Source of the DNA: an uncultured bacterium | Lineage (GTDB): Bacteria; Chloroflexota; UBA5177; JANWHV01 | DNA length: 64,000 bases | Reading direction: 5' to 3' | NCBI GenBank assembly: GCA_963729625.1 | Contig: CAVSOU010000008.1 | Location: 832,001 to 896,000 of the forward strand | In this document: positions 1 through 64,000 of the stretch, piece after piece | How the letters are laid out: every line of letters begins with the position of its first letter | How positions within the stretch are numbered: the stretch's first letter is position 1 | Position numbers and translations under genes: made by a program | The notes under the pieces: generated by a model | What the model was told of the DNA's origin: nothing | The model's database searches: none | The model's input: only the letters and a program-made list of their open reading frames with translations

Positions 1-28
1 CGACAATTGCCACATCATATTGCTGCAT
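1..28 (-). CDS. 5' end of probable FAD/NAD-dependent oxidoreductase (runs off window)
   Basis: ATG at 28 with AGGGAG RBS; reads MQQYDVAIV, the typical first strand before a GxGxxG Rossmann motif. Confidence 0.55.
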
Positions 29-190
29 AGTTCACTCCCTCCAGCATCTTGAGCTGGGCGACACGTCGGGATAGATACCTTCCCGAACCCAGCCGGATAC
101 ATCATGCTTCCTAGGATACCGTACGGCACCGTTCTCGCCGTTTGCCGTGCGAAAAGGCCGGCGTCTGTGGGGCTTGGTTCGCGGCGCCTA

Positions 191-556
191 TCATTCCGTC
201 ATGTCGGGCGTACGGCCCTCGCCGGTGCATGCATCGCAGGGGCACAGCGCGCGAAGCAGCTCGAACGCGTAGTAGCCACTGTCATGCCCATCGCCCCAGA
301 CCGGCTGCAGCGCGTAGCGTCCCACTTCATGGATATCGACGAGCGTGCTCTGCTCACGCGTGAAGAGTGTTTCGGCCCGCACGATCCCTGGCCGGCCCAT
401 TTCACCGCTACATACGGCGCACGGGCACAGTGGCCGAAGTGCGGAGAGCTCAAACAGACTGTCATGGCCATCCTGCCACACGATGTGCAACAGTCCCTGG
501 TCGGGATCGCAGACGATCTCGGCGGGGCGGACCGCCCCAGAATGCCCGGTGGCCAT
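191..556 (-). CDS. DUF971 / GBBH-like N-terminal domain protein
   Basis: LRPLCPCAVC, VGRYALQPVWGDGHDSGYY motifs; GAAGGAG RBS before ATG 556. Confidence 0.9.
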   Translation of the reverse strand: MATGHSGAVRPAEIVCDPDQGLLHIVWQDGHDSLFELSALRPLCPCAVCSGEMGRPGIVRAETLFTREQSTLVDIHEVGRYALQPVWGDGHDSGYYAFELLRALCPCDACTGEGRTPDMTE

Positions 557-570
557 GGCACACTCCTTCA

Positions 571-1482
571 TCAGACAGTGATCTCATCCGTTCGGCGCCT
601 GCGCGCGAGCCAACGCTCCCGTAGCGGCATCGCGCCTCCCAACGGGGCGAATCCTTCGCCCAGCACCGTAGATGCAACGGATACGACCAGAAACGCTTTC
701 GGGTCGATCGCCTGGACGAGGGAGCGTAGCATTGGCTCCTCAGATCGGTCAAGCACGCACAGCAGTACCGGCCGGTCCTGGCCGGTGAAGCCGCCCTTTG
801 CCTGAAGCACGGTTACACCCCGCTCCATGTCGTGGGTGATGTGCCTGCATATTTCCTCGGAGGCACTGGAGACTACCAGGGCGAGCCGCTCCCCTGACGT
901 GCCCTCCAGCGTCCAGTCAATCGCCTTTCCACTGACGTACAGCCCGACCAGACTGTAAAGCGCCAGCTGCGGGCTGAAGGCCAGACCGGTCAGGGCGATG
1001 ATGATGCCGTCGACGATCACCTGCAGGATGCCCACGCTCTCGCTCGTCAGGTTCTGCAACAGTCGGGCGATAATCGCCGTGCCGCCGGTGGACGCGCCGG
1101 CGCCGAAGATGAGCCCCATCCCGACACCGATGGTCACACCGCCGTAGAGCGAAGCGAGGAAGGCGTCGTGCGTGAGAGGTAGCTTGACGAGGTGCGCAAT
1201 CGGGTCGACGGTTGCCGAGAACACGGCGACGGAGACGAGCGTGCGGACAGTGAAGCGCAGGCCGCCGAGGAAGACGTATCCGGCGATCAGGAGCGGCACG
1301 TTCAGGAGGAACACGACCGGGCCCGTCGGCACGCCCCACTTATAGTGGGCGATAATCGCCAGCCCGCTCACGCCCCCTGAGGACAGCATCGCGGGAATAA
1401 GAAACAGGGCAAAGCCTGCGCTGAACAGCAGCGTTGCTGCGACCAACACCGTGTAGTCGCGGATCAGTGCGCGTACAGCCAT
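571..1482 (-). CDS. YitT family membrane protein
   Basis: GGVSGLA, GASTGGT, RGVTVL..GGFTG, IDPKAF...VLGEGF motifs; start re-chosen at MAVRAL after AAGGA. Confidence 0.92.
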   Translation of the reverse strand: MAVRALIRDYTVLVAATLLFSAGFALFLIPAMLSSGGVSGLAIIAHYKWGVPTGPVVFLLNVPLLIAGYVFLGGLRFTVRTLVSVAVFSATVDPIAHLVKLPLTHDAFLASLYGGVTIGVGMGLIFGAGASTGGTAIIARLLQNLTSESVGILQVIVDGIIIALTGLAFSPQLALYSLVGLYVSGKAIDWTLEGTSGERLALVVSSASEEICRHITHDMERGVTVLQAKGGFTGQDRPVLLCVLDRSEEPMLRSLVQAIDPKAFLVVSVASTVLGEGFAPLGGAMPLRERWLARRRRTDEITV

Positions 1483-1849
1483 AAGCGTCCATTCCTTATT
1501 GAGGGCAGGCGCACCGCAACCAGAGACCACCGATCTGCACACCCCTAGATAGTTTAGGAGGCTTGGGGCCCAAATTGGGGTACGTTGGTGTATCCTCGAT
1601 CTCCAATTGCCTGTTTCGCGGATGACTCTCCCATCCGCGCACCGATACTACTGGTCGATTAGCTCGCAATCACAGACCGAGAACTGTGCGAAACTCTCAC
1701 CCGAGCCCGGGCTCGCCTCGAGGAGCGTTGCCAACTGCGCTCGATCCGAACATAGCTGCCCAATAGCGGGCAAGCAGAGACCGATCTGCTCCGGTAGCAG
1801 AAGGCTCCGGGTAGTCGTGACAATCGGGACTGCCGGGGGAGAGCAACCA

Positions 1850-2063
1850 GACGACTCTTGGCCGTTCGTTGCCCCGGGCGTCCCGTGACGATACAATCGC
1901 CTGTGCGGGCATTTGCATGGCAGGAGCACTTGCGGCGACGACTCCTATGTTCATAGACTACCATGTGGATTCCATCAGCAGCCCGCGGCCGCAACTGGTG
2001 ATACAGCGGCGAGTTCGTATGGTGAGCGCGGGGCGTGTCGTGGTGGCCGCTGGGGGGCGGTAA
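1850..2063 (+). pseudogene. Possible degenerate 3' remnant of an OppC/DppC-type ABC permease
   Basis: WPFVAPG in one frame, then FIDYHVDSISSPR in another, resembling the OppC C-terminus WWFVPPG...INYGIDEISNPR; its TAA overlaps the oppD ATG (TAATG). Confidence 0.4.
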
Positions 2064-3085
2064 TGATCGAAACGCAGACGAAGCAGCCCGGTTCAATGTC
2101 CCCGTCCGGCTGGGACGGTCGGGACCTGTTGGAGGTGCGCAACCTCACCGTAGACTTCTATACGCCGCGCGGAGCTGCTCGTGCCGTCGACAACGTCTCA
2201 TTCAGCATCTCCCCTGGCGAGGTCTTTGGGCTGGCGGGCGAATCGGGCTGTGGCAAGAGCACGGCCGCGCACGCGATTATGCGGCTGATCAAGAGCCCAG
2301 GACAGATTAACGGTGGCGATATCCACTTTAAGGGCCGCGATGTCATGTCCTTGAGCACCGAGGAGCTGCGGAAATATCGCTGGAGTGACGTTTCCATCGT
2401 CTTCCAAAGCGCCATGAACGCGCTCAACCCAGTCATGTCGCTTGGCGACCAACTTGCCGACGCGATTCGCGCGCACGAGCCGGTCAACAAGAAAGACGCC
2501 ATGGAGCGAGCCGCCCAATTGTTCGACCTTGTCGGAATCGCCAGCACCCGATTGAAGAGCTTCCCCCACGAGTTGTCCGGTGGCATGCGCCAGCGTTCCG
2601 TCATAGCCATGGCGCTCGCGCTCAAACCGGCGCTTGTGATCATGGACGAGCCCACGACTGCCCTCGACGTCGTCGTGCAACGCGATATCTTGCAGCAGAT
2701 TGAAGACCTGCAGGCCAAGCTAGGTTTCTCGATTCTGTTTATCACGCACGATCTCTCGCTGCTCGTGGAGTTTTCCACTCGGCTCGCGATCATGTATGCC
2801 GCCCATATCGTCGAGCTTGCTCCTGCGGCGGAGCTGTTCTCCAACCCATTACATCCATACACGCTGGGACTGATGAACTCGTTCCCTTCGATTCGGGGAG
2901 AGAAGAAGCACTTGCAGGGCATCCCCGGTACGCTGCCCGATCTTGTGAACACACCGCCAGGCTGTCGGTTCGCGCCGCGATGCCCTCGTGTGATGGGTCG
3001 CTGTACTACAGTCGATCCAGTGCTGCGTGAGGTCTCCCCGGGACACTGGGTGGCCTGTTACCTCTATGATGAAGCGAGGAGCTGA
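2063..3085 (+). CDS. oppD: Oligopeptide/dipeptide ABC transporter ATP-binding protein
   Basis: GESGCGKS, LSGGMRQR, DEPTTALD, HPYT, C-terminal GCRFAPRC...VAC. Confidence 0.93.
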   Translation: MIETQTKQPGSMSPSGWDGRDLLEVRNLTVDFYTPRGAARAVDNVSFSISPGEVFGLAGESGCGKSTAAHAIMRLIKSPGQINGGDIHFKGRDVMSLSTEELRKYRWSDVSIVFQSAMNALNPVMSLGDQLADAIRAHEPVNKKDAMERAAQLFDLVGIASTRLKSFPHELSGGMRQRSVIAMALALKPALVIMDEPTTALDVVVQRDILQQIEDLQAKLGFSILFITHDLSLLVEFSTRLAIMYAAHIVELAPAAELFSNPLHPYTLGLMNSFPSIRGEKKHLQGIPGTLPDLVNTPPGCRFAPRCPRVMGRCTTVDPVLREVSPGHWVACYLYDEARS

Positions 3086-3089
3086 GACG

Positions 3090-4112
3090 ATGCAGGCGCG
3101 CGCGAGCGAAGTCGTAATGGATGTCCGCAAGCTGTGCAAGTGGTTCCCCATCGGAACCAGTCTGCCGTTTGGCATCGGAGGCGGCCAGAAACAGATCCAC
3201 GCCGTCGACGACGTGAGCTTCACGCTGCAACGCGGTCAGATCATTGCTCTTGTAGGTGAAAGCGGCAGCGGAAAGAGCACTATTGCCCGGGTGCTTGTGG
3301 GCTTGTATCCCGCGACTTCGGGGGAAGTGCTATTCCACGGGCAGAACATCACGAAGCTGCATGGCCGGCGCGCCTTGCTGAACTATCGCGGTCGCGTGCA
3401 AATGGTGTTCCAGGACCCATTCGGCTCGTTGAATCCGGTCAAGACCATCGCGCACCACATTCAGCGACCGCTCAGCATTCACAAACGGCAGAGTGGGCGG
3501 AATAAGACCGGTAACACGGTGATCGAGCTGTTGCGCGCGGTTGGGCTGACGCCGCCGGAAGAAGTGGCGAAGAAGTATCCTCATCAGCTTTCAGGCGGCC
3601 AGCGGCAGCGTGTGTCGTTCGCGCGCGCACTTGCCGTGAACCCGGAGGTCATTCTGGCCGACGAGCCAATCAGCATGCTCGACGTATCCATCCGCATGGG
3701 TATCCTCAACCTTATGGCAGGCCTGCGCACGGAGCGCGGACTGTCATACCTCTACATCACGCACGATATTGCCAGCGCCAGGTACATCGCGGACGACACG
3801 ATCGTGCTGTACGCCGGCCAATCGGTCGAGCAGGCCAGCAGCGAAGAACTGATCACCGAGCCGATGCACCCGTACACACAGCTCTTGCTCAGCGCCGTGC
3901 CTGATCCCGGTACGGGCCTGAGTAAGAAACGTATCGAGGCGCGTGGCGCGATTCCGACGGTCATCGATCCGAAGCCGGGATGCCGCTTCGCCAATCGATG
4001 CCCGCACGTCATGCCGGTATGCCGGTCGACGACACCGCAGTTCGTCGAAGTCAAGACGGCCCACCAGGTGCGTTGTCATTTGTATGGGACGACCAGCGCA
4101 GTCGGCTCCTAG
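3090..4112 (+). CDS. oppF: Oligopeptide/dipeptide ABC transporter ATP-binding protein
   Basis: GESGSGKS, FQDPFGSLNP, LSGGQRQR, DEPISMLD, GCRFANRC. Confidence 0.93.
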   Translation: MQARASEVVMDVRKLCKWFPIGTSLPFGIGGGQKQIHAVDDVSFTLQRGQIIALVGESGSGKSTIARVLVGLYPATSGEVLFHGQNITKLHGRRALLNYRGRVQMVFQDPFGSLNPVKTIAHHIQRPLSIHKRQSGRNKTGNTVIELLRAVGLTPPEEVAKKYPHQLSGGQRQRVSFARALAVNPEVILADEPISMLDVSIRMGILNLMAGLRTERGLSYLYITHDIASARYIADDTIVLYAGQSVEQASSEELITEPMHPYTQLLLSAVPDPGTGLSKKRIEARGAIPTVIDPKPGCRFANRCPHVMPVCRSTTPQFVEVKTAHQVRCHLYGTTSAVGS

Positions 4113-4275
4113 TCGGATTTCCCTGGCTCCTACCTGAAGCAGGGAGCAAGGCTCGTCCGTCACGGCCAGGGGCGGAGCGCGACCTCCCCAAGAACATCTG
4201 CATGAAGGACTGCAGCGCGTAGTGCGCATTGGGGACTTGCGGAACGGCCGGCAGGTTGTCAGACTGAGAGCCGGA

Positions 4276-5490
4276 ATGTCCGCAACAACATCGTCGCCTA
4301 ACGGATCCGCCGATCGTATTGTGCCTGCTCTGCCCACCGGGCTAGGCAGGTTAGGCCTCGCCATCATCGTGCCCTCGGCCTTGATCGATGTTTCGCTGCT
4401 TCGGGCGTGGAACAACGTCAACAACGGCTTCCACGATTCTGACTGGCTTGTGTACTATCACGCTGCCGAGCGGTCGCTTCACGGCAGCGATCCGTATCGT
4501 GTCGGCAGCGAGTTCTTCAATCCTCCCCCCTTTCTGCTGGCGGCGCGATTCGCGCTTTTGTTCGGCTACATGCCGTCCCGGATTCTCTGGTGCATCGCTT
4601 CGTTGCTCATGCTGCTGGCAGCCGGGCGCCTCATGTGCGGCGCGTTGCAGTTGCGGCTCAACGCTACCATTGTGCTCCAGGGCACGGCGCTCATTGCTCT
4701 GTCGACGCCGACGATCCTGCTCATCCCGACATCAGGTAACTCGACCGCGCCCGTCGTGCTGGGTTACGCACTGGCAATCTGGTGTTTCTGCCGCGGCTTG
4801 GACGCCGCCGGCGGTTGCGCCTTGTGCGTTGCCGTGTTGGTCAAGCCCCAGCTTGCGTTCCTGACCCTGCCCCTGCTCCTGTACAAGCGGCGCTGGAAAG
4901 CTTCGGCGGCCTTTGTCGGTTTGGGCTGCGCCGCAATGCTGGGCTCGGTGATCGTACTGGGCACCGACACCGTGCACGGATTCTTCAGAACTCTAGGCAG
5001 CACCGAAAGTGGCGCCGGCTCGGTGAGTATCTGGGTGCGGGATATCCCGGGTCTCCACGCCATGTTCCTTCAGGCATGGCCCGGAAGCGCCGCCGCGGGA
5101 GGAGTCGCGTATCTTCTGAGCGGCTTGCTGATTGTCGCGCTTGCGCGCTACTGGCAAGGCGACTGGCTGCCGTCGAGTCCCCAATTCGCATGCGGATGGG
5201 CCGCGCTGATCCTGGTCGATCTCCTGGCGGTGCCATACGCGCACACTGACGATCTGGTCCTGCTGCTCGTGCCGATCGCGGTCCTGTGCAGCTTTGTGTC
5301 GCGGCCGACCGGCCGTGATGAGCTGGACCGCTGGGTACTGCCCGCTATTGTGGCGCTCTACGTCGCGCCGACGCTGGTAGTCTACATCCGGCTCCATTTC
5401 CCGGCGATAGCGATGCTGTCTGTGCTCGTGCTGTTGTTGAAGCTGGCTCCTCCTTTCCACGCGACTGGCCAGTCCGGTAACGAGAGATGA
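4276..5490 (+). CDS. Glycosyltransferase family 87 (DUF2029) polytopic membrane protein
   Basis: DWLVYY...DPY...FFNPPPF, VKPQL, PYAHTDD motifs; many TM segments. Confidence 0.8.
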   Translation: MSATTSSPNGSADRIVPALPTGLGRLGLAIIVPSALIDVSLLRAWNNVNNGFHDSDWLVYYHAAERSLHGSDPYRVGSEFFNPPPFLLAARFALLFGYMPSRILWCIASLLMLLAAGRLMCGALQLRLNATIVLQGTALIALSTPTILLIPTSGNSTAPVVLGYALAIWCFCRGLDAAGGCALCVAVLVKPQLAFLTLPLLLYKRRWKASAAFVGLGCAAMLGSVIVLGTDTVHGFFRTLGSTESGAGSVSIWVRDIPGLHAMFLQAWPGSAAAGGVAYLLSGLLIVALARYWQGDWLPSSPQFACGWAALILVDLLAVPYAHTDDLVLLLVPIAVLCSFVSRPTGRDELDRWVLPAIVALYVAPTLVVYIRLHFPAIAMLSVLVLLLKLAPPFHATGQSGNER

Positions 5491-5629
5491 TCTGCCCACG
5501 CGCGTGCCGGACAGCGACATGGAGGACGACAAACGGACTCGTATACCGGCACGATGCGAACATCGGCTCGATCGGCGGTCGGCAGCGTCATGTCGTCTGG
5601 ATCGCTCGTCAGTATCACGACAGCAGCCG

Positions 5630-7594
5630 TTAGGTGCCAAAGCGCGCGCGGCTGGCAGCCATCCGTTCTTCGAGCGCGTCTAGCCCGCGCTCGATTCCCG
5701 CGAGACGCTCCAGTTCCGGCGCCTGCTCGCCTTCGAGGCGGCGTCTAGCCTCGAGGGCCGCGTCGATGCTATCGCGCACGTTGGCAATCATCACATCGAT
5801 ACCTCGGGCAATCGAGGTTGAGAAGGCATCGAACGACTTGTGCACTTCCTGCAGCATGTTCGGAAGGGCCTTGGCCGGGAGCTTGTGCAACTCGGCCCGA
5901 GCCGTCTCGGCTATCTTCTCCTTCATGTTCCGTTCCATGGTGTTGCGGCGATTGATGATGCCGATGGTCACGGCACTGGCGACAGTTCCCACCACGAAGA
6001 GGGGGCTGGTGGCCCAGCCGATGGCGGCCAGCAGCACGGTTGCCGCAATCTGCAGCGCGATGACGCGAAGCGCGCTCTGCAGCCAACCGCTGCCGCCCTT
6101 CAACACGACGCCGAAGTCGCCCAGCATGCCGCCACCGTAGGCCAGGATGGTCTCCAGCACCCGCTTCGAATCACCTTCGACCTCGTCGATCTCCGGCAGA
6201 ACTCCGCCGGCAACCTGGATGCGAATGCGCTTCAAGGTGGCATCGATGGTCGCGGCGTCTTCGCCGATGTCCTGAGTCAGTTGTGTCAGCCGCTCCTCTA
6301 TGTCCTGGCCGGTCTGATCCGACCAGGTCTGCAGCTCGCGCTCGATGTACTTGTTGATTCCCTCGGCCATCTCTTTGCGGAGGCGCTGGGGATTCCACTG
6401 CGGGGAGACCTTGAGGGCCATTGCCGCTTCCAGCATGCCGTCTTCCATGGTGGCGACGCGCTGGCGGAAGCTCAGCTCGACAGACTTCTGCACGAGCTGC
6501 TCGCCCGACTCGATTGTGCGAAGAATCCGCCTTCGATGCTCCTGCAGCTGGTCGAATTTCGGCTGCACCTCTTTGACGCGATTCTCGAGCGTGGCCAGGT
6601 CGATTTCCATGGTGGAGCGACGGAAGGACAGTGCCTCGCGCGCGTCTCCGACGGCCTGGGAAGCCTGGGCCAGCGGGCGTTCCAGCGCGACTCGACCGCG
6701 TTCGCGAGCGAGGAAGCGCTCGAGCGACCCTTCGAGAGCCGGCAGCCGCGATTGGTCGAGCGCCTGTGTGTCTCCGGCCAGCCGGGCACGGAGCGCTGGC
6801 TTGGCACTCACGAAGTAGATTCGTTCGCGGCCGTAGTCACGACCATTGACGCGAGTGAGAGGGCCGAGGCGCTGCTCGGCCAGCGCGGTCAGATCCCGCG
6901 CCTCGCGGGCCGGGTCGTCCGCGTCGTCGAGCACGCGGTCGTATTGGTTGATCGCGAAGAAGATATGCGTCAGGCCCTTGCCCAGGATATGCGTGTTGAG
7001 GTATTCGAGCTCGGTCAGGCTGGCGAAGTTCGTGGCGGACAGCACGAAGATCGCCGCGTCCGACTGGCGGACGTAGCCGCTGGTGATCTCCGTGCGTATC
7101 GCCGATTCGTTGAGACCGGGTGAGTCGACGATCTCAACGTTGTTCTCGCACAGCGGCGCCGGGTAGTGGACTTCGACCATCTTATACGTCGCCTGCCGCC
7201 GGTGGTTTTCCTCTTCGTCGGTTGAGAGGCTAAGGGTCTGCGCTAGCTGTTCCACGCTTACTTGCTGAGGCTCGCCGCGGAAGGGGATCAACTCGATAGT
7301 GATTTCGGGACCGTACTTGATCAGTGTGAGCAATGCTGTCGTCGGCGTTACGTTGGCCGGAAGGAGGTTCGCACCCAGGAGCGCATTGATCAGGGTAGAC
7401 TTTCCACGCTTGAATTCACCCAGCACCAGCACCCGGAAGACGCCTGCCTGTACGCGGTCGGCGAGTTCCTGCAGCTGGAGGGCGCCGTCCTCCATGCCCA
7501 GACCACGATTGAGCGTGGCCAGTTCTCGCAGCTCCGAGACAACCTCGCTTCTGACTGCCGCAAAGTCCCGGTAGCCTTCAACCTGTCCGGTCAT
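5630..7594 (-). CDS. Bacterial dynamin-like GTPase (DLP 1)
   Basis: G1 GEFKRGKS, G2 PTT, G3 DSPG, G4 NQYD; long helical stalk; hydrophobic paddle VIALQIAATVLLAAIGW...TIGII. Confidence 0.93.
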   Translation of the reverse strand: MTGQVEGYRDFAAVRSEVVSELRELATLNRGLGMEDGALQLQELADRVQAGVFRVLVLGEFKRGKSTLINALLGANLLPANVTPTTALLTLIKYGPEITIELIPFRGEPQQVSVEQLAQTLSLSTDEEENHRRQATYKMVEVHYPAPLCENNVEIVDSPGLNESAIRTEITSGYVRQSDAAIFVLSATNFASLTELEYLNTHILGKGLTHIFFAINQYDRVLDDADDPAREARDLTALAEQRLGPLTRVNGRDYGRERIYFVSAKPALRARLAGDTQALDQSRLPALEGSLERFLARERGRVALERPLAQASQAVGDAREALSFRRSTMEIDLATLENRVKEVQPKFDQLQEHRRRILRTIESGEQLVQKSVELSFRQRVATMEDGMLEAAMALKVSPQWNPQRLRKEMAEGINKYIERELQTWSDQTGQDIEERLTQLTQDIGEDAATIDATLKRIRIQVAGGVLPEIDEVEGDSKRVLETILAYGGGMLGDFGVVLKGGSGWLQSALRVIALQIAATVLLAAIGWATSPLFVVGTVASAVTIGIINRRNTMERNMKEKIAETARAELHKLPAKALPNMLQEVHKSFDAFSTSIARGIDVMIANVRDSIDAALEARRRLEGEQAPELERLAGIERGLDALEERMAASRARFGT

Positions 7595-7706
7595 TCTCGT
7601 CCTCTCATCGGCGTACGATTCGCCGTTCCTCTGTGTTCGTCATTGATGGAATATTCTGACTGATGCGTACTGCTATTGTTGCACGGGCCTACCACGGCCA
7701 GATGAG

Positions 7707-9350
7707 CTATGGCACACTCCCACCATGCCCGCGCGCAAGATCGGCCAATGCGTTGAGCAACCCCGCGACACGGGCCCGCGATTCCTGGCGCGACGAGTCG
7801 TCCAGCACGATCTCGGTCTGTCGTTTCTGCTCGGGAATGCCGGCGCGGATGCCTTGCGCGAGCTCCGCGCAGGACGCACCGACCTGACCTTCCAGGGCCT
7901 GGCCAGCCTCTATGGTCGCGGCCATGGCGGCCTGCACCAGCGCGGACTTTGTGTTCTGATCATGCATCCCACGAGTGAGCATGCGAAGGATTGGGCCGAT
8001 AGTCATCATGGCGCCTGCAATGACCGGCTTCATGGTCAGCCCGATGACGGTCATGAATGTGGTGAGCAATATGCTGTCTTCGAGGAAGTCGGGCTCGACA
8101 TAGGGATGGAGGCCCGGAGCAGGCGCGCCTGTCGCGAGGCGTTCGGCCTTCCAGTCGGCCACTCCCGCCTCCTGGATGACAGCCTGCATCTTCGCGCGCA
8201 CCTGCACGTCGTGCTCTCGCAGAAACGCGGCGAACTCCTCCTGAATGTAAAACGGAAGGAAGCGGCGGATGTCGCTTATCGCCGCTTCTCCGGTTTCGTC
8301 CTGGAGGCGGTCGCGCAGCGCCAGAGTGAAGGCCTGCAGCTGCAGCTTGAAGTCATTGCATATGGCCTCCACGGCGCGGCACGCGCCTTCCGCCTGCGCG
8401 CGGCGGTCCGTGCCGGCAATGTCCCCGGGCTCGGTCACGGCAGGGATGGGCTCGGAGAGCCTGGCATGGAGCGCGCGCGCGAGGTCCGCTGCCCTCCGCG
8501 CGACAATCGCGCGCAGCACGCCGGCCCTTGTCGCAACGCACTCGCTCAGAAGCGCGCGCAATTCGGGGTAGCCGGACCGGGCCAGCGCACGGTCGTCTCC
8601 GCGCTCTCGAGCGCGCAACGCTCGGCGCGCGGCGTACGGAAGCACATCGGGCGCCTTGCCGAGCGCCGACTCGAACAAGCGCACCACACGATCTCGAACG
8701 TCTGTCCGCTGCTCCTCGTCGTCGAGCGCGTCGTCGCGGTTCAACACAACCACGAGCCGATGCAGGCCCGCCTGCGTTATCCGCCGCTCGAGTAACTGTT
8801 GTTCGCTGGCGCCGAGGGCCTGCGTGCTGTCGAGCACCAGCAGCGCCAGATCGCTCTGCGGCAGGAGCCCGTAGACAGTTTGTGCCAGTCGCGCGGTGTC
8901 CGGATCGTTGAGTCCTGGAGTGTCCACGACGGTGAGCCCGTGGACGTCGTCGCGTGGGATTGCGACGCGCGCGTGACTCACGCTTTCAGCATCGTCGGCA
9001 GTGAGGGCGAGCAGGTCCGATCGCGCGCATTCGATGCTGTTGCCGTCCGCGTATACGAGCTGCACGTGCTCTCTCGCCCCGCTGTACACGTACACGGGGG
9101 GCAACGTCGGCGCGCCCTGGCCCATTGGCAGCCAGGCCTCGCCGATCAGGCTGTTAACCAGCGTTGATTTACCGCGATTGTGTTCACCGATGACTGCGAC
9201 CAGCAGCCGGCGCGAGCGAAGGCGCTCGTCCAGCGCGGCGAGACCGCTGGCAACATCAGTCGCGGAGGCGGCAGTGGCTTCATCGCGCAGCTTGCTCAGG
9301 ATGGCGCGCAGTGCCAGCTCCGAGGTCTGCTGCGAGACTGCGACACTCAC
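7707..9350 (-). CDS. Bacterial dynamin-like GTPase (DLP 2)
   Basis: G1 GEHNRGKS, G3 DTPG, G4 NRDD; hydrophobic paddle ILLTTFMTVIGL...TIGPIL; GTG 9350 overlaps upstream TGA (GTGA). Confidence 0.9.
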   Translation of the reverse strand: MSVAVSQQTSELALRAILSKLRDEATAASATDVASGLAALDERLRSRRLLVAVIGEHNRGKSTLVNSLIGEAWLPMGQGAPTLPPVYVYSGAREHVQLVYADGNSIECARSDLLALTADDAESVSHARVAIPRDDVHGLTVVDTPGLNDPDTARLAQTVYGLLPQSDLALLVLDSTQALGASEQQLLERRITQAGLHRLVVVLNRDDALDDEEQRTDVRDRVVRLFESALGKAPDVLPYAARRALRARERGDDRALARSGYPELRALLSECVATRAGVLRAIVARRAADLARALHARLSEPIPAVTEPGDIAGTDRRAQAEGACRAVEAICNDFKLQLQAFTLALRDRLQDETGEAAISDIRRFLPFYIQEEFAAFLREHDVQVRAKMQAVIQEAGVADWKAERLATGAPAPGLHPYVEPDFLEDSILLTTFMTVIGLTMKPVIAGAMMTIGPILRMLTRGMHDQNTKSALVQAAMAATIEAGQALEGQVGASCAELAQGIRAGIPEQKRQTEIVLDDSSRQESRARVAGLLNALADLARGHGGSVP

Positions 9351-10273
9351 AGTACTTTCACCAGCTGTTCCGTCTCGCGCTCGAGATCGGTTCGCTGCAG
9401 CAGGTTGAGGTCGTCGGCAGGTCGCGGCAATCCGCTGCAAGCGTAGAACAGGTCCGATCGCGCGAACATTCGCAACAACTTGATGCGCTTTACCACCAGC
9501 GGATGCGAGTAAGTCAGCTCCTGGCCTCGGACGAAGAATCCGGATTTGCGGAGATCGTCTCCCTGGGCAAGGTACGCGTCCACGTCGATGTCCTTGGCCA
9601 GGGAAGCAAAACCGAGACGCAGCTTGATCAGCGCCCGGCAACCGACCTCGGTGTCCTGGGCGCAGATCGCGCCTGCGCGGTCGGCCGTGACCTCCGCCCT
9701 ACGCTGCCAGGTGGCCAGCGGCACTTTCGTGGCAAGCATTGGGAACTTGTACGCATCCGGATTGTGCCAGAACTTGTTGAACAACTGGTAGTGCAGGAGG
9801 TACGCGAGGGTGAGATACGTCACGTGCTGGTTGTGGATGTGCCCGCACTCATGCCCAAGCACAAAGCGCAGCTCTTCGGGCGACAGTTGGAGCGCCAGGA
9901 ACGACGTAACGTGGATGAAGGAGTGCTCATCCGTGCCGAACGTGAAAGCGTTGAGCTCCATGCCGCCGGTGCCTGGGCCGATCAGCAATCTGGGCACGGG
10001 GATGGACAGGCGGTCAGCGCAATCGGTGAGCAGCGAATAGATTTCCGGGAATTGACGCGGCGTAACCTGAACTGAGTCATGCAGGAACGTCCCGAACGCC
10101 ACACGCACGTAGGCGTTGATGATCGCGTCGACGCTACCTTGCAGGCCAGCGCGGCTGAGCAAACGCTGTACGGTGGAGTCAGTGGGATGCGCGTAGAGCA
10201 CGGGCTCTTCCGCATTCTTGCGATTCTCGTGTTCCTTGCGCGACTTGACAAAATCCGCGAAACTCGTAGCCAT
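9347..10273 (-). CDS. M48 family zinc metallopeptidase (soluble)
   Basis: LNAFTFG, ELRFVLGHECGH (HExxH), RRAEVTADRAG, YSHPLVVKRI; GGAGG RBS before ATG 10273. Confidence 0.92.
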   Translation of the reverse strand: MATSFADFVKSRKEHENRKNAEEPVLYAHPTDSTVQRLLSRAGLQGSVDAIINAYVRVAFGTFLHDSVQVTPRQFPEIYSLLTDCADRLSIPVPRLLIGPGTGGMELNAFTFGTDEHSFIHVTSFLALQLSPEELRFVLGHECGHIHNQHVTYLTLAYLLHYQLFNKFWHNPDAYKFPMLATKVPLATWQRRAEVTADRAGAICAQDTEVGCRALIKLRLGFASLAKDIDVDAYLAQGDDLRKSGFFVRGQELTYSHPLVVKRIKLLRMFARSDLFYACSGLPRPADDLNLLQRTDLERETEQLVKVL

Positions 10274-10300
10274 GGGCCGCCTCCTGGTAGCTGTACCAGA

Positions 10301-10306
10301 AGTATA
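10301..10306 (-). promoter_or_regulatory. Putative -10 element for the M48-dynamin operon
   Basis: TATACT on the minus strand ~28 nt upstream of the ATG; the same hexamer precedes several genes in the window. Confidence 0.45.
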
Positions 10307-10457
10307 CCCAGGGGCCAAATACGCGCATATTGGCGCAGCGTCGGCGCCGTGCCGGTTCTCGGACGCGCATGATGCGCGCGACCCGCGCAGGATGTCGCGG
10401 CGCGTGTTCGTGACCCGGCTCCGCGATCGTGGTGGATTCATGCAGTAGGGAGAAAGT

Positions 10458-11282
10458 ATGCCTCTCAGCCGGTCCCAGATTCGATGCGTCCTGACAATTG
10501 CCGGATCCGACAGTGGTGGGGGCGCTGGCCTGCAGGCCGATCTGAAGACCCTCCTCAGCCACCGCGTGCATGGAGCCGTGGCCGTGACGTGCATAACGGC
10601 GCAGAACACGATCGGTGTCAGCGCCATCGAACGGCTGTCGTCCGGCATCATTATCGCACAGATACGGGCCGTGCTGGACGATCTGGCTCCCGAGGCCGCC
10701 AAAACCGGCTTTGTGGCCGGTATTGAGGCAATCGGCGCGATCGAGATAGTCGCGGACGCCCTGCCTCCGTTGGTCGTGGATCCGGTGTGCGTCAACAAGC
10801 ATGGCGCCCAGATTCTGGATGACTCGGTCGTGGCTGCGATCAAGCGTGTGCTGCTCCCGCGCGCGATTCTTGTCACGCCGAATGTCGCCGAGGCCAGGGT
10901 GCTTACCGGGCTGGTGGTCAACGATGAGCGCGACATGGAGGCAGCTGCCGACGAATTACTGGCGCAGGGTGCGCACGCCGTACTGATCAAAGGCGGCCGT
11001 ATCGGCAGCGATCGAAGCCCCGATCTGCTCGCCATGGAGACGGGTACTCGCGAATGGCTCGACACGCAGCGTGTGGCCACTACCGCGGTCTTGGGCGCGG
11101 GCGATACACTCGCCGCGGCAATCGCCGCGCGCATCGCCTGGGGCGCTTCGCTGGTTGAAGCAGTTCGCCTGGGCAAGGCATACGTTACCGCGTGCCTGAG
11201 GGTAGCTCTTGAGATCGGCCGCGGGCAGGGACCGGTTGGGCATGTGCCCGCGAACGGCGAGCGCCGCGCGACATATTGCTAA
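10458..11282 (+). CDS. thiD: Hydroxymethylpyrimidine/phosphomethylpyrimidine kinase
   Basis: LTIAGSDSGGGAGLQADLK, TAQNT, VVDPV, TPNVAEA, GAGDTL, GRGQGPV. Confidence 0.95.
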   Translation: MPLSRSQIRCVLTIAGSDSGGGAGLQADLKTLLSHRVHGAVAVTCITAQNTIGVSAIERLSSGIIIAQIRAVLDDLAPEAAKTGFVAGIEAIGAIEIVADALPPLVVDPVCVNKHGAQILDDSVVAAIKRVLLPRAILVTPNVAEARVLTGLVVNDERDMEAAADELLAQGAHAVLIKGGRIGSDRSPDLLAMETGTREWLDTQRVATTAVLGAGDTLAAAIAARIAWGASLVEAVRLGKAYVTACLRVALEIGRGQGPVGHVPANGERRATYC

Positions 11283-11287
11283 CTTCG

Positions 11288-11317
11288 TTGACATCTCTCT
11301 GGTATGCCTGTTAGTAT
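11288..11317 (+). promoter_or_regulatory. sigma70-type promoter of lexA
   Basis: TTGACA (11288-11293), 18-nt spacer, TAGTAT (11312-11317). Confidence 0.75.
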
Positions 11318-11323
11318 GTGATT

Positions 11324-11335
11324 GAACATACGTTC
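11324..11335. promoter_or_regulatory. LexA operator (SOS box, GAAC-N4-GTTC)
   Basis: GAACatacGTTC just downstream of the -10, upstream of lexA. Confidence 0.88.
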
Positions 11336-11357
11336 TATAGCCCGTGGAGGATGGGCG

Positions 11358-12020
11358 ATGCCACGACATACAGGGGAAATCATGCGTCAGCGCATCGAGC
11401 AGGCGATCGCTGCGCTAACCGCGGAACATGGCAGGCCGCCGACCAATCGCGAGATTGGTGCTCACGTGGGCGGGGGTACGGCAAAGTCCACTGGGCATAT
11501 CGACTATCATCTCCGGCTCATGCGTGAGCAGGGGATAATCGGCCATGAACCGCGAAAGAGCCGAGGGATTACGCTGTTGCGGCACGCACCAGTAGCGGCG
11601 GCAACTCCGATTCCATTTCCGCTCACGCGCGTTCGCTTGGTCGGGCAGATCGCGGCAGGCACCGCGATCGAAGCATCGGAGATCCCCGATGACTACGTCG
11701 ATCTTGCCGACGGATTCTCAGGCGATCAAGATATCTTTGCTCTTCGTGTCAAAGGGACATCGATGATCGAGGACCACATCGACGACGGTGACATCGTGAT
11801 TGTGCGGCGGCAGCAGACGGCCAACAACGGCGATACCGTCGTCGCTCTTCTGACCGACGCGACGAACGAGCGAGGAGAGGCGACCCTCAAGCGGTTCTAC
11901 CGGGACATCGGCGGCAAGGTCCGATTGCAGCCGCGTAACCCTGACCTTGCGCCAATCGTCAAAGACGCGAAAGACGTCCAGATTCAGGGCAAAGTGATCG
12001 CGGTATACCGGCAGGTGTAG
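11358..12020 (+). CDS. lexA: SOS repressor LexA
   Basis: PPTNREIG wHTH, IAAG cleavage site, GTSM catalytic Ser, TLKR catalytic Lys; GGAGG RBS. Confidence 0.96.
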   Translation: MPRHTGEIMRQRIEQAIAALTAEHGRPPTNREIGAHVGGGTAKSTGHIDYHLRLMREQGIIGHEPRKSRGITLLRHAPVAAATPIPFPLTRVRLVGQIAAGTAIEASEIPDDYVDLADGFSGDQDIFALRVKGTSMIEDHIDDGDIVIVRRQQTANNGDTVVALLTDATNERGEATLKRFYRDIGGKVRLQPRNPDLAPIVKDAKDVQIQGKVIAVYRQV

Positions 12021-12025
12021 CGCGG

Positions 12026-12961
12026 CTATTCTGTCCGCTGGTCGACGAGGTAGACACTCGATGCGGTCTGTTTTGCCTGTTTCTTCAGCTGGGCAGCAAT
12101 ATCGCTGATCTCGTACTCCGTCTTGAGCACGCGCTGCCGGTTGGTTACGACGCCGATCGATACAGTCACGATGGGAAAATCCTGACGCACTCCCTGTCGA
12201 TCCATGGTTGTGACGTAGCCACTTGCGCGATCTTCAGGATCGTAGAGGGCCGGCACCTGCGAATCGAATTGACTGATTATTGCCCCGCAGACCTTGCGCA
12301 TTTCGTCGTCGCTGCCCCGCAGCATGCCGACGAAATCGTCTCCCCCGACATGGCCAACAAAAGCGCTCTCGTGAGCTGTCAACACCACGGTCTTCAAGAT
12401 TCCGGCGAGCAGCTTGATCAGATCGTTTCCTCGCACGAATCCATATGCGTCGTTGAACGACTTGAAGTTGTCGATGTCGATGTACAGGACATAGAGGTCG
12501 CGCCGCTCGTCCTGCAAGCTCTGCCGGAGAACACGCTCGATCTGCGTGTTTCCTGGCAGGCCCGTGAGCTCCGACAGGAGATGCTCCTCGGCGTGCCGTA
12601 GCTGTGTGCGCACCCGGGCCAACAGTTCCTGGATGGCAAAGGGCTTTCCGACGTAATCATCCGCGCCAAGAGCAAGGCCGGTCACCCGATGCTCGGTCTC
12701 ATCAAGCGCCGAGAGGAAGATTATCGGGATGGAGGCGGAGCGCGGTTGTTCTTTCAATGCACGCAATACGTCCCAGCCACGCATGTCTGGAAGCATCACG
12801 TCGAGAATGATCAAGTGCGGCTGTTCGCGAATAGCGTTCCGTATTCCTTCGGTGCCGTCGGATGCCAGAATCACACTGTAGCCGTCGAGGTCCAGAGCAG
12901 CCTGCACCAGTTCACGAATGTTCGGATCGTCGTCAATACAGAGTATCGTGCTAGTCTGCAT
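12026..12961 (-). CDS. Response regulator receiver + GGDEF dinucleotide cyclase
   Basis: REC ([20 protein letters not shown]) + [25 protein letters not shown]. Confidence 0.92.
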
Positions 12962-15548
12962 CGCTCGGATCGGACACACTGTCACCTTCTTGATCTGGGC
13001 CGTCTAGGCCTGATCCATCTTCCTCGGCAACGATCATCTCGCTATCTTGATCATCGTCCACATTGCCGTTTTCTGAAGGTGCAATAATGTTTCCCTGGGG
13101 AGACGCGTCTCCGTTGTCGTTTTGCTGCAGCATGCACGCCATCGAGACCACGGTGTCGCCCTCGTTCAGGCGCATCACTCTCACACCTTGCGTGTTCCTG
13201 CCGGTAGGGCGAATCGTGCTGACGGGCTGGCGGATCACCTGCCCACCGGCTGACATCAGGACCATTTCCATGTCGGATGACACTATTGCGGCCGCGACGA
13301 TGGAACCGACCTTGTCGACGTTCCTTATGGTGTACACGCCTTGCCCCTTGCGTCCCTGCTGGCGATATTCGTCGACGGGCGTGCGCTTGCCGATGCCGAG
13401 CTCCGTTACCACGAGCAAGTCGTGGTCGAGCCTCGCGAGACCCATAGCGACAAGTTTGTCTCCACCGCGCAGCTTGATACCTCGGACTCCGGCGGCGGTG
13501 CGGCCCATTGAGCGGACCTGTTCCTGGGCGAAGCGGATTGCGCGTCCGTCCGAGGTTACCAGCATGATGTCCTCATCACCCTGGCCGGCCTCGACCCACT
13601 CCAGATCGTCCTCCGGATCGACAGTTATCGCAGCGAGCCCGCTGCGACGGATATTCATGAAATTCTCCAGAGGCGTGCGCTTGATCACACCGCGTCGCGT
13701 GGCCAAAATCAGGAATCCCTCTCGCAAGCCGTCTTTAGCCTGGACGAGGACTGTGGCGACCCCTTCGCCCGGTTCGAGAGCAATGAGGTTATTAACCGGC
13801 ACGCCCCGGGCCTGCCGTCCGGTTGACGGCAGCTCGTACACCTTGAGCTGATAGGCGCGGCCGCGGGTGGTGAAGAAAAGCAGCGAATCGTGCGTATTGC
13901 AGGCGAGAAGCCGGCTGACCTCGTCCGCTTCGCGAGCAACCATCCCCACAATACCCTTGCCGCCGCGCCGCTGTGGGCGATAGGTGCTGGCGAGCATCCG
14001 CTTGGTGTAACCACGGGATGTCATGGTGACGATGACGTCCTCGGGAGCGACCAGGTCGTCGAGTGTCATCTCGCTGGCCTCTTCCTGAACGATGACGGTG
14101 CGGCGGGCGTCGCCGTATTTCTCTCGCAGATCGGTCAGCTCGGAGACGATGATGGAGTCGATGCGCGCGGCATCGGCCAGGATGGCGCGGTACTCCGCGA
14201 TCTTTGTCTCCACTTCCGCCAATTCGTCGCGAATCTTCTGCTGTTCGAGCGCCGCCAGACGACTGAGCTGGAGGGCGAGAATAGCCTTTGACTGCGCTTC
14301 GGTCAGGTCGAAGCGCTCCTGCAGCACGTGGCCGGCTTCCTCGCTGTTTCGCGCGGCGCGAATCGTAGCGATAACCGCGTCCAGCTGGTTGAGGGCCTTC
14401 GCCAACCCTTCGAGGATGTGAGCGCGGGCTTCGGCCTTTCGCAGATCGAACTCAGTGCGTCGCCGCACGACCTCGCGCCGATGCTTGACATAATAGCGGA
14501 GGGTCATCTCGAGCGGCAGGACGCGCGGCTGGTTGTCGACAAGGGCAAGCATATTGATGGAGATGCTGTCCTGTAACTGCGTGTGCTTGAACAACTGGTT
14601 CAGCACGTGCTGCGTATGCGCGTCGCGCTTGAGCTCGATCATCAGGCGCATACCCTGGCGGTCAGACTCGTCGCGAAGGTCCGCTATGCCCTCGATGTCG
14701 CGCTGCTGCACGAGCTCGGCGATGCGCTCCTGCAGCTTCGCCTTATTGACCTGGAAAGGAAGCTCGGTGACGATGATCGCCGTTCTTCCGGTGCGCGATT
14801 CCTCGAGATGGTGCTTGCAGCGCAGGACGATCCGCCCGCGCCCGGTGGCGTACGCGTTGGTGATCCCCTCCTGCCCAAGGATGATGCCGCCGGTCGGGAA
14901 ATCGGGGCCTTTGACGATTGCCGCAAGCTCGGCGACCGTTGCCGACGGATGCGCGATGAGGTAGATGATCCCATCGACCAGCTCGCGCAGATTGTGCGGC
15001 GGAATGTTGGTTGCCATGCCGACTGCGATGCCGTTTGTGCCGTTGAGCAGCAGCTGGGGAAGCCGCGCAGGAAGTACGGACGGCTCTTGCTCATTCCCGT
15101 CGTAGTTCGGGCCGAAATCGACCGTATCTCGATCGAGATCGACCAGCATCTCGTCGGCGATCGCCGCCATACGCGCTTCGGTGTAGCGCATTGCAGCCGG
15201 CGCGTCGCCGTCGACGGATCCGAAGTTACCTTGCCCGTCGATCAGCGGGTAGCGCATGCTGAAATCCTGCGCCAAGCGCACCATGCTGTCGTACACGGCA
15301 ACGTCGCCGTGTGGGTGGTACTTGCCAAGCACCTCGCCGACCACGGTGGCGCTTTTCCGATAGTGTGAGGTCGAGCGGAGGCCGAGCTGACTCATCGCGT
15401 ACAGAATGCGGCGGTGAACGGGTTTCAAGCCGTCGCGAACATCCGGCAAAGCGCGAGATACAATCACGCTCATCGCATAATCGAGGTACGCTTCGCGCAT
15501 CTCGGTTTCGATATGTACCTCGCGAACGGTACCAAAGTCCGCTACCAT
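12951..15548 (-). CDS. gyrA: DNA gyrase subunit A
   Basis: [29 protein letters not shown] catalytic Tyr, GyrA-box QRRGGKG, CTD repeats. Confidence 0.98.
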
Positions 15549-15915
15549 AGAGAGGGGCCTTTCGTGAAATGCCGCGGCATATCGGAGACGCGGCTAGGTG
15601 GAAGCATGTGCATAATCAACGTGCAAGGGCGACAGCGAACCTGAGGTAAATGGTGCAGCAATCCGCCCTTTTGAGGGGTATTGTGTCCAATTCTTGCTCA
15701 CTGTAAGTATACTTCGTGCCCCTGATGAGGGCAATGCGACGACCCCAGCCCGCAGTCTCGCAGCGGCACATCCGACGCGCAAGTCGTTGTTTTCGTATCG
15801 AGAGAAATGTTCCGTTTCGCTCAACAGAAATGCCCAGGCAAAGTTCTGTGCGACCTCGACTTGAGCTCGACTGCGCGCGAGCACTGCCAGACTAGCAGAT
15901 ATTGGATTGTATCTC

Positions 15916-16317
15916 ATGAGCGACGCGCCAAATCAGTGTCCCTCGTGCCATGGGGACCTCTTGATCACCCGATTCACGTGTCCATCTTGCGAGACCGAGG
16001 TGACCGGCTCCTTCAGCCTGGGCAGGCTCGCGCGATTGGGGGAGCCTCAAGCCTCGCTGCTGGAGCTGTTCCTTCGTGTTAGGGGAAACGTGAAGGACAT
16101 GGAGCGTCTTCTCGGGCTCTCGTATCCAACGGTTCGTGCCCGGCTGGAGGAGGCTCTTGCCGCAGCCGGGCTCGATCGTGAACCGGCGCCCGCGCTTACT
16201 GAATCGGAACTGCGACAGCGCCGCGATCTGGTGCTTGATCAGCTCGAACGCGGCGAGATCGCGGCTTCTGACGCCACGACCAAGCTTCGCGATCTTCAGG
16301 GCATGCGCGGGGTATAG
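15916..16317 (+). CDS. DUF2089 family Zn-ribbon/HTH protein
   Basis: CPSC...CPSC, RGNVKDMERLLGLSYPTVRARL, LDQLERGEI. Confidence 0.9.
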   Translation: MSDAPNQCPSCHGDLLITRFTCPSCETEVTGSFSLGRLARLGEPQASLLELFLRVRGNVKDMERLLGLSYPTVRARLEEALAAAGLDREPAPALTESELRQRRDLVLDQLERGEIAASDATTKLRDLQGMRGV

Positions 16318-16329
16318 GCGGCGAGCACC

Positions 16330-16462
16330 GCCGCCCTCGTCGCACAGGAGTTATCGGCGCTCAAGGCTCCCACTGGGGTTGGCGCGCTCGTAACAGTACT
16401 GGCAAGCGTGGTGGTCGGCGTCGCGCCGACGGTGCTGGCTGGGGTCCGTTGTGTTTGCGCTA
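16330..16462 (-). pseudogene. Frameshifted remnant of a linker plus the start of a second C-terminal module of the 16460-21118 gene
   Basis: -1 frame past the stop reads TPASTVGATPTTTLASTVTSAPTPVGALSADNS, matching paralogue linker/module start PTPSGTLFADNF. Confidence 0.55.
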
Positions 16463-19400
16463 CCCGCCGGTCACGGCCACGCTGTCGTATTCAACGGCGG
16501 TCAACGTGTGGAAGCCGACCATACCGCTTGTCAGACTCACGTCCTTGATGGTCTTGAGCACCGTGCTGTTGATCGATGCCGTGATCGTGGAGCCGCTGAA
16601 GGTAAGCCCGAGCGTATACCAGGCGCCGGTCACCGGGGTGAACGAGCCGGAGCCAATCTGTGAAAACGCGCCGGCCACCCGCTTTGCCAGCTGCCACTTC
16701 GTGCCGTCCCGGAGCAGCAACATGTACGTGTCATTGAAGTCGTGCCAGCGACCAAGAATGCCGAACGCAGCGGTGCCGCCGGGCGCTTTGACGGCGATGG
16801 ACACCATGTAGTTCGTCCATGCGGGACTTCCGGCCGTAAGTTCTGCCGCGGGAGACACGGTGCGCGTCTCCGCCGCCACATGTGATTGATCCTGCGTGAC
16901 GGTCCATGTGCCGCCGGTGGCGGCCCAGTTGGCCGGTGCGGCGCCGAGTTGATCGGCTTCAAAGTCGTCCGAGAACAAGGTGCCGCCGGTTATTGGGGTA
17001 TAGGTCGCGGTCGGCGTGGCAGGCGCGACCGTCGGAGTAGGTGTGCCGGTACGCTCGGGAGACGCCGACAGCGTCGGCGAGTTGGTGGCGCTCGGCACTG
17101 CCGTGAACGTCGCGGAAGCGGTCGCGGTGCTCGTAGTGCTCGGCGCAGCCGTGAGTGTGGCAGAAGTGGTCGCAGTGCTTGTGGCGCTTGACACTGCCGT
17201 GAAAGTGGCGGAAACCGTGGCGGTAGCGGCAGGCGTCCCGGTGGGGGAAGCTGTCGTCGTGCTCGTAGCGGTCGAGGTCATAGTCGCCGTTGGCGTCGTG
17301 CTAGCGGTGCCCGTCGCCGAAGCGCTGGGCGTCGCCGTCACCGTGCCGGTATTTGGCAGCACGCTCACCGCAGTGAAATTGACGGTGCTCGATCCGATCA
17401 AGTTATGGGCCGTTACCGCGAGGCCCGCGAGCACGGGGCCGGCAAGACCGGTCAGGGGCACGGTCGAGCCTGGAACAAGGGTCCAGGCGACTCCGTCCTG
17501 CGACGTGAAGGCGCTGAAGGTCGTGCCCGAGCGGCTGACCTGCAAATACGCCGGTGCGCTGCCGGAAACGGTCGCCAGCGCGAGCGCCTTCACGCCCTGA
17601 GGCGAGCGGTATTGGACGTTAATGCCATTGCTGGGAGTGACCAGCAGGTCATAGAATGCGGCGCCCGGTCCAGTCCCTCCTCGCAGCATCACACCAGCCT
17701 TGGCCCACGGATCGCTGTTCGTCTGGCTCACCACCTGAGCCTGGACATTGCCGTCCGCGCTCAGGCTCTGATAGTCGAAGCGTAGCTGGTCGCCGGTTCC
17801 CCAGATATCGCCGCCCCCGCCCGTCACCGTCCAGTTGCCATTCGCGACGGCGTCGCTGCCCGGCACGGTCGGATTGCCGATGTCGGCGCAAGCCCAGCCG
17901 GCCGGGCAGCCTCCCGGCGCAGTCCCCGTCGGCGTCACGGTAGACGTCTGCGTGGGAGTCGGCGTTGCAGTCGTGACCGTGGTGCTGGTCGACACGCTCA
18001 CTGCATGGAACACGACAGTGCTTGAGCTGCTCGTATTGTGCCCCGTCACTGCGAGACCGGCCAGCAGGGTGCCGGACATGTCCGGCAGGCTAAGCGCAGA
18101 GCCCGCGACTGCCGTCCACGTTGCACCGTCGGCCGACGTGTAGGCATTGAAGGTCGTGCCCGTGCGGGCGATCATCAGGCAGGTAGGCGCCACTCCGCTG
18201 ATCAGGGACTGCTGGACGGCGCTTCCGCTGGTGAAGCCTCGGTACTGCACGGTGATGCCGTTGCCGGGCGTGACGACTGCATCGTAGTACGCCGCGAAGG
18301 CTTGCGGGCCACTTCGCAGCATCAGTCCGGCCTTCGCCCACGGGCTACTGTTCGACTGCGAGGTGACGCAAGCGCTGATGCCGCCGTCGCCGCCGAGCGA
18401 CTGCCAATCGAAGTGGAACTGGTCTCCAGTGCCCCAGATGTCGCCCCCGCCTCCCTGAACCGTCCAGGATCCCGTGGCCTGAGCGTCACTGCCTTGCACC
18501 GTCGGCCCGCCAATGTCGGCGCAGGACCAGCCCGAGGGGCAGAGTAGCGGCGCGGTGGCATTGATCGATACGGTGTCGAATTGGGCGCTGCCGACAACAC
18601 CGGCGTTGTGCGACGAGACCGCAAGGCCGACCAACAGCGTGCCGAGAAGGTTAGTCATGACCTCGCTCGTGCCGAGAGACGTCCAGGTGATACCGTCTGA
18701 TGATGTGTAGGACGTGAAGGCCGAGCCAATACGCGAGACTTTCAGATACACCGGCGCCGCGCCGGCTACCCTGGCAAGGCCCAGGGTATTGAAGGACGCT
18801 GCCGCACGGTACTCCGTGGTGATACCGTTAGCGGGCGTGGCGAGAAGAGCGTAGGACGGGGCATTCGCCGCGGTGTTCTGCCGGAACATGATGCCGGCCT
18901 CGGCGTTACCGTTGGTCTTTGTCTGATTACTGACGCGCGCGGTAATCGTGCCGTCGCCCGTCAAGCTCTGCCAGACGTAATGGAATTGGTCGGACTGGTT
19001 CGCGATGAGGTTGCCAGCGCCTTGAACCGTCCAGGTTCCGCCACTGAGCGACTGTCCACCGGTAAGTGAAGGATTCCCGACATCGCCGCAGGACCAGCCG
19101 CTCGGGCACGAACCCGTGGGAGCTGCCACGGGTGCCATGGCCGGGGTGCCTACTGTGACCTGGCTGAGTTGCGCCGTGCCGGCGGTGCCGTTGGCACCCG
19201 AGGCGGCAGCCAAACCGGCGAGAATAGAGGCCGGCATGGCGATGGCCACGGTGGTGCCGGGAATCAGCGTATACGTGATACCGTCTGTCGAGGCGGACGC
19301 CTGGAATTGGTCGCCGACCCGCTGCACGGCTATGTACGAGGGAATCGACACCGTGACCGAGCGCACAACCGCTACTACCGCGGGTGTAACGCGGTAGGCA

Positions 19401-21118
19401 ACCGCCAACGACCCCGAACCGGTCAAGTACGCGGCGTAGAACGGCGAAACGGGATCGCCGGTTTGCCGGATGATCAATCCCTCCTGTGCGTGAGTCGAGC
19501 CGGAAGGTAGGGTGCCGGCGAGGGCGGTCAGCTGCACGTCACCGCCCATCGGTTGAGTCAACAGACGGAGCGAATCTCCGGCTCCGCCGAGCCCGGCACC
19601 GCCGGAGCTGATGGTCCAGGAGCCCGACGAAACCACCTCCGATCCGGCTGGAGATGGCGTGCCGACGTCCTGGCATGTCCATCCACTGGGGCACGAAGGA
19701 TCGGGGGGCGGTCCGGAGGCGCTCGAGGTAGGGAGGCCGAATGCATAAACATTTCCGTCCGTGCCGCCGAAAATGATCTGCCCGTTCGCTACAGCAGGCG
19801 CGCCGTACAGTGGCGCGGCCGTGGTGTAGCTGAACAGCCTTGTGCCGCTTGAGGCATCGAGGACTTCCAGCGTCGATCCCTCCCCGTCGACGATGAAACC
19901 GTTAGCGTAGGCGATGGCAGGAATAACAGGAGAAGCATTTGGATGCTGCCATTCAACTGCACCGTTTCGCGGGTTGATAGCGCTCACAGACCCGCCAAAA
20001 CCCTGGCCCCCGATCACTGCGTTGCCCGTGGCCTGGTAGATGGCGCCATTGGCGAAAGCCGCATTAGAGACTGTCCCGTCGCCGGCAGCCGGGTTTGCTC
20101 CGCCCGGATCGAGCCGCACCTGCCAGGCGGGTCCGGCCGCCAGGTTGATGGCGGTCGTCGAGCTTGCAGGCTCGCCGAAGGCGTAGAGTACGCCGTTCTT
20201 GTTCATGGCAATAACGAGCCGGTTTCCCGCACCGTCGGTGACAATCGTGGGCCCCGTGCCGAAATCGGCGTCGCTCAGCGACTGATTCTCAGGAATCTGC
20301 CAGTACGACTCTATGGAAAGATCGGACGCGGAGAGCGCAACCACGGCCTGCGACATAGTCTGATCCGCGGAAGCCTTTGTGCCAGTTGAGACGTAGACTG
20401 TACCGGTCGCGGCGTCGTATGCAGGGGAGGTCCAGACGCCTCCACCGACTTCGCCGCTGGGAACGAAGGTGGCTGTCGCCACGATGGCGTGCTGGGTGAG
20501 GTCGACCTTCAGGAGCTGCCCCTGGACGAGCGGGCAATCACCGAAGCTCGCAGTGCCCACGTACGCGAAGTTGCCCACGATCAAAGGGCTCGCCCAGTTG
20601 TAGTGGCCACCTGTCGCGCTCCCATCGCCGGTGTTGACCGTCCAGAGAATGGCGCCCGTGCCGGCGTCGAGAGCGTAGAAATAGGTGTTGGTTCCGTGCT
20701 GATAGTCCCCGCCTCCGACGTACGCTACGCCGTTCACGACTGCGGCTCCGGAACTGACGCCGGCGGAAGGCGGATTGCAGGCATACGGGCCCGTGATTCC
20801 CAGAAACGTCTTCCACTTCAGGGCGCCGGTAGCGGCGTCCAGCGCGTATTCGTAGCCGTCCCAGGACCCGATATACACTGTGCCGGCCACGACGGCCGGT
20901 TCGGCGGCAATAATGCCGCCCGTCTTGAATGTCCAGCTCTTGACCAACGTGTCAGCGTTGTTCGTCGACAACGTGCTCTCGTCTACGCTGGCGGCGCTTC
21001 GACCGGCGTCGTGAAGGTACGTTGGCCAGTCGCCGGCGGTGGTTAGGAGAGACACAACCAGGAGCACCACCACTGCGCGGGCACGCGCCAACGAGACAGC
21101 AACACCTGGACGCCTCAT
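16460..21118 (-). CDS. Large secreted protein: PQQ-type beta-propeller + 4 ConA/DUF1349-like repeats + Thr/Pro linker + C-terminal lectin-like module
   Basis: Signal peptide after GGAGG RBS; DWPTYLHD, YALDAATG..KW repeats; four CPxGWxCxDxG-initiated repeats; TLFSDDFE module. Confidence 0.88.
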   Translation of the reverse strand: MRRPGVAVSLARARAVVVLLVVSLLTTAGDWPTYLHDAGRSAASVDESTLSTNNADTLVKSWTFKTGGIIAAEPAVVAGTVYIGSWDGYEYALDAATGALKWKTFLGITGPYACNPPSAGVSSGAAVVNGVAYVGGGDYQHGTNTYFYALDAGTGAILWTVNTGDGSATGGHYNWASPLIVGNFAYVGTASFGDCPLVQGQLLKVDLTQHAIVATATFVPSGEVGGGVWTSPAYDAATGTVYVSTGTKASADQTMSQAVVALSASDLSIESYWQIPENQSLSDADFGTGPTIVTDGAGNRLVIAMNKNGVLYAFGEPASSTTAINLAAGPAWQVRLDPGGANPAAGDGTVSNAAFANGAIYQATGNAVIGGQGFGGSVSAINPRNGAVEWQHPNASPVIPAIAYANGFIVDGEGSTLEVLDASSGTRLFSYTTAAPLYGAPAVANGQIIFGGTDGNVYAFGLPTSSASGPPPDPSCPSGWTCQDVGTPSPAGSEVVSSGSWTISSGGAGLGGAGDSLRLLTQPMGGDVQLTALAGTLPSGSTHAQEGLIIRQTGDPVSPFYAAYLTGSGSLAVAYRVTPAVVAVVRSVTVSIPSYIAVQRVGDQFQASASTDGITYTLIPGTTVAIAMPASILAGLAAASGANGTAGTAQLSQVTVGTPAMAPVAAPTGSCPSGWSCGDVGNPSLTGGQSLSGGTWTVQGAGNLIANQSDQFHYVWQSLTGDGTITARVSNQTKTNGNAEAGIMFRQNTAANAPSYALLATPANGITTEYRAAASFNTLGLARVAGAAPVYLKVSRIGSAFTSYTSSDGITWTSLGTSEVMTNLLGTLLVGLAVSSHNAGVVGSAQFDTVSINATAPLLCPSGWSCADIGGPTVQGSDAQATGSWTVQGGGGDIWGTGDQFHFDWQSLGGDGGISACVTSQSNSSPWAKAGLMLRSGPQAFAAYYDAVVTPGNGITVQYRGFTSGSAVQQSLISGVAPTCLMIARTGTTFNAYTSADGATWTAVAGSALSLPDMSGTLLAGLAVTGHNTSSSSTVVFHAVSVSTSTTVTTATPTPTQTSTVTPTGTAPGGCPAGWACADIGNPTVPGSDAVANGNWTVTGGGGDIWGTGDQLRFDYQSLSADGNVQAQVVSQTNSDPWAKAGVMLRGGTGPGAAFYDLLVTPSNGINVQYRSPQGVKALALATVSGSAPAYLQVSRSGTTFSAFTSQDGVAWTLVPGSTVPLTGLAGPVLAGLAVTAHNLIGSSTVNFTAVSVLPNTGTVTATPSASATGTASTTPTATMTSTATSTTTASPTGTPAATATVSATFTAVSSATSTATTSATLTAAPSTTSTATASATFTAVPSATNSPTLSASPERTGTPTPTVAPATPTATYTPITGGTLFSDDFEADQLGAAPANWAATGGTWTVTQDQSHVAAETRTVSPAAELTAGSPAWTNYMVSIAVKAPGGTAAFGILGRWHDFNDTYMLLLRDGTKWQLAKRVAGAFSQIGSGSFTPVTGAWYTLGLTFSGSTITASINSTVLKTIKDVSLTSGMVGFHTLTAVEYDSVAVTGG
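17360..19695 (-). repeat. Four tandem ~185-aa intragenic domain repeats
   Basis: Each begins CP(S/A)GWxCxD(V/I)G and contains (A/E)G(L/I/V)(M/I)xR, (T/A/Q)DG(I/A/V)(T/A)(W/Y)T and GLA motifs; boundaries approximate. Confidence 0.85.
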
Positions 21119-21599
21119 ACTGAACCTCCGAATTGTGGTGCAGCGGGAACCACCGCGAAGAATGCGACGAGCGCGGTAGTTCGGCTCATGCACAGCAGGA
21201 AAACATAATGGGAGAACGAAAAAGGACCAGGAAAGCACACTGAAGCAGTTCGCCGTTCTGATGCACTGCGACGGCAAACCTCCTAAGATCGTACGTTTAC
21301 ACACGGCCGAAAGGAATACCTGCCTGGCACACAGTGCGCGGCCAGTCGGATACTGAATCGCACTCAGCAGGATTGTGCCCGTACACGTGGATTGCGATTG
21401 GCGCCATCGGGCCGGCAGATAGAGGCATTCAGGCCCAGACATTTGGGTCATTGATGAGCGGGCTTCGCGCCACTACTATGGCATCGTCGCAGGGACCTGG
21501 ATGTCGTCAGTGCGATGACTGTCAGCCGAGTTGTCGGACATGAAACAAGGCGGTAGCTGAGCGCGCCGCGGCATAACCGCTCACTCTATTTGAAGTCGG

Positions 21600-21675
21600 A
21601 TCGGCAAAGGCAAACCTGCCGTGAGGCAGGGGAGCAAAGTCGTGGGGCTCGGCAAGCCAGTCAGGCTGCACAGAG
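21600..21675 (+). ncRNA. c-di-GMP-I (GEMM-I)-like riboswitch
   Basis: GGCAAA-CCUGCC-GUGA-GGCAGG-GGAGCAAA-GUC..GGCU-cggca-AGCC-AGUC-AGGCUGC follows the GEMM layout (GNRA-capped P2, GCAAA junction, P3); ~50 nt upstream of the gene; P1 not clear. Confidence 0.65.
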
Positions 21676-21725
21676 GGACATTCTCTCGGTCAGGCTCTTG
21701 CCCCGTGGCAGAAAGGGTAGGGGTC

Positions 21726-23765
21726 TTGCTAAAACGAATTGCACCCTGTCTACTGGTGGCAGCAATCGTGGGCCTTCCTCGCGCCGCAGCTCTGCCAACC
21801 ACACTATCTCGTCTGTCGAGCGCGCATGCAGCGTCCAGCAGCGTATGGTACGTACGCGACATGGGCATGACGCCGGTGACGCACGACACCGTCTGCAACC
21901 AGATGAGCCAGACCAATATGACCCGCATGGTCGGCTACGTGGCGCAATTCCATGCCAACTATGCCTCCGACGATGTCCCCCTGGGCGATGCTTCGAACTT
22001 CAACTGCAAGTTCGGCTCCGGCAACTCCCTGCTCCAGCCGTACGACTACATGAAGAAGTGGGCGGCGACCATGCGCGCTGCTGGGCTGCACGTGATGTTC
22101 CGGGGCAACTGGAATACCTGGAAGGTCTCGAACGGCACCGGCAACTACGGGCAGCCGTCGCTAACCTATCTCACTTCGCCAGCCATTCCCTACGAGGGGC
22201 CGGGTGGACTGGCGGCGGTGCTACGCGGCGCCGACACCACTTCGTACATCGGCAAAACCTACCAGTGGATCCTGCACCACCCCGATGTGTACCAGGATGG
22301 CGACATCTTCGAGCCCTTTGGCGAGGCACAGAACAACGGCATTCTCAATGGCCCCCGCGGTTCGACCCTGTGCAGTGCTCCGTACTGCCAGTTCCCCACC
22401 ACGGCCGCCTTCAACCAGTGGCTCAGCGATTTCAGCCAGGCAGACCAGGCCGCGTTCACTGCCATTGGCAAGAAGGTGACCTCAGGCTGGTTTGGCCTTT
22501 CAGGCGACTCGTACAATTATCTGACCGCGGCGGCGATGTCGCACAGCAGCGCCTACAACCTGGACCACTTCAATCCACAGTGCAGTTTTTCGCATTGGCA
22601 GGCGGGGGTGACCGGCAGCCATGCTGCGATGCCCAACATGACGATAGCGCTGGAGTTTGGCGACAACTGCGACACCGACGCCACGGTGCAGCAGGTGGCC
22701 GCCACTACCGACCAGTACTTGGGCTGGCTGGTGCAGCAGCCGTACGTCAGCGGCGTTGAATGGTGGGACGAGTCGGGCCAGGGTCCCGGCGCCCAATCCG
22801 CGGCGGTCGACTACGGCACGGGCCAGATGACGCCGGCCGGTCAGGTGGTGGCGAAGTATTTTGCGCTGATGGATGGTGGGGCCGCGCCAACAGCCACGTC
22901 CACGAGCACGCCAGTACCGCCGGCCCCGACGAAGACGCCCGTTCCGCCGACTGCCACGAACACTGTGGCGCCGCCGACCGTGACGAAGACGCCCATCGCG
23001 CCGATCGCTACGTCGACACGCACGCCGGTATCGCCGACCGCGACGAAGACGCACATTCCGCCGACTGCCACGAATACCGCGGCGCCGGCGACCGCGACGA
23101 ACACGCCCATTCCACCAACGGCCACGAACACTGCGGTGCCGACGACACCGCCTGCACCAGGGCGAATCGCGTTCGTGCAGAGCACTGCCCAGCTGGGCCA
23201 GGGTTCCAGCCTGACGTCAAGTTACGCTAGTATCGTGGGAGCGGGCGATTTGCTGGTCGGCACCTTCCGAAGCCAGGGCTCGACATCGGTGAGTGACAAG
23301 CTCAACGGTGCATGGACCCAGGCAGCAAAATGTGGCGTGGTAACTATCTGGTACGCGGCCAACGCCAAAGCTGGCGCGACCACGGTCACGCTCACCAGCG
23401 GCAGCGTAGGGCAGATGCGGATCAGCCTATCCGAGTACTCTGGCGCCGCTAGGGCGAGTCCCCTGGATGCAACCGCGTGCAGCGCCGGCTCGACCACCGG
23501 GGTAACCGCTACTTCCGGCGCGGCAATACCGGCGGGAGAGCTCGCGTACGCCGGCCTGGGCAGCGGTAGCAACCCCGCTACAGTAACGGCGGGAACCATT
23601 GGCAGTCGACCGGCTACGCTCCGCGCCCAGATGACCGGAAACGCCGGCACAATCGCCGTAGAGGATGTGACGGCCACCGCGGCAGGCCAGCAGAATGCAA
23701 GCATGACCTTGAGCGCCTCCAGCGGCGGCTGGAACGTGGGCCTGGTCACGTTCAAGCATCAGTAG
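21726..23765 (+). CDS. Secreted putative clan GH-A-like glycoside hydrolase + Pro/Thr repeat linker + C-terminal beta domain
   Basis: TTG start after purine-rich RBS; signal peptide; GLHVMFRGNW, FEPFGEAQN, NLDHF, IALEFGD, GVEWW; paralogue at 26960-28111. Confidence 0.72.
   Translation: MLKRIAPCLLVAAIVGLPRAAALPTTLSRLSSAHAASSSVWYVRDMGMTPVTHDTVCNQMSQTNMTRMVGYVAQFHANYASDDVPLGDASNFNCKFGSGNSLLQPYDYMKKWAATMRAAGLHVMFRGNWNTWKVSNGTGNYGQPSLTYLTSPAIPYEGPGGLAAVLRGADTTSYIGKTYQWILHHPDVYQDGDIFEPFGEAQNNGILNGPRGSTLCSAPYCQFPTTAAFNQWLSDFSQADQAAFTAIGKKVTSGWFGLSGDSYNYLTAAAMSHSSAYNLDHFNPQCSFSHWQAGVTGSHAAMPNMTIALEFGDNCDTDATVQQVAATTDQYLGWLVQQPYVSGVEWWDESGQGPGAQSAAVDYGTGQMTPAGQVVAKYFALMDGGAAPTATSTSTPVPPAPTKTPVPPTATNTVAPPTVTKTPIAPIATSTRTPVSPTATKTHIPPTATNTAAPATATNTPIPPTATNTAVPTTPPAPGRIAFVQSTAQLGQGSSLTSSYASIVGAGDLLVGTFRSQGSTSVSDKLNGAWTQAAKCGVVTIWYAANAKAGATTVTLTSGSVGQMRISLSEYSGAARASPLDATACSAGSTTGVTATSGAAIPAGELAYAGLGSGSNPATVTAGTIGSRPATLRAQMTGNAGTIAVEDVTATAAGQQNASMTLSASSGGWNVGLVTFKHQ
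22886..23160 (+). repeat. Pro/Thr-rich tandem linker repeats (PxPPTATxT)
   Basis: Repeated ccgccgac(t/c)gc(c/g)acgaa units of ~27 nt. Confidence 0.8.
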
Positions 23766-23916
23766 CAGTCCGTGCTCAGCGGGTCCAGACCTGCCTTTCC
23801 GCTCTACAGGCAGGGACCATGCGGAGGTTGGAGGAGCCACAGCGTAGTTGTCCGGCCATCCTATCCCAAGAGAATAACCAATGCCGCGGCTCACTCGGCC
23901 GATGCCGAGCGGAGAC

Positions 23917-26900
23917 TCACGGTGTGGTGACGAGGGCGTTGTCGTATTCCGGGGTGTTCGAGGCTCGGAAGCCGATCATTCCGCTGGCGAGGCTGCTGTC
24001 CTGGATGGACTTGAGCACTGTGTTGCCAATCGAGGCCGTGATCGTGGTGCCGCTGAACGACAGCCGGAGGGTATACCACGTACCGGTCACGGGGCTGAAG
24101 GGGCCGGAGGCAAGCTGGGTGAACGTGCCGCCGACCCGCTTGGCCAGCTGCCAGGTGGTGCCATCATGCAACAAGAGCATATAGGTGTCGTTGAAGTCAT
24201 GCCAGCGGCCTGTAATGCCGAACGGCGCGACACCGCCCGGAGCTTTGACGCTGGCCGAGAAGGTGTAGTTCGTCCAGCCGGCACTCCCAGCGGTCAACTC
24301 GGATGCGCCGCCGATGGTGGCAGTTTGCTGGACCATGTGCGATTGATCCTGCCCTACCTTCCAGGTGCCGCCGCTCGAGATGGTCCAACCTGCTGGACTG
24401 GCGCCGACCGTGTCGGACTCAAACGTATCCGAGAACAGCGTTCCACTCGGCGTGGGCGAGCTTGTGGGGGAGATTGTTGGCGAGGTGGTCGACGTGGGTA
24501 TGGGCGAGAGCGTACTCGTCGGGCTCGGTGTGGCTGCGAGCGTAGTCGTTGGGCTCGGCGTGGCCGCGAGCGTGCTGGTCGGGGTTGGTGTGGCGGCAGG
24601 CGCCGATCCGGTAACGAGCACGTTGTCGTATTCCGGAGTGGACAAGGTATGGAAGCCAACCAAACCGCCGGTCAGGCTGGCATCCTTGACGGTCTTGAGT
24701 ACGGTACTGTCAATGGAGGCCGTGATTGTGGAGCCGCTGAAAGCGAGCTGAAGGGTATACCAGGTGCCGGCCACCTGCGTGAAAGTCCCAGAGCCAATCT
24801 GTGAGAACGTGCCGTTCACCCGTTTGGCTAGCTGCCAGCCCGTACCGTTTCGCAGCAGCAGCAAGTAGGTGTCGTTGAAGTCGTGCCAGCGGCCGAGAAT
24901 GCCGAATGCAGCAGTGCCGCCTGGCGCTTTAACATCGACCGACACCGTGTAGTCGGTCCAGCCGGGATTCCCCGCCGTCAGCTCCGCAGCAGAGGACACG
25001 GTGGCGGTCTGCGTCACGACATGTGATTGATCAAGCGAGACGGACCACGCACCACCCGTGGCAGTCCAGCCAGCCGGCGCGCTACCGATTGGGTCGGCTT
25101 CGAAGTTGTCGGCGAACAATGTACCGCTCGGGGTGGGTGAGCTCGTAGGGGAGCTGGTTGGTGAAGCAGTCGATGTGGATGAAGGCCCGGGCGTGTTCGT
25201 CGGCGTTGGCGTGGCGGGCGTGCCAGACGACGTGGGCGTGTTCGTCGGCGTTGGCGTCGCGGACAAGAGACCGTAGACATCCAGCACGCCCGAGAACGTA
25301 GCCAGGTAGACCTTGCCGTTCGCAATTGTCGGCGACACGAACTTTGCCCGGTTTCCCACGGCGTCCCGCGCCGCATTCTGATCGCTGTTCCAGAGCTCCT
25401 TGGTTACATCCGAGGCGTCGAAGGCGCGCAGGATGCCCGTTCGGGTCTGGGTGTCGCTGTTCCCGCTGCTGGCCATCGCAGACCAGAGAATGCCGGTGCC
25501 GGGAGTGGCGCCGTTAGCGGATATCGACATCTGGCCGGCTCCGTCCTGCAGCGCGGCGATCGCGCTTTGTGAGATCGGCGTGGTGGCGAAGAGCCTGTTG
25601 GCGAAGTGGAACTGCTTGAGGTGGTCGGTATCGCCCCAGGTGTACATGAACGCGCCGTTCGGGCCATTCCAGTAGACGGGGGTACCTCCGATATGCATGT
25701 CGGTGCCCGGCGTCACCTGGAACTCCTGCACTACGTTATCGGTAGTATTGAACCCGCCCATATGCCCTGTATCGGTATCGACGACGTAGAGCTTGCCCTC
25801 CTTGCCGCCCCCAACGACAAGGTTGGTGTCCGGCACCAGGAGGACTCCGGATGAGCCCAGATCCAGGTCCCGGGTGTTGAGAGTCACCTGATCGCTCGGC
25901 GAGAAATAGTCAAGGATCGAGCCCGTTGGGCTCACCTTGACAAAGCTATCGCCGTAGCTGAATCCACCGCTTCCGATCGTGAGGGCGCCGTTCCCCGTCA
26001 TCGCGTAGATGTTGCCATTAGTGTCCGCGGCCGGCCCTGCCCCGCTTTGCCAGATGCCGGCTGCCTGGGTATCCGGAGACAGATTGACCACAACCGTCTG
26101 CTGCTGGACGTTGCTCGCGTTGTAGCCAAGCAGCCAGCCGTTGTACGGCTCCTGCTCCCCGTGCCCGGCGAAGGCAATGTAGACGGTGCCGTTGGCCAGC
26201 AGCAGAGACGACCGCTGCAGCTGTTTGAAAGCGCGGAACGTGACGATCCCACCACTGCTGTTCGAGCCGGAGCCCGGCACCGTGGCGCCGATGACGACCG
26301 GACTGCTGGGTTGTTCGGAGCCGGTCCGGATGTCGAGCGCGTGCAGGCGGAAGAAGTAGGTTGCCGTGCCATTCACGGTCTCTTTTGTAAAGGCCACCAC
26401 GTAGACCGTGTTGCTGGCCGGGTCGATCACCGGCGTGCTGAGAATGCCGACTTCGACCGAGATATCGTGAAAGCTGGTGCCAAAGTCGGACGCCGGGGAG
26501 GACGGCCCGAGGTTGACACTCCACAACGGCGCGCTTTGCGCCGGGTCATCGGCGTCGAATGCATAGACTGTGTTATGCATCGTGGCGACATAGACGACGT
26601 TGTGGATGCCTCCCGCGATGCTGACGCCCGGCACGTAAAGGGGCTGAGCATAGATCTGGCCATCTACGGCGCGCGTGAAGATCCGGCCAAACTGCGAGAC
26701 ATTCACGTTAGACGTAGTAAGGGTCGTTTCGTTCAGGTTGTCGCCCGAGCGATTGTTGTCGTTACGTTGGGTCAGAACGCTGGCCTCAGGCGCGGCCCGG
26801 CTCTGCGATACTGTGAATGCACGCATCCCGGGCACGGGCATGACGACCACCGCGAGCACGAGCGCCCACACAAAGAGGGATCGTCGCAGATACAGGCTGC

Positions 26901-26949
26901 TGTGAGAGCCTGCCGGGGAAACGCTCGGGTGCGCGACGTTACGATGCAT
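23917..26949 (-). CDS. Secreted PQQ-like beta-propeller protein with two C-terminal lectin-like modules
   Basis: AAGGAG RBS; VLTQRNDNNRSG...VDGQIYAQPLYV, GIWQSG, DLDLGSSG, KFVSPTIANGKVY; two TLF(A/S)DxFE modules. Confidence 0.88.
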   Translation of the reverse strand: MHRNVAHPSVSPAGSHSSLYLRRSLFVWALVLAVVVMPVPGMRAFTVSQSRAAPEASVLTQRNDNNRSGDNLNETTLTTSNVNVSQFGRIFTRAVDGQIYAQPLYVPGVSIAGGIHNVVYVATMHNTVYAFDADDPAQSAPLWSVNLGPSSPASDFGTSFHDISVEVGILSTPVIDPASNTVYVVAFTKETVNGTATYFFRLHALDIRTGSEQPSSPVVIGATVPGSGSNSSGGIVTFRAFKQLQRSSLLLANGTVYIAFAGHGEQEPYNGWLLGYNASNVQQQTVVVNLSPDTQAAGIWQSGAGPAADTNGNIYAMTGNGALTIGSGGFSYGDSFVKVSPTGSILDYFSPSDQVTLNTRDLDLGSSGVLLVPDTNLVVGGGKEGKLYVVDTDTGHMGGFNTTDNVVQEFQVTPGTDMHIGGTPVYWNGPNGAFMYTWGDTDHLKQFHFANRLFATTPISQSAIAALQDGAGQMSISANGATPGTGILWSAMASSGNSDTQTRTGILRAFDASDVTKELWNSDQNAARDAVGNRAKFVSPTIANGKVYLATFSGVLDVYGLLSATPTPTNTPTSSGTPATPTPTNTPGPSSTSTASPTSSPTSSPTPSGTLFADNFEADPIGSAPAGWTATGGAWSVSLDQSHVVTQTATVSSAAELTAGNPGWTDYTVSVDVKAPGGTAAFGILGRWHDFNDTYLLLLRNGTGWQLAKRVNGTFSQIGSGTFTQVAGTWYTLQLAFSGSTITASIDSTVLKTVKDASLTGGLVGFHTLSTPEYDNVLVTGSAPAATPTPTSTLAATPSPTTTLAATPSPTSTLSPIPTSTTSPTISPTSSPTPSGTLFSDTFESDTVGASPAGWTISSGGTWKVGQDQSHMVQQTATIGGASELTAGSAGWTNYTFSASVKAPGGVAPFGITGRWHDFNDTYMLLLHDGTTWQLAKRVGGTFTQLASGPFSPVTGTWYTLRLSFSGTTITASIGNTVLKSIQDSSLASGMIGFRASNTPEYDNALVTTP

Positions 26950-26959
26950 CGATACTCCT

Positions 26960-28111
26960 TTACTGTGCGGACCGCAGGGTCATAGCTTCGAACCACTTGG
27001 CCACTATCCGGCCGGTTGGGGTCAGCGCGCCTGTTCTCAGGTCGATTGCCCGCTCGGGGGCGGTGGGGCTGTTCCCGGTGAGCTGCCAGTACTCCACTCC
27101 CGCGATATACGGCTGCTGGGCCATCCAGCCCATGATCCGATCGGTGGTGTTCGCCGTGGAGGGCTGGGCACCGCCTTCTTCCGTGTCGCCCCATTCCACG
27201 ACGATTGGCTTGTGGAAGGCATTCCAACTTGCCTGAAGCTCTGCAGTGAAGCGGTTGAAATCGATCGTGAAATGGTCGACGTTGTAGACGTCGGCATACG
27301 CCAGTGCCTGCGGCGCCACATACGTGTACGAGTCGCCTGCGAGGCCGAACCAGCCCGAGGTTACCTTCTTGCCGATGGCATCGAATGCATCCTGGTCGGC
27401 CCGGCCAAAATCGCTAAGCCACTGGTTGAAGGCGGCCGTCGAGGGGAACTGGCACACCTGCTTGGGGCAGTGCGCCGCTGAGGTACCGCGAGGCCCGTTA
27501 GCGATCCCGTCGTTTTGTGGTTCCCCGAATGGCTCGAAGATATCGCCGCTCTGAAAAGGGGCCGCATGGTGCAGGATCCACTGGTAGGTCAAGCCGATAT
27601 AGGAGTCGACGTCCGCGCCGCTCTGCGCCGCTGCCGGACCACGAGTCGTCTCAAAAGGAATGGCCGGGCTCGTGCTATACGAAAGCTTGGCCTGGCCGTA
27701 GTCCCCCGCCCAATGATTCCAGTTTCCGCGAAAGAGTACGTGGAGCCCAGCCGCGTGGATGGTCTGCGTCCAGGCCTGCAAATAGCCATACGGCGACATC
27801 GGCCCTACATGGCAGTTGAAGCCCGAGGCATCGTCAAAAGGCACGCTCACGGAGGCAACGTTCGCGTGGAACCGGGCAATATAACCGACCAGGTGTGTCA
27901 TGTCAGCCTGGTCGTATTGGTGGCAGAGCGTATTGTGGGTGAGACTCGTCAAGCCCATGTCGCGCACCAGCCAGCCGCCTGTCGGCGCGGCTGCTGCAAT
28001 GGCCGCACGAGCAGCCTGACCCCGGATCTGTCCGCTGGAAATGAGCAGCGCCGCTACAGCGACGAAGGCGGGCAGGCGGCCGATCGTGTGGAGCAATGAG
28101 CGATGTGCCAT
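26960..28111 (-). CDS. Secreted putative clan GH-A-like glycoside hydrolase (single domain)
   Basis: Signal peptide; GLHVLFRGNW, FEPFGEPQN, NVDHF, KPIVVEWG, GVEYW; paralogue of 21726-23765. Confidence 0.72.
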   Translation of the reverse strand: MAHRSLLHTIGRLPAFVAVAALLISSGQIRGQAARAAIAAAAPTGGWLVRDMGLTSLTHNTLCHQYDQADMTHLVGYIARFHANVASVSVPFDDASGFNCHVGPMSPYGYLQAWTQTIHAAGLHVLFRGNWNHWAGDYGQAKLSYSTSPAIPFETTRGPAAAQSGADVDSYIGLTYQWILHHAAPFQSGDIFEPFGEPQNDGIANGPRGTSAAHCPKQVCQFPSTAAFNQWLSDFGRADQDAFDAIGKKVTSGWFGLAGDSYTYVAPQALAYADVYNVDHFTIDFNRFTAELQASWNAFHKPIVVEWGDTEEGGAQPSTANTTDRIMGWMAQQPYIAGVEYWQLTGNSPTAPERAIDLRTGALTPTGRIVAKWFEAMTLRSAQ

Positions 28112-28518
28112 GTACTGACCAATCTGGAAGCGACACAGGCTCAACGACTCTCCGCGATCGGATTGCCGTCGCAGGCTACCGTTGCAGCCGGGTGAGCCGC
28201 CAAAGTGAGAGACATGGGAACACGATGCGGCTCATTTCGCGCTCACACCATCGTAGACGACGAGCCATGCTCCACGCAGCACCTCGTCGGATACTAGTTA
28301 GGTCCAGCCGGGTATGAAACAGACCCTCCATCTGGTGCGCGCTTATCCAGCCGATCTGCTGGAACTCCAATCGCGGGGAACGCCCGCAGCGGTCAAACGG
28401 CAGCGATGCCCCGGCTTCGACGCCGCGGCTTTGCGCGCTATCGCGTTCTGATCTACGGAGCGCTCAAGAAGGTGGCGAGAGGGGGGCGAAGATAGCCAGA
28501 CACGGCGGTCGGCACGAT

Positions 28519-29301
28519 CTAGAGCAGGCTGACGATCGCGGCAAACCGGCCCGTGCGATGGTGGTCGCCCCGGTGCGAGAAGTACTCGTCCCTGTGGCAG
28601 CGCGTGCAGATGCCGGACAGGTCGATGCGGGCATCGTCCAACCCCGCATCAAGTAACTGGCGCCTCGCGGCGTCCCACAGGTCGACGTAACGGCCGCGTA
28701 TATGAGGCGCGAAGGAACCCGGCAACTCGCGGTCCGGATCGGTGAACTCCGCGCAGCACGGTCCCAGTCCCGGCCCGATGCCTGCAAGCATCAGGTGCGG
28801 GTTGCTGCCGTAGCTGGCGTGCATGGCCGCGATCGTGGTGCCGATGCTGCCGGCGACGAGCCCGCGCCAGCCGGCGTGCGTCAAGGCGACGGCTGGTGTC
28901 ACGGGGTCAAGGAGGATGATTTGCAGGCAATCGGCGGCAGTTATCAGCAGCGGCCTTCCCGGCGTTGCCGAGATCAGGGCGTCCACGGCGGAGACGAGCA
29001 TGCTGCCATCTGGCATCGATACCACCGGAGCGGTCTCCACTGCCGCTACGTCAGCCCCATGTACGAGGCCGGCCACGGTTGGGGCTACCCCGCCCAGATC
29101 GAGGGCGGCCATGCAGCGTCGGCGGTTCTCCGCGACGCAGTCCTTGCTGTCTCCTACCGTGAACGACACGTTGAGCGAATGGAAGTCGCCGGTGCTGACC
29201 CCGCCATGGCGAGTGAAGATGCCGTGCGCCACCATCCGGCCATACGGAGCGAAGACCGGGATGTGCCGAACGGGCGAGTTCATTGCTGTGTCACGGTTCA
29301 C
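28519..29301 (-). CDS. pgeF: PgeF/YfiH purine nucleoside phosphorylase (laccase-domain protein)
   Basis: FTRHGGVS...SLN, VHG, ADC, HAGWRG, GIGP, CT, FSHR. Confidence 0.93.
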   Translation of the reverse strand: MNRDTAMNSPVRHIPVFAPYGRMVAHGIFTRHGGVSTGDFHSLNVSFTVGDSKDCVAENRRRCMAALDLGGVAPTVAGLVHGADVAAVETAPVVSMPDGSMLVSAVDALISATPGRPLLITAADCLQIILLDPVTPAVALTHAGWRGLVAGSIGTTIAAMHASYGSNPHLMLAGIGPGLGPCCAEFTDPDRELPGSFAPHIRGRYVDLWDAARRQLLDAGLDDARIDLSGICTRCHRDEYFSHRGDHHRTGRFAAIVSLL

Positions 29302-29514
29302 AGTGTAGCGTGCACAGGAGGGATCGAGTTACTCCATCCTGGCAGGAGCTAGACGTGCCGGCGTCACTCGTGGCGTTGTACCAGAGCATTTCCCTTCGGT
29401 TTCAGGCATAGAGTACCTATGAGCCCCTTTTACCAAGGTCCGCAAGGCGCGACAATAGAGCCGGGGCAATCGCCGCGCCCCTGTTGAGAGTTGTGCATGC
29501 AAGGTGATGGTTCG

Positions 29515-30201
29515 ATGAGCAGCAAACAAGTGGCTATCGACTGCCCCAATCCGCAGTGCGCGGCTCCCGCGGCGCTAGGCGCGTGCACCCGCTTCTCCAC
29601 TGGATTCGGACTCCAGCTGGGCGGAGGCCGCATGGAGGCATCTCGCTGGGACGATACACACTGCCTCGTCTGCGGACATTTTTCCTCCCCCTACACAGGG
29701 ATAGAACGGCTTGGGCGCGACCTCAATTCCGACTCTGCCTGGCTTTCTGCCGTGGACCGCGCGCTCCATCAGGCTCGAAAGGCAGGCCTTGGGGTGTTCT
29801 TGGCCATGCACGATCTGGATAGTCACGACCTTTTGGCCATGCGGCGAGCGACCCAGGGCCTTCGCACGCTACGCGACATGCTGGAGTCGGTGCCGTCATT
29901 CCCGCAGGTCGGCTTGCTGCGCGTGCAGATCGACGCCGACGTTCCGGGGGTTTTCGGCGTCGCGCACGGTGAGGCGGAGAGCGAGCCCTTCGCCCGTAAA
30001 GTGCGGGTCCTGGGCCGGCTGCTTGGTGCGCAGAGCGCGGAATCGGCTCCCCGCCATTGCGCGGGCGTCGAAGCGCACCTATCCTGGTACTTCTATGATC
30101 GAGATACGTTCATGGGTCTGCTGAGCGTCGACAGAAATCGCGGCTACCGTGGCAGCGAGACGATCGACGGCTGCCTCGATCGGCTGCTCCACGCGAATTG
30201 A
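29515..30201 (+). CDS. Hypothetical protein with Cys clusters
   Basis: Fills the gap between pgeF and the kinase; CPNPQC...C...CLVCGH; no family recognised. Confidence 0.55.
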   Translation: MSSKQVAIDCPNPQCAAPAALGACTRFSTGFGLQLGGGRMEASRWDDTHCLVCGHFSSPYTGIERLGRDLNSDSAWLSAVDRALHQARKAGLGVFLAMHDLDSHDLLAMRRATQGLRTLRDMLESVPSFPQVGLLRVQIDADVPGVFGVAHGEAESEPFARKVRVLGRLLGAQSAESAPRHCAGVEAHLSWYFYDRDTFMGLLSVDRNRGYRGSETIDGCLDRLLHAN

Positions 30202-30569
30202 GCGGATGCCCGTGAGTGTGCCGCTTCTACTGCGCACAGCCCGATGCCGAGAGCGGCATGGGGCGTGCGTTTGAGCAGGTCGACACGGACGAAATCAATT
30301 CGGCCCGTACGTCCCATGCGTTCGACGCCGTACAGGCGGTCCCGCTCTCGGACCATGCGGTCTGGCTCATCTTCTCGCTTCGAGGTAGACTGCCACCGTC
30401 GGTATGTGGCCGGTCGCGCCAGTGGCGACCATGGTTTCGGTGCATTGCCCGGCGCTGCTGAGGGCCGGACGAATGGAACAAACGTTGTGATGAGATGATG
30501 CGGCGGCTTCGCACTGCCCGTTGCACGAGACCGCCGAGACAGACCAACAGCACGCGATTGGTGAAATAG

Positions 30570-32063
30570 ATGACCGACGAAACGCTCGATGACGGACGCT
30601 ACCAGCCCCAGGGAGCGATCGGCATTGGAGCCATGGCGCGGGTCTTTCGCGCTTTCGATGTACGCCTTGAGCGTACCGTGGCCATCAAGATGTTGCATGA
30701 ACCCCTGGCCGCTGAACAGCAGGTTGTCGAACGGTTCAAGCTGGAAGGACGCATCGCGGCAGGCCTTGCACACCCGAACATCGTGAGCGTCTATGATTTC
30801 GGCGAAGAGCAGGGCAGGCCGTTCATGGTGATGGAGTATGTGCCGGGCAAGAATCTCAGGCAAGTGGTGGCACGGGAAGCGCCCATGCCCGTGAATCGTG
30901 CAACGGCAATCATGCGGCAACTCGCTGCCGCACTCGACTTCGCGCATGCGAACGGCGTGATCCATCGCGATATCAAACCCGAGAACATCCTGCTGACGGA
31001 CAGGGGTGAGGTGAAGGTTGGCGACTTCGGCATCGCCCGGGCCCTTGCCGGCACGTCGCTCACCACGGCGGGGACAGTCCTCGGCACCGCAGCCTATGCC
31101 TCACCGGAGCAGGTTAGCGGCCAGGTGGTGACGGCGGAATCCGATATCTATTCTGCCGGCATCGTACTATACGAGATGCTAACCGGGCGGGTCCCATTCG
31201 CCGGCGAGAATTCCGTGGCCGTGGCCATGGCCCAGGTGAATGAGATTCCGGAGCCGCCATCCGTGCACGTGCCAGGCCTCCCGCGCGGGGTTGAGGCAGT
31301 GGTGCTTATGGCACTTGCCAAGCAGCCGGCCGAGCGGTTCCACTCGGGATATGAGATGGTCATGGCCTTGAACAGCGCCGGCAAGGTCGCCTGGGCGCCG
31401 CCGGTCGAGGCGTCACCGGAGCGTGCGGGCGGGCGGCGCGGCGCGCGGAGGGCCGGCGGTGAGCCGGTCACGGCGAAGACGCTCATTGCTCCCCAGGTAC
31501 CGGTACCGGCGCCGTCGCGTCCATCGCGCGGCCGGGCGAAGCAAATTCCGGGGCTGCTGCTGGTCTGCGTGGTGCTCGCAGTTCTAGCCGCGATGTTTTA
31601 CCGCGGCCAGATCAGCGGTGGCGGAAGCCCGTCAGTCTCGGGGCCGGCGGTGACGCCAAGCTCGTCCACCGCCGGAGCGGCTGTTGATACTCGGCAAGTC
31701 CAGCCCGCGGCCTCCGGCGTCGTGGGTTCCAGCCACGGAGCCACCATCGCTCTGGTCACCGCAGCAGGAGTAAGCCAGAACTACCTTCCGGTGGGCGTTT
31801 CTACGCGCTTCCACATGAGCGGCGGCGACGTCTTTGCCGTGGCCACCGTTCGCAACAAGGCACAGGGCGATGCGGTGAAGTTCACCTGGCTGTACCCGGA
31901 CGGCTCGACATTTGTCTACAACAATGGTGTGATCGCATCGTACGTGGGCACCGTCGTCGCGTATGGACAATTGACGCCGCGAATGCCGGGGGCCTACACG
32001 GTGTCGACGGCGATCAACGGTCGAACGCTCGCAACGGCGTCGTTCACGGTGATCTCGGGCTAG
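30570..32063 (+). CDS. Hanks-type Ser/Thr protein kinase with TM and extracellular domain
   Basis: IGIGAMARV, VAIK, HRDIKPEN, DFG, GTAAYASPE, DIYSAG; one TM; no PASTA repeats. Confidence 0.95.
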   Translation: MTDETLDDGRYQPQGAIGIGAMARVFRAFDVRLERTVAIKMLHEPLAAEQQVVERFKLEGRIAAGLAHPNIVSVYDFGEEQGRPFMVMEYVPGKNLRQVVAREAPMPVNRATAIMRQLAAALDFAHANGVIHRDIKPENILLTDRGEVKVGDFGIARALAGTSLTTAGTVLGTAAYASPEQVSGQVVTAESDIYSAGIVLYEMLTGRVPFAGENSVAVAMAQVNEIPEPPSVHVPGLPRGVEAVVLMALAKQPAERFHSGYEMVMALNSAGKVAWAPPVEASPERAGGRRGARRAGGEPVTAKTLIAPQVPVPAPSRPSRGRAKQIPGLLLVCVVLAVLAAMFYRGQISGGGSPSVSGPAVTPSSSTAGAAVDTRQVQPAASGVVGSSHGATIALVTAAGVSQNYLPVGVSTRFHMSGGDVFAVATVRNKAQGDAVKFTWLYPDGSTFVYNNGVIASYVGTVVAYGQLTPRMPGAYTVSTAINGRTLATASFTVISG

Positions 32064-32158
32064 CCAGCGCGGTCGATACGCACTGAGCATATCGGGGCGC
32101 CGTCGGCCGCCGCCGAGTGCCCGAGCGCGCGGCCGCTCCACAGGGGGGACTGCCGCCG

Positions 32159-33343
32159 CTAGGACGCGCTTCGAGACTCACTCTCGATGATTCCTATTTC
32201 TTCATCTGAGAGGTAGCACGCGGGATCAGGAGCCCACTGATCGCCCGTAAGCGCGGCGGCGCGGGCGCGGAAGTTGCCGTTGCAGATATCCAGGAAGCGG
32301 CAGTCATGGCAGCGTCCTTTGAGCAGTTCCTTCCGATCTCGGAGGTCGAGCAGCAGCTGGTTGGTCGGGTCCGACCAGATAGTACTGAATGGCTTGAGGC
32401 GCACGTTTCCGAGCGCTGCCTGCCACCAAAACTGGTCGGGGTGAACCTGGCCGCGGAAGTCGACGTGCGCAACAGCAATGCCCGAGGAATTGCCGCCGCC
32501 ATGACGCGCCGCCGCGCGGATGCGCTCGGCTACTTCCAGCCCTTTTTCGCGTAGTGCCCAGAGATAAAGGTACCCGAGGTCGCTATGATTGTCCGCTGTA
32601 GAGATTTCCACGGGCAGGCCGCGATGCACGCAGTCATCGGCACGTCGGATGATGGAGTCCACGACCACTCGTATCTCGGGAGGGCTGAGTAAGTCATCCT
32701 GCAGGAATCGGCCGCGACCGGAGGGTACGAGATGGTAGAAGCAGACACGCTCGATACCATCGCGTTCCACGATCTCAAACAAGTCGTCGAGGTCCTGAAC
32801 CGTGTGGCGGGTGAGTGTCAGGCGCAGGCCAGTTTTCAGCCCAGCGGCGTGGCAATTGCGCAAGCCTTGCATCGCGGCCTCGAACGCCCCCGCTTGACCG
32901 CGGAACCTGTCGTGGGTGGCTTCTAGGCCGTCGAGGCTAATGTCCACATAGCCCACGCCAATCTCGGCGATGCGCTTGGCGATATATGGCGTGATCAGCG
33001 TGCCATTGGTGGAAAGCGTGACGCGCATCCCCAGGGAATGCGCGTAGACTGCCAGATCGAGAATGTCAATGCGCGTGAGAGGCTCGCCGCCGGAAATCAG
33101 CAGCTCAGGCACGCCGAACTCCGCGAAGTCTGTCAACATGCGCCGTGCTTCTTTAGTCGTCAGTTCGCCGGGAAAGGAGGTCGACTGCGCAGAGGCGTAG
33201 CAATGCGCGCACATGAGGTTGCAGCGGCGGGTCGAGGTCCAGACGACGACCGGTCGATGCCAGGCCTCGGTCTGGTTCTCGTCGAAGCGGAGGTGGTCCG
33301 TGGCGGTCTGCACGCGGCCGAGAAGTGTCGTTATCGCTAGCAT
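32159..33343 (-). CDS. ahbC: Radical SAM/SPASM protein, AhbC/NirJ1-like (alternative heme biosynthesis)
   Basis: RPVVVWTSTRRCNLMCAHCY, SGGEP, YHLVPSGRG, HPDQFW, CxxCxxxxxCNG, DPACYL. Confidence 0.8.
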   Translation of the reverse strand: MLAITTLLGRVQTATDHLRFDENQTEAWHRPVVVWTSTRRCNLMCAHCYASAQSTSFPGELTTKEARRMLTDFAEFGVPELLISGGEPLTRIDILDLAVYAHSLGMRVTLSTNGTLITPYIAKRIAEIGVGYVDISLDGLEATHDRFRGQAGAFEAAMQGLRNCHAAGLKTGLRLTLTRHTVQDLDDLFEIVERDGIERVCFYHLVPSGRGRFLQDDLLSPPEIRVVVDSIIRRADDCVHRGLPVEISTADNHSDLGYLYLWALREKGLEVAERIRAAARHGGGNSSGIAVAHVDFRGQVHPDQFWWQAALGNVRLKPFSTIWSDPTNQLLLDLRDRKELLKGRCHDCRFLDICNGNFRARAAALTGDQWAPDPACYLSDEEIGIIESESRSAS

Positions 33344-33674
33344 GATAGATGTCCCCCTTGGGCCCAGGCCTCTGCGTCTGGCCACTACATTGTAGGATCC
33401 TCGCTGCCGCCCGGTGGGACTAGGGCCGAAGGGCTCATAATGGCCGACCAACCCGACCATGGCTGCCAGAAGCCAGCAACGAGTATAGCAGAATACTTGA
33501 CAGGATCATATGCAAGACGGACCATTGACGTAGTGGGCCTCGGGATCGAGCCGGAGTATCTACCTACCGGAGTCGCCGGAGGAGGCTCGAAGCGGGGCCC
33601 GTCGCGGGGAAGAGGTAGTACGACAGCTGTATGCTGGTAGGCATGAGCGTGTTTGCCGGACAGACCCCTGGTCC

Positions 33675-34601
33675 ATGTCCATATTTCTAACCTTGCTCGG
33701 CAAGATCCTTCCTCTCTATGTCTACATGGTCCTTGGATACGTTGGCGGGCGCTTCCTCGGCATGCAGCGTGAAACCGTCGGCGCGCTGCTACTGTACTTC
33801 TTCTATCCTGTCGTCTACTTTGATGTGATCGTCACGTCGCGGATCACGCCGTCGACACTCTCGCTGCCCTTGTTGTTTCTCGTGCTTTGCTGCGGCATGT
33901 GCATCCTGTTCCTTTCGATCGGCGCGCGCGCCTGGAAAGACCCCACGAAGAACATCCTCGCGCAGACGGCCGGAACCGGCAACTATGCATATTTCGCTAT
34001 TCCGGTGGCTGCAGCCATCCTCCCGCAGCAGGCGCAAGCATTGGTCGTGTTGTCTGGCGTGGGTTTCATTGCCTACGAAAACACGCTCGGATTCTTCGTC
34101 GCCGCGAGAGGCAACTACTCACCGTCCGAGGCGCTGAGCAAGCTGGCGAGGCTGCCCGCGCTTTACGCGGCTGTCGCGGCGCTAGCGATCAACTACCTGC
34201 ACGTCGAAGTCAGCAGCACAGTTCTCGACGCAGCAGGCAATTTCAAGGGTGGATTCTCGGTTCTCGGCATGATGACGATCGGTCTTGGCCTGGCGACCAT
34301 CGATGTCGGCAAGTTCCGGATCGACTGGACGTACGTGCTCCTGGCATTCGCGGCGCGATTCCTTGTCTGGCCCGTTCTCCTGTGCTGCATCGTCGCCGCC
34401 GACTCCTACTTCATCGGCTTCTATTCCGCCGAAGCGCACAAGGTGATGATCCTTATGTCCGTCATACCGCTTTCGGCGAACACCATCATCTACTCGATCG
34501 CTCTTGGCGCCGAGCCGGAAAAGGTGTCGGTTGGGGTGCTGCTCAGCACGCTCGTGGCCCTCGTGCTGATCCCACTCGCCGGGGTGCTCTACCTGCAGTG
34601 A
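33675..34601 (+). CDS. AEC (auxin efflux carrier/malate permease) family transporter
   Basis: GNYAYFAIP, LGMMTIG, PLSANT, VLLSTL motifs; ~10 TMs. Confidence 0.9.
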   Translation: MSIFLTLLGKILPLYVYMVLGYVGGRFLGMQRETVGALLLYFFYPVVYFDVIVTSRITPSTLSLPLLFLVLCCGMCILFLSIGARAWKDPTKNILAQTAGTGNYAYFAIPVAAAILPQQAQALVVLSGVGFIAYENTLGFFVAARGNYSPSEALSKLARLPALYAAVAALAINYLHVEVSSTVLDAAGNFKGGFSVLGMMTIGLGLATIDVGKFRIDWTYVLLAFAARFLVWPVLLCCIVAADSYFIGFYSAEAHKVMILMSVIPLSANTIIYSIALGAEPEKVSVGVLLSTLVALVLIPLAGVLYLQ

Positions 34602-34741
34602 TGACGTGCCGGGGACTAAACTCCTGCCGCGGGAGACTGGCTGGGGCAGTTGCGGGACCATCGGAGTGTGCAGGTTCGGGTATGGCAGATGACAACACCT
34701 CCCGACTCACTGGAGCTCTCGGAATGGATAGAGCCGCCGGT

Positions 34742-35659
34742 TCACGGCAATTTATTCCCGGCTGCCAGATAGATGTCATACCATTCTTGGCGGGTCATCT
34801 TGACATCGGATGCCTTGCACGAATCCTTCACACGGTTTGGATTCGTTGTACCAATAATGGGCTGCATTCGTGCAGGATGCCGCAACAGCCACGCTATCGC
34901 GATTGCTGTGTTCGTGACACCTCTGGATGAAGCGATTGCATTTATCGTCGCGTTCAGAACAGGGAACTTGTCACTGTCCAGAAAGACGCCTTCGAAGAAT
35001 CCATACTGAAACGGCGACCAAGGCTGTATAGTTATTTCCTTAAGCCGACAGTAATCAAGGATGCTGCCGTCACGATCAATCGAAGCATCAATCTTCATAT
35101 TCACGTTGATACCTGTATCGATCATGCCAGTATTGGTGACGCTCAGTTGCAGTTGATTGATGATGATCGGCTGCTTGACGAATCTGGTCAGCAGTTCAAT
35201 CTGCATGGGGTTCTGGTTGCTCACGCCGAAATACGCGACTTTTCCGCTGTCCTGCAGGATCGTGAAGGCTTCGGCCACTTCTTCTGGCTCAACCAGCGCA
35301 TCTGGGCGATGCAGCAGTACAACATCGAGATGATCCGTTCGCAGCCGCTTGAGACTTCCGTCGACCGCCTCCAGAATGTGCTCTTTCGAGAAATCGAAAG
35401 ATCCCTGGCGGATCCCGACCTTGGTCTGCAGGATCATGGTGTCACGCAGGCGCGGCGTCATTTCGAGCGCTTCGGCAAACTTCTCCTCCGACTTGCCCCC
35501 GCCATAGACATCGGCATGGTCGAAAAAGTTGATACCCTCGTCCAGCGCAGTGTGAACCAGCGTCGCAATATCCTGACTGGGCATACTAGCAATCCGCATG
35601 CATCCAAGCGCTATTTCGGAAGCATCAAGGTCGCAGCGTGCAATTCTGATCTTGTTCAT
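34742..35659 (-). CDS. Aldo/keto reductase (YdhF/YcsN-like)
   Basis: LGCMRI, FDHADVYGGG, QTKVGI, LLHRPD, GVSN, WSP, AWLLRHP. Confidence 0.94.
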   Translation of the reverse strand: MNKIRIARCDLDASEIALGCMRIASMPSQDIATLVHTALDEGINFFDHADVYGGGKSEEKFAEALEMTPRLRDTMILQTKVGIRQGSFDFSKEHILEAVDGSLKRLRTDHLDVVLLHRPDALVEPEEVAEAFTILQDSGKVAYFGVSNQNPMQIELLTRFVKQPIIINQLQLSVTNTGMIDTGINVNMKIDASIDRDGSILDYCRLKEITIQPWSPFQYGFFEGVFLDSDKFPVLNATINAIASSRGVTNTAIAIAWLLRHPARMQPIIGTTNPNRVKDSCKASDVKMTRQEWYDIYLAAGNKLP

Positions 35660-36039
35660 GGACCTTCCTTTGCCTTGAGGACTATCGTCGACGGTTCCGC
35701 TCTGACTCATCGTTCCGTTGAAACACCTACTCAACCGTTCGGCCCAGGCAAGTCCCCCGACTACTCAGGACCCTTACCGTCGGCCGCCGAGCATCCTGGC
35801 CCTGCCAGGGAACCCTGGACTACGGGGAGAACGCCAATAATCGTGTCGTACGACCAAAGGCGGCCCGTCGGCCAGTCCTGCAGCATCACTGACCCGGGCT
35901 GATCCGACGTGACAGTGCTGTTCCCTGAACACGCCCGACTCCGACCAGCAGCGTGCATCTTGTCTGACTGCTCACCAGAGGATAACACACGCTTCCCTGG
36001 TGAGCGGCCGTGCCCGCATGGCGCGCCCTGACCGTCGTC

Positions 36040-36245
36040 GGACGATCGGCATCACTCTGAATGCCGCCGGTTTCTCCACGCATATCTCGGGGGACGCCAC
36101 GAGCATCGCCCTCAGCGCCGACGGCCTGCCGACCCAAATCAGCACGCCGATCCGCGTGATGCAGACCGGCCGCTACGACGGCGCCAGCCGCGCCACGCAC
36201 GTCGATGCGATTAGGCCCGCGGCGGTCAGTGCGCCGCTGAACAAC
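36040..36245 (+). pseudogene. Probable gene fragment
   Basis: Strong third-position G/C bias (IGITLNAAGFSTHISGDATSIALSADGLPTQIS...) without a convincing start; runs into the rho 3' end. Confidence 0.3.
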
Positions 36246-36247
36246 GC

Positions 36248-38884
36248 CTACGATTGCGTCCGCGACAGGAGCTCCAGGAACACCTTGTTGCTCGGCGTCT
36301 TGCTCAAGCGATCCACGAACTGTTCGGTCGCCGGTATTGCCTGAATTCCGGCCATTCGGCGCCGCAGGAGAACAACCCACCGCAGCGTGGCCGGGTCAAG
36401 CAGAAGCTCTTCTTTTCTGGTGCTGGACTTCGTGATATCGATCGCCGGGAAGATACGCCGCTCCGCCAACCCGCGGTCAAGATGGAGTTCCATATTACCT
36501 GTGCCCTTGAACTCCTCATAGACCACACCGTCGAGACGGCTCTCTGTGTCGACCAGACAGGTGGCAATAATCGTCAGGCTACCTCCCTGCTCGATGGCGC
36601 GGGCTGCTCCGAAAATGCGGCGAGCCGTAGTAAGCGCGCTTGCGTCCATGCCACCGGACAGCGTTCTGCCACCGCCGCTGCCTCCGAGGTTGTAGGCGCG
36701 CGCGAGCCTGGTAATACTGTCCAGCAGTACGACGACATCCTTACCCATTTCCGCGAGACGCCTGGCGCGCTCGAGTGCCATCTCGGCAAGATGTCCGTGT
36801 CGCTCAGTCTCCTCGTCGAAACTAGAAGCAAAAGTAATTGCCTCGGGCAGCGACACGCGAAGATCCGTTACCTCCTCCGGCCGCTCGCCTACGAGGCACA
36901 GTATGAGACTGGCGTCGGGATAGTTGGTCACCACGCCATGACCTATGTGCTTGAGCACGGTGGTCTTGCCCGCCTTGGGCGGCGAGACGATCAACGCGCG
37001 CTGGCCGAAACCGACCGGCGCGATCATGTCGATCATCCTGGTGGTTAGCGGCTGCTGCCCGGTCTCCAGATGAATCATTCGGTCCGGGTAGATCGGTGTG
37101 AGATCCTCAAAGCGCTTCCGGGTGCGCATCTGCTCGAACGGCACATCGTTAATTGTGAGTACGCGCTCGACCGTCACCGGTCCTCGCCCGCGTCCCGGTC
37201 GCGCTTCGACACGCACAATGTCGCCGTTGCGAAGATCGAAGCGCCGAACATCGCGCACGCTTATGAGCGGGTCATCGCTCCTCACGCGCAAATCTTCCTC
37301 GCGAAGGAAGGCCTCTCCGTTTGGCACGAAGTCCAGCATGCCGTGTACCTCAAATACCGGCATTCGCTGCTGCGGCACGAATTCGACCGCGGGTTGGCGC
37401 TCCTCAAACGCGTAACTTTGCGGCGGCAGCGGATTGGCGACGGGAGGCATGCCGTTCCCGGTACCCAGGCTCATACCGTTCCCGCTGCCCTGGCCCATGC
37501 CATTCCCGCTGCCCTGGCCGGCGATGGGCGCTGACCCACGCCCGCGCCGCCGCCGGCGGCGGCGATTGCGTGCATCAGCATTCTGATTGGTGCTCAAGTC
37601 AGTCGGCTGGCCCTGCGGAGTCTGTCCGGGTTGATTGCGAGGATTGATTGGCTGCACGCGCTGGCCCTGCTGCGGTCGTTGCTGATGCGGTTGTCGGAAC
37701 TGGCCTGGCTGCCTGCCGTGCGGTGGTCGATACGTGGCAGGCGGGGTCTGGCCATTGTACTGCTGAGGAGCCACGGGGCCAACAGGTGCAGCAGGCACAC
37801 TGGTTCCGGGAGAGCCTGCGGCAGGCGCCTCAGCCGCGGGCATAGCGTCCTGGCTCGGCTGACGATCCGCGGCCTTGATCGTAGTCTCCGGAGTCTGCTC
37901 CGAAAGAGCCGCCGAGCCACTCCCGGCGGACCCCGGCTCTGGCGCGACGGGCGCGATGCCGGTGGTCTGACTCGATTGAGCCGATGGCGTGGCGCCACTC
38001 GCCTCGCCCTTCACGCCTACATCTGCTCTCGGCGCGCCCCGACGTGGCCGCCTGGCGTGGTCGCGCACGAGCACCGCTGATGCTTCCGGCGCCGTTTGTT
38101 CGGCGGAGGCGACGACAGTTTCCTGCCGCTCGGCTACGACGCCTTGCTGTGCCGCCGCCGGGGTCTCGGCCACCGGTGATGGCGCGGGCGCACCTGCCTG
38201 CGCCGCGAGCGCCTGCGAGGGTTTCGGCACGCTCGCCGCCCGTTTCGAGGACCTTTGCCGCAAGGGAGATACCGTTTCCGCGCGTGGAGTCTCGGCGGGT
38301 GGGGCCACTGCTGGCTCTGTCGGTGCGGATCGTGCATCCGTGGGCGGCATCGCAGTCTTTCCGCTGGCCAGCGGTCTGGTCTCGGCGGACGGCGGTGCTG
38401 CCAGGTTGCCACGGCGACTCCGCGCCACGGGTTTCTTCGTCTGCACAGGCGCATCCGAGGCACTGGCGTCGTGTGACGCTGCAACGTCCCCAGACGCGAC
38501 TGGCAGCGGCGCGGCGGCGGCCTTTGCGGCGTCACTCACAGGTGGCTGCACGCTCTTTGCAGCCTTTACGTGTGGTTTTGGCCCTTTTGCCGGTATTTCT
38601 GCCGCTCCTGACTCGGCCGAAGGCGCCGACTTGGCTAGGGAAGGGGCAGTCGTCTTGCGCTTGGACGCAGGCTCGGATTGGTGAACAGACGGTTCCGGTG
38701 GCGCTAATACGGCGGAATGTACCGCGCCGGCTGTGCGCGTTCGCCGTGGTTTCGCCGGCCCCGGCTCTGCGGTCTGGATCGCGGGAGTCGTTCCCTCAGG
38801 CTCGACGGCGGCTTTGGAGCCGCGTGCCCGCGCTGGACGTGCCTGCGCGACCTTGTCCTCACTCAAGAGCCGTACCTCTGTCAT
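36248..38884 (-). CDS. rho: Transcription termination factor Rho with very long low-complexity N-terminal extension
   Basis: GQRALIVSPPKAGKT, GERPEEV, LLDSITRLARAYN, EEFKGTGNMEL, RRIFPAID. Confidence 0.96.
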   Translation of the reverse strand: MTEVRLLSEDKVAQARPARARGSKAAVEPEGTTPAIQTAEPGPAKPRRTRTAGAVHSAVLAPPEPSVHQSEPASKRKTTAPSLAKSAPSAESGAAEIPAKGPKPHVKAAKSVQPPVSDAAKAAAAPLPVASGDVAASHDASASDAPVQTKKPVARSRRGNLAAPPSAETRPLASGKTAMPPTDARSAPTEPAVAPPAETPRAETVSPLRQRSSKRAASVPKPSQALAAQAGAPAPSPVAETPAAAQQGVVAERQETVVASAEQTAPEASAVLVRDHARRPRRGAPRADVGVKGEASGATPSAQSSQTTGIAPVAPEPGSAGSGSAALSEQTPETTIKAADRQPSQDAMPAAEAPAAGSPGTSVPAAPVGPVAPQQYNGQTPPATYRPPHGRQPGQFRQPHQQRPQQGQRVQPINPRNQPGQTPQGQPTDLSTNQNADARNRRRRRRRGRGSAPIAGQGSGNGMGQGSGNGMSLGTGNGMPPVANPLPPQSYAFEERQPAVEFVPQQRMPVFEVHGMLDFVPNGEAFLREEDLRVRSDDPLISVRDVRRFDLRNGDIVRVEARPGRGRGPVTVERVLTINDVPFEQMRTRKRFEDLTPIYPDRMIHLETGQQPLTTRMIDMIAPVGFGQRALIVSPPKAGKTTVLKHIGHGVVTNYPDASLILCLVGERPEEVTDLRVSLPEAITFASSFDEETERHGHLAEMALERARRLAEMGKDVVVLLDSITRLARAYNLGGSGGGRTLSGGMDASALTTARRIFGAARAIEQGGSLTIIATCLVDTESRLDGVVYEEFKGTGNMELHLDRGLAERRIFPAIDITKSSTRKEELLLDPATLRWVVLLRRRMAGIQAIPATEQFVDRLSKTPSNKVFLELLSRTQS
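37448..37519 (-). repeat. 24-nt x3 tandem repeat in rho (GQGSGNGM)
   Basis: GQGSGNGM-GQGSGNGM-SLGTGNGM. Confidence 0.85.
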
Positions 38885-39455
38885 TGCTCGAAATGTTTCC
38901 TTTCATCCTGATCTGCTCCGCACTGGTCCGCTAGGCGCGGGACGCCGGCGAAAACGAGGCACTGCGCACGGAAGAACCGTTCTTGACGCATGCCAAGCGG
39001 ATGCGGATCAGCCTTGTCATGCGAGCACATCCGCACTGAACACACGGTGGGTCAAGGGCTGTGCGTTTTCAGCACTAGGCGCTATTCGGAATCCGACGTC
39101 CTTCTTGCTTGGTCACTATGCCAGACCATGCCACTGCAAGTGCACGATCACCCGGCGAAACCTGACCTATCGAGCTTCCATGCTCGTCACCAAGCTGTGC
39201 CACTAGTGAGTGCGTACCCGCCGGCCACGCTGTCGCGATCAGCATGTGCTACACATAGCGGTGAGATCTGTTCGCCGCACCGGCCTGTCATACAATCACG
39301 CCGGGGTCAGAGAGCTCTTTGCGCCGTGCCTCATGCAGCCAACCCATGGCCAGACCGCACCGGCGGAAAGAACAACGATCTCCACCTGCATTGTATCGCA
39401 GTTTCAGCAATATGGAAGGGGGTGCGATAGCCAATTTCGCTATACTACACCAGAC

Positions 39456-40490
39456 ATGACATCTTTCGGTCCCCAGTGCCCCCCCGCGCGCATTGTCCGC
39501 GATGCTCAAGCGTGGGATGTGCTCGTTCGTAGCCACCCGCAGGGCGGATTCATGCAGTCCTCTTTCTGGGGTCGGTTCCGGCGCGGTTTTGGCTGGGTAC
39601 CGATCCGCATTGTGGTACGAGGACCGTACGCCCAACCCCCTCCGGCAGCGCAAGTGCTGCTTCGCCGAATACCGTTCAGCCCCTATACCGTTGGCTATGT
39701 GCCACGTGGCCCTCTGTTCGATTTCGAGAACGAAGGCGCACTGGCCGCCATTGTGGAGGGTCTCGATTGGCTGGCGAAGCGGGTGCGTGCTATCTCAATT
39801 ACTGTTGAGCTGCCGGAAACGCGGGATCCGCTGCTCGGCCCCCGTATGCAGCGGTTTGGCCTTCGGCCGGCCAAGCCGGTCCAGCACATATCGACTCGCG
39901 TATTGGATATCTCGCCTTCACTCGACCAGCTACAAGGTCAGTGGAAGCCGAAGTGGCGCTATAATACGCGGCTCGCCGCGAAACACGGCGTGTCCGCGCG
40001 GGAGGCACGGGACGAGGCCGACTACGCGCGCTGGTACGGGTTGATGCGCGATACGAGCGTGCGTGACCGGTTTACGATCCGCTCCGAGGAATACTACCAT
40101 CGATTCTGGCTGCAAGGGCGTCGAGAAGGTACGACCGTCCTGCTGCTTGCCGAGCACGAGAACAGGCTGCTTGCGGGCATCATCGTTCATCACTTTGGCG
40201 ATGAGGCGACGTATCTCTACGGCGCGTCATCGAGCGAGAGCCGCAACGTGATGGCGCCACAGTTCCTGCAGTGGGAAGCAATGCAATGGGCCAGGGCGCG
40301 CGGCGCCAAGCACTACGATTTGTTTGGCATCGCCAGCACCGACGACGAGCACGATCCGCTGGCAGGAGTTACCCGTTTCAAGGCCGGTTACGGCGGCAAG
40401 GTCGTTCACTACGGTGGCGCTTTCGACCGCATCTACCATCCGCTGCTTTACGCCGCCATGCAGCGCGCCCGCGCTAGAAGTGTGGGCTAG
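39456..40490 (+). CDS. FemABX family peptidoglycan bridge peptidyltransferase
   Basis: FMQS.FWG, YVPRGP, KWRYN, YLYGAS, LQWEAM, YDLFG, FKAGYGG; TATACT at 39441 suggests a near-leaderless mRNA. Confidence 0.92.
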   Translation: MTSFGPQCPPARIVRDAQAWDVLVRSHPQGGFMQSSFWGRFRRGFGWVPIRIVVRGPYAQPPPAAQVLLRRIPFSPYTVGYVPRGPLFDFENEGALAAIVEGLDWLAKRVRAISITVELPETRDPLLGPRMQRFGLRPAKPVQHISTRVLDISPSLDQLQGQWKPKWRYNTRLAAKHGVSAREARDEADYARWYGLMRDTSVRDRFTIRSEEYYHRFWLQGRREGTTVLLLAEHENRLLAGIIVHHFGDEATYLYGASSSESRNVMAPQFLQWEAMQWARARGAKHYDLFGIASTDDEHDPLAGVTRFKAGYGGKVVHYGGAFDRIYHPLLYAAMQRARARSVG

Positions 40491-40713
40491 CGAGCATGCG
40501 CGAGGGGCAGTTCGGAAATACGATTGTGCGGTCGCTGTACACTACAGTATTGCATCCGATTACGGGGCCGGCGCGCACTGATTGTCGATCGCGGAAGCAA
40601 GGCACGTCGTGCGTGCCGGCAGCGAGCGGGTTCAATCCTCAGCCCTGCCTGTCATGGTCGAACGGACTGCAGAACGCCTGCTGACCGGCGCGATACGGAG
40701 TGGGAAAGCACGC

Positions 40714-41541
40714 ATGATCGCTACGCTTGGCGCATTGAGGGTCAAGTCGCTGGCAAGTGGAAGCTCGGCAAACGCCTTGCTCGTGGAGTCGCCCTCGGCC
40801 ACACTGCTCGTCGATGCGGGGCTCAGCGCGCGCCAGCTTGCCGGATTGATTCGACAGTGCGGAGTGTTCCAGTCACCGCTTGCAGCGATCCTGGTTACTC
40901 ACGAACATTCTGACCACGTCACCGGCGCGGACGTGCTTGCTCGCCAAACGGGTGCGTCGCTCATTGCCACAGCCGGCACGCTGAGGGCGATGCGGCTCGG
41001 CGCGAAGGTAGATCAACAGCCGCTCCGCCCTGGCAGCGTTCGCACGGTGGGTCCATTTGAGATCTATGCCTTCCCCGTTCCGCATGATGCCGCTGAGCCA
41101 GTCGGCTACCACGTCACATATGGCGACTGGCGAGTTGGTATCGCGACCGATCTGGGACACTGTTCCGCGCCCGTGCGCGAGGCACTCCGCGACACACACC
41201 TTACGATTATCGAGGCGAATCACGACCGCGGCCGATTGGCCGCGAATCGCGATTACTCGGCACTGCTCAAGAAGCGGATTGCCGGGGACCAGGGCCATCT
41301 CGCCAACGAGCAGACCGCCGAGCTGTTGCAGGAGCTCGCGGATATCGGGCAGGACCGGTGGGTATGGCTTGCACATCTGAGCCAGGAAAACAACCGTCCT
41401 TCGATTGCGATGGCGGCAGTGCATCGCCATTTCAGCCTGCTTCACCGCACACCACCGTTCGAGCTTCTTGTCGCTGAGCGCGATCGTCCCAGCGTTGAAT
41501 GGGACACGCGGTCGCTGTTCAGGCAGCGACAGCTATTTTAG
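40714..41541 (+). CDS. MBL-fold metallo-hydrolase (YycJ/WalJ-like)
   Basis: LASGSSAN, DAG, THEHSDH, PHDA, TDLG, EANH, GHL, HLS. Confidence 0.9.
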   Translation: MIATLGALRVKSLASGSSANALLVESPSATLLVDAGLSARQLAGLIRQCGVFQSPLAAILVTHEHSDHVTGADVLARQTGASLIATAGTLRAMRLGAKVDQQPLRPGSVRTVGPFEIYAFPVPHDAAEPVGYHVTYGDWRVGIATDLGHCSAPVREALRDTHLTIIEANHDRGRLAANRDYSALLKKRIAGDQGHLANEQTAELLQELADIGQDRWVWLAHLSQENNRPSIAMAAVHRHFSLLHRTPPFELLVAERDRPSVEWDTRSLFRQRQLF

Positions 41542-41557
41542 GAAGGGACACCAATCC

Positions 41558-42685
41558 GTGAAACTGTACGAGCATCAGGGAAAGGATCTCTTTCGCGCGG
41601 CAGGCATGCCGGTGCCGCAGGGCGAAGTGGCGACGACGCCTGATGAAGTCGCCGCAATCGCATCGCGCCTCGGCCGCGTCGTGATCAAGGCGCAGGTGCA
41701 TGCCGGGGGACGGGGCAAGGCCGGGGGGGTCAAAGTGGCGTTGCCATCGGAAGCACGCGACGTCGCCGGTGCCATTCTGGGCATGACCATCAAGGGACTC
41801 ACGGTTGAAAAGGTGCTTGTCGAGCCTGCTCTGCACATCGCGAGCGAATATTACGCCGGCATCGCCAACGATCGGTCCAGCAAACGCTTCGTATTGATGC
41901 TGAGCGCTATGGGTGGCATAGACATCGAAGAGGTCGCCCACTCCAATCCTCAGGCCATTGTTCGGGTTCACATCGACCCTGCATACGGCCTACTGGGCTT
42001 CGACGTGCGCGAGGCAATGAAGACCGCGGGCTTCGACCGGTCAAAAGCTCGCGACCTTGGCGCGACGCTCAAGAGCCTCTACGAGACTGTCATACGCCAT
42101 GATTGCCTCTTGGCCGAAATCAATCCTCTGGCCATTACCGACGAAGGCGACGTCGTAGTTGCGGATGCCAAGGTCGACATCGACGACAATGCCGTCTACA
42201 GGCACCCAGATCTGCTGCCCTGGCGCGATGGCTCGTTCGACAATGAGATGGACCGGCTGGCGAGCGAGCAGGGCCTGACGTACGTACACCTTGGTGGCGA
42301 TATTGGCGTCATAGGCAATGGAGCCGGCCTCGTCATGAACACGCTCGACGTCGTGACGGCAAGCGGTGCAAGGCCCGCCAATTTCCTCGACATCGGCGGC
42401 GGCGCCCAGGCCGGGCAAGTCGCCAAGGCGGTCAACATGGTGCTCAGCGACCCTCATGTCGTGGGTATCATCTTCAATATTTTCGGCGGTATTACGCGCT
42501 GCGATGAAGTTGCAAAGGGCATGCTGCAGGCAGCACGTGACCTGGAGATTCGCGTCCCAGTGGTGGTGCGCCTCGCCGGCACGCAAGAGGCAGAGGGCCG
42601 TCGACTTCTGCAGGGCAGCCGCTTTATGCCGGTCGCCGGCGTCGAGGAAGCGGCACAGTCTATTCAACAGTTGCTTGGTCGCTAG
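41558..42685 (+). CDS. sucC: Succinyl-CoA synthetase beta subunit
   Basis: MKLYEHQGK, KAQVHAGGRGKAGGV, EINPL, GNGAGL, PANFLDIGGG, NIFGGITRCD. Confidence 0.96.
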   Translation: MKLYEHQGKDLFRAAGMPVPQGEVATTPDEVAAIASRLGRVVIKAQVHAGGRGKAGGVKVALPSEARDVAGAILGMTIKGLTVEKVLVEPALHIASEYYAGIANDRSSKRFVLMLSAMGGIDIEEVAHSNPQAIVRVHIDPAYGLLGFDVREAMKTAGFDRSKARDLGATLKSLYETVIRHDCLLAEINPLAITDEGDVVVADAKVDIDDNAVYRHPDLLPWRDGSFDNEMDRLASEQGLTYVHLGGDIGVIGNGAGLVMNTLDVVTASGARPANFLDIGGGAQAGQVAKAVNMVLSDPHVVGIIFNIFGGITRCDEVAKGMLQAARDLEIRVPVVVRLAGTQEAEGRRLLQGSRFMPVAGVEEAAQSIQQLLGR

Positions 42686-42730
42686 AGTGAGCCTGCAATG
42701 CGGGCGCGGCGACCGGAAGGAGCACCGCAA

Positions 42731-42970
42731 GTGGGTCAAAAGAGTGAACAGTACCCGGATATCGTAGACAATGAATTCTTCGTGGCGTGGGATGATCCTG
42801 ATACTGAAACGGTATCCGTGGGCTTCCTGGAACGCAGCATGGTAATGGACTTCGACTATGCCGAGTTCCTCGAATTGGCCGAGGCTGTCGACACAATTCG
42901 CGACTACATCAACAAGAGTCGAGTACGCCGGTCCTCCGGCGCAAACGGCAAATCGGCTGAGAGCAACTAG
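42731..42970 (+). CDS. Small acidic hypothetical protein
   Basis: GAAGGAG RBS + GTG; coding-like composition; sits in the sucC-coaE-greA run. Confidence 0.7.
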   Translation: MGQKSEQYPDIVDNEFFVAWDDPDTETVSVGFLERSMVMDFDYAEFLELAEAVDTIRDYINKSRVRRSSGANGKSAESN

Positions 42971-42997
42971 GGTTATCGCTGGGGGACGGGTTCGGCG

Positions 42998-43627
42998 TTG
43001 CTCAAGATAGGTGTCACGGGAAACATTGCCTGCGGCAAGTCCACAGTCGATGCGATGATTAGCGAACTGACGGGCGCGACGATCATCGATGCCGATCGCG
43101 TGACGCACCACCTGCTCCGTGACGATGTGCAGGTGCGCGAGGCGGTGATCGAGGCCTTCGGACCTGGAATCCTCCACGCGGACGGGCGTATCGACCGCGC
43201 AATGCTGGGCCGCGTCGCGTTCAGCTCCGCGCAGGAATTGCTTCGCCTCGAGCAAATCGTGCATCCGGCGGTGCGCAGCGCAATCCGGAAGACACTGTCC
43301 GAGTTAGGTGAAGACGGCGCGGTCGTGGTCGATGCGGTCAAGCTTCTTGGAGGGGACCTCGGCGGTTCAGTGGACTATGTGTGGTGGGTAACTGCCGATC
43401 CGAAGCAGCAACTCGAACGATTGATGCGGGCGCGAGGCCTCCCCGAAGAAGAGGCGCGATCCAGAATCGCCGTTCAACCTTCCCTGGACCTGTATCGTAG
43501 TCAAGTTCATGCTATTATTGACAATTCCGGCAGCTTGGCGGAAACTCGCAACCAAGTTGTTGCGGCCCTGAGCGTAGGTTTTATCCGAGCGAGACTGCCA
43601 GGCTTGCCAGGTTCAGCCGATAGTTGA
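42998..43627 (+). CDS. coaE: Dephospho-CoA kinase
   Basis: IGVTGNIACGKS, IDAD, IDRAMLG, VHPAV, IDNSGS. Confidence 0.94.
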   Translation: MLKIGVTGNIACGKSTVDAMISELTGATIIDADRVTHHLLRDDVQVREAVIEAFGPGILHADGRIDRAMLGRVAFSSAQELLRLEQIVHPAVRSAIRKTLSELGEDGAVVVDAVKLLGGDLGGSVDYVWWVTADPKQQLERLMRARGLPEEEARSRIAVQPSLDLYRSQVHAIIDNSGSLAETRNQVVAALSVGFIRARLPGLPGSADS

Positions 43628-43645
43628 GGAATGGAACGCCAGTAG

Positions 43646-44107
43646 ATGAATGACAAGCCCATACCGCTCACCGCCGAAGGTCGCGCTCAGATCGAGGCGG
43701 AATACCAGCACCTGATCAACGTGCGACGCGCGGAGGTCGCGGCTCAGATTGGCGCTGCGGCGGAAGATGGCGATTTGTCCGAGAACGCCGCATACGATCA
43801 TGCGAAGGACGAACAGGCACTGCTCGAGGGGCGTATCGCCCAACTAGAGCACTTCCTTCGTAATGCCGTGCTGATCGAGGCGCCGGCAGGCGGCACGGTT
43901 CAGCTCGGCGCCATGGTTACTATCGAGCAGGATGGCGAGCAGGACACGTACACGATTGTAGGTCCGCTCGAGGCGGCGCCGACCAAAGGCCGGATCTCGA
44001 ATGAGTCGCCGATTGGGCGAGCCCTCCTCAACCACGCAGCGGGCGACGTCGTGGAGGTCAATGCGCCGGCCGGGATGCGCACCGTGAAGATCTTAGCGAT
44101 ACGCTGA
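43646..44107 (+). CDS. greA: Transcription elongation factor GreA
   Basis: GDLSENAAY, ISNESPIGRALL. Confidence 0.96.
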   Translation: MNDKPIPLTAEGRAQIEAEYQHLINVRRAEVAAQIGAAAEDGDLSENAAYDHAKDEQALLEGRIAQLEHFLRNAVLIEAPAGGTVQLGAMVTIEQDGEQDTYTIVGPLEAAPTKGRISNESPIGRALLNHAAGDVVEVNAPAGMRTVKILAIR

Positions 44108-44116
44108 CCTTATCGC

Positions 44117-44761
44117 ATGCACCTCTATATTGTCCGGCACGGTCAGTCAACCGGGAACATTACTACGGACGATGTGCCGGACGGTGAACTAACCCCGCTC
44201 GGCCGGCGGCAGGTGCACGAGACTGCCGCTCTTCTGGCGCGTGAAGGCATCACTCACGTGCTGAGCAGCCCGCTCGTGCGTGCACTGGCCACGGCTACGG
44301 CCATTGCAGATAGGGCAAGGATCGATCGGATCGAGGTGTGGCGGGAGTTACAGGAAGATCGGCGGTCGCTGCATCGCGGTTTCGGCCGCGCCGACTTGCT
44401 GAGGCTCTTTCCCAAAGCCACATTCGCTGATGGCTTCGAGGAATCCGGGTGGGATCACGGCGGCGAGACGTACGAATCCGCGCTCGAACGCGCCGTCTCG
44501 GCCGTGGCTGCGCTTCGTGCCCGGCACGAGTCCGGGGATCGTGTGGTGGTTGCCACGCACGGCGCCTTCGGCTGCTACATGCTGCGCGCGCTCTTGCATG
44601 TGCCAGCCCAACTATCCGCATGGTTCCGCATGAACAACTGCGGAATCAGCCGGATCGAGTTCGTAGAACCGCGTCCTGAAGACATGGCGTCGGGCTACGA
44701 TAGCGCGGTGACTGAAGTCATCTGCATGAACGACGTCTCGCACATGTCCGAGATCTCATGA
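44117..44761 (+). CDS. Histidine phosphatase family protein
   Basis: VRHGQS, LTPLG, SSPLVRA, GGET, ATHG. Confidence 0.92.
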   Translation: MHLYIVRHGQSTGNITTDDVPDGELTPLGRRQVHETAALLAREGITHVLSSPLVRALATATAIADRARIDRIEVWRELQEDRRSLHRGFGRADLLRLFPKATFADGFEESGWDHGGETYESALERAVSAVAALRARHESGDRVVVATHGAFGCYMLRALLHVPAQLSAWFRMNNCGISRIEFVEPRPEDMASGYDSAVTEVICMNDVSHMSEIS

Positions 44762-44866
44762 GGTCGCAGCACTGCTACACTTGGTTCGGCAGGGCGTTTC
44801 GAACGCCTGGGGCGTTGTTGTCTCTACGTTGCGACGGCCGCCACGGTGTTTCAGATTGGGAGGCTC

Positions 44867-45844
44867 ATGCGGGCGGTACGTATCCACAGCATCGGCGGAC
44901 CTGAGGTACTGCAGCTGGAAGAGGCGCCCACGCCGGAACCTGGCCGCAACGAGCTGCTGATTCGCCTCCGTGCCGCGGCCGTCAGTCGAAGCGATCTGCT
45001 GCTTCGCGAAGGACGCATTCCAATAGGAAAGAGCATGCCGCATATTCTTGGCGGTGATGGCGCCGGTGCGGTGATTCGCGGTACGGGCGGCGACGCGCGG
45101 CCAGGCGACCGCGTGTTCGTCAGTGGCGATGTGTTGGGGCGGCTGCGCGACGGCACCTACGCCGAGTTTATCACCGTACCTGCTTCGCTCGCGTTTCCCA
45201 TGCCGCGCGACATGCGCTATGAGGATGCGGCTGCTCTGGGTATGACCGCCTACACGGCATGGCAGGCGCTGGTCGATCGCGCCGCCATTCAGTCGGCCCA
45301 ATGGGTCATTGTCCACGCAGCGGGAAGCGGCGTAGGTGTAGCAGCGATTCAGATAGCCAAGCTTCTGGGCGCCAGGGTCATCGCGACCGCCAGCGCCGAC
45401 GCCAAGCTCGACCAGGCCCGGCAGCTCGGCGCGGACCACGCGATCAATTACTCGCGGACGAACTTCGTTACCCAGGTGCGCCACATGACGAACAATCGGG
45501 GCGTGGACGTCGTCATCGATACGGTGGGCGGAGATGTGTTTCATCGCAGCCTCGAGTGCCTGGCGGTAGGCGGCCGCTTGATCTCGGTTGGCACCGTAGG
45601 AGGATCCGCCGTGAATGTCGACCTCCAGCACCTCGTGTCGCGAGGCATCAGCGTCATAGGCCTGAACGCCGGCATTTTACCGCCCTATCAGGCGGCGGAT
45701 CGCTATCGGCAGCTTTACGACCTCGTCGCTCACGATCGCTTGCACGCCGTGATCGACCGCGTGCTCTCGCTTTCCGATGCACCGCTCGCTCACAAGCTTC
45801 TCGCCACGCGAAGCCATTTCGGCAAGATCGTGCTGAGGACCTGA
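44867..45844 (+). CDS. NADPH:quinone reductase / MDR family oxidoreductase
   Basis: GGPEVL, AAGSGVG, GVDVVIDTVG, HFGKIVL. Confidence 0.92.
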   Translation: MRAVRIHSIGGPEVLQLEEAPTPEPGRNELLIRLRAAAVSRSDLLLREGRIPIGKSMPHILGGDGAGAVIRGTGGDARPGDRVFVSGDVLGRLRDGTYAEFITVPASLAFPMPRDMRYEDAAALGMTAYTAWQALVDRAAIQSAQWVIVHAAGSGVGVAAIQIAKLLGARVIATASADAKLDQARQLGADHAINYSRTNFVTQVRHMTNNRGVDVVIDTVGGDVFHRSLECLAVGGRLISVGTVGGSAVNVDLQHLVSRGISVIGLNAGILPPYQAADRYRQLYDLVAHDRLHAVIDRVLSLSDAPLAHKLLATRSHFGKIVLRT

Positions 45845-46023
45845 AGTCCGCGCTCTCGATGCCGCCGATCGGCACACGTTTCCCGTCAAGGGGCGGACAA
45901 TGGCCTCCGAAGATAGCATTCAGCCGTGCGCAGGCGCCTGCCAGCCGGGATAGCGCGAGGCCGGGGAGACGTCCGAAGTGGTCGGCGGGTGGGAGCACAC
46001 ATGCAGCGATGGGACGTATAGCG

Positions 46024-47076
46024 ATGATCTCTTCACTTAGATATGGCATTGTCGGTTGTGGCGTCATAGGACCGACCCACGCCGAGGCAGTCTCAGGGTT
46101 GGCCGGCGCCGAACTGATTGCCGTCTGCGACGTCGTTCTGGAGCGGGCGTCCAAACTGGCCGGCCGATTTGGCGCGATCGCGTACCAGGATCTCGGTGAG
46201 ATGCTAGCGAACGAACGATTGGATCTGGTCAGCATCTGCACGCCGAGCGGCAACCATGGCACGCACGCGTGCGCGGCGATGTGCGCCGGCGCGCACGTGA
46301 TAGTGGAGAAGCCGATGGAGATCACGCGACCCGCACTGGACGAGATGCTGCGCGTGCAGCGGGCGTGTGGCGTGCAACTAGCGGTGATCAGCCAGCACCG
46401 CTTCGATTCGGCCAGCGTGCAGGTCCACGATCTGGCACTCGAGGGCGCATTTGGCCGTTTTGTTCTCGGCGTCGCCCATGTTCCCTGGTGGCGGTCTCAG
46501 GAGTACTACGATAGCGGAGCCTGGCGAGGGACCTGGGCGCTCGACGGCGGCGGCGCGCTGATGAATCAGGCGATCCATTCCGTCGATCTCCTGACCTGGC
46601 TTTTAGGCCGCGTGAAGAGCGTCCGTGCGTACTCGGATACACTGGTCCACCGCATGGAGACTGAAGATGTTGCGGCAGCCGTTCTTCGTTTTGCTAACGG
46701 CGCGCTCGGCACGATCACGGCGACGACAGGCGCCTACCCGGGTGTCACGACGCGCGTTGAGGTATTTGGCGATAGCGGCTCGGCAGTGATCGAGGCGGAC
46801 AACCTGGCCTACCTGCACCTGCGTCGTGATGATGCCGGAGAGGCCGGACCGTACGGAGTCGCTTCAGGGAAGACGTCCACGGCACGTGCGGGAGAGACCG
46901 CTTCGAACGCGGCCGCCGTGGCGATCTCGAGCCACACCCTGCAGATTGCCGACATGATCCGTGCTGTTCGCGAAGGCGGAACGCCGCTGCTGGGCGGCCA
47001 GGAGGCGCGGCATGCGGTCGACGTGATCCTGAGCATCTATGAATCTGCCCGCACAGGCAAGGAGGTCGTGGTCTGA
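46024..47076 (+). CDS. Gfo/Idh/MocA family oxidoreductase
   Basis: GIVGCGVIG, CTPSGNH, VEKPM, DGGGALMNQAIH. Confidence 0.94.
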   Translation: MISSLRYGIVGCGVIGPTHAEAVSGLAGAELIAVCDVVLERASKLAGRFGAIAYQDLGEMLANERLDLVSICTPSGNHGTHACAAMCAGAHVIVEKPMEITRPALDEMLRVQRACGVQLAVISQHRFDSASVQVHDLALEGAFGRFVLGVAHVPWWRSQEYYDSGAWRGTWALDGGGALMNQAIHSVDLLTWLLGRVKSVRAYSDTLVHRMETEDVAAAVLRFANGALGTITATTGAYPGVTTRVEVFGDSGSAVIEADNLAYLHLRRDDAGEAGPYGVASGKTSTARAGETASNAAAVAISSHTLQIADMIRAVREGGTPLLGGQEARHAVDVILSIYESARTGKEVVV

Positions 47077-47918
47077 TGGTTACCCTATCGGCGTTTGCGG
47101 ACGAGATATCACCTGAGCTGGACGAGCAGATCGCGGTACTGCGCGAGGAGGGCATCCATCACCTCGAGCTGAGGAGCGTATGGACGACCAACGTCCTGGA
47201 TCTAACGGACGCGCAGCTTCAGATTATCTCCGCGGCACTGGACAAGGCGGAAATCGCGGTCTCTGCCATTGGCTCTCCGATTGGAAAAGTACCGATCGAT
47301 GCCCCGTTCGATATACACGTTCATCGGTTTGAGCGAGCGGTGACCGTGGCGCGCTATCTCGGCGCGCCCTTCATCAGGATCTTCTCGTTCTATCCTCCTG
47401 CTGATTCGCGGCCCGGCATCAACATGGACATGGCTCTGCATCGCGACGACGTGCTTCTGCGCTTGCGCGAGCTGACCGCACGAGCGCGGGCCGCGGATGT
47501 TGTGCTCCTGCACGAAAACGAGAAGGACATCTATGGTGACACGATTGCTCGCTGCGTCGACCTCTGTGAGAGTATTGCGGATCCACATTTCGGCGCGGTG
47601 TTCGATCCTGCCAATTTCATCCAATGCGGCCAGCGTCCATTCCCCGACGGGTTCGGCGTGTTGGAGCCCTGGCTGCGCTACGTCCACGTGAAGGATGCCC
47701 TTGCGGATGGAACGGTAGTGCCCGTCGGTTCGGGGGTTGGCGACTGGCCCTCGGTACTCCAGCGTCTGCAGGGCGCCGGCTACGAAGGGGTGCTCTCGCT
47801 CGAGCCACACCTGGCGGAAAGCAGCCGCTTTAGTGGATTCAGCGGGCCCGATCGATTTCACGAGGCGGCCGGCGCGCTCAAGAATCTGCTTCGCGCGCTG
47901 GACTGGAACTTTGCCTGA
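47076..47918 (+). CDS. Sugar phosphate isomerase/epimerase (xylose isomerase-like TIM barrel)
   Basis: LSAFADEI, GSPIGK, HENEK, FDPANF, HVKD, LEPHL; TGATG coupling to the upstream gene. Confidence 0.92.
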   Translation: MVTLSAFADEISPELDEQIAVLREEGIHHLELRSVWTTNVLDLTDAQLQIISAALDKAEIAVSAIGSPIGKVPIDAPFDIHVHRFERAVTVARYLGAPFIRIFSFYPPADSRPGINMDMALHRDDVLLRLRELTARARAADVVLLHENEKDIYGDTIARCVDLCESIADPHFGAVFDPANFIQCGQRPFPDGFGVLEPWLRYVHVKDALADGTVVPVGSGVGDWPSVLQRLQGAGYEGVLSLEPHLAESSRFSGFSGPDRFHEAAGALKNLLRALDWNFA

Positions 47919-48040
47919 GCACTGACAAAGAGCGATCAAGGATGCTTGTCGGGGGCTGGAGCGATGCCTGCACCACCGACCGTGCCTGATCGCCTAAGCG
48001 TCTCCAGAATTGACCTCCAGCTGCGGCAGAATGGATGGAA

Positions 48041-48207
48041 GGGCGACCCACCGGGAACCGCCGGGGTACCTGCCCGAAGGGCGGGTCGTCGCGGGTCGTG
48101 GTACCCCGGGCTGCGGCGGGTTGCGCGCACTGTGGGCATTTCATCCGCCGGGATGGCGCTCGACCCGCTTCGCGGGTACCCCGGCGTCATCGGGGACTGC
48201 GGTCGCC
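48041..48207. repeat. Nested inverted-repeat element (REP/MITE-like or structured RNA)
   Basis: ggcgacc/ggtcgcc, cgccggggtacc/ggtaccccggcg and gcgggtcg/cgacccgc pairs; third ggtaccccgg copy at 48100. Confidence 0.6.
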
Positions 48208-48423
48208 GTTCTCAGGGCTAAACCGCGGGATGCCAGTAGGTGCGCCTTGCACATGACCGCTGAACTCGCTTACGCTGTAGGGCGTGAGACGCAAAGCGCT
48301 TGATCTCACCGGTGTTGCCCTGATCATCGCTTGCATTGCCTGGATTGGCCTTACTCAGCCGTTCGCCGGGCGCGATGCGCCGCGCATTACCACCTGGGCC
48401 ACGCCCGCGGCCTCGCCTCACCC

Positions 48424-50778
48424 GTGAAGCGCGCGACGACCGGCACTGAGCCGGCTCACCGGAGCCTTACTGTTCGCTATCCCCTTGCTCTCGTGTACCT
48501 TTCCCTATGCCTGATTGCCTGTATGTACCTGGGCAGCCTCGGTCTTGCGCCCGCGCTTCCGGCCGGCCTTGCCGCGTCAGGCGCTGCGGGGCTTGTCGCG
48601 TTCCGCCGCTGGCCGCTGGCGATCCTCGTGCTGCTCGCGGGACTGGCAGGTAGTTCCGGCGCCTGGCGCTACCAGGACGCGTCGTACCGCGACAGCCCCG
48701 ACCAGGTGGCGCATTATACGGGCCGCAGCGGCGTAGCCGTGGGCGTGGTGGACAGCGAGCCGCAGTCCGCGGGGCACGGCGTGAACCTCACGGTGCGGAT
48801 TGAATCCCTCACGCTGAATGGGTTTGCACGTCCAGTGCAGGGTCGTGTGCTCGTGCACTACGCGGGTGCACAGGACGTAGCGTACGGCGATCGCATTTCC
48901 CTCACGGGCAAGCTGACGCTGCCGCTCAATCTATCCGGCTTCGATTATCGTGCCTATCTGGCACATCTGGGCATTCGCGCTACACTCGACTATCCGTTAC
49001 TGTCGATTCAGGAGCACAGTCAGGGCAATCCGCTAGAGGGACTTGCGTACCGGCTGCGCGATGCCATTCGGCGGGCAATACGTGGGATGCTGCCGCAGGA
49101 GGCTGCCGCCCTGCTGATCGGCATCCTTCTGGGGGCGCCGACGCGTTCGCTTGGATCGTTGACGGCGCCGTTCGTGTCAACCGGCATGATCCATATCGTC
49201 GCCATTTCCGGCCTGAAAGTCGCCCTTGTCGCCGGCGTGTTCAGCCGCTGCTCGGCCACGCTGCCGCTGCGAATCCGTTGGGTCGCCCCGCTCATCGCGG
49301 TTTCAGCCTACACACTTATCAGCGGCGCGACTCCGTCCGGGCTGCGGTCTGCCCTGATGTGGATGCTTGCGTTGGCCGCACTCCAGCTTGGGAGGCAGAG
49401 CTACGTGTGGGTCAGCCTCGCCGTGGTAGCCGCCGGGATGGCCTTCTGGAATCCCGAGTTGCTCTGGGACACGGGATTTCGGCTGTCGGTCATGGGCACG
49501 GCAGGCATCGTAGCCTTCTCCGGGCGGTTGGAACACGTGCTTCACCACCTGCCGCGCATCCTTCGCGAGTCTGTCGCGGTCACCCTTGCCGCTCAAATTG
49601 CCACTGTGCCGATCACGGCTTCGGGTTTCGGACAGATCTCGCTCGTCGGTCCCCTGGCAAACGGCCTGCTCCTCCCGCTGCTTGGGCCGATAATGGGTCT
49701 CGGCGGCTTCGCGGCGTTGGTGGCGGTTCTGAGCCCGCCGGCAGGCCATGTGCTTGCCTTCGTGGTGTTTCCTCTACTCATGCTCTTTGTCGGCGTGGTC
49801 CGGGCTCTATCCGTGCTTCCGTTGGCGGCGTGGTCAACGCCCAGTGTCGTGGCCGGCTTTGCCCTTGGCTACTATGCGCTGTTAATCGTAGTGGCCCTCC
49901 GGAAGTCGAAAGTCGAACTACCGGCATTGAGCGGCGCGAAGCTGTTCTCCGAGGCGTGGCACACAGTGCCGCGAGGTCTTGCTGCCGGCTGTGTCGTGGT
50001 AGCTATCACGGCCCCAGTGGCGTTGAGCCGCCCTCCGGAGCAACCACAGCTGACCGTCGCCGGTAGCGGCGGCGACACCGTCGAGCTTATCCAGGGCAGC
50101 CGCCAGGAGGCAATCCTCGTGGATGGCGGGGCACTTCCGGTTCCGCTCCAGACACTGCTCGGTCGGCACCTGCCCTTCTGGCAACGTGGCCTGTCCGCGG
50201 TGTTCGTCTCCGAGCCCGATATCGCTCACCTGGGCGGACTGGCAGGCGTGGCCTCACTGTACGACGTGGGGGAGGCGTTCGATGCCGGCGCGATCTACCC
50301 GTCGGCTGCCTATGCCGCATGGCGGGCTGAGGTGCGCGACGCGCGCCTCAATAGGCTCCAGGTGACGTTGGGCCGGCGAATCGGCTTCGGTGAGGGCATC
50401 GCGGTCGACGTGCTGCAACCAGTGGCGCTCAGTCTGGATAATGACCCAGCGCCCGTCGCATATTACCTCAGGGTTGGCACGCTCACCGCGCTGGTGCTCA
50501 ACCGCGAGGCGGTCGTCGCCGAGCCGACGAAACTGGTTGCCGATGGGCGCTGCATCGATATCCTGATCTTGCCCGCGCGCATGGATGTCGATTCCGCCCT
50601 CGCTGTCGCCCGCTATCTGCACCCCCGAACCGTGGTACTCCCCCAGGCCGGGAAGGGTAGAAGCGGCCCGACTGCCTCGCAACTGCAGGCGACTCTGCCC
50701 GGCGCCCGTGTGTGGACGGCGGCGGAAGGATCGGAGCTGACGCTCAGCGCGTCCGATGGTCGTTGCGCAGGCGTGTGA
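48424..50778 (+). CDS. comEC: ComEC/Rec2 competence protein
   Basis: OB/DUF4131 region (FDYRAYL), TGMIHIVAISGL, PSGLRS, GFRLS, TLAAQ, LAN; degenerate C-terminal MBL; start uncertain. Confidence 0.9.
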   Translation: MKRATTGTEPAHRSLTVRYPLALVYLSLCLIACMYLGSLGLAPALPAGLAASGAAGLVAFRRWPLAILVLLAGLAGSSGAWRYQDASYRDSPDQVAHYTGRSGVAVGVVDSEPQSAGHGVNLTVRIESLTLNGFARPVQGRVLVHYAGAQDVAYGDRISLTGKLTLPLNLSGFDYRAYLAHLGIRATLDYPLLSIQEHSQGNPLEGLAYRLRDAIRRAIRGMLPQEAAALLIGILLGAPTRSLGSLTAPFVSTGMIHIVAISGLKVALVAGVFSRCSATLPLRIRWVAPLIAVSAYTLISGATPSGLRSALMWMLALAALQLGRQSYVWVSLAVVAAGMAFWNPELLWDTGFRLSVMGTAGIVAFSGRLEHVLHHLPRILRESVAVTLAAQIATVPITASGFGQISLVGPLANGLLLPLLGPIMGLGGFAALVAVLSPPAGHVLAFVVFPLLMLFVGVVRALSVLPLAAWSTPSVVAGFALGYYALLIVVALRKSKVELPALSGAKLFSEAWHTVPRGLAAGCVVVAITAPVALSRPPEQPQLTVAGSGGDTVELIQGSRQEAILVDGGALPVPLQTLLGRHLPFWQRGLSAVFVSEPDIAHLGGLAGVASLYDVGEAFDAGAIYPSAAYAAWRAEVRDARLNRLQVTLGRRIGFGEGIAVDVLQPVALSLDNDPAPVAYYLRVGTLTALVLNREAVVAEPTKLVADGRCIDILILPARMDVDSALAVARYLHPRTVVLPQAGKGRSGPTASQLQATLPGARVWTAAEGSELTLSASDGRCAGV

Positions 50779-50897
50779 AACATGGCGGTATGCCGGCGGG
50801 GCCGTTTGGCCGGCGGCTTTGGTCTTGAAGGCATATAAGAATTCCCGCCGACGTGGTTCGACCCAGTGCCAGCCTCACGATCTCCACGCTGCCGCGG

Positions 50898-51000
50898 TGT
50901 CTCGTGCCAGCGGGGCGCAATGGTGCGCCGTGCAGAACAGGCCAGAGGTATTCGCCTTGCGGCCTTGCGCCCAGCGTTGCGGGTGGGTTGGCACGAGACA
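50898..51000. repeat. Intergenic inverted repeat
   Basis: tgtctcgtgcca (50898-50909) / tggcacgagaca (50989-51000), perfect 12 bp; inner gggcgcaa/ttgcgccc. Confidence 0.55.
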
Positions 51001-51087
51001 GCGCATCGTGCTACGCTGGAGGGCCTTGCACACCACGTCCAGCCCTGTCGGCTGTTCTCGGGCGATAGCGATTGCAGGAGGCCGGAG

Positions 51088-51900
51088 ATGGGTGAACCGA
51101 CCAATGATCCGGGCGATCTCAACGAGGAAGCCCGCAGACTGTGGGAGCAGAAGGCCGCCTTCTGGGATGAACGCCTGGAAGCCGGAAATCTCTTTCACCG
51201 GGTGCTCATCGGCCCCGCTACCGAGCGTCTGCTTGCCATCCAGCCGGGAGAAGTGGTGCTGGACGTCGCGTGCGGAAACGGAGCCTTGGCACGCCGGTTG
51301 GCACAGCTGGGCGCATCTGTCGTAGCCGTCGATTTCAGTCAGGCCTTCATCGATCGTGCCAGAGCACGCACTGTAGAGCACGTCGACCGTATCGAATACG
51401 ACATCATCGATGCAACCGACAGCGCGCAGCTCATGGCCCTCGGCCGCCAACGCTTCGATGCCGCGGTCTGCAGTATGGGGCTTATGGACATGGCGGACAT
51501 CGGCGCACTTGGCAGCACGCTGCCCATTCTACTGCGGCACGGTGGGCGTTTCGTCTTCTCGGTCCAGCATCCTTGCTTCAACTCAAATGGGATGGCCATC
51601 GTCGGGGAGCAAGGGCAATTTGGCGACATCTTCACGGCAACGTTTGCGGTGAAGGTGTCGCGATACCTCAGTATTCCGCCGGGTAAAGGCGCAGGCATGC
51701 CCGGCGAGCCGGTGCCGCACTACTATTTTCATCGACCGCTGAGCCAGCTCCTGGGCGTATTCTTCAGGGCGGGATTCGTGCTTGACGGTCTGGAAGAGCC
51801 GCGGCTCGAGGCGGATTCCCAGGGTTCCTCGGCTTTGACGTGGGCAAGCGTGCGCGACATTCCGCCGGTCCTGGTAGCGCGGCTGCAGTTGAGACAATAG
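51088..51900 (+). CDS. Class I SAM-dependent methyltransferase
   Basis: VLDVACGNG, VDFS, FDAAV, GGRFVFSVQHPCF; GGAG RBS. Confidence 0.92.
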   Translation: MGEPTNDPGDLNEEARRLWEQKAAFWDERLEAGNLFHRVLIGPATERLLAIQPGEVVLDVACGNGALARRLAQLGASVVAVDFSQAFIDRARARTVEHVDRIEYDIIDATDSAQLMALGRQRFDAAVCSMGLMDMADIGALGSTLPILLRHGGRFVFSVQHPCFNSNGMAIVGEQGQFGDIFTATFAVKVSRYLSIPPGKGAGMPGEPVPHYYFHRPLSQLLGVFFRAGFVLDGLEEPRLEADSQGSSALTWASVRDIPPVLVARLQLRQ

Positions 51901-51910
51901 CAGCGGCACG

Positions 51911-52642
51911 TCACGCGCTATCAAGGGCCTGGCCAAGAGCGAAAAGCTCGCGAATTCCGCGGTCGGCCAGCCCTATGAGCTCGTTCATGATGGCGACGGA
52001 GAATGGCTTGCCTTCCGCGGTGCCCTGCACCTCAATGAAATCGCCGGCACCGTTCATCACGACGTTGAAGTCCACGTCCGCGCGGCTGTCCTCCTCGTAG
52101 TTGAGGTCCAGACGTGCCTCACCGTTAACCATGCCCACGCTGACCGCCGCTACCGGTGTCAGCAGAGGCGAGTTCGTCAGGACCCGGTCCGCCATCAGCT
52201 TGGCGACGGCCTGCTTGAGCGCCAGGTACGCGCCTGTAACCGCGGCGGTGCGTGTGCCGCCGTCCGCCTGGAGCACGTCGCAGTCGATGGTAAGCGTGCG
52301 TTCACCCAGTGCCTTGAGGTCGACGGCCGGCCGCAGGGAACGGCCGATGAGACGCTGGATCTCGTGCGTGCGACCGGTAGGCCCACCGCGCACAGCTTCC
52401 CGGCCATTACGCGTGGGCGTTGCCCGCGGCAGCATGGCATATTCGGCGGTGACCCAGCCTCGGCCCTTTCCAATCAGCCACGGTGGCACGCGCTCTTCCA
52501 CGCTCACCGCGCACGCCACACGCGTGTCTCCCATTTCAATCAGCATTGAGCCCTCGGCGAAGCGGAAGAACCCCGGGGTCAGGCGCACCGGCCGCAGTTG
52601 GTCGTTCGCGCGATTGGCTGACCTTCGTCCGCCGTTTCCCAT
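51911..52642 (-). CDS. rph: Ribonuclease PH
   Basis: [47 protein letters not shown]. Confidence 0.97.
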
Positions 52643-53091
52643 TACCGTTTCCACTCTCCTCGCCACGCTTGCCGGGGTCGCCCGGCACGCGCAGCAACTT
52701 TCTCGCACGCGTCTCAACGTTGCTTGGACCATGTCGTCAGCGCGCGCGCGTCGCGGCGCCGGTAACGCTTGACAATTTGGTCTGCCGATAATTCAGTTAT
52801 GCCAGAAATCGCTCCGCAACTTCCGCCGCTCGACACCACCTGCGCCCGGCGGATCGCGCCGGCGTCTTATGGCGGCAACGCTACCTGGCTGTTCGATTCG
52901 TTTCAGCCGGTCTATCGCCCGCGGGTGAGAAAGTGGGAGAACGCAGAACATTGTGGGTGGCAGGGAATTGCGCGCTGCGTTCCTCGCGTCCGCCACCTGG
53001 TGCGCACGAAAGAGTGCACGGATGCCGGCTCTCGCATACGATAGTCATGCAGGGTCGCTGCAACGTCCTACTGCGAGAGGAGTGAACGGAA

Positions 53092-55869
53092 TTGCGCTCA
53101 TGCCGCTCATGGCACGTCGGACCGGCGTTGCTGACAGCGCTCATCTTGTTAGCACCATCGAGCATACCGGCGGCGGCCGGGGTGAAACAGACGTCGCCGT
53201 CCACGGCCGGTAGTGCGTGCACTGCGTGGAACATAGTGCCGGGTAACGCCTCCGGCCTCGTGGCGCTGTCCGCTGCCTCAAGCCGCGACGTGTGGGCGGT
53301 AGGGACTATACAGGTCTCGGGTCATGATCAGGGCAGTGTCCAGCATTGGGACGGCACTCGTTGGCAGGTGGTGCCGAGCGTGAATCCAGCCTCGTCGGAT
53401 ACGCGGTTGCTGGGCGTGGCGGCAGTTGCTCGGGCGGATGCCTGGGTCGCCGGTGTGACCTACGCTCTCGGCTCGGCCACTGCTTGGCCGCTCCTGGAAC
53501 ACTGGAACGGCACACGCTGGAGTCGCGTTTCAGGCATTGGCAGCGGGTATGCGCTCAACGCCATTGCTGCCGTGTCCGGATCGGAGGTCTGGGCAGTCGG
53601 CGGACCGGCAAACGGAAGCGGCGGAGCCGTCGCCCTTCACTGGGACGGGCACGCCTGGCACGCGTCGGCATTACCCGCCGCGGGATCGCAGGGCGGCACG
53701 TTGCAGGGCCTGGCTTCCTTCGGCGCTGACGACGTCTGGGCGGTTGGCCAGATCGTCTCGAGCAACGTCAGACCGCTCGTCGAACACTGGGACGGGCATC
53801 ACTGGCTCGTCAGCTCGCTGCCGCCGATCTCCGACCAGATCGCGCGCCTCACGGCCGTGGCCGGCATGTCCGACAACGACCTGTGGGCAGTTGGATACCG
53901 GGGCTCGGGCATGAATTCGTTTGGCAATTCCCTCGTGCTGCACGGGACTGGGTCAGGCTGGCATGTCGTGGCCGGCATGACCGGCGCCCAGCTGGGTTTC
54001 TCCAGCGTCGCGGCAGTCTCGGCCCGCGACATCTGGGTTGCGGGAGGCACGTCGATCGCGCACTGGGACGGAACGCACTGGGCCGACGTCTCCGTGCCCG
54101 AGGGAGGTGCAACCGCACTGGCAGCGATCGGTCCCCGAGACATCTGGAGCCTCGGCGTGCATTTTGCGCGCGATACAGGCTCCTCCTGCTACGCGGGCAG
54201 CATGGCCGTTCATTCCATTGCCATGCCCGACGTAGGCACCCGTGACGGGGGCATGAGCCCGTTGCCTGATGGCCCAGGCGCTCTCTCGCTCGACCCGGTG
54301 CGCAGCCGGGCATACGTGCGTGATGGAAACGGAAAGGTCTCCGTGGTCGACACGAAGAAGAACGCCGTGATTGCCACGTTGAGCCTCGGAGCCTCGGGCG
54401 CGATGGCAATCGACGAGCATAGCGGTCGGCTCTATGTGCCGACAGCGCGCGCGGGCCTCGCGGTGCTCGACGCCGCGACCGGAGCCGCACGCAGTCCGGC
54501 CCTTCCGGCCTCTGCCTCGCCGTCACAGGCCGCCTTTGATGCGACTGCCGGCCGTCTCCTGGTAGCTGAACCATCCTCCGTTGCTATCCTGAACGCGGCC
54601 GGCGCTCTCGTGGCCACGGTTCCGATTAGCAACCCCACGAATCTGGTGGTGGATAGCCGTACGGGCCGCGCGTTCGTTTCCAGCAATGTATCGTCACCCT
54701 ATCCAGGCATGAACGTTGCCGGCCCAGAGACGCGCCTCGTGGTGCTCGATACGGTAACCGGCGCCGTGCTGCGCACTATCGCTGGACTTGGCGGACCTAC
54801 GGCCGTCGACGAGAAGGCCGGCCGGGTGTTTATCGGCTTTGTAGACTCCACTGCGGCTGTGCGAATCAGCCAGCTCGACGCTGCATCAGGCCAACTGGTT
54901 CGAACATACACGGCCGGCCGCGACGGGGATGCGTTCCTGAGCGACATCGTCGAAGATCCTGGTACCGCTACCGTGTTTGCCACGACGTTCTTTGGGTTGC
55001 TGGCGCTCGACCCGACGACCGGCGTATTCCGCGTGCTGGATCGTTCAACCCCGTCCGCTATCGCCGTCGACCCCCGGCATGCGCGCCTGTTTGCAACGTT
55101 TCCCGTCGACCGGAACCACTACGGCGTACCCGTTAGCCCGGGCGAAGTTGCGATGTACGATCAGAGGACCGGCGTGCGTCAGGCGACGATCCGCATTGGC
55201 ATCGGACCTGATGTGGCTGCCGTAGACGGCATCTCCGGCAAGGTCTTCGTTCTTGACACGCACGGTCTCGAAGTGATTGATCCCGGCGCCGTGGCGGCCG
55301 GTAGCGTCATTCAGCCGGCGCCGTCCGACGTTGCGACCGCTCTGCCCGGCGCCAAGTACTTTGCTTCCACGCATCACAATCTCTCCGGACCGTTCCTGGC
55401 GTTCTGGCAGCGCTATGGGGGCCTTGGCGCCCTGGGGAATCCGATCAGTGAGCCCGTCGTGCTGGACGCGCACCTGTCGCAGTATTTTGAGCGCGCCTTG
55501 CTGCGGATTGTGGACGGCACGGTTGTGCCTGCCCCACTCGGCCGCATCCTTACGACAGGCCGCAACTTTGCGCCGGCATCCGCATCCGCGGCCAGTGCCG
55601 GCACGCGCTACTTCGCGCAGACCCGGCACTCGCTAGCCGGGAGATTTCTGACGTACTGGAAGACGCATCACGGCGATGTTTTGCTCGGAGCTCCGATATC
55701 GGAGGTGGCGCTCGAAAGCAATGGCGATGGTACTGGGAGGAAGTATCCAACGCAATGGTTTGAGAACGGGCGACTGGAGTATCATCCAGAGCTTGCCGGC
55801 ACTGCATACGCGGTGGAGGCGGGTCTGGCCGGCGTGCAAGCCATGCACAAACAGAGCTGGTTCAGGTGA
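53092..55869 (+). CDS. Secreted protein: DVWAVG/HWDG propeller + YncE-like propeller + two cell-wall-binding repeats
   Basis: Signal peptide; repeated xDVWAVG...HW(D/N)G; C-terminal YFASTHH..GNPISE..QYFERA and YFAQTRH..GAPISE..QWFE. Confidence 0.85.
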   Translation: MRSCRSWHVGPALLTALILLAPSSIPAAAGVKQTSPSTAGSACTAWNIVPGNASGLVALSAASSRDVWAVGTIQVSGHDQGSVQHWDGTRWQVVPSVNPASSDTRLLGVAAVARADAWVAGVTYALGSATAWPLLEHWNGTRWSRVSGIGSGYALNAIAAVSGSEVWAVGGPANGSGGAVALHWDGHAWHASALPAAGSQGGTLQGLASFGADDVWAVGQIVSSNVRPLVEHWDGHHWLVSSLPPISDQIARLTAVAGMSDNDLWAVGYRGSGMNSFGNSLVLHGTGSGWHVVAGMTGAQLGFSSVAAVSARDIWVAGGTSIAHWDGTHWADVSVPEGGATALAAIGPRDIWSLGVHFARDTGSSCYAGSMAVHSIAMPDVGTRDGGMSPLPDGPGALSLDPVRSRAYVRDGNGKVSVVDTKKNAVIATLSLGASGAMAIDEHSGRLYVPTARAGLAVLDAATGAARSPALPASASPSQAAFDATAGRLLVAEPSSVAILNAAGALVATVPISNPTNLVVDSRTGRAFVSSNVSSPYPGMNVAGPETRLVVLDTVTGAVLRTIAGLGGPTAVDEKAGRVFIGFVDSTAAVRISQLDAASGQLVRTYTAGRDGDAFLSDIVEDPGTATVFATTFFGLLALDPTTGVFRVLDRSTPSAIAVDPRHARLFATFPVDRNHYGVPVSPGEVAMYDQRTGVRQATIRIGIGPDVAAVDGISGKVFVLDTHGLEVIDPGAVAAGSVIQPAPSDVATALPGAKYFASTHHNLSGPFLAFWQRYGGLGALGNPISEPVVLDAHLSQYFERALLRIVDGTVVPAPLGRILTTGRNFAPASASAASAGTRYFAQTRHSLAGRFLTYWKTHHGDVLLGAPISEVALESNGDGTGRKYPTQWFENGRLEYHPELAGTAYAVEAGLAGVQAMHKQSWFR

Positions 55870-55912
55870 CGACAGTGGTGCGGCAGGTCAGAGGCCACGG
55901 CAGGAATGAGAC

Positions 55913-56542
55913 GTGACGGAGCGCGCATTTCAGACCTTGCGGCAGACCGGCAGGTCGGAACTGGAGATCAAGCGATCGCGATTCCTGGGACATGCCGAGC
56001 CGGTTGCCGACGAGGGCGCATTTCGGCGGCTGCTGGAGCGCGTGAAGGCAGTCCATTCTGAGGCCAGCCACAATGCCTTCGCCTATCGCCTGGGTCGCGA
56101 TGCCGGCGCTGCCCGCTTCTCGGACGACGGCGAGCCTGGCGGCACGGCCGGCAGGCCTATGATGGAGATCTTGATTCGCGAGGACGTTGTCGACGCGGCA
56201 GTCGTGGTAACGCGATATTTTGGCGGCACTTTGCTGGGCAGCGGTGGGCTCACACGCGCCTACAGCCAGGCGGCTTCCCAGGCGCTGCGCGCGGCCGGCC
56301 TCGTGCGCATGATCCCGCACGCGGAAATGGTGGTCACTCTGGAATACACGCATTTTGGCGCCGTCGAAAAGGCTCTGCAGAGGGCTGGCATCGGTCTGCA
56401 CGAGGCAGCGTTTACCGACGTCGTGACCGTGAAGGCGCGTGTGGCCGCGGGCGGGGAAGCGGCATTCGCCTCCTTGCTTGCGGACCTGACGGCAGGCTCA
56501 GCTCAGGTCGAGATCGGCGGTACGGTGTATCTGGCGGAATAG
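55913..56542 (+). CDS. yigZ: YigZ/IMPACT family protein
   Basis: IKRSRF, ASHNAFAY, SDDGEPGGTAG, VTRYFGGTLLGSGGL. Confidence 0.95.
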   Translation: MTERAFQTLRQTGRSELEIKRSRFLGHAEPVADEGAFRRLLERVKAVHSEASHNAFAYRLGRDAGAARFSDDGEPGGTAGRPMMEILIREDVVDAAVVVTRYFGGTLLGSGGLTRAYSQAASQALRAAGLVRMIPHAEMVVTLEYTHFGAVEKALQRAGIGLHEAAFTDVVTVKARVAAGGEAAFASLLADLTAGSAQVEIGGTVYLAE

Positions 56543-56570
56543 CCACGCATCCCCGACCGATGGGTGTCCG

Positions 56571-56579
56571 TGCTATACT
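56571..56579 (+). promoter_or_regulatory. Extended -10 promoter (TGnTATACT)
   Basis: tgcTATACT ~23 nt before the riboswitch; the same motif precedes the second riboswitch. Confidence 0.7.
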
Positions 56580-56601
56580 CGCCCTAACAAGCACCACGCG
56601 C

Positions 56602-56752
56602 GTTCTCAGAGGTGCCGCGGTCGTCAATGCCACGGCGTAAATGGGTAAGTCCGGTGCAAGACCGGCACAGTCCCGCTACTGTAACCAGCCATTCCGGCTG
56701 GGAGTCAGAAAACCGGCCTCTGGGGCTTGCTTCATGCCTTCGGAAGAAAGGG
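56602..56752 (+). ncRNA. Cobalamin riboswitch (upstream of cobS)
   Basis: AGGTG...TAAATGGG.AAGTCCGGTG.AA.ACCGG.ACAGTCCCGCTACTGTAA...GGGAGTCAGAAAACC.GCCT B12-box, then a CCTTC/GAAAGG hairpin. Confidence 0.92.
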
Positions 56753-56761
56753 CGGCTCGCG

Positions 56762-57529
56762 ATTTCACGCTTTGATCAAGCGTTGCGCCACCATGCAGAC
56801 GCGCTGCTCGTCGCGGCAGGCTTTCTGACCGTTGTGCCCGTGCCTGCCGGCCAGTCCCGGAGCCGTACGTCGCTTGCCGAGGCGGTCGCGTACTTCCCCG
56901 TAGTAGGGGCTCTGCTCGGCTCGTTTGTGGCCGGGCTCGATTCTGCGTATGGGCATGTGTTTCCGCGGCCCGTCGCCAGCGCTATGGACCTGATGCTCTT
57001 CGCCGCGCTCACCGGCGGCATGCACCTGGACGGCCTTATGGACTCGCTAGACGGCCTGTTCGGCGGGCACGATCGAGAGCGGCGCCTGGAAATCATGCGC
57101 GACAGCCGGGTCGGAAGCTTTGGCGTGATTGGTGCGCTACAGGTCCTGCTGCTCGAATACGCCGCTCTATCGACGCTGGCCGGCCAACATCGGGCCGCGG
57201 CGCTGATCGCCGCGCCCACACTCGGACGCTGGTCCATGGCGCTCGCCGTGTGGGCCTTTCCCTACGCGCGGGAGACGGGACGCGGCACCGCATTCAAGAC
57301 GGGGCTGAGCGCGTACCACGTCGTGCAAGCCGGCTGCTGGACCTTGCTGATTGTGTCCGCGGTTGGTTGTGCGGGCGTGCGACTGGTCGCCATCACCGCG
57401 GTTGCGGTGCTGATCCTCGGTCGGTGGATTCGACAGCGCCTCGGCGGCCTCACTGGAGATACGTATGGTGCCGCGTGCGAGATAGCCACAGCGTTGACGT
57501 TTGTTCTTTGCGCGGCAGGTGCTGTGTGA
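56762..57529 (+). CDS. cobS: Adenosylcobinamide-GDP ribazoletransferase
   Basis: FLT..P, FPVVG, LTGGMHLDGLMD..DG, IMRDSRVGSFG, GGLTGDTYGA; start is ATT 56762 or TTG 56783. Confidence 0.93.
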   Translation: MSRFDQALRHHADALLVAAGFLTVVPVPAGQSRSRTSLAEAVAYFPVVGALLGSFVAGLDSAYGHVFPRPVASAMDLMLFAALTGGMHLDGLMDSLDGLFGGHDRERRLEIMRDSRVGSFGVIGALQVLLLEYAALSTLAGQHRAAALIAAPTLGRWSMALAVWAFPYARETGRGTAFKTGLSAYHVVQAGCWTLLIVSAVGCAGVRLVAITAVAVLILGRWIRQRLGGLTGDTYGAACEIATALTFVLCAAGAV

Positions 57530-57632
57530 TGCGCGGATCTTGGCGCCGGACCAGGATCACGTGGCGGCTATCAGCCTGCACGTCCCTCCCAATCTCCCGG
57601 TCACAGCCTGGGCGGAATGTGGAGCGTGGCTC

Positions 57633-59378
57633 ATGGGCGAGGTGATCCTGGTTACCGGTGGCGCCAAGAGCGGGAAGAGCCTGTTTGCCGAGCAGTTGGC
57701 AGGCGCCCTTGGATCGTTCATCGTCTATGTGGCAACGGCCGAAGCGCACGACGCCGAGATGGTGGCGCGCGTGGCTCGGCATCGCGCGCGACGGCCTGCG
57801 ACCTGGTTCACCGTCGAGGCGGCTCGCGACCTGCGCAGCGCACTGAAGACCGTGCCGTCGACTGCCGACGCAGTGCTCGTGGACTGCTTGACCATTTGGG
57901 CTTCGAACCATTTGCTTGCGTTGGCCGAGCCCGATACGGCCGGTTGGTGGACTGCGGTGGAGGGCCTGCAGGCGACACTGTGCGACGAGATGGGCACGAT
58001 CATCGATGTGGCTCACGCCGCATCCTGGCATCTGGTGATGGTTACCAACGAAGTCGGTTACGGCGTGGTGCCTGAGACGCCGCTCGGGCGAGCATTCCGC
58101 GACCTGCTTGGCGCCCTCACTCAGCGCGCAGCCACGCTGTCTGATGCGGTGTTCCTCGTGGTGGCTGGGTTAGGAACGGAGATCAAGCGAGCCGCCGTTG
58201 ACGCAGGTGAATACGCGCGGACGGTGCGCCCGCCCGCCAGGTCTCAGCCGGTAACAGTGAATGGAGATGAGATGGATCGGATTCTTGAGGTCGCACGTCG
58301 TATCGGGCCGCTTGATGCGCAAGCCATGGTGGCGGCGCGGGAGCGGCAGGATAGCTTGACGAAGCCACAGGGCAGCCTGGGCCGTCTCGAAGCGCTTTCG
58401 GTCGCGTTGGCCGGCATCACAGGCAAGTCGCGCCCACGCTTTCCGCGCAAGGCCGTATTCGTCTGCGCTGCCGATCACGGCGTGGCAGCCGACGGAGTGT
58501 CTGCCTATCCGCAGGAAGTCACCGCGCAGATGGTCCTCAATTTTGTTCAAGGCGGAGCCGCGATCAATGTGCTCGCCCGTCGTGTCGGGGCGCGTGTGGT
58601 CGTCGCGGACCTCGGCGTGGTAGGCGACCTTCCACCGGACATCGCCATTGAGCGGAGGAAGATCGCTCGCGGCACGCAGAACTTTGTCAAAGGGCCCGCA
58701 ATGAGCGGCGATCAGGCGCGTGCTGCCGTGTGCGTCGGCATCGACCTGGTAGAAGCGGAGCTTCTTCGTGGCCTGGACCTCGTGGCGACAGGCGACATGG
58801 GTATCGGCAACACTACCGCCTCCAGTGCGATCGCGGCTGCGATCACCGGCAGGCCTGTCGCGGAGGTAACGGGCCGCGGCACCGGCGTGGACGACAGCGG
58901 GCTGCAGCGCAAGGTCGCGGCCATCGAGCGTGCACTGGCGGTCAACCAGGTGATTGGCAGCGCTCCACTTGACGTACTGGCGAAAGTCGGAGGGTTTGAG
59001 ATCGGAGCATTGGTCGGGGTGATACTGGCGGCGGCCTCTCATCGGCTTCCGGTGGTCATCGACGGATTCATCTCGGGCGCCGCCGCGCTGATCGCCACCG
59101 AGCTCTGTCCCCAAGTGCGCGACTACCTGATAGCCGCCCACTCGTCCGTCGAGATCGGACATCGCGCCATGCTCGAGCGAATGGGGCTCGCGCCGCTGCT
59201 GAACCTCGACCTGCGGTTGGGCGAGGGCACCGGAGCGGCGATGGCCATGCACCTGATCGACGACGCGGTAGCCGTGCTTGACGAGATGGCGACATTTGCC
59301 GATGCGGGCGTGTCCGAGAAGGGGACCGAGCAGGAAGCGCGCGATACGGAGGGACATAGGGGAGGTCCGGTCGCGTAG
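57633..59378 (+). CDS. cobU-cobT: Fused CobU (cobinamide kinase/guanylyltransferase) - CobT (DMB phosphoribosyltransferase)
   Basis: VTGGAKSGKS, YVATA, DCLT.W, NEVG.G, then in the same frame LTKPQGSLGRLE, ADHG, GDMGIGNTT, GGFE, RLGEGTGA. Confidence 0.92.
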   Translation: MGEVILVTGGAKSGKSLFAEQLAGALGSFIVYVATAEAHDAEMVARVARHRARRPATWFTVEAARDLRSALKTVPSTADAVLVDCLTIWASNHLLALAEPDTAGWWTAVEGLQATLCDEMGTIIDVAHAASWHLVMVTNEVGYGVVPETPLGRAFRDLLGALTQRAATLSDAVFLVVAGLGTEIKRAAVDAGEYARTVRPPARSQPVTVNGDEMDRILEVARRIGPLDAQAMVAARERQDSLTKPQGSLGRLEALSVALAGITGKSRPRFPRKAVFVCAADHGVAADGVSAYPQEVTAQMVLNFVQGGAAINVLARRVGARVVVADLGVVGDLPPDIAIERRKIARGTQNFVKGPAMSGDQARAAVCVGIDLVEAELLRGLDLVATGDMGIGNTTASSAIAAAITGRPVAEVTGRGTGVDDSGLQRKVAAIERALAVNQVIGSAPLDVLAKVGGFEIGALVGVILAAASHRLPVVIDGFISGAAALIATELCPQVRDYLIAAHSSVEIGHRAMLERMGLAPLLNLDLRLGEGTGAAMAMHLIDDAVAVLDEMATFADAGVSEKGTEQEARDTEGHRGGPVA

Positions 59379-59427
59379 GCTGGAGTCAGTGCGCGCTCGC
59401 TACAAGGACATGCACGGAGGCTGAACG

Positions 59428-59436
59428 TGCTATACT
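59428..59436 (+). promoter_or_regulatory. Extended -10 promoter (TGnTATACT)
   Basis: tgcTATACT upstream of the second riboswitch. Confidence 0.7.
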
Positions 59437-59459
59437 CCCCTCACAAGCCCAATATTGGG

Positions 59460-59610
59460 TTCTCAGAGGTGCTGTGGCCGCCAAGACCACGGCTTAAACG
59501 GGCAAGTCCGGTGCGAAACCGGCACAGTCCCGCTACTGTAACCAGCCGGGACGGCTGGGAGTCAGAAAACCGGCCTCTGGGGTCTGCCAAGCGCCTTCGG
59601 TAGAAAGGGG
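59460..59610 (+). ncRNA. Cobalamin riboswitch (upstream of btuF)
   Basis: Same core motifs as 56602-56752; near-identical sequence. Confidence 0.93.
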
Positions 59611-59640
59611 CCGGTTGCCATGAGCTTTACACCATAGGGC

Positions 59641-59680
59641 AACCCCTTCGTCCACCGTGGACGAAGGGGTTCTTCATTTG
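59641..59680 (+). terminator. Riboswitch-controlled attenuator hairpin
   Basis: aaccccttcgtcca-ccg-tggacgaaggggtt perfect 14-bp stem followed by cttcattt. Confidence 0.8.
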
Positions 59681-59775
59681 GCGAGAGGTCCTCGGCTGTT
59701 CGTCGCGGGCAGTGTGTGCTCCGCGCCACCCGGCACCCGATAGTGTTGAAGCTCAGCAACTCATGGAGATGCATC

Positions 59776-60681
59776 GTGACCAAGCGATTTGTTTCAGTAC
59801 TGGCTCTGATATGGCTAAGCGCCGGAGCCGCTATCACGCCCGTTGCGGCGCGCACCGCCGCTTCCGCGATTACGGTAGTTGACGATAACCACACGACGTT
59901 GACCCTGGCCTCTCCGGCGAAGAGGATCATCTCTCTGGCGCCAAACGTGACGGAAATCCTCTTCTTCCTCGGCCTGGGCAGCCGCGTCGTGGGTGTCAGC
60001 AGTTACAGCACGTTCCCGCCCGCCGCGACCCACTTGCCGATCGTGATCGATAACGGCGTGCCCAGTATCGAGAAGATCATCGCGCTCAAACCGGACCTGC
60101 TGATCTCGGCGGATATCGTGGGCAAGCCGGTGGTGACCAAGCTGCGCAGCCTGCACCTCAACGTGCTGGCAACCAATCCGCACGACATCCCGGGCATTTT
60201 GCGTGACATCGAGCTGGTCGGCGACGCCGCCGGGATCGCCGATGTAGCGACTCGCGACGTCGAGGCACTGCAGCACCGCATTGATGCCGTCGAGGCCAAG
60301 ACGCGAACCGTCAAGGCCCGGCCTACGGTCTACTACGAGCTTGACAGCACCTACTACACGGTCGGTCACGGCAGCTACATGGATACGCTGATCGCGATGG
60401 CCGGTGGAACAAACGTGGCAGGTTCGATCATCAACCCATATCCGCAGCTGTCGGCAGAGAAGCTGCTGGTCGCCAACCCGCAGTACATTATTCTCGGGGA
60501 CGCGGCATACGGCGTTTCGCAGGCGAGCGTGGCGAAACGTCCCGGCTGGGCGGAGATCGCGGCGGTAAAGAACCACCACATCGTGGCCTTCAACGACGAC
60601 CTGGCTAGCCGGCCGGGCCCGCGGATCGTGGATGGCCTGGAGCAATTGGCACATATCCTGCATCCGGAGTTGTTCCGGTGA
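59776..60681 (+). CDS. btuF: Cobalamin ABC transporter substrate-binding protein
   Basis: RIISLAPNVTEIL, EKIIALKPDL, SRPGPRIVDGLE; under a B12 riboswitch. Confidence 0.9.
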   Translation: MTKRFVSVLALIWLSAGAAITPVAARTAASAITVVDDNHTTLTLASPAKRIISLAPNVTEILFFLGLGSRVVGVSSYSTFPPAATHLPIVIDNGVPSIEKIIALKPDLLISADIVGKPVVTKLRSLHLNVLATNPHDIPGILRDIELVGDAAGIADVATRDVEALQHRIDAVEAKTRTVKARPTVYYELDSTYYTVGHGSYMDTLIAMAGGTNVAGSIINPYPQLSAEKLLVANPQYIILGDAAYGVSQASVAKRPGWAEIAAVKNHHIVAFNDDLASRPGPRIVDGLEQLAHILHPELFR

Positions 60682-61763
60682 TCGGCATCTCGCGGGCGGT
60701 GACGCGGCAAGGTGTCCGCGTCGAGCGACGACCCTGGCGCCCCGGCCGGACCATTGCCGTGCTGGGCGGGCTGTCGCTCGTGCTCGCGTTCGTGTCGGTC
60801 CTGGCGATCGGGCTGGGCGAGGTATACATCTCGCCCGGCTCGATCGTGGGCATGGCGCTGCAGTGGCTGCCCGCGCATCCCGCGCGCGCCTGGTCGGACG
60901 TCGATCTGACGATCATCACGCTCTACAGGGTTCCCCAGGTACTTACGGCGATCATGGTCGGCAGCGCGCTTGCGGTCGCTGGAGCCGCGTTCCAGGCACT
61001 GTTTCGCAATCCTCTTGCGGATCCGGGTATCGTGGGCACATCGGCGGGCGCGAGCCTGGGAGCGATCATCGCTTTGGCGCTGCCAATTCAGGTTGAATGG
61101 TTCGGGTACAGCATCGTGTCACTGGCAGCATTCGCCGGTGCGATGGGCACGATGCTGCTGGTGTACTCCCTTGCCCGGGTCGGCGGCAGGCTGCCAAGCA
61201 CTTCGCTGCTGCTGGCCGGCTTCGCCGTTAGCGCCGGACTCAACGCTATCGCGGCCCTGATCGAGACGATGAGCGACCAACTGCGCCAGATGTACGTGTG
61301 GCTGTTGGGAAGCCTCGACTTCACAACCAGTTCGCAGCTCATCGCCGCCATGCCGATCTTCGCGGTAGGCATGGCGGGTCTTTTCGTGCTGGCCGGGGAT
61401 CTCAACGTGATGCTCTTGGGCGATGAACAATCGACGTATCTTGGCCTCAACGTGACCCAGAGGCGCGTGGCAATTCTGGTGCTTGGATCGTTGCTGACGA
61501 GCATGGCCGTCGCGCTGGGAGGCATGATCGCCTTTGTCGGCCTCCTCGTGCCGCACATTACGCGGCTGCTGTTTGGCGCCAACCACCGTTTGCTGTTGCC
61601 TGCCTCCGCGCTGGTGGGCGCCACGCTGATGGTAGTCGTCAACACCGTCGCCCACGTCGTTCTGGAGCCCCAGGTCCTTCCAGTGGGCCTGATCACCGTG
61701 CTGCTGGGCGTCCCCTGGTTCCTGGTGTTGCTCCGAAGGAAGAAAGGCAATTATGTGTTCTAG
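60678..61763 (+). CDS. btuC: Cobalamin ABC transporter permease (FecCD family)
   Basis: QALFRNPLADP, WLLGS, IAFVGLLVPH, LPVGLIT. Confidence 0.92.
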   Translation: MIGISRAVTRQGVRVERRPWRPGRTIAVLGGLSLVLAFVSVLAIGLGEVYISPGSIVGMALQWLPAHPARAWSDVDLTIITLYRVPQVLTAIMVGSALAVAGAAFQALFRNPLADPGIVGTSAGASLGAIIALALPIQVEWFGYSIVSLAAFAGAMGTMLLVYSLARVGGRLPSTSLLLAGFAVSAGLNAIAALIETMSDQLRQMYVWLLGSLDFTTSSQLIAAMPIFAVGMAGLFVLAGDLNVMLLGDEQSTYLGLNVTQRRVAILVLGSLLTSMAVALGGMIAFVGLLVPHITRLLFGANHRLLLPASALVGATLMVVVNTVAHVVLEPQVLPVGLITVLLGVPWFLVLLRRKKGNYVF

Positions 61764-61814
61764 CGTTGTCTCGTGCCACCCTGTGACAGCGCACATGCCT
61801 TTGGAGCCGGGCGG

Positions 61815-62711
61815 ATGACGGCCTTTCGACCTTTCTCGGGCAGAAGCACCGGCTCCGTGGCGACCCCGGCGGTTGGTCCAGTGCACGCGATCGGCAGCAG
61901 CCAACCGTCTGCGATGCCTGCAAGTAGCGAGCTCCGCGTATTGTTGGAGGCGCGAGATCTGACCTGTGGCTACGGCGCGCAACCCGTGCTATCGCACATC
62001 AATCTGTGCCTAGCCCGCGGCGAGACTATCGCGTTGCTCGGTCGCAACGGCAGCGGCAAGTCGACGCTTATCCGCACACTGGCAGGCGGACTGCCCGCGC
62101 TATCGGGAGGCGTGAGGCTGGATGGTGTACCGATCAAGCAACACGATCGCCGCGCACTCTCCCGGCGGCTGGCAGTCGTTCCACAGAAGATGGAGGTTCC
62201 CTTCGCATTCAGCGTTCGCGAAATCGTCGAGCTCGGCCGGGCGCCTTACACGCGCTTTCTTGGCTTGCCGAACGAATCGGACGAGCGCGCTGTCGAATCG
62301 GCTCTTGAGGCCTGTGACTTGCGGTCGTTTTCTTCGCGCGCATTCCAGCAGCTCAGCGGCGGCGAGCAGCAACGCGTGGCGCTGGCAATGGCTCTCGCGC
62401 AGGAGCCGGAGATCCTGTTGCTGGACGAGCCCACGGTTCACCTTGACCTGGCGCACCAGATCTCGCTGCTCGAGCTGGTGCGACGATCGCGCACGTGCCG
62501 CGGGCTCGGCGTGGTCGCGGCGATGCACGACGTGAACCTTTCCGCGCTGTACTTTGATCGGCTCATCGTGCTGGGTGAGGGCACGACGCTCGCGTCGGGC
62601 ACGCCTCTGGACGTTCTCTCTCCCGCGTTGATCGAGCGAGCGTTCGGTACACCTGTTGAGGTGTTCTCGCATCCGCGGATGGGCGTGCCGCAGATCGTGC
62701 TGTTGCCGTGA
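61815..62711 (+). CDS. btuD: Cobalamin ABC transporter ATP-binding protein
   Basis: GRNGSGKS, LSGGEQQR, LLDEPT.HLD, HDVN; start uncertain (61815 or 61914). Confidence 0.9.
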   Translation: MTAFRPFSGRSTGSVATPAVGPVHAIGSSQPSAMPASSELRVLLEARDLTCGYGAQPVLSHINLCLARGETIALLGRNGSGKSTLIRTLAGGLPALSGGVRLDGVPIKQHDRRALSRRLAVVPQKMEVPFAFSVREIVELGRAPYTRFLGLPNESDERAVESALEACDLRSFSSRAFQQLSGGEQQRVALAMALAQEPEILLLDEPTVHLDLAHQISLLELVRRSRTCRGLGVVAAMHDVNLSALYFDRLIVLGEGTTLASGTPLDVLSPALIERAFGTPVEVFSHPRMGVPQIVLLP

Positions 62712-62729
62712 TCGATGGAGACGATCCAG

Positions 62730-63596
62730 CTAGACAAAGAGTGAGTGCATCTCCTGTTCGGCGACAAGCTTTGCTATTTGGTCGTCGCTGACCTTCTGGC
62801 CAGGTCGGTAGCGCTCCGCAGCATCCAGGACGAGCGGCAGCACGTCGATGTCGCCCACAGTGTTCAGGAAGACGTCCGGCCGGTTGAGGACCCACGCGAC
62901 CGCGATGTCAATGCCGGCCTGTTCTTCCAACGGCTCGTACCAGGTCGTGCGCGTGTGCCGCGCACCTTCCGGCCAGGGGCGGCGGAGAATGCCCTTTATC
63001 GTCTGCACCGCGACATTGCGTTCGCGGCACACTGCGAGCACTGCCTCGAAGTCCTCCTGATAGTGCGGTATGCGCATCACCGGGTGGTTGTAGGGCAACA
63101 GGACCGAGTCGAAATCGAATCGCTCGAGGCTGCGCTTGTGCATGGCGGCCACGGTAGCACCGTGGCCGGTTACTCCGATGAAGCGCACGAGCCCCTGGTC
63201 GCGCGCTTCAATGGCCGCCTCAAGGGCGCCCCCTGGGCCCATTGCCACGTCCCATTCGCCCGGATCGACGAGATTGTGAAGCTGAAGCAGATCGACATAA
63301 TCAACCTGAAGGCGCTCAAGCGAGCGACGGATCTCGTCGCGTGCCGGCTCGTAGCGGCGCTGACCAGTCTTGGTGGCGAGGAAGAACGTCTTCCGATGGT
63401 CCTTCATCCACGGCCCGATGCGTAGCTCCGCATCACCATAGCTGGCCGCGACGTCGATATGGTTGATGCCATAGCGCAGCAGCAGAGCGAGCGTACGATC
63501 GGCCTCGACCTGACTGCGTTCTCCCAGAGCGGCGGCGCCGAAAATGGCACGGCTGCTCTGATGTCCGGTTCGACCAAATGCCAAAGTTGGGATCAT
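62730..63596 (-). CDS. Aldo/keto reductase
   Basis: [31 protein letters not shown]; GGAGG RBS. Confidence 0.93.
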
Positions 63597-63750
63597 GCTC
63601 TTAACCTCCCACGATGTTGCTCGTCGAACCATGGCGCATCACGAGCGCCAGAGGCACAGGGCTGTCTCCGTGCGACCGGAGGGTTTCCCAGATCAATCTA
63701 CCACGCGGCTGCGGAGCCTGGATCTCCGACTCCGACCGCCACGCCGTTCG

Positions 63751-64000
63751 TCAGGCGTACCTCTCCCACACATCGTTATGACGAGCGCGGTCGAAGAGAA
63801 TGGAGAAGGGATCGCTGGGGCGCCGGGGTACGCTTCGCAACCGCATGTGCGCCTCGTCCGGAGTTCGATTGGCCTTTCTGTGATTACATACCAGGCAGGC
63901 CGCCACGCAATTCTCCCATGAGGTCGCGCCTCCGCGCGATCTGGGCACGACATGATCGATCGTCAACGGGCCCGCGGTGTCGCCGCAGAATTGGCACGTA
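63751..64000 (-). CDS. HNH endonuclease (3' part; starts beyond window)
   Basis: TCQFCG...[13 protein letters not shown]...[15 protein letters not shown]. Confidence 0.92.

Follow-up and report, generated by a model that had tools for sequence, protein, structure and literature searches.

In a window of 64,000 nucleotides from an uncultured bacterium of the Chloroflexota, we identified the gene of a soluble M48 zinc metallopeptidase followed on the same strand by the genes of two dynamin-like GTPases, which are referred to here as DLP2 and DLP1. The link between the peptidase and the dynamin encoded directly behind it is not chance, judging from its recurrence in four phyla, and it points to an undescribed protease-dynamin working pair. 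Our preferred reading, at a probability of about 40%, is a dedicated module in which the peptidase would act at the membrane via its partner dynamin, in a membrane-stress, repair or quality-control response. The constant core of the module appears to be the soluble M48 peptidase with one dynamin directly behind it, while in the window a second, BDLP1-like dynamin seems to have been added.

What bacterial dynamin-like proteins do in the cell is poorly understood and, to our knowledge, almost no dedicated non-dynamin partners of these proteins are known. A catalytically intact peptidase with no anchor of its own would give dynamins a concrete partner, with proteolysis as a read-out of when and where they act, and could make the interplay of protease and dynamin known from mitochondria (OMA1-OPA1) accessible in a simple bacterial model.

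The locus and its three products

All three genes lie on the minus strand, in the order M48 (9347–10273), DLP2 (7707–9350) and DLP1 (5630–7594). The stop codon of the peptidase gene (TGA) and the start codon of DLP2 (GTG) share the bases GTGA at positions 9347–9350 of the minus strand, read directly from the sequence, and this 4-base overlap suggests translational coupling. Both the three co-oriented genes and the overlap had been described in an earlier note on this DNA, and the sequence and ORF layout agree with it. DLP2 and DLP1 are separated by a spacer of 112 bases (7595–7706, minus strand), which has a purine-rich stretch (GAGAGGACGAG) just ahead of the ATG of DLP1 and in which a simple scan found no terminator-like site. 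On the other side, 184 bases (10274–10457) lie between the start of the peptidase gene and a divergent thiD-like gene, a region presumed to contain the operon's promoter. A sigma-70 consensus scan of this spacer returned no site, and a promoter and terminator scan of positions 5300–10600 was uninformative, with consensus matches inside coding sequence only. Besides thiD, the neighbours of the module in the window are lexA, gyrA, a GT87 glycosyltransferase gene and ABC transporter genes. SOS control was considered, with lexA being two genes off, and rejected: the spacer upstream of M48 has no GAAC-N4-GTTC box at up to 1 mismatch, and the pattern is not enriched in the window (14 occurrences against a shuffle mean of 20).

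The peptidase (P0001, 308 aa) matches Pfam PF01435 (Peptidase_M48) over residues 73–268 at 83.8 bits (cut-off 20.3). M48 peptidases carry an HExxH motif and a downstream Glu as the third zinc ligand, the latter in an RxxExxAD-like motif. Both are intact here, as HECGH at residues 141–145 (bases 9839–9853) and as Glu194 (bases 9692–9694) in RRAEVTADR, and H141, E142, H145 and E194 are invariant in 80/80 aligned relatives. The N-terminus is hydrophilic and, averaged over 19 residues, the Kyte-Doolittle hydropathy peaks at 1.12 and nowhere reaches 1.6, indicating that the protein has no membrane segment; the membrane-spanning helices of the HtpX type are likewise absent from the hydrophobicity scan. 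Thus, the soluble M48 peptidase with HECGH, a Glu in RRAE and no TM segment that the earlier note had proposed was confirmed.

The AlphaFold2 model of the peptidase (pLDDT 90, pTM 0.89) has the fold of the M48 family. Its nearest solved fold by VIA-align is ZMPSTE24 (Z 11.8, rmsd 4.6, 186 aligned), also matched by Foldseek (E 2.1e-4), and further folds are 3c37 (Z 10.9), Ste24p (Z 10.2), BepA (Z 9.5) and the HtpX domain (Z 8.2). The sequence matches the HtpX homologue 3cqb (E 7.3e-9), whereas the best of the NCBIfam HtpX equivalogs reaches only 42.9 bits, far below its cut-off of 355, and covers only residues 67–160. All of the closest ESM Atlas clusters are ordinary M48 families. The HExxH...E core and the fold are common to the window peptidase and to HtpX, Ste24 and BepA, whereas the former differs in having neither membrane helices nor a signal peptide, in its own N- and C-terminal helices and in its dynamin partner. 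Its orthologues share an N-terminal helix and a C-terminal motif that are missing from dynamin-free paralogues.

DLP2 (P0002, 547 aa) and DLP1 (P0003, 654 aa) both possess a GTPase domain, with Dynamin_N matches of 61.5 and 90.4 bits, respectively (cut-off 27), and with G1 and G3 motifs of the forms GxxxxGKS/T and DxxG. In DLP2, G1 is GEHNRGKS (residues 55–62, bases 9165–9188), G3 is DTPG and NRDD stands at the place expected for G4; in DLP1, G1 is GEFKRGKS (residues 59–66, bases 7397–7420), G3 is DSPG and NQYD stands at the G4 place, G4 being assigned in both by the general definition of the motif. A hydrophobic paddle-like stretch was found at residues 427–445 of DLP2 (bases 8016–8072), and DLP1 has a hydrophobic hairpin of 44 residues (505–548, bases 5951–6082). 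The motif and hydrophobicity scans hence agree with the G1, G3 and G4 motifs and the paddle that had been read earlier in both GTPases, and both proteins may bind the membrane at these predicted paddles.

DLP1 resembles Nostoc punctiforme BDLP1 over its full length, in GTPase domain, neck and trunk and hydrophobic paddle: phmmer aligned residues 41–646 with Nostoc BDLP (2j68, E 1.3e-58), and PF21808, the bacterial dynamin helical domain, scored 96.5 bits (cut-off 28.3). DLP2 is not matched by PF21808; instead, its helical neck and trunk are recognised from Foldseek alignments of the full-length AlphaFold2 model (pLDDT 80.5) with BDLP 2j69 (E 1.2e-16) and IniA 6j72 (E 1.4e-16), and the model also aligns with Cj-DLP 5owv (E 2.6e-12), for which a sequence match was found as well (5owv_C, E 1.6e-8). 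Residues 401–440 of DLP2, just before the paddle, are modelled with low confidence and are probably flexible.

Linkage of the peptidase to a dynamin gene

The related loci number at least 570, and the 80 best, from Chloroflexota, Myxococcota, Bacillota and Cyanobacteriota, were inspected. In 77 of these 80, M48 is followed downstream by a co-oriented dynamin-like gene, and the other 3 are contig ends. Among the 12 class-level relatives of the window's genome, whose genomes also contribute 11 of the 80 loci, the arrangement is present in 11, and the contig of the twelfth ends. M48 is the first gene of the operon in every locus examined. Its stop codon and the next start share 4 bases in 36 of the 79 loci with a callable downstream ORF, the gap to the next gene is at most 150 bases in 73/79, and in distant Chloroflexota 4-base overlaps join all three genes. 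A Ser/Thr kinase was considered as a further core part and rejected, as one occurs anywhere in the locus in just 11/80, and co-oriented at most 3 kb upstream in 4/80.

Among 201 evenly sampled Myxococcota genomes, M48 was found in 39 and a strongly scoring partner dynamin in 40. The dynamin is present in 39/39 of the M48 genomes and M48 in 39/40 of the dynamin genomes; in 37/39 the two genes adjoin each other on the same contig and strand, and M48 is single-copy in every carrier (39/39). The linkage is specific to this kind of peptidase. While orthologue loci in Cyanobacteriota have two dynamins downstream (2/2), a related cyanobacterial family of M48 paralogues has no dynamin within about 6 kb in any of 12 loci (0/12), nor any common partner, with an FMN dehydrogenase gene as neighbour twice, an HSR1-type GTPase gene once and otherwise varied genes. 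Similarly, none of the other three dynamin genes in the window's genome has an M48 gene beside it.

These counts bear on the simplest alternative, that the genes have nothing but their operon in common and that the peptidase is a general protease of the cytosol or membrane with no relation to dynamins. Operons can hold unrelated genes, but this explanation is very improbable in view of an adjacency that persists at 30–44% peptidase identity across four phyla, of the reciprocal co-occurrence in Myxococcota, and of the absence of the partner from the closest M48 paralogues and from the other dynamins of the genome. The earlier note had regarded the peptidase as dedicated to the dynamins and had proposed a gene-neighbourhood survey as the check, and the linkage in other genomes of four phyla bears out a dedicated, conserved partner. 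The pair of dynamins is not the constant part: the Myxococcota module consists of M48 and one dynamin.

The partner dynamin is of more than one kind. Active GTPases of the Myxococcota type and pseudo-GTPases occur as partners, with or without further dynamins, and a paddle-like hydrophobic stretch is retained even in partners that have no GTPase motifs. The nearest relatives of DLP2 are the single dynamins behind M48 in Myxococcota, whereas most other Chloroflexota have at this position the gene of a degenerate pseudo-GTPase of another kind, the pseudo-GTPase partners being 11–19% identical to DLP2. The M48 tree is split accordingly, with support of 98/90, into a group with Myxococcota-type partners and a group with pseudo-GTPase-type partners. 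Partner labels change 3 to 4 times on this tree, against 15.6 to 19.5 times in shuffles; as kin share labels, this reflects co-inheritance in the sense of clustering only. With three kinds of partner, a single common mechanism is an assumption.

Proposed action at the membrane or possible cleavage of the dynamin

Our preferred reading, action at the membrane through the dynamin, starts from a peptidase that has an intact catalytic site and no membrane anchor of its own. Physical binding, membrane recruitment, substrates and trigger are parts of the scheme that we infer. The partner dynamin would bind the cytoplasmic membrane by its paddle, most likely in a GTP-dependent manner and in a heterotypic pair formed with DLP1. 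It would then recruit the peptidase to a stressed or remodelling membrane, on its cytoplasmic face, or activate it there, and the peptidase would cut membrane-proximal protein substrates, possibly damaged membrane proteins, in a membrane-stress, repair or quality-control response.

Another reading is that the dynamin is itself the substrate, and that M48 cleaves the partner dynamin or DLP1 so as to switch, mature or dismantle the assembly. We consider this possible but rather unlikely. It is modelled on mitochondria, where OMA1, an M48-family peptidase, cleaves OPA1 on mitochondrial stress (PMC11885689; PMC2806285), and it draws on the same coupling evidence as the preferred reading (adjacency in 77/80, co-occurrence in 39/39 and 39/40, overlaps in 36/79). 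In addition, the low-confidence stretch of DLP2 at residues 401–440 could be accessible to a protease. On the other hand, no cleavage site can be named in the dynamins, and the alternation of the partner between active GTPase and pseudo-GTPase, at the low identities given above, is awkward for a conserved cleavage site. Moreover, the best partial NCBIfam matches of our peptidase are to HtpX, and its likeness to OMA1 is at the level of the M48 family. OMA1-OPA1 and the present system have in common an M48-family zinc peptidase and a dynamin-like GTPase, here associated by co-occurrence of the two families, and they differ in topology: OMA1 is integral to the inner membrane and OPA1 is anchored in the membrane at its N-terminus, whereas the present peptidase is soluble and its dynamins have predicted paddles. 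The stricter form of the idea, in which a dedicated M48 would cleave its own dynamin on membrane stress, switching between assembly states as a prokaryotic counterpart of OMA1-OPA1, is by analogy slightly more doubtful. If it were true, the pairing of M48 and dynamin would be ancient or repeatedly invented rather than a eukaryotic innovation.

In the complex prediction suggested in the earlier note, M48 with DLP2 scored 0.32, against 0.00 for the best of 3 controls, but at scores up to 0.60 just 18 of 157 solved complexes reach the mark of our benchmark, as do both of the mismatched pairs that pass it (overall, 116/157 solved complexes and 2/215 mismatched pairs reach the mark). The runs share at least 22% of contacts, with partner pLDDT of at least 66, and gave no interface. 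The prediction thus weakly supports contact between M48 and DLP2, which would be compatible with the cleavage reading too.

A HMMER search of a library of 1.84 billion proteins returned one protein of 906 aa with M48 and Dynamin_N in one chain and one protein of 559 aa with Pkinase and M48. Both are singletons on one contig each and hence weak evidence. The former comes from a metagenome contig, its junction resembles a read-through of the overlapping stop and start, and it may be a sequencing error. A word-index search for longer, fused forms of M48 detected none at E 1e-10 or better.

Known dynamin systems, possible defence role and spread

Known bacterial dynamin systems share parts of this arrangement. 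In the cyanobacterial tandem dynamins, as here, a dynamin gene adjoins a second one. The accessible text of a 2018 study gives KGK, Tandem A/B, HSR1 and DnaK chaperone as contexts of cyanobacterial dynamins, with a peptidase undiscussed there (PMC5827413); in its supplement, 1 row of about 125, Calothrix sp. PCC 7507 Cal7507_5390, has 'peptidase M48 Ste24p' as a neighbour. DLP1 and DLP2 of Campylobacter jejuni are also encoded side by side in an operon whose third gene is not a dynamin gene but codes for a beta-lactamase of HcpA-like type after the pair (PMC6104087), whereas here M48 comes first and is probably translationally coupled. Apart from the Calothrix row, the literature that we surveyed on bacterial dynamins together with M48, metallopeptidases or HtpX leaves the association undescribed, the survey excluding the supplementary tables of the Millman preprint, which possibly list such operons; in that literature the earlier note's remark that no characterised dynamin pair has such a coupled peptidase stands. 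A paper that matched dynamin and HtpX (PMC6510439) was set aside, as its accessible part concerns DgcE turnover in E. coli and has no linked peptidase.

The module might also be an anti-phage system, as the earlier note had suggested, or another conflict system, in either case related to Eleos, LeoA and LeoBC, with the peptidase as effector or regulator, e.g. delaying lysis or killing the infected cell, and a protease-bearing relative would then be added to the dynamin defence systems. Phage protection is known for two-gene dynamin systems and for B. subtilis DynA (10.1101/2022.05.11.491447). Eleos/LeoABC has two consecutive dynamin-like genes, as does the window, and the PADLOC models give partial and modest matches to both of our dynamins, at 41.9–86.3 bits (LeoA 56.8 and 86.3, LeoBC 41.9 and 63.0), PADLOC having no cut-off for them and the scores being comparable in all three dynamin types of the related loci. 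Furthermore, a TIR-domain gene (Pfam) lies directly upstream in one cyanobacterial locus, and a Fic gene is present in one Symbiobacteriaceae locus.

We nevertheless regard defence as an unlikely function. The published system, in the accessible part of that preprint, consists of two genes without a peptidase, and in 60% of cases its neighbours are known defence systems (10.1101/2022.05.11.491447). The window does not have this two-gene architecture, as M48 leads, and the Myxococcota form has one dynamin; nor was a comparable frequency found, with no complete known defence system beside the module in a small sample of 16 loci (15 diverse loci and the window). In the same 16 loci the M48 has 0 PADLOC matches, the neighbours are mostly housekeeping or variable, and the sole PADLOC matches among them are generic Ser/Thr kinases (4 loci), Fic (1), a weak viperin-like radical SAM (1) and a methyltransferase. 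A defence-island setting, an enrichment that the earlier note had proposed to check, was not found by PADLOC in these loci, and Pfam added only the single TIR gene. No relative of the M48 was detected on 72,556 plasmids (tblastn, E 1e-20 or better) or in 50,697 phage records (E 1e-10 or better), and its single copy in all Myxococcota carriers also counts against defence.

The distribution of the module is patchy, with carriers among 14/301 Chloroflexota, 39/201 Myxococcota, 1/300 Clostridia (the centre genome itself) and 4/151 Cyanobacteriota, and is as compatible with an accessory function, including defence, as with a stress module. The window's genus has the Myxococcota-type module whereas its class relatives have another type; this mismatch and the patchy spread across phyla suggest horizontal transfer, which also speaks for the defence reading. 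Cultured carriers are Murimonas intestini DSM 26524 (locus L084) and, by the published table row, Calothrix sp. PCC 7507.

The peptidase and the two dynamins

The first of three co-oriented genes on the minus strand of the window (9347–10273) encodes a 308-aa zinc peptidase, M48, that scored 83.8 bits against Pfam Peptidase_M48 (cut-off 20.3) in the profile search. Its zinc motif HECGH lies at residues 141–145 and the glutamate of RRAEVTADR at residue 194; the catalytic residues were unchanged in all 80 aligned sequences, which were the best 80 of at least 570 matches. The N-terminus is hydrophilic, and the highest hydrophobicity was 1.12 in a scan of 19-residue windows with a membrane-helix mark of 1.6, so no stretch qualified as an anchor. 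M48 has an intact catalytic site, yet no anchor of its own. An AlphaFold2 model built from 80 relatives (pLDDT 90, pTM 0.89) had M48 enzymes as all of its closest solved folds, namely ZMPSTE24 (Z 11.8) and the Geobacter peptidase 3c37 (Z 10.9), and further Ste24p (Z 10.2), BepA (Z 9.5) and an HtpX domain (Z 8.2), in agreement with Foldseek (ZMPSTE24, E 2.1e-4). It belongs to family M48 but lies outside HtpX; HtpX proper was rejected as its identity since all NCBIfam HtpX equivalogs were widely missed (best 42.9 bits against 355).

The GTG start of the next gene, encoding the 547-aa dynamin-like DLP2 (7707–9350, minus strand; Dynamin_N 61.5 bits, cut-off 27), overlaps the TGA stop of M48 as GTGA, and a spacing of 112 bases separates it from the gene of the 654-aa DLP1 (5630–7594, minus strand; Dynamin_N 90.4 bits, same cut-off). 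Both proteins have intact G1 and G3 motifs and paddle-like hydrophobic stretches, at residues 427–445 in DLP2 and 505–548 in DLP1. DLP1 is related over its full length to Nostoc BDLP1 (E 1.3e-58 to 2j68), and the model of DLP2 (pLDDT 80.5) gave end-to-end alignments with BDLP, IniA and the Campylobacter pair. Both belong to the bacterial dynamin-like family (BDLP/mitofusin class) and are predicted to be dynamins of the membrane-binding type. The earlier note had described three co-oriented genes with a GTGA overlap, a soluble M48, G motifs and paddles, and coordinates, profiles and hydrophobicity showed this description to be correct.

Linkage of M48 to its partner dynamin

The window comes from a Chloroflexota MAG with 87% completeness and 5% contamination. 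Full-length M48 orthologues were found in all 4 other genomes of its genus and in 8 genomes from other families of the class, and in 11 of these 12 a dynamin-like gene lies directly behind M48, the contig of the twelfth stopping 150 bases past it; in distant class relatives, all three genes are joined by 4-base overlaps. Scanning a species-level genome collection with the M48 alignment matched at least 570 places, from which the best 80 were inspected, the 11 genus and class loci included. These best 80 came from Chloroflexota, Myxococcota, Bacillota, one cyanobacterium and a few mislabelled bins, and 77 of them have a dynamin-like gene downstream on the same strand, while the contig ends in the other 3. 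M48 and the next gene overlap by 4 bases in 36 of 79 of these loci, and the next start is at most 150 bases away in 73 of 79. The arrangement of M48 with dynamins, whose conservation the earlier note had left to a neighbourhood survey, is kept outside the window's genome.

As the best 80 loci are a biased sample, an evenly drawn set of 201 Myxococcota genomes was searched twice, once with an M48 profile and once with a profile of the partner dynamin (the one encoded directly behind M48). The former matched 39 genomes (E 1e-60 or better), and the latter gave 40 strong and 2 weak matches. The dynamin was present in 39/39 genomes with M48 and M48 in 39/40 with a strong dynamin match; the two genes adjoin on one contig and strand in 37 of the 39, the 2 exceptions being split over contigs.

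Two negative controls were used. A related M48 family occurs in 69 of 151 cyanobacterial genomes (E 1e-30 or better, mostly ~1e-45 to 1e-51), and a true M48 orthologue in 4 only (E ~1e-94 to 1e-109). Both orthologue loci with enough flank (n = 2) have two dynamins downstream, and no dynamin was found within ~6 kb of the paralogues in 12 loci. The window's genome, in turn, has five dynamin genes, and only the DLP2/DLP1 pair is accompanied by M48. Both controls make the link a specific one, and the coupling of M48 and dynamin is tight, specific and co-inherited. The reading in the earlier note is partly supported: these counts bear out a dedicated and conserved link, and processing or regulation of the dynamins, or clearance of proteins at damaged membrane, are candidate functions. 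That M48 and the dynamins have no functional link at all is very improbable.

The remaining dynamins of the genome are a second pair on contig C11 (488–492 kb), between a glycosyltransferase gene and parA/parB-like genes, and a lone gene on contig C7 (582–584 kb) beside a DDE transposase and molybdopterin genes, both without M48. The cyanobacterial paralogues (loci L121–L132) are ~290 aa long and widespread, with up to three copies per genome; their neighbours vary, an FMN-dependent dehydrogenase adjoining in 2 of the 9 loci scanned. Unlike these dynamin-free paralogues, the orthologues carry an additional helix at the N-terminus; their zinc motif is HECGH where the paralogues read HELGH, and at the C-terminus a conserved helix motif replaces GGWRNW. 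The two termini of M48 are candidate contact sites.

Forms, distribution and genomic setting

M48 is the constant first gene of the module, and what follows takes three forms. In Myxococcota and allies it is one putatively active dynamin of ~600 aa with GEFNHGKS and DTPG (Form I). The window's genus shares with the cyanobacterial orthologue loci a dynamin of this type (DLP2) and, behind it, a BDLP1-like dynamin that carries GEFKRGKS and DSPG (DLP1; Form II). In the remaining Chloroflexota of this class, as in Bacillota and Symbiobacteriaceae, a dynamin with a degenerate GTPase precedes a BDLP1-like, putatively active dynamin and often a third one (Form III). In the second gene of Form III, G1 reads GxxGSGR or is missing and DxxG is absent, with the hydrophobic stretch and helical body kept; it most likely encodes a pseudo-GTPase dynamin. 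In Chloroflexota and Bacillota, most versions of the module have such a gene directly after M48, for example at L017:3731–5458, L019:4804–6543, L028:7927–9684, L044:7901–9658 and, in Murimonas intestini DSM 26524, L084:7924–9576, among others.

A maximum-likelihood tree of the 80 M48 sequences split those with pseudo-GTPase partners from those with Myxococcota-type partners (support 98/90). Along the tree the partner label changed just 3 to 4 times where shuffles gave 15.6 to 19.5 changes, which shows clustering only, as related sequences share labels. Peptidase and partner travel as one unit. The window's genus fell in the Myxococcota-type group on a long branch, so that its placement is unsafe; that it carries another version than its class relatives suggests transfer or old paralogy.

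The distribution is patchy: the module occurs in 14 of 301 Chloroflexota genomes, 13 of them in the window's class, 39 of 201 in Myxococcota, 4 of 151 in Cyanobacteriota and 1 of 300 in Clostridia, the latter being the centre genome itself. Among 1.84 billion representative proteins, the M48 profile matched 1340 at E 1e-30 or better, paralogue family included, and a search of plasmid and phage records found no M48 relatives.

Neighbours of the module differ between loci; the window's own comprise thiD, lexA, a GGDEF response regulator, gyrA, a GT87 glycosyltransferase and peptide ABC transporter ATPases. The earlier note had also considered an anti-phage role. The module would then be related to the two-gene dynamin system Eleos/LeoABC, which is reported to adjoin defence systems in 60% of cases (10.1101/2022.05.11.491447). 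PADLOC on 16 loci gave no model matching M48 and no defence-island setting, and its matches among the neighbours were only generic (Ser/Thr kinases in 4 loci, Fic in 1, weak radical SAM and methyltransferase matches). The module further differs from Eleos/LeoABC in its conserved extra gene, M48, and this identity was rejected; an anti-phage system related to it is unlikely. A Ser/Thr kinase was also dismissed as a core component, since it lies on the same strand within 3 kb upstream in just 4 of 80 loci.

Some individual settings are worth recording. In one cyanobacterial genome, the gene immediately upstream of the M48-dynamin-dynamin operon encodes a TIR-domain protein (L119:4993–5856), and in another locus (L120) M48 is separated from the dynamins by genes for an alpha/beta hydrolase and a WG-repeat protein. 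Downstream of gyrA, the window has a very long ORF of 1663 aa (16460–21451, minus strand). A perfect GAACATACGTTC palindrome (11324–11335), a LexA-box-like motif, is at the very start of an ORF (11322–12020) with LexA DNA-binding and S24 peptidase domains; the true lexA start is probably further downstream and the GAACATACGTTC box lexA's own operator. No LexA-like box was found upstream of the M48 operon. The GGDEF response regulator (12026–12985) is near the operon, and a GGDEF gene is upstream of the module in locus L079 too; these two cases may be coincidence. The dynamin-like RdcA/RdcB system of E. coli is reported to activate the diguanylate cyclase DgcE (PMC6510439).

Possible role of the pair

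To our knowledge, every characterised M48 enzyme (HtpX, Ste24, OMA1, BepA) works on proteins of the membrane or envelope, and an M48 without its own anchor would need a carrier. We tentatively propose, with a probability of about 40%, that the partner dynamin binds the peptidase and either delivers it to the membrane or turns it on at that site, where M48 would then cleave membrane-proximal proteins in membrane stress or remodelling. The paddle, kept even in the putative pseudo-GTPase partners, would fit a carrier or adaptor role. Complex prediction for M48 with DLP2 gave a score of 0.32 (best of 3 controls 0.00). Among solved complexes 116 of 157 attained this mark, and among mismatched pairs 2 of 215; with scores of 0.60 or under, only 18 of the solved complexes and both passing mismatches did so. 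Contact agreement between runs was at least 22% and partner pLDDT at least 66, with no interface given, and the prediction lends weak support to an M48-DLP2 contact.

Perhaps the dynamin itself is the substrate, as in mitochondria, where the M48 peptidase OMA1 is described as cleaving the dynamin-like OPA1 on stress (PMC11885689); this analogy makes cleavage of the dynamin conceivable, though rather unlikely. The module mirrors the protease-dynamin pairing of mitochondria.

As a bacterial dynamin system in which an M48 peptidase is the obligate partner, the module offers those who study bacterial dynamins a concrete partner whose activity can be assayed. A full-text literature search, largely of open-access papers, found no paper describing the association. 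The Campylobacter pair differs in that the further gene of its operon encodes an HcpA-like beta-lactamase and no peptidase (PMC6104087). A survey of cyanobacterial dynamins (PMC5827413) describes KGK, tandem, HSR1 and DnaK contexts, without mention of a peptidase in its text, and a single row of its supplementary sheet gives "peptidase M48 Ste24p" as neighbour of Cal7507_5390 in Calothrix sp. PCC 7507.

Fused forms were seen among the representative proteins. One of 906 aa (P0006) joins M48 and a dynamin in one chain; it is weak evidence, being a singleton from a single contig whose junction resembles read-through of the overlapping stop and start. Another of 559 aa (P0084), also from a single contig, joins a Ser/Thr kinase domain to an M48 of the clade described here. 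In the wider M48 family, additions of zinc-ribbon, TPR, TerB/DUF533 or DnaJ-like type occur in other members.
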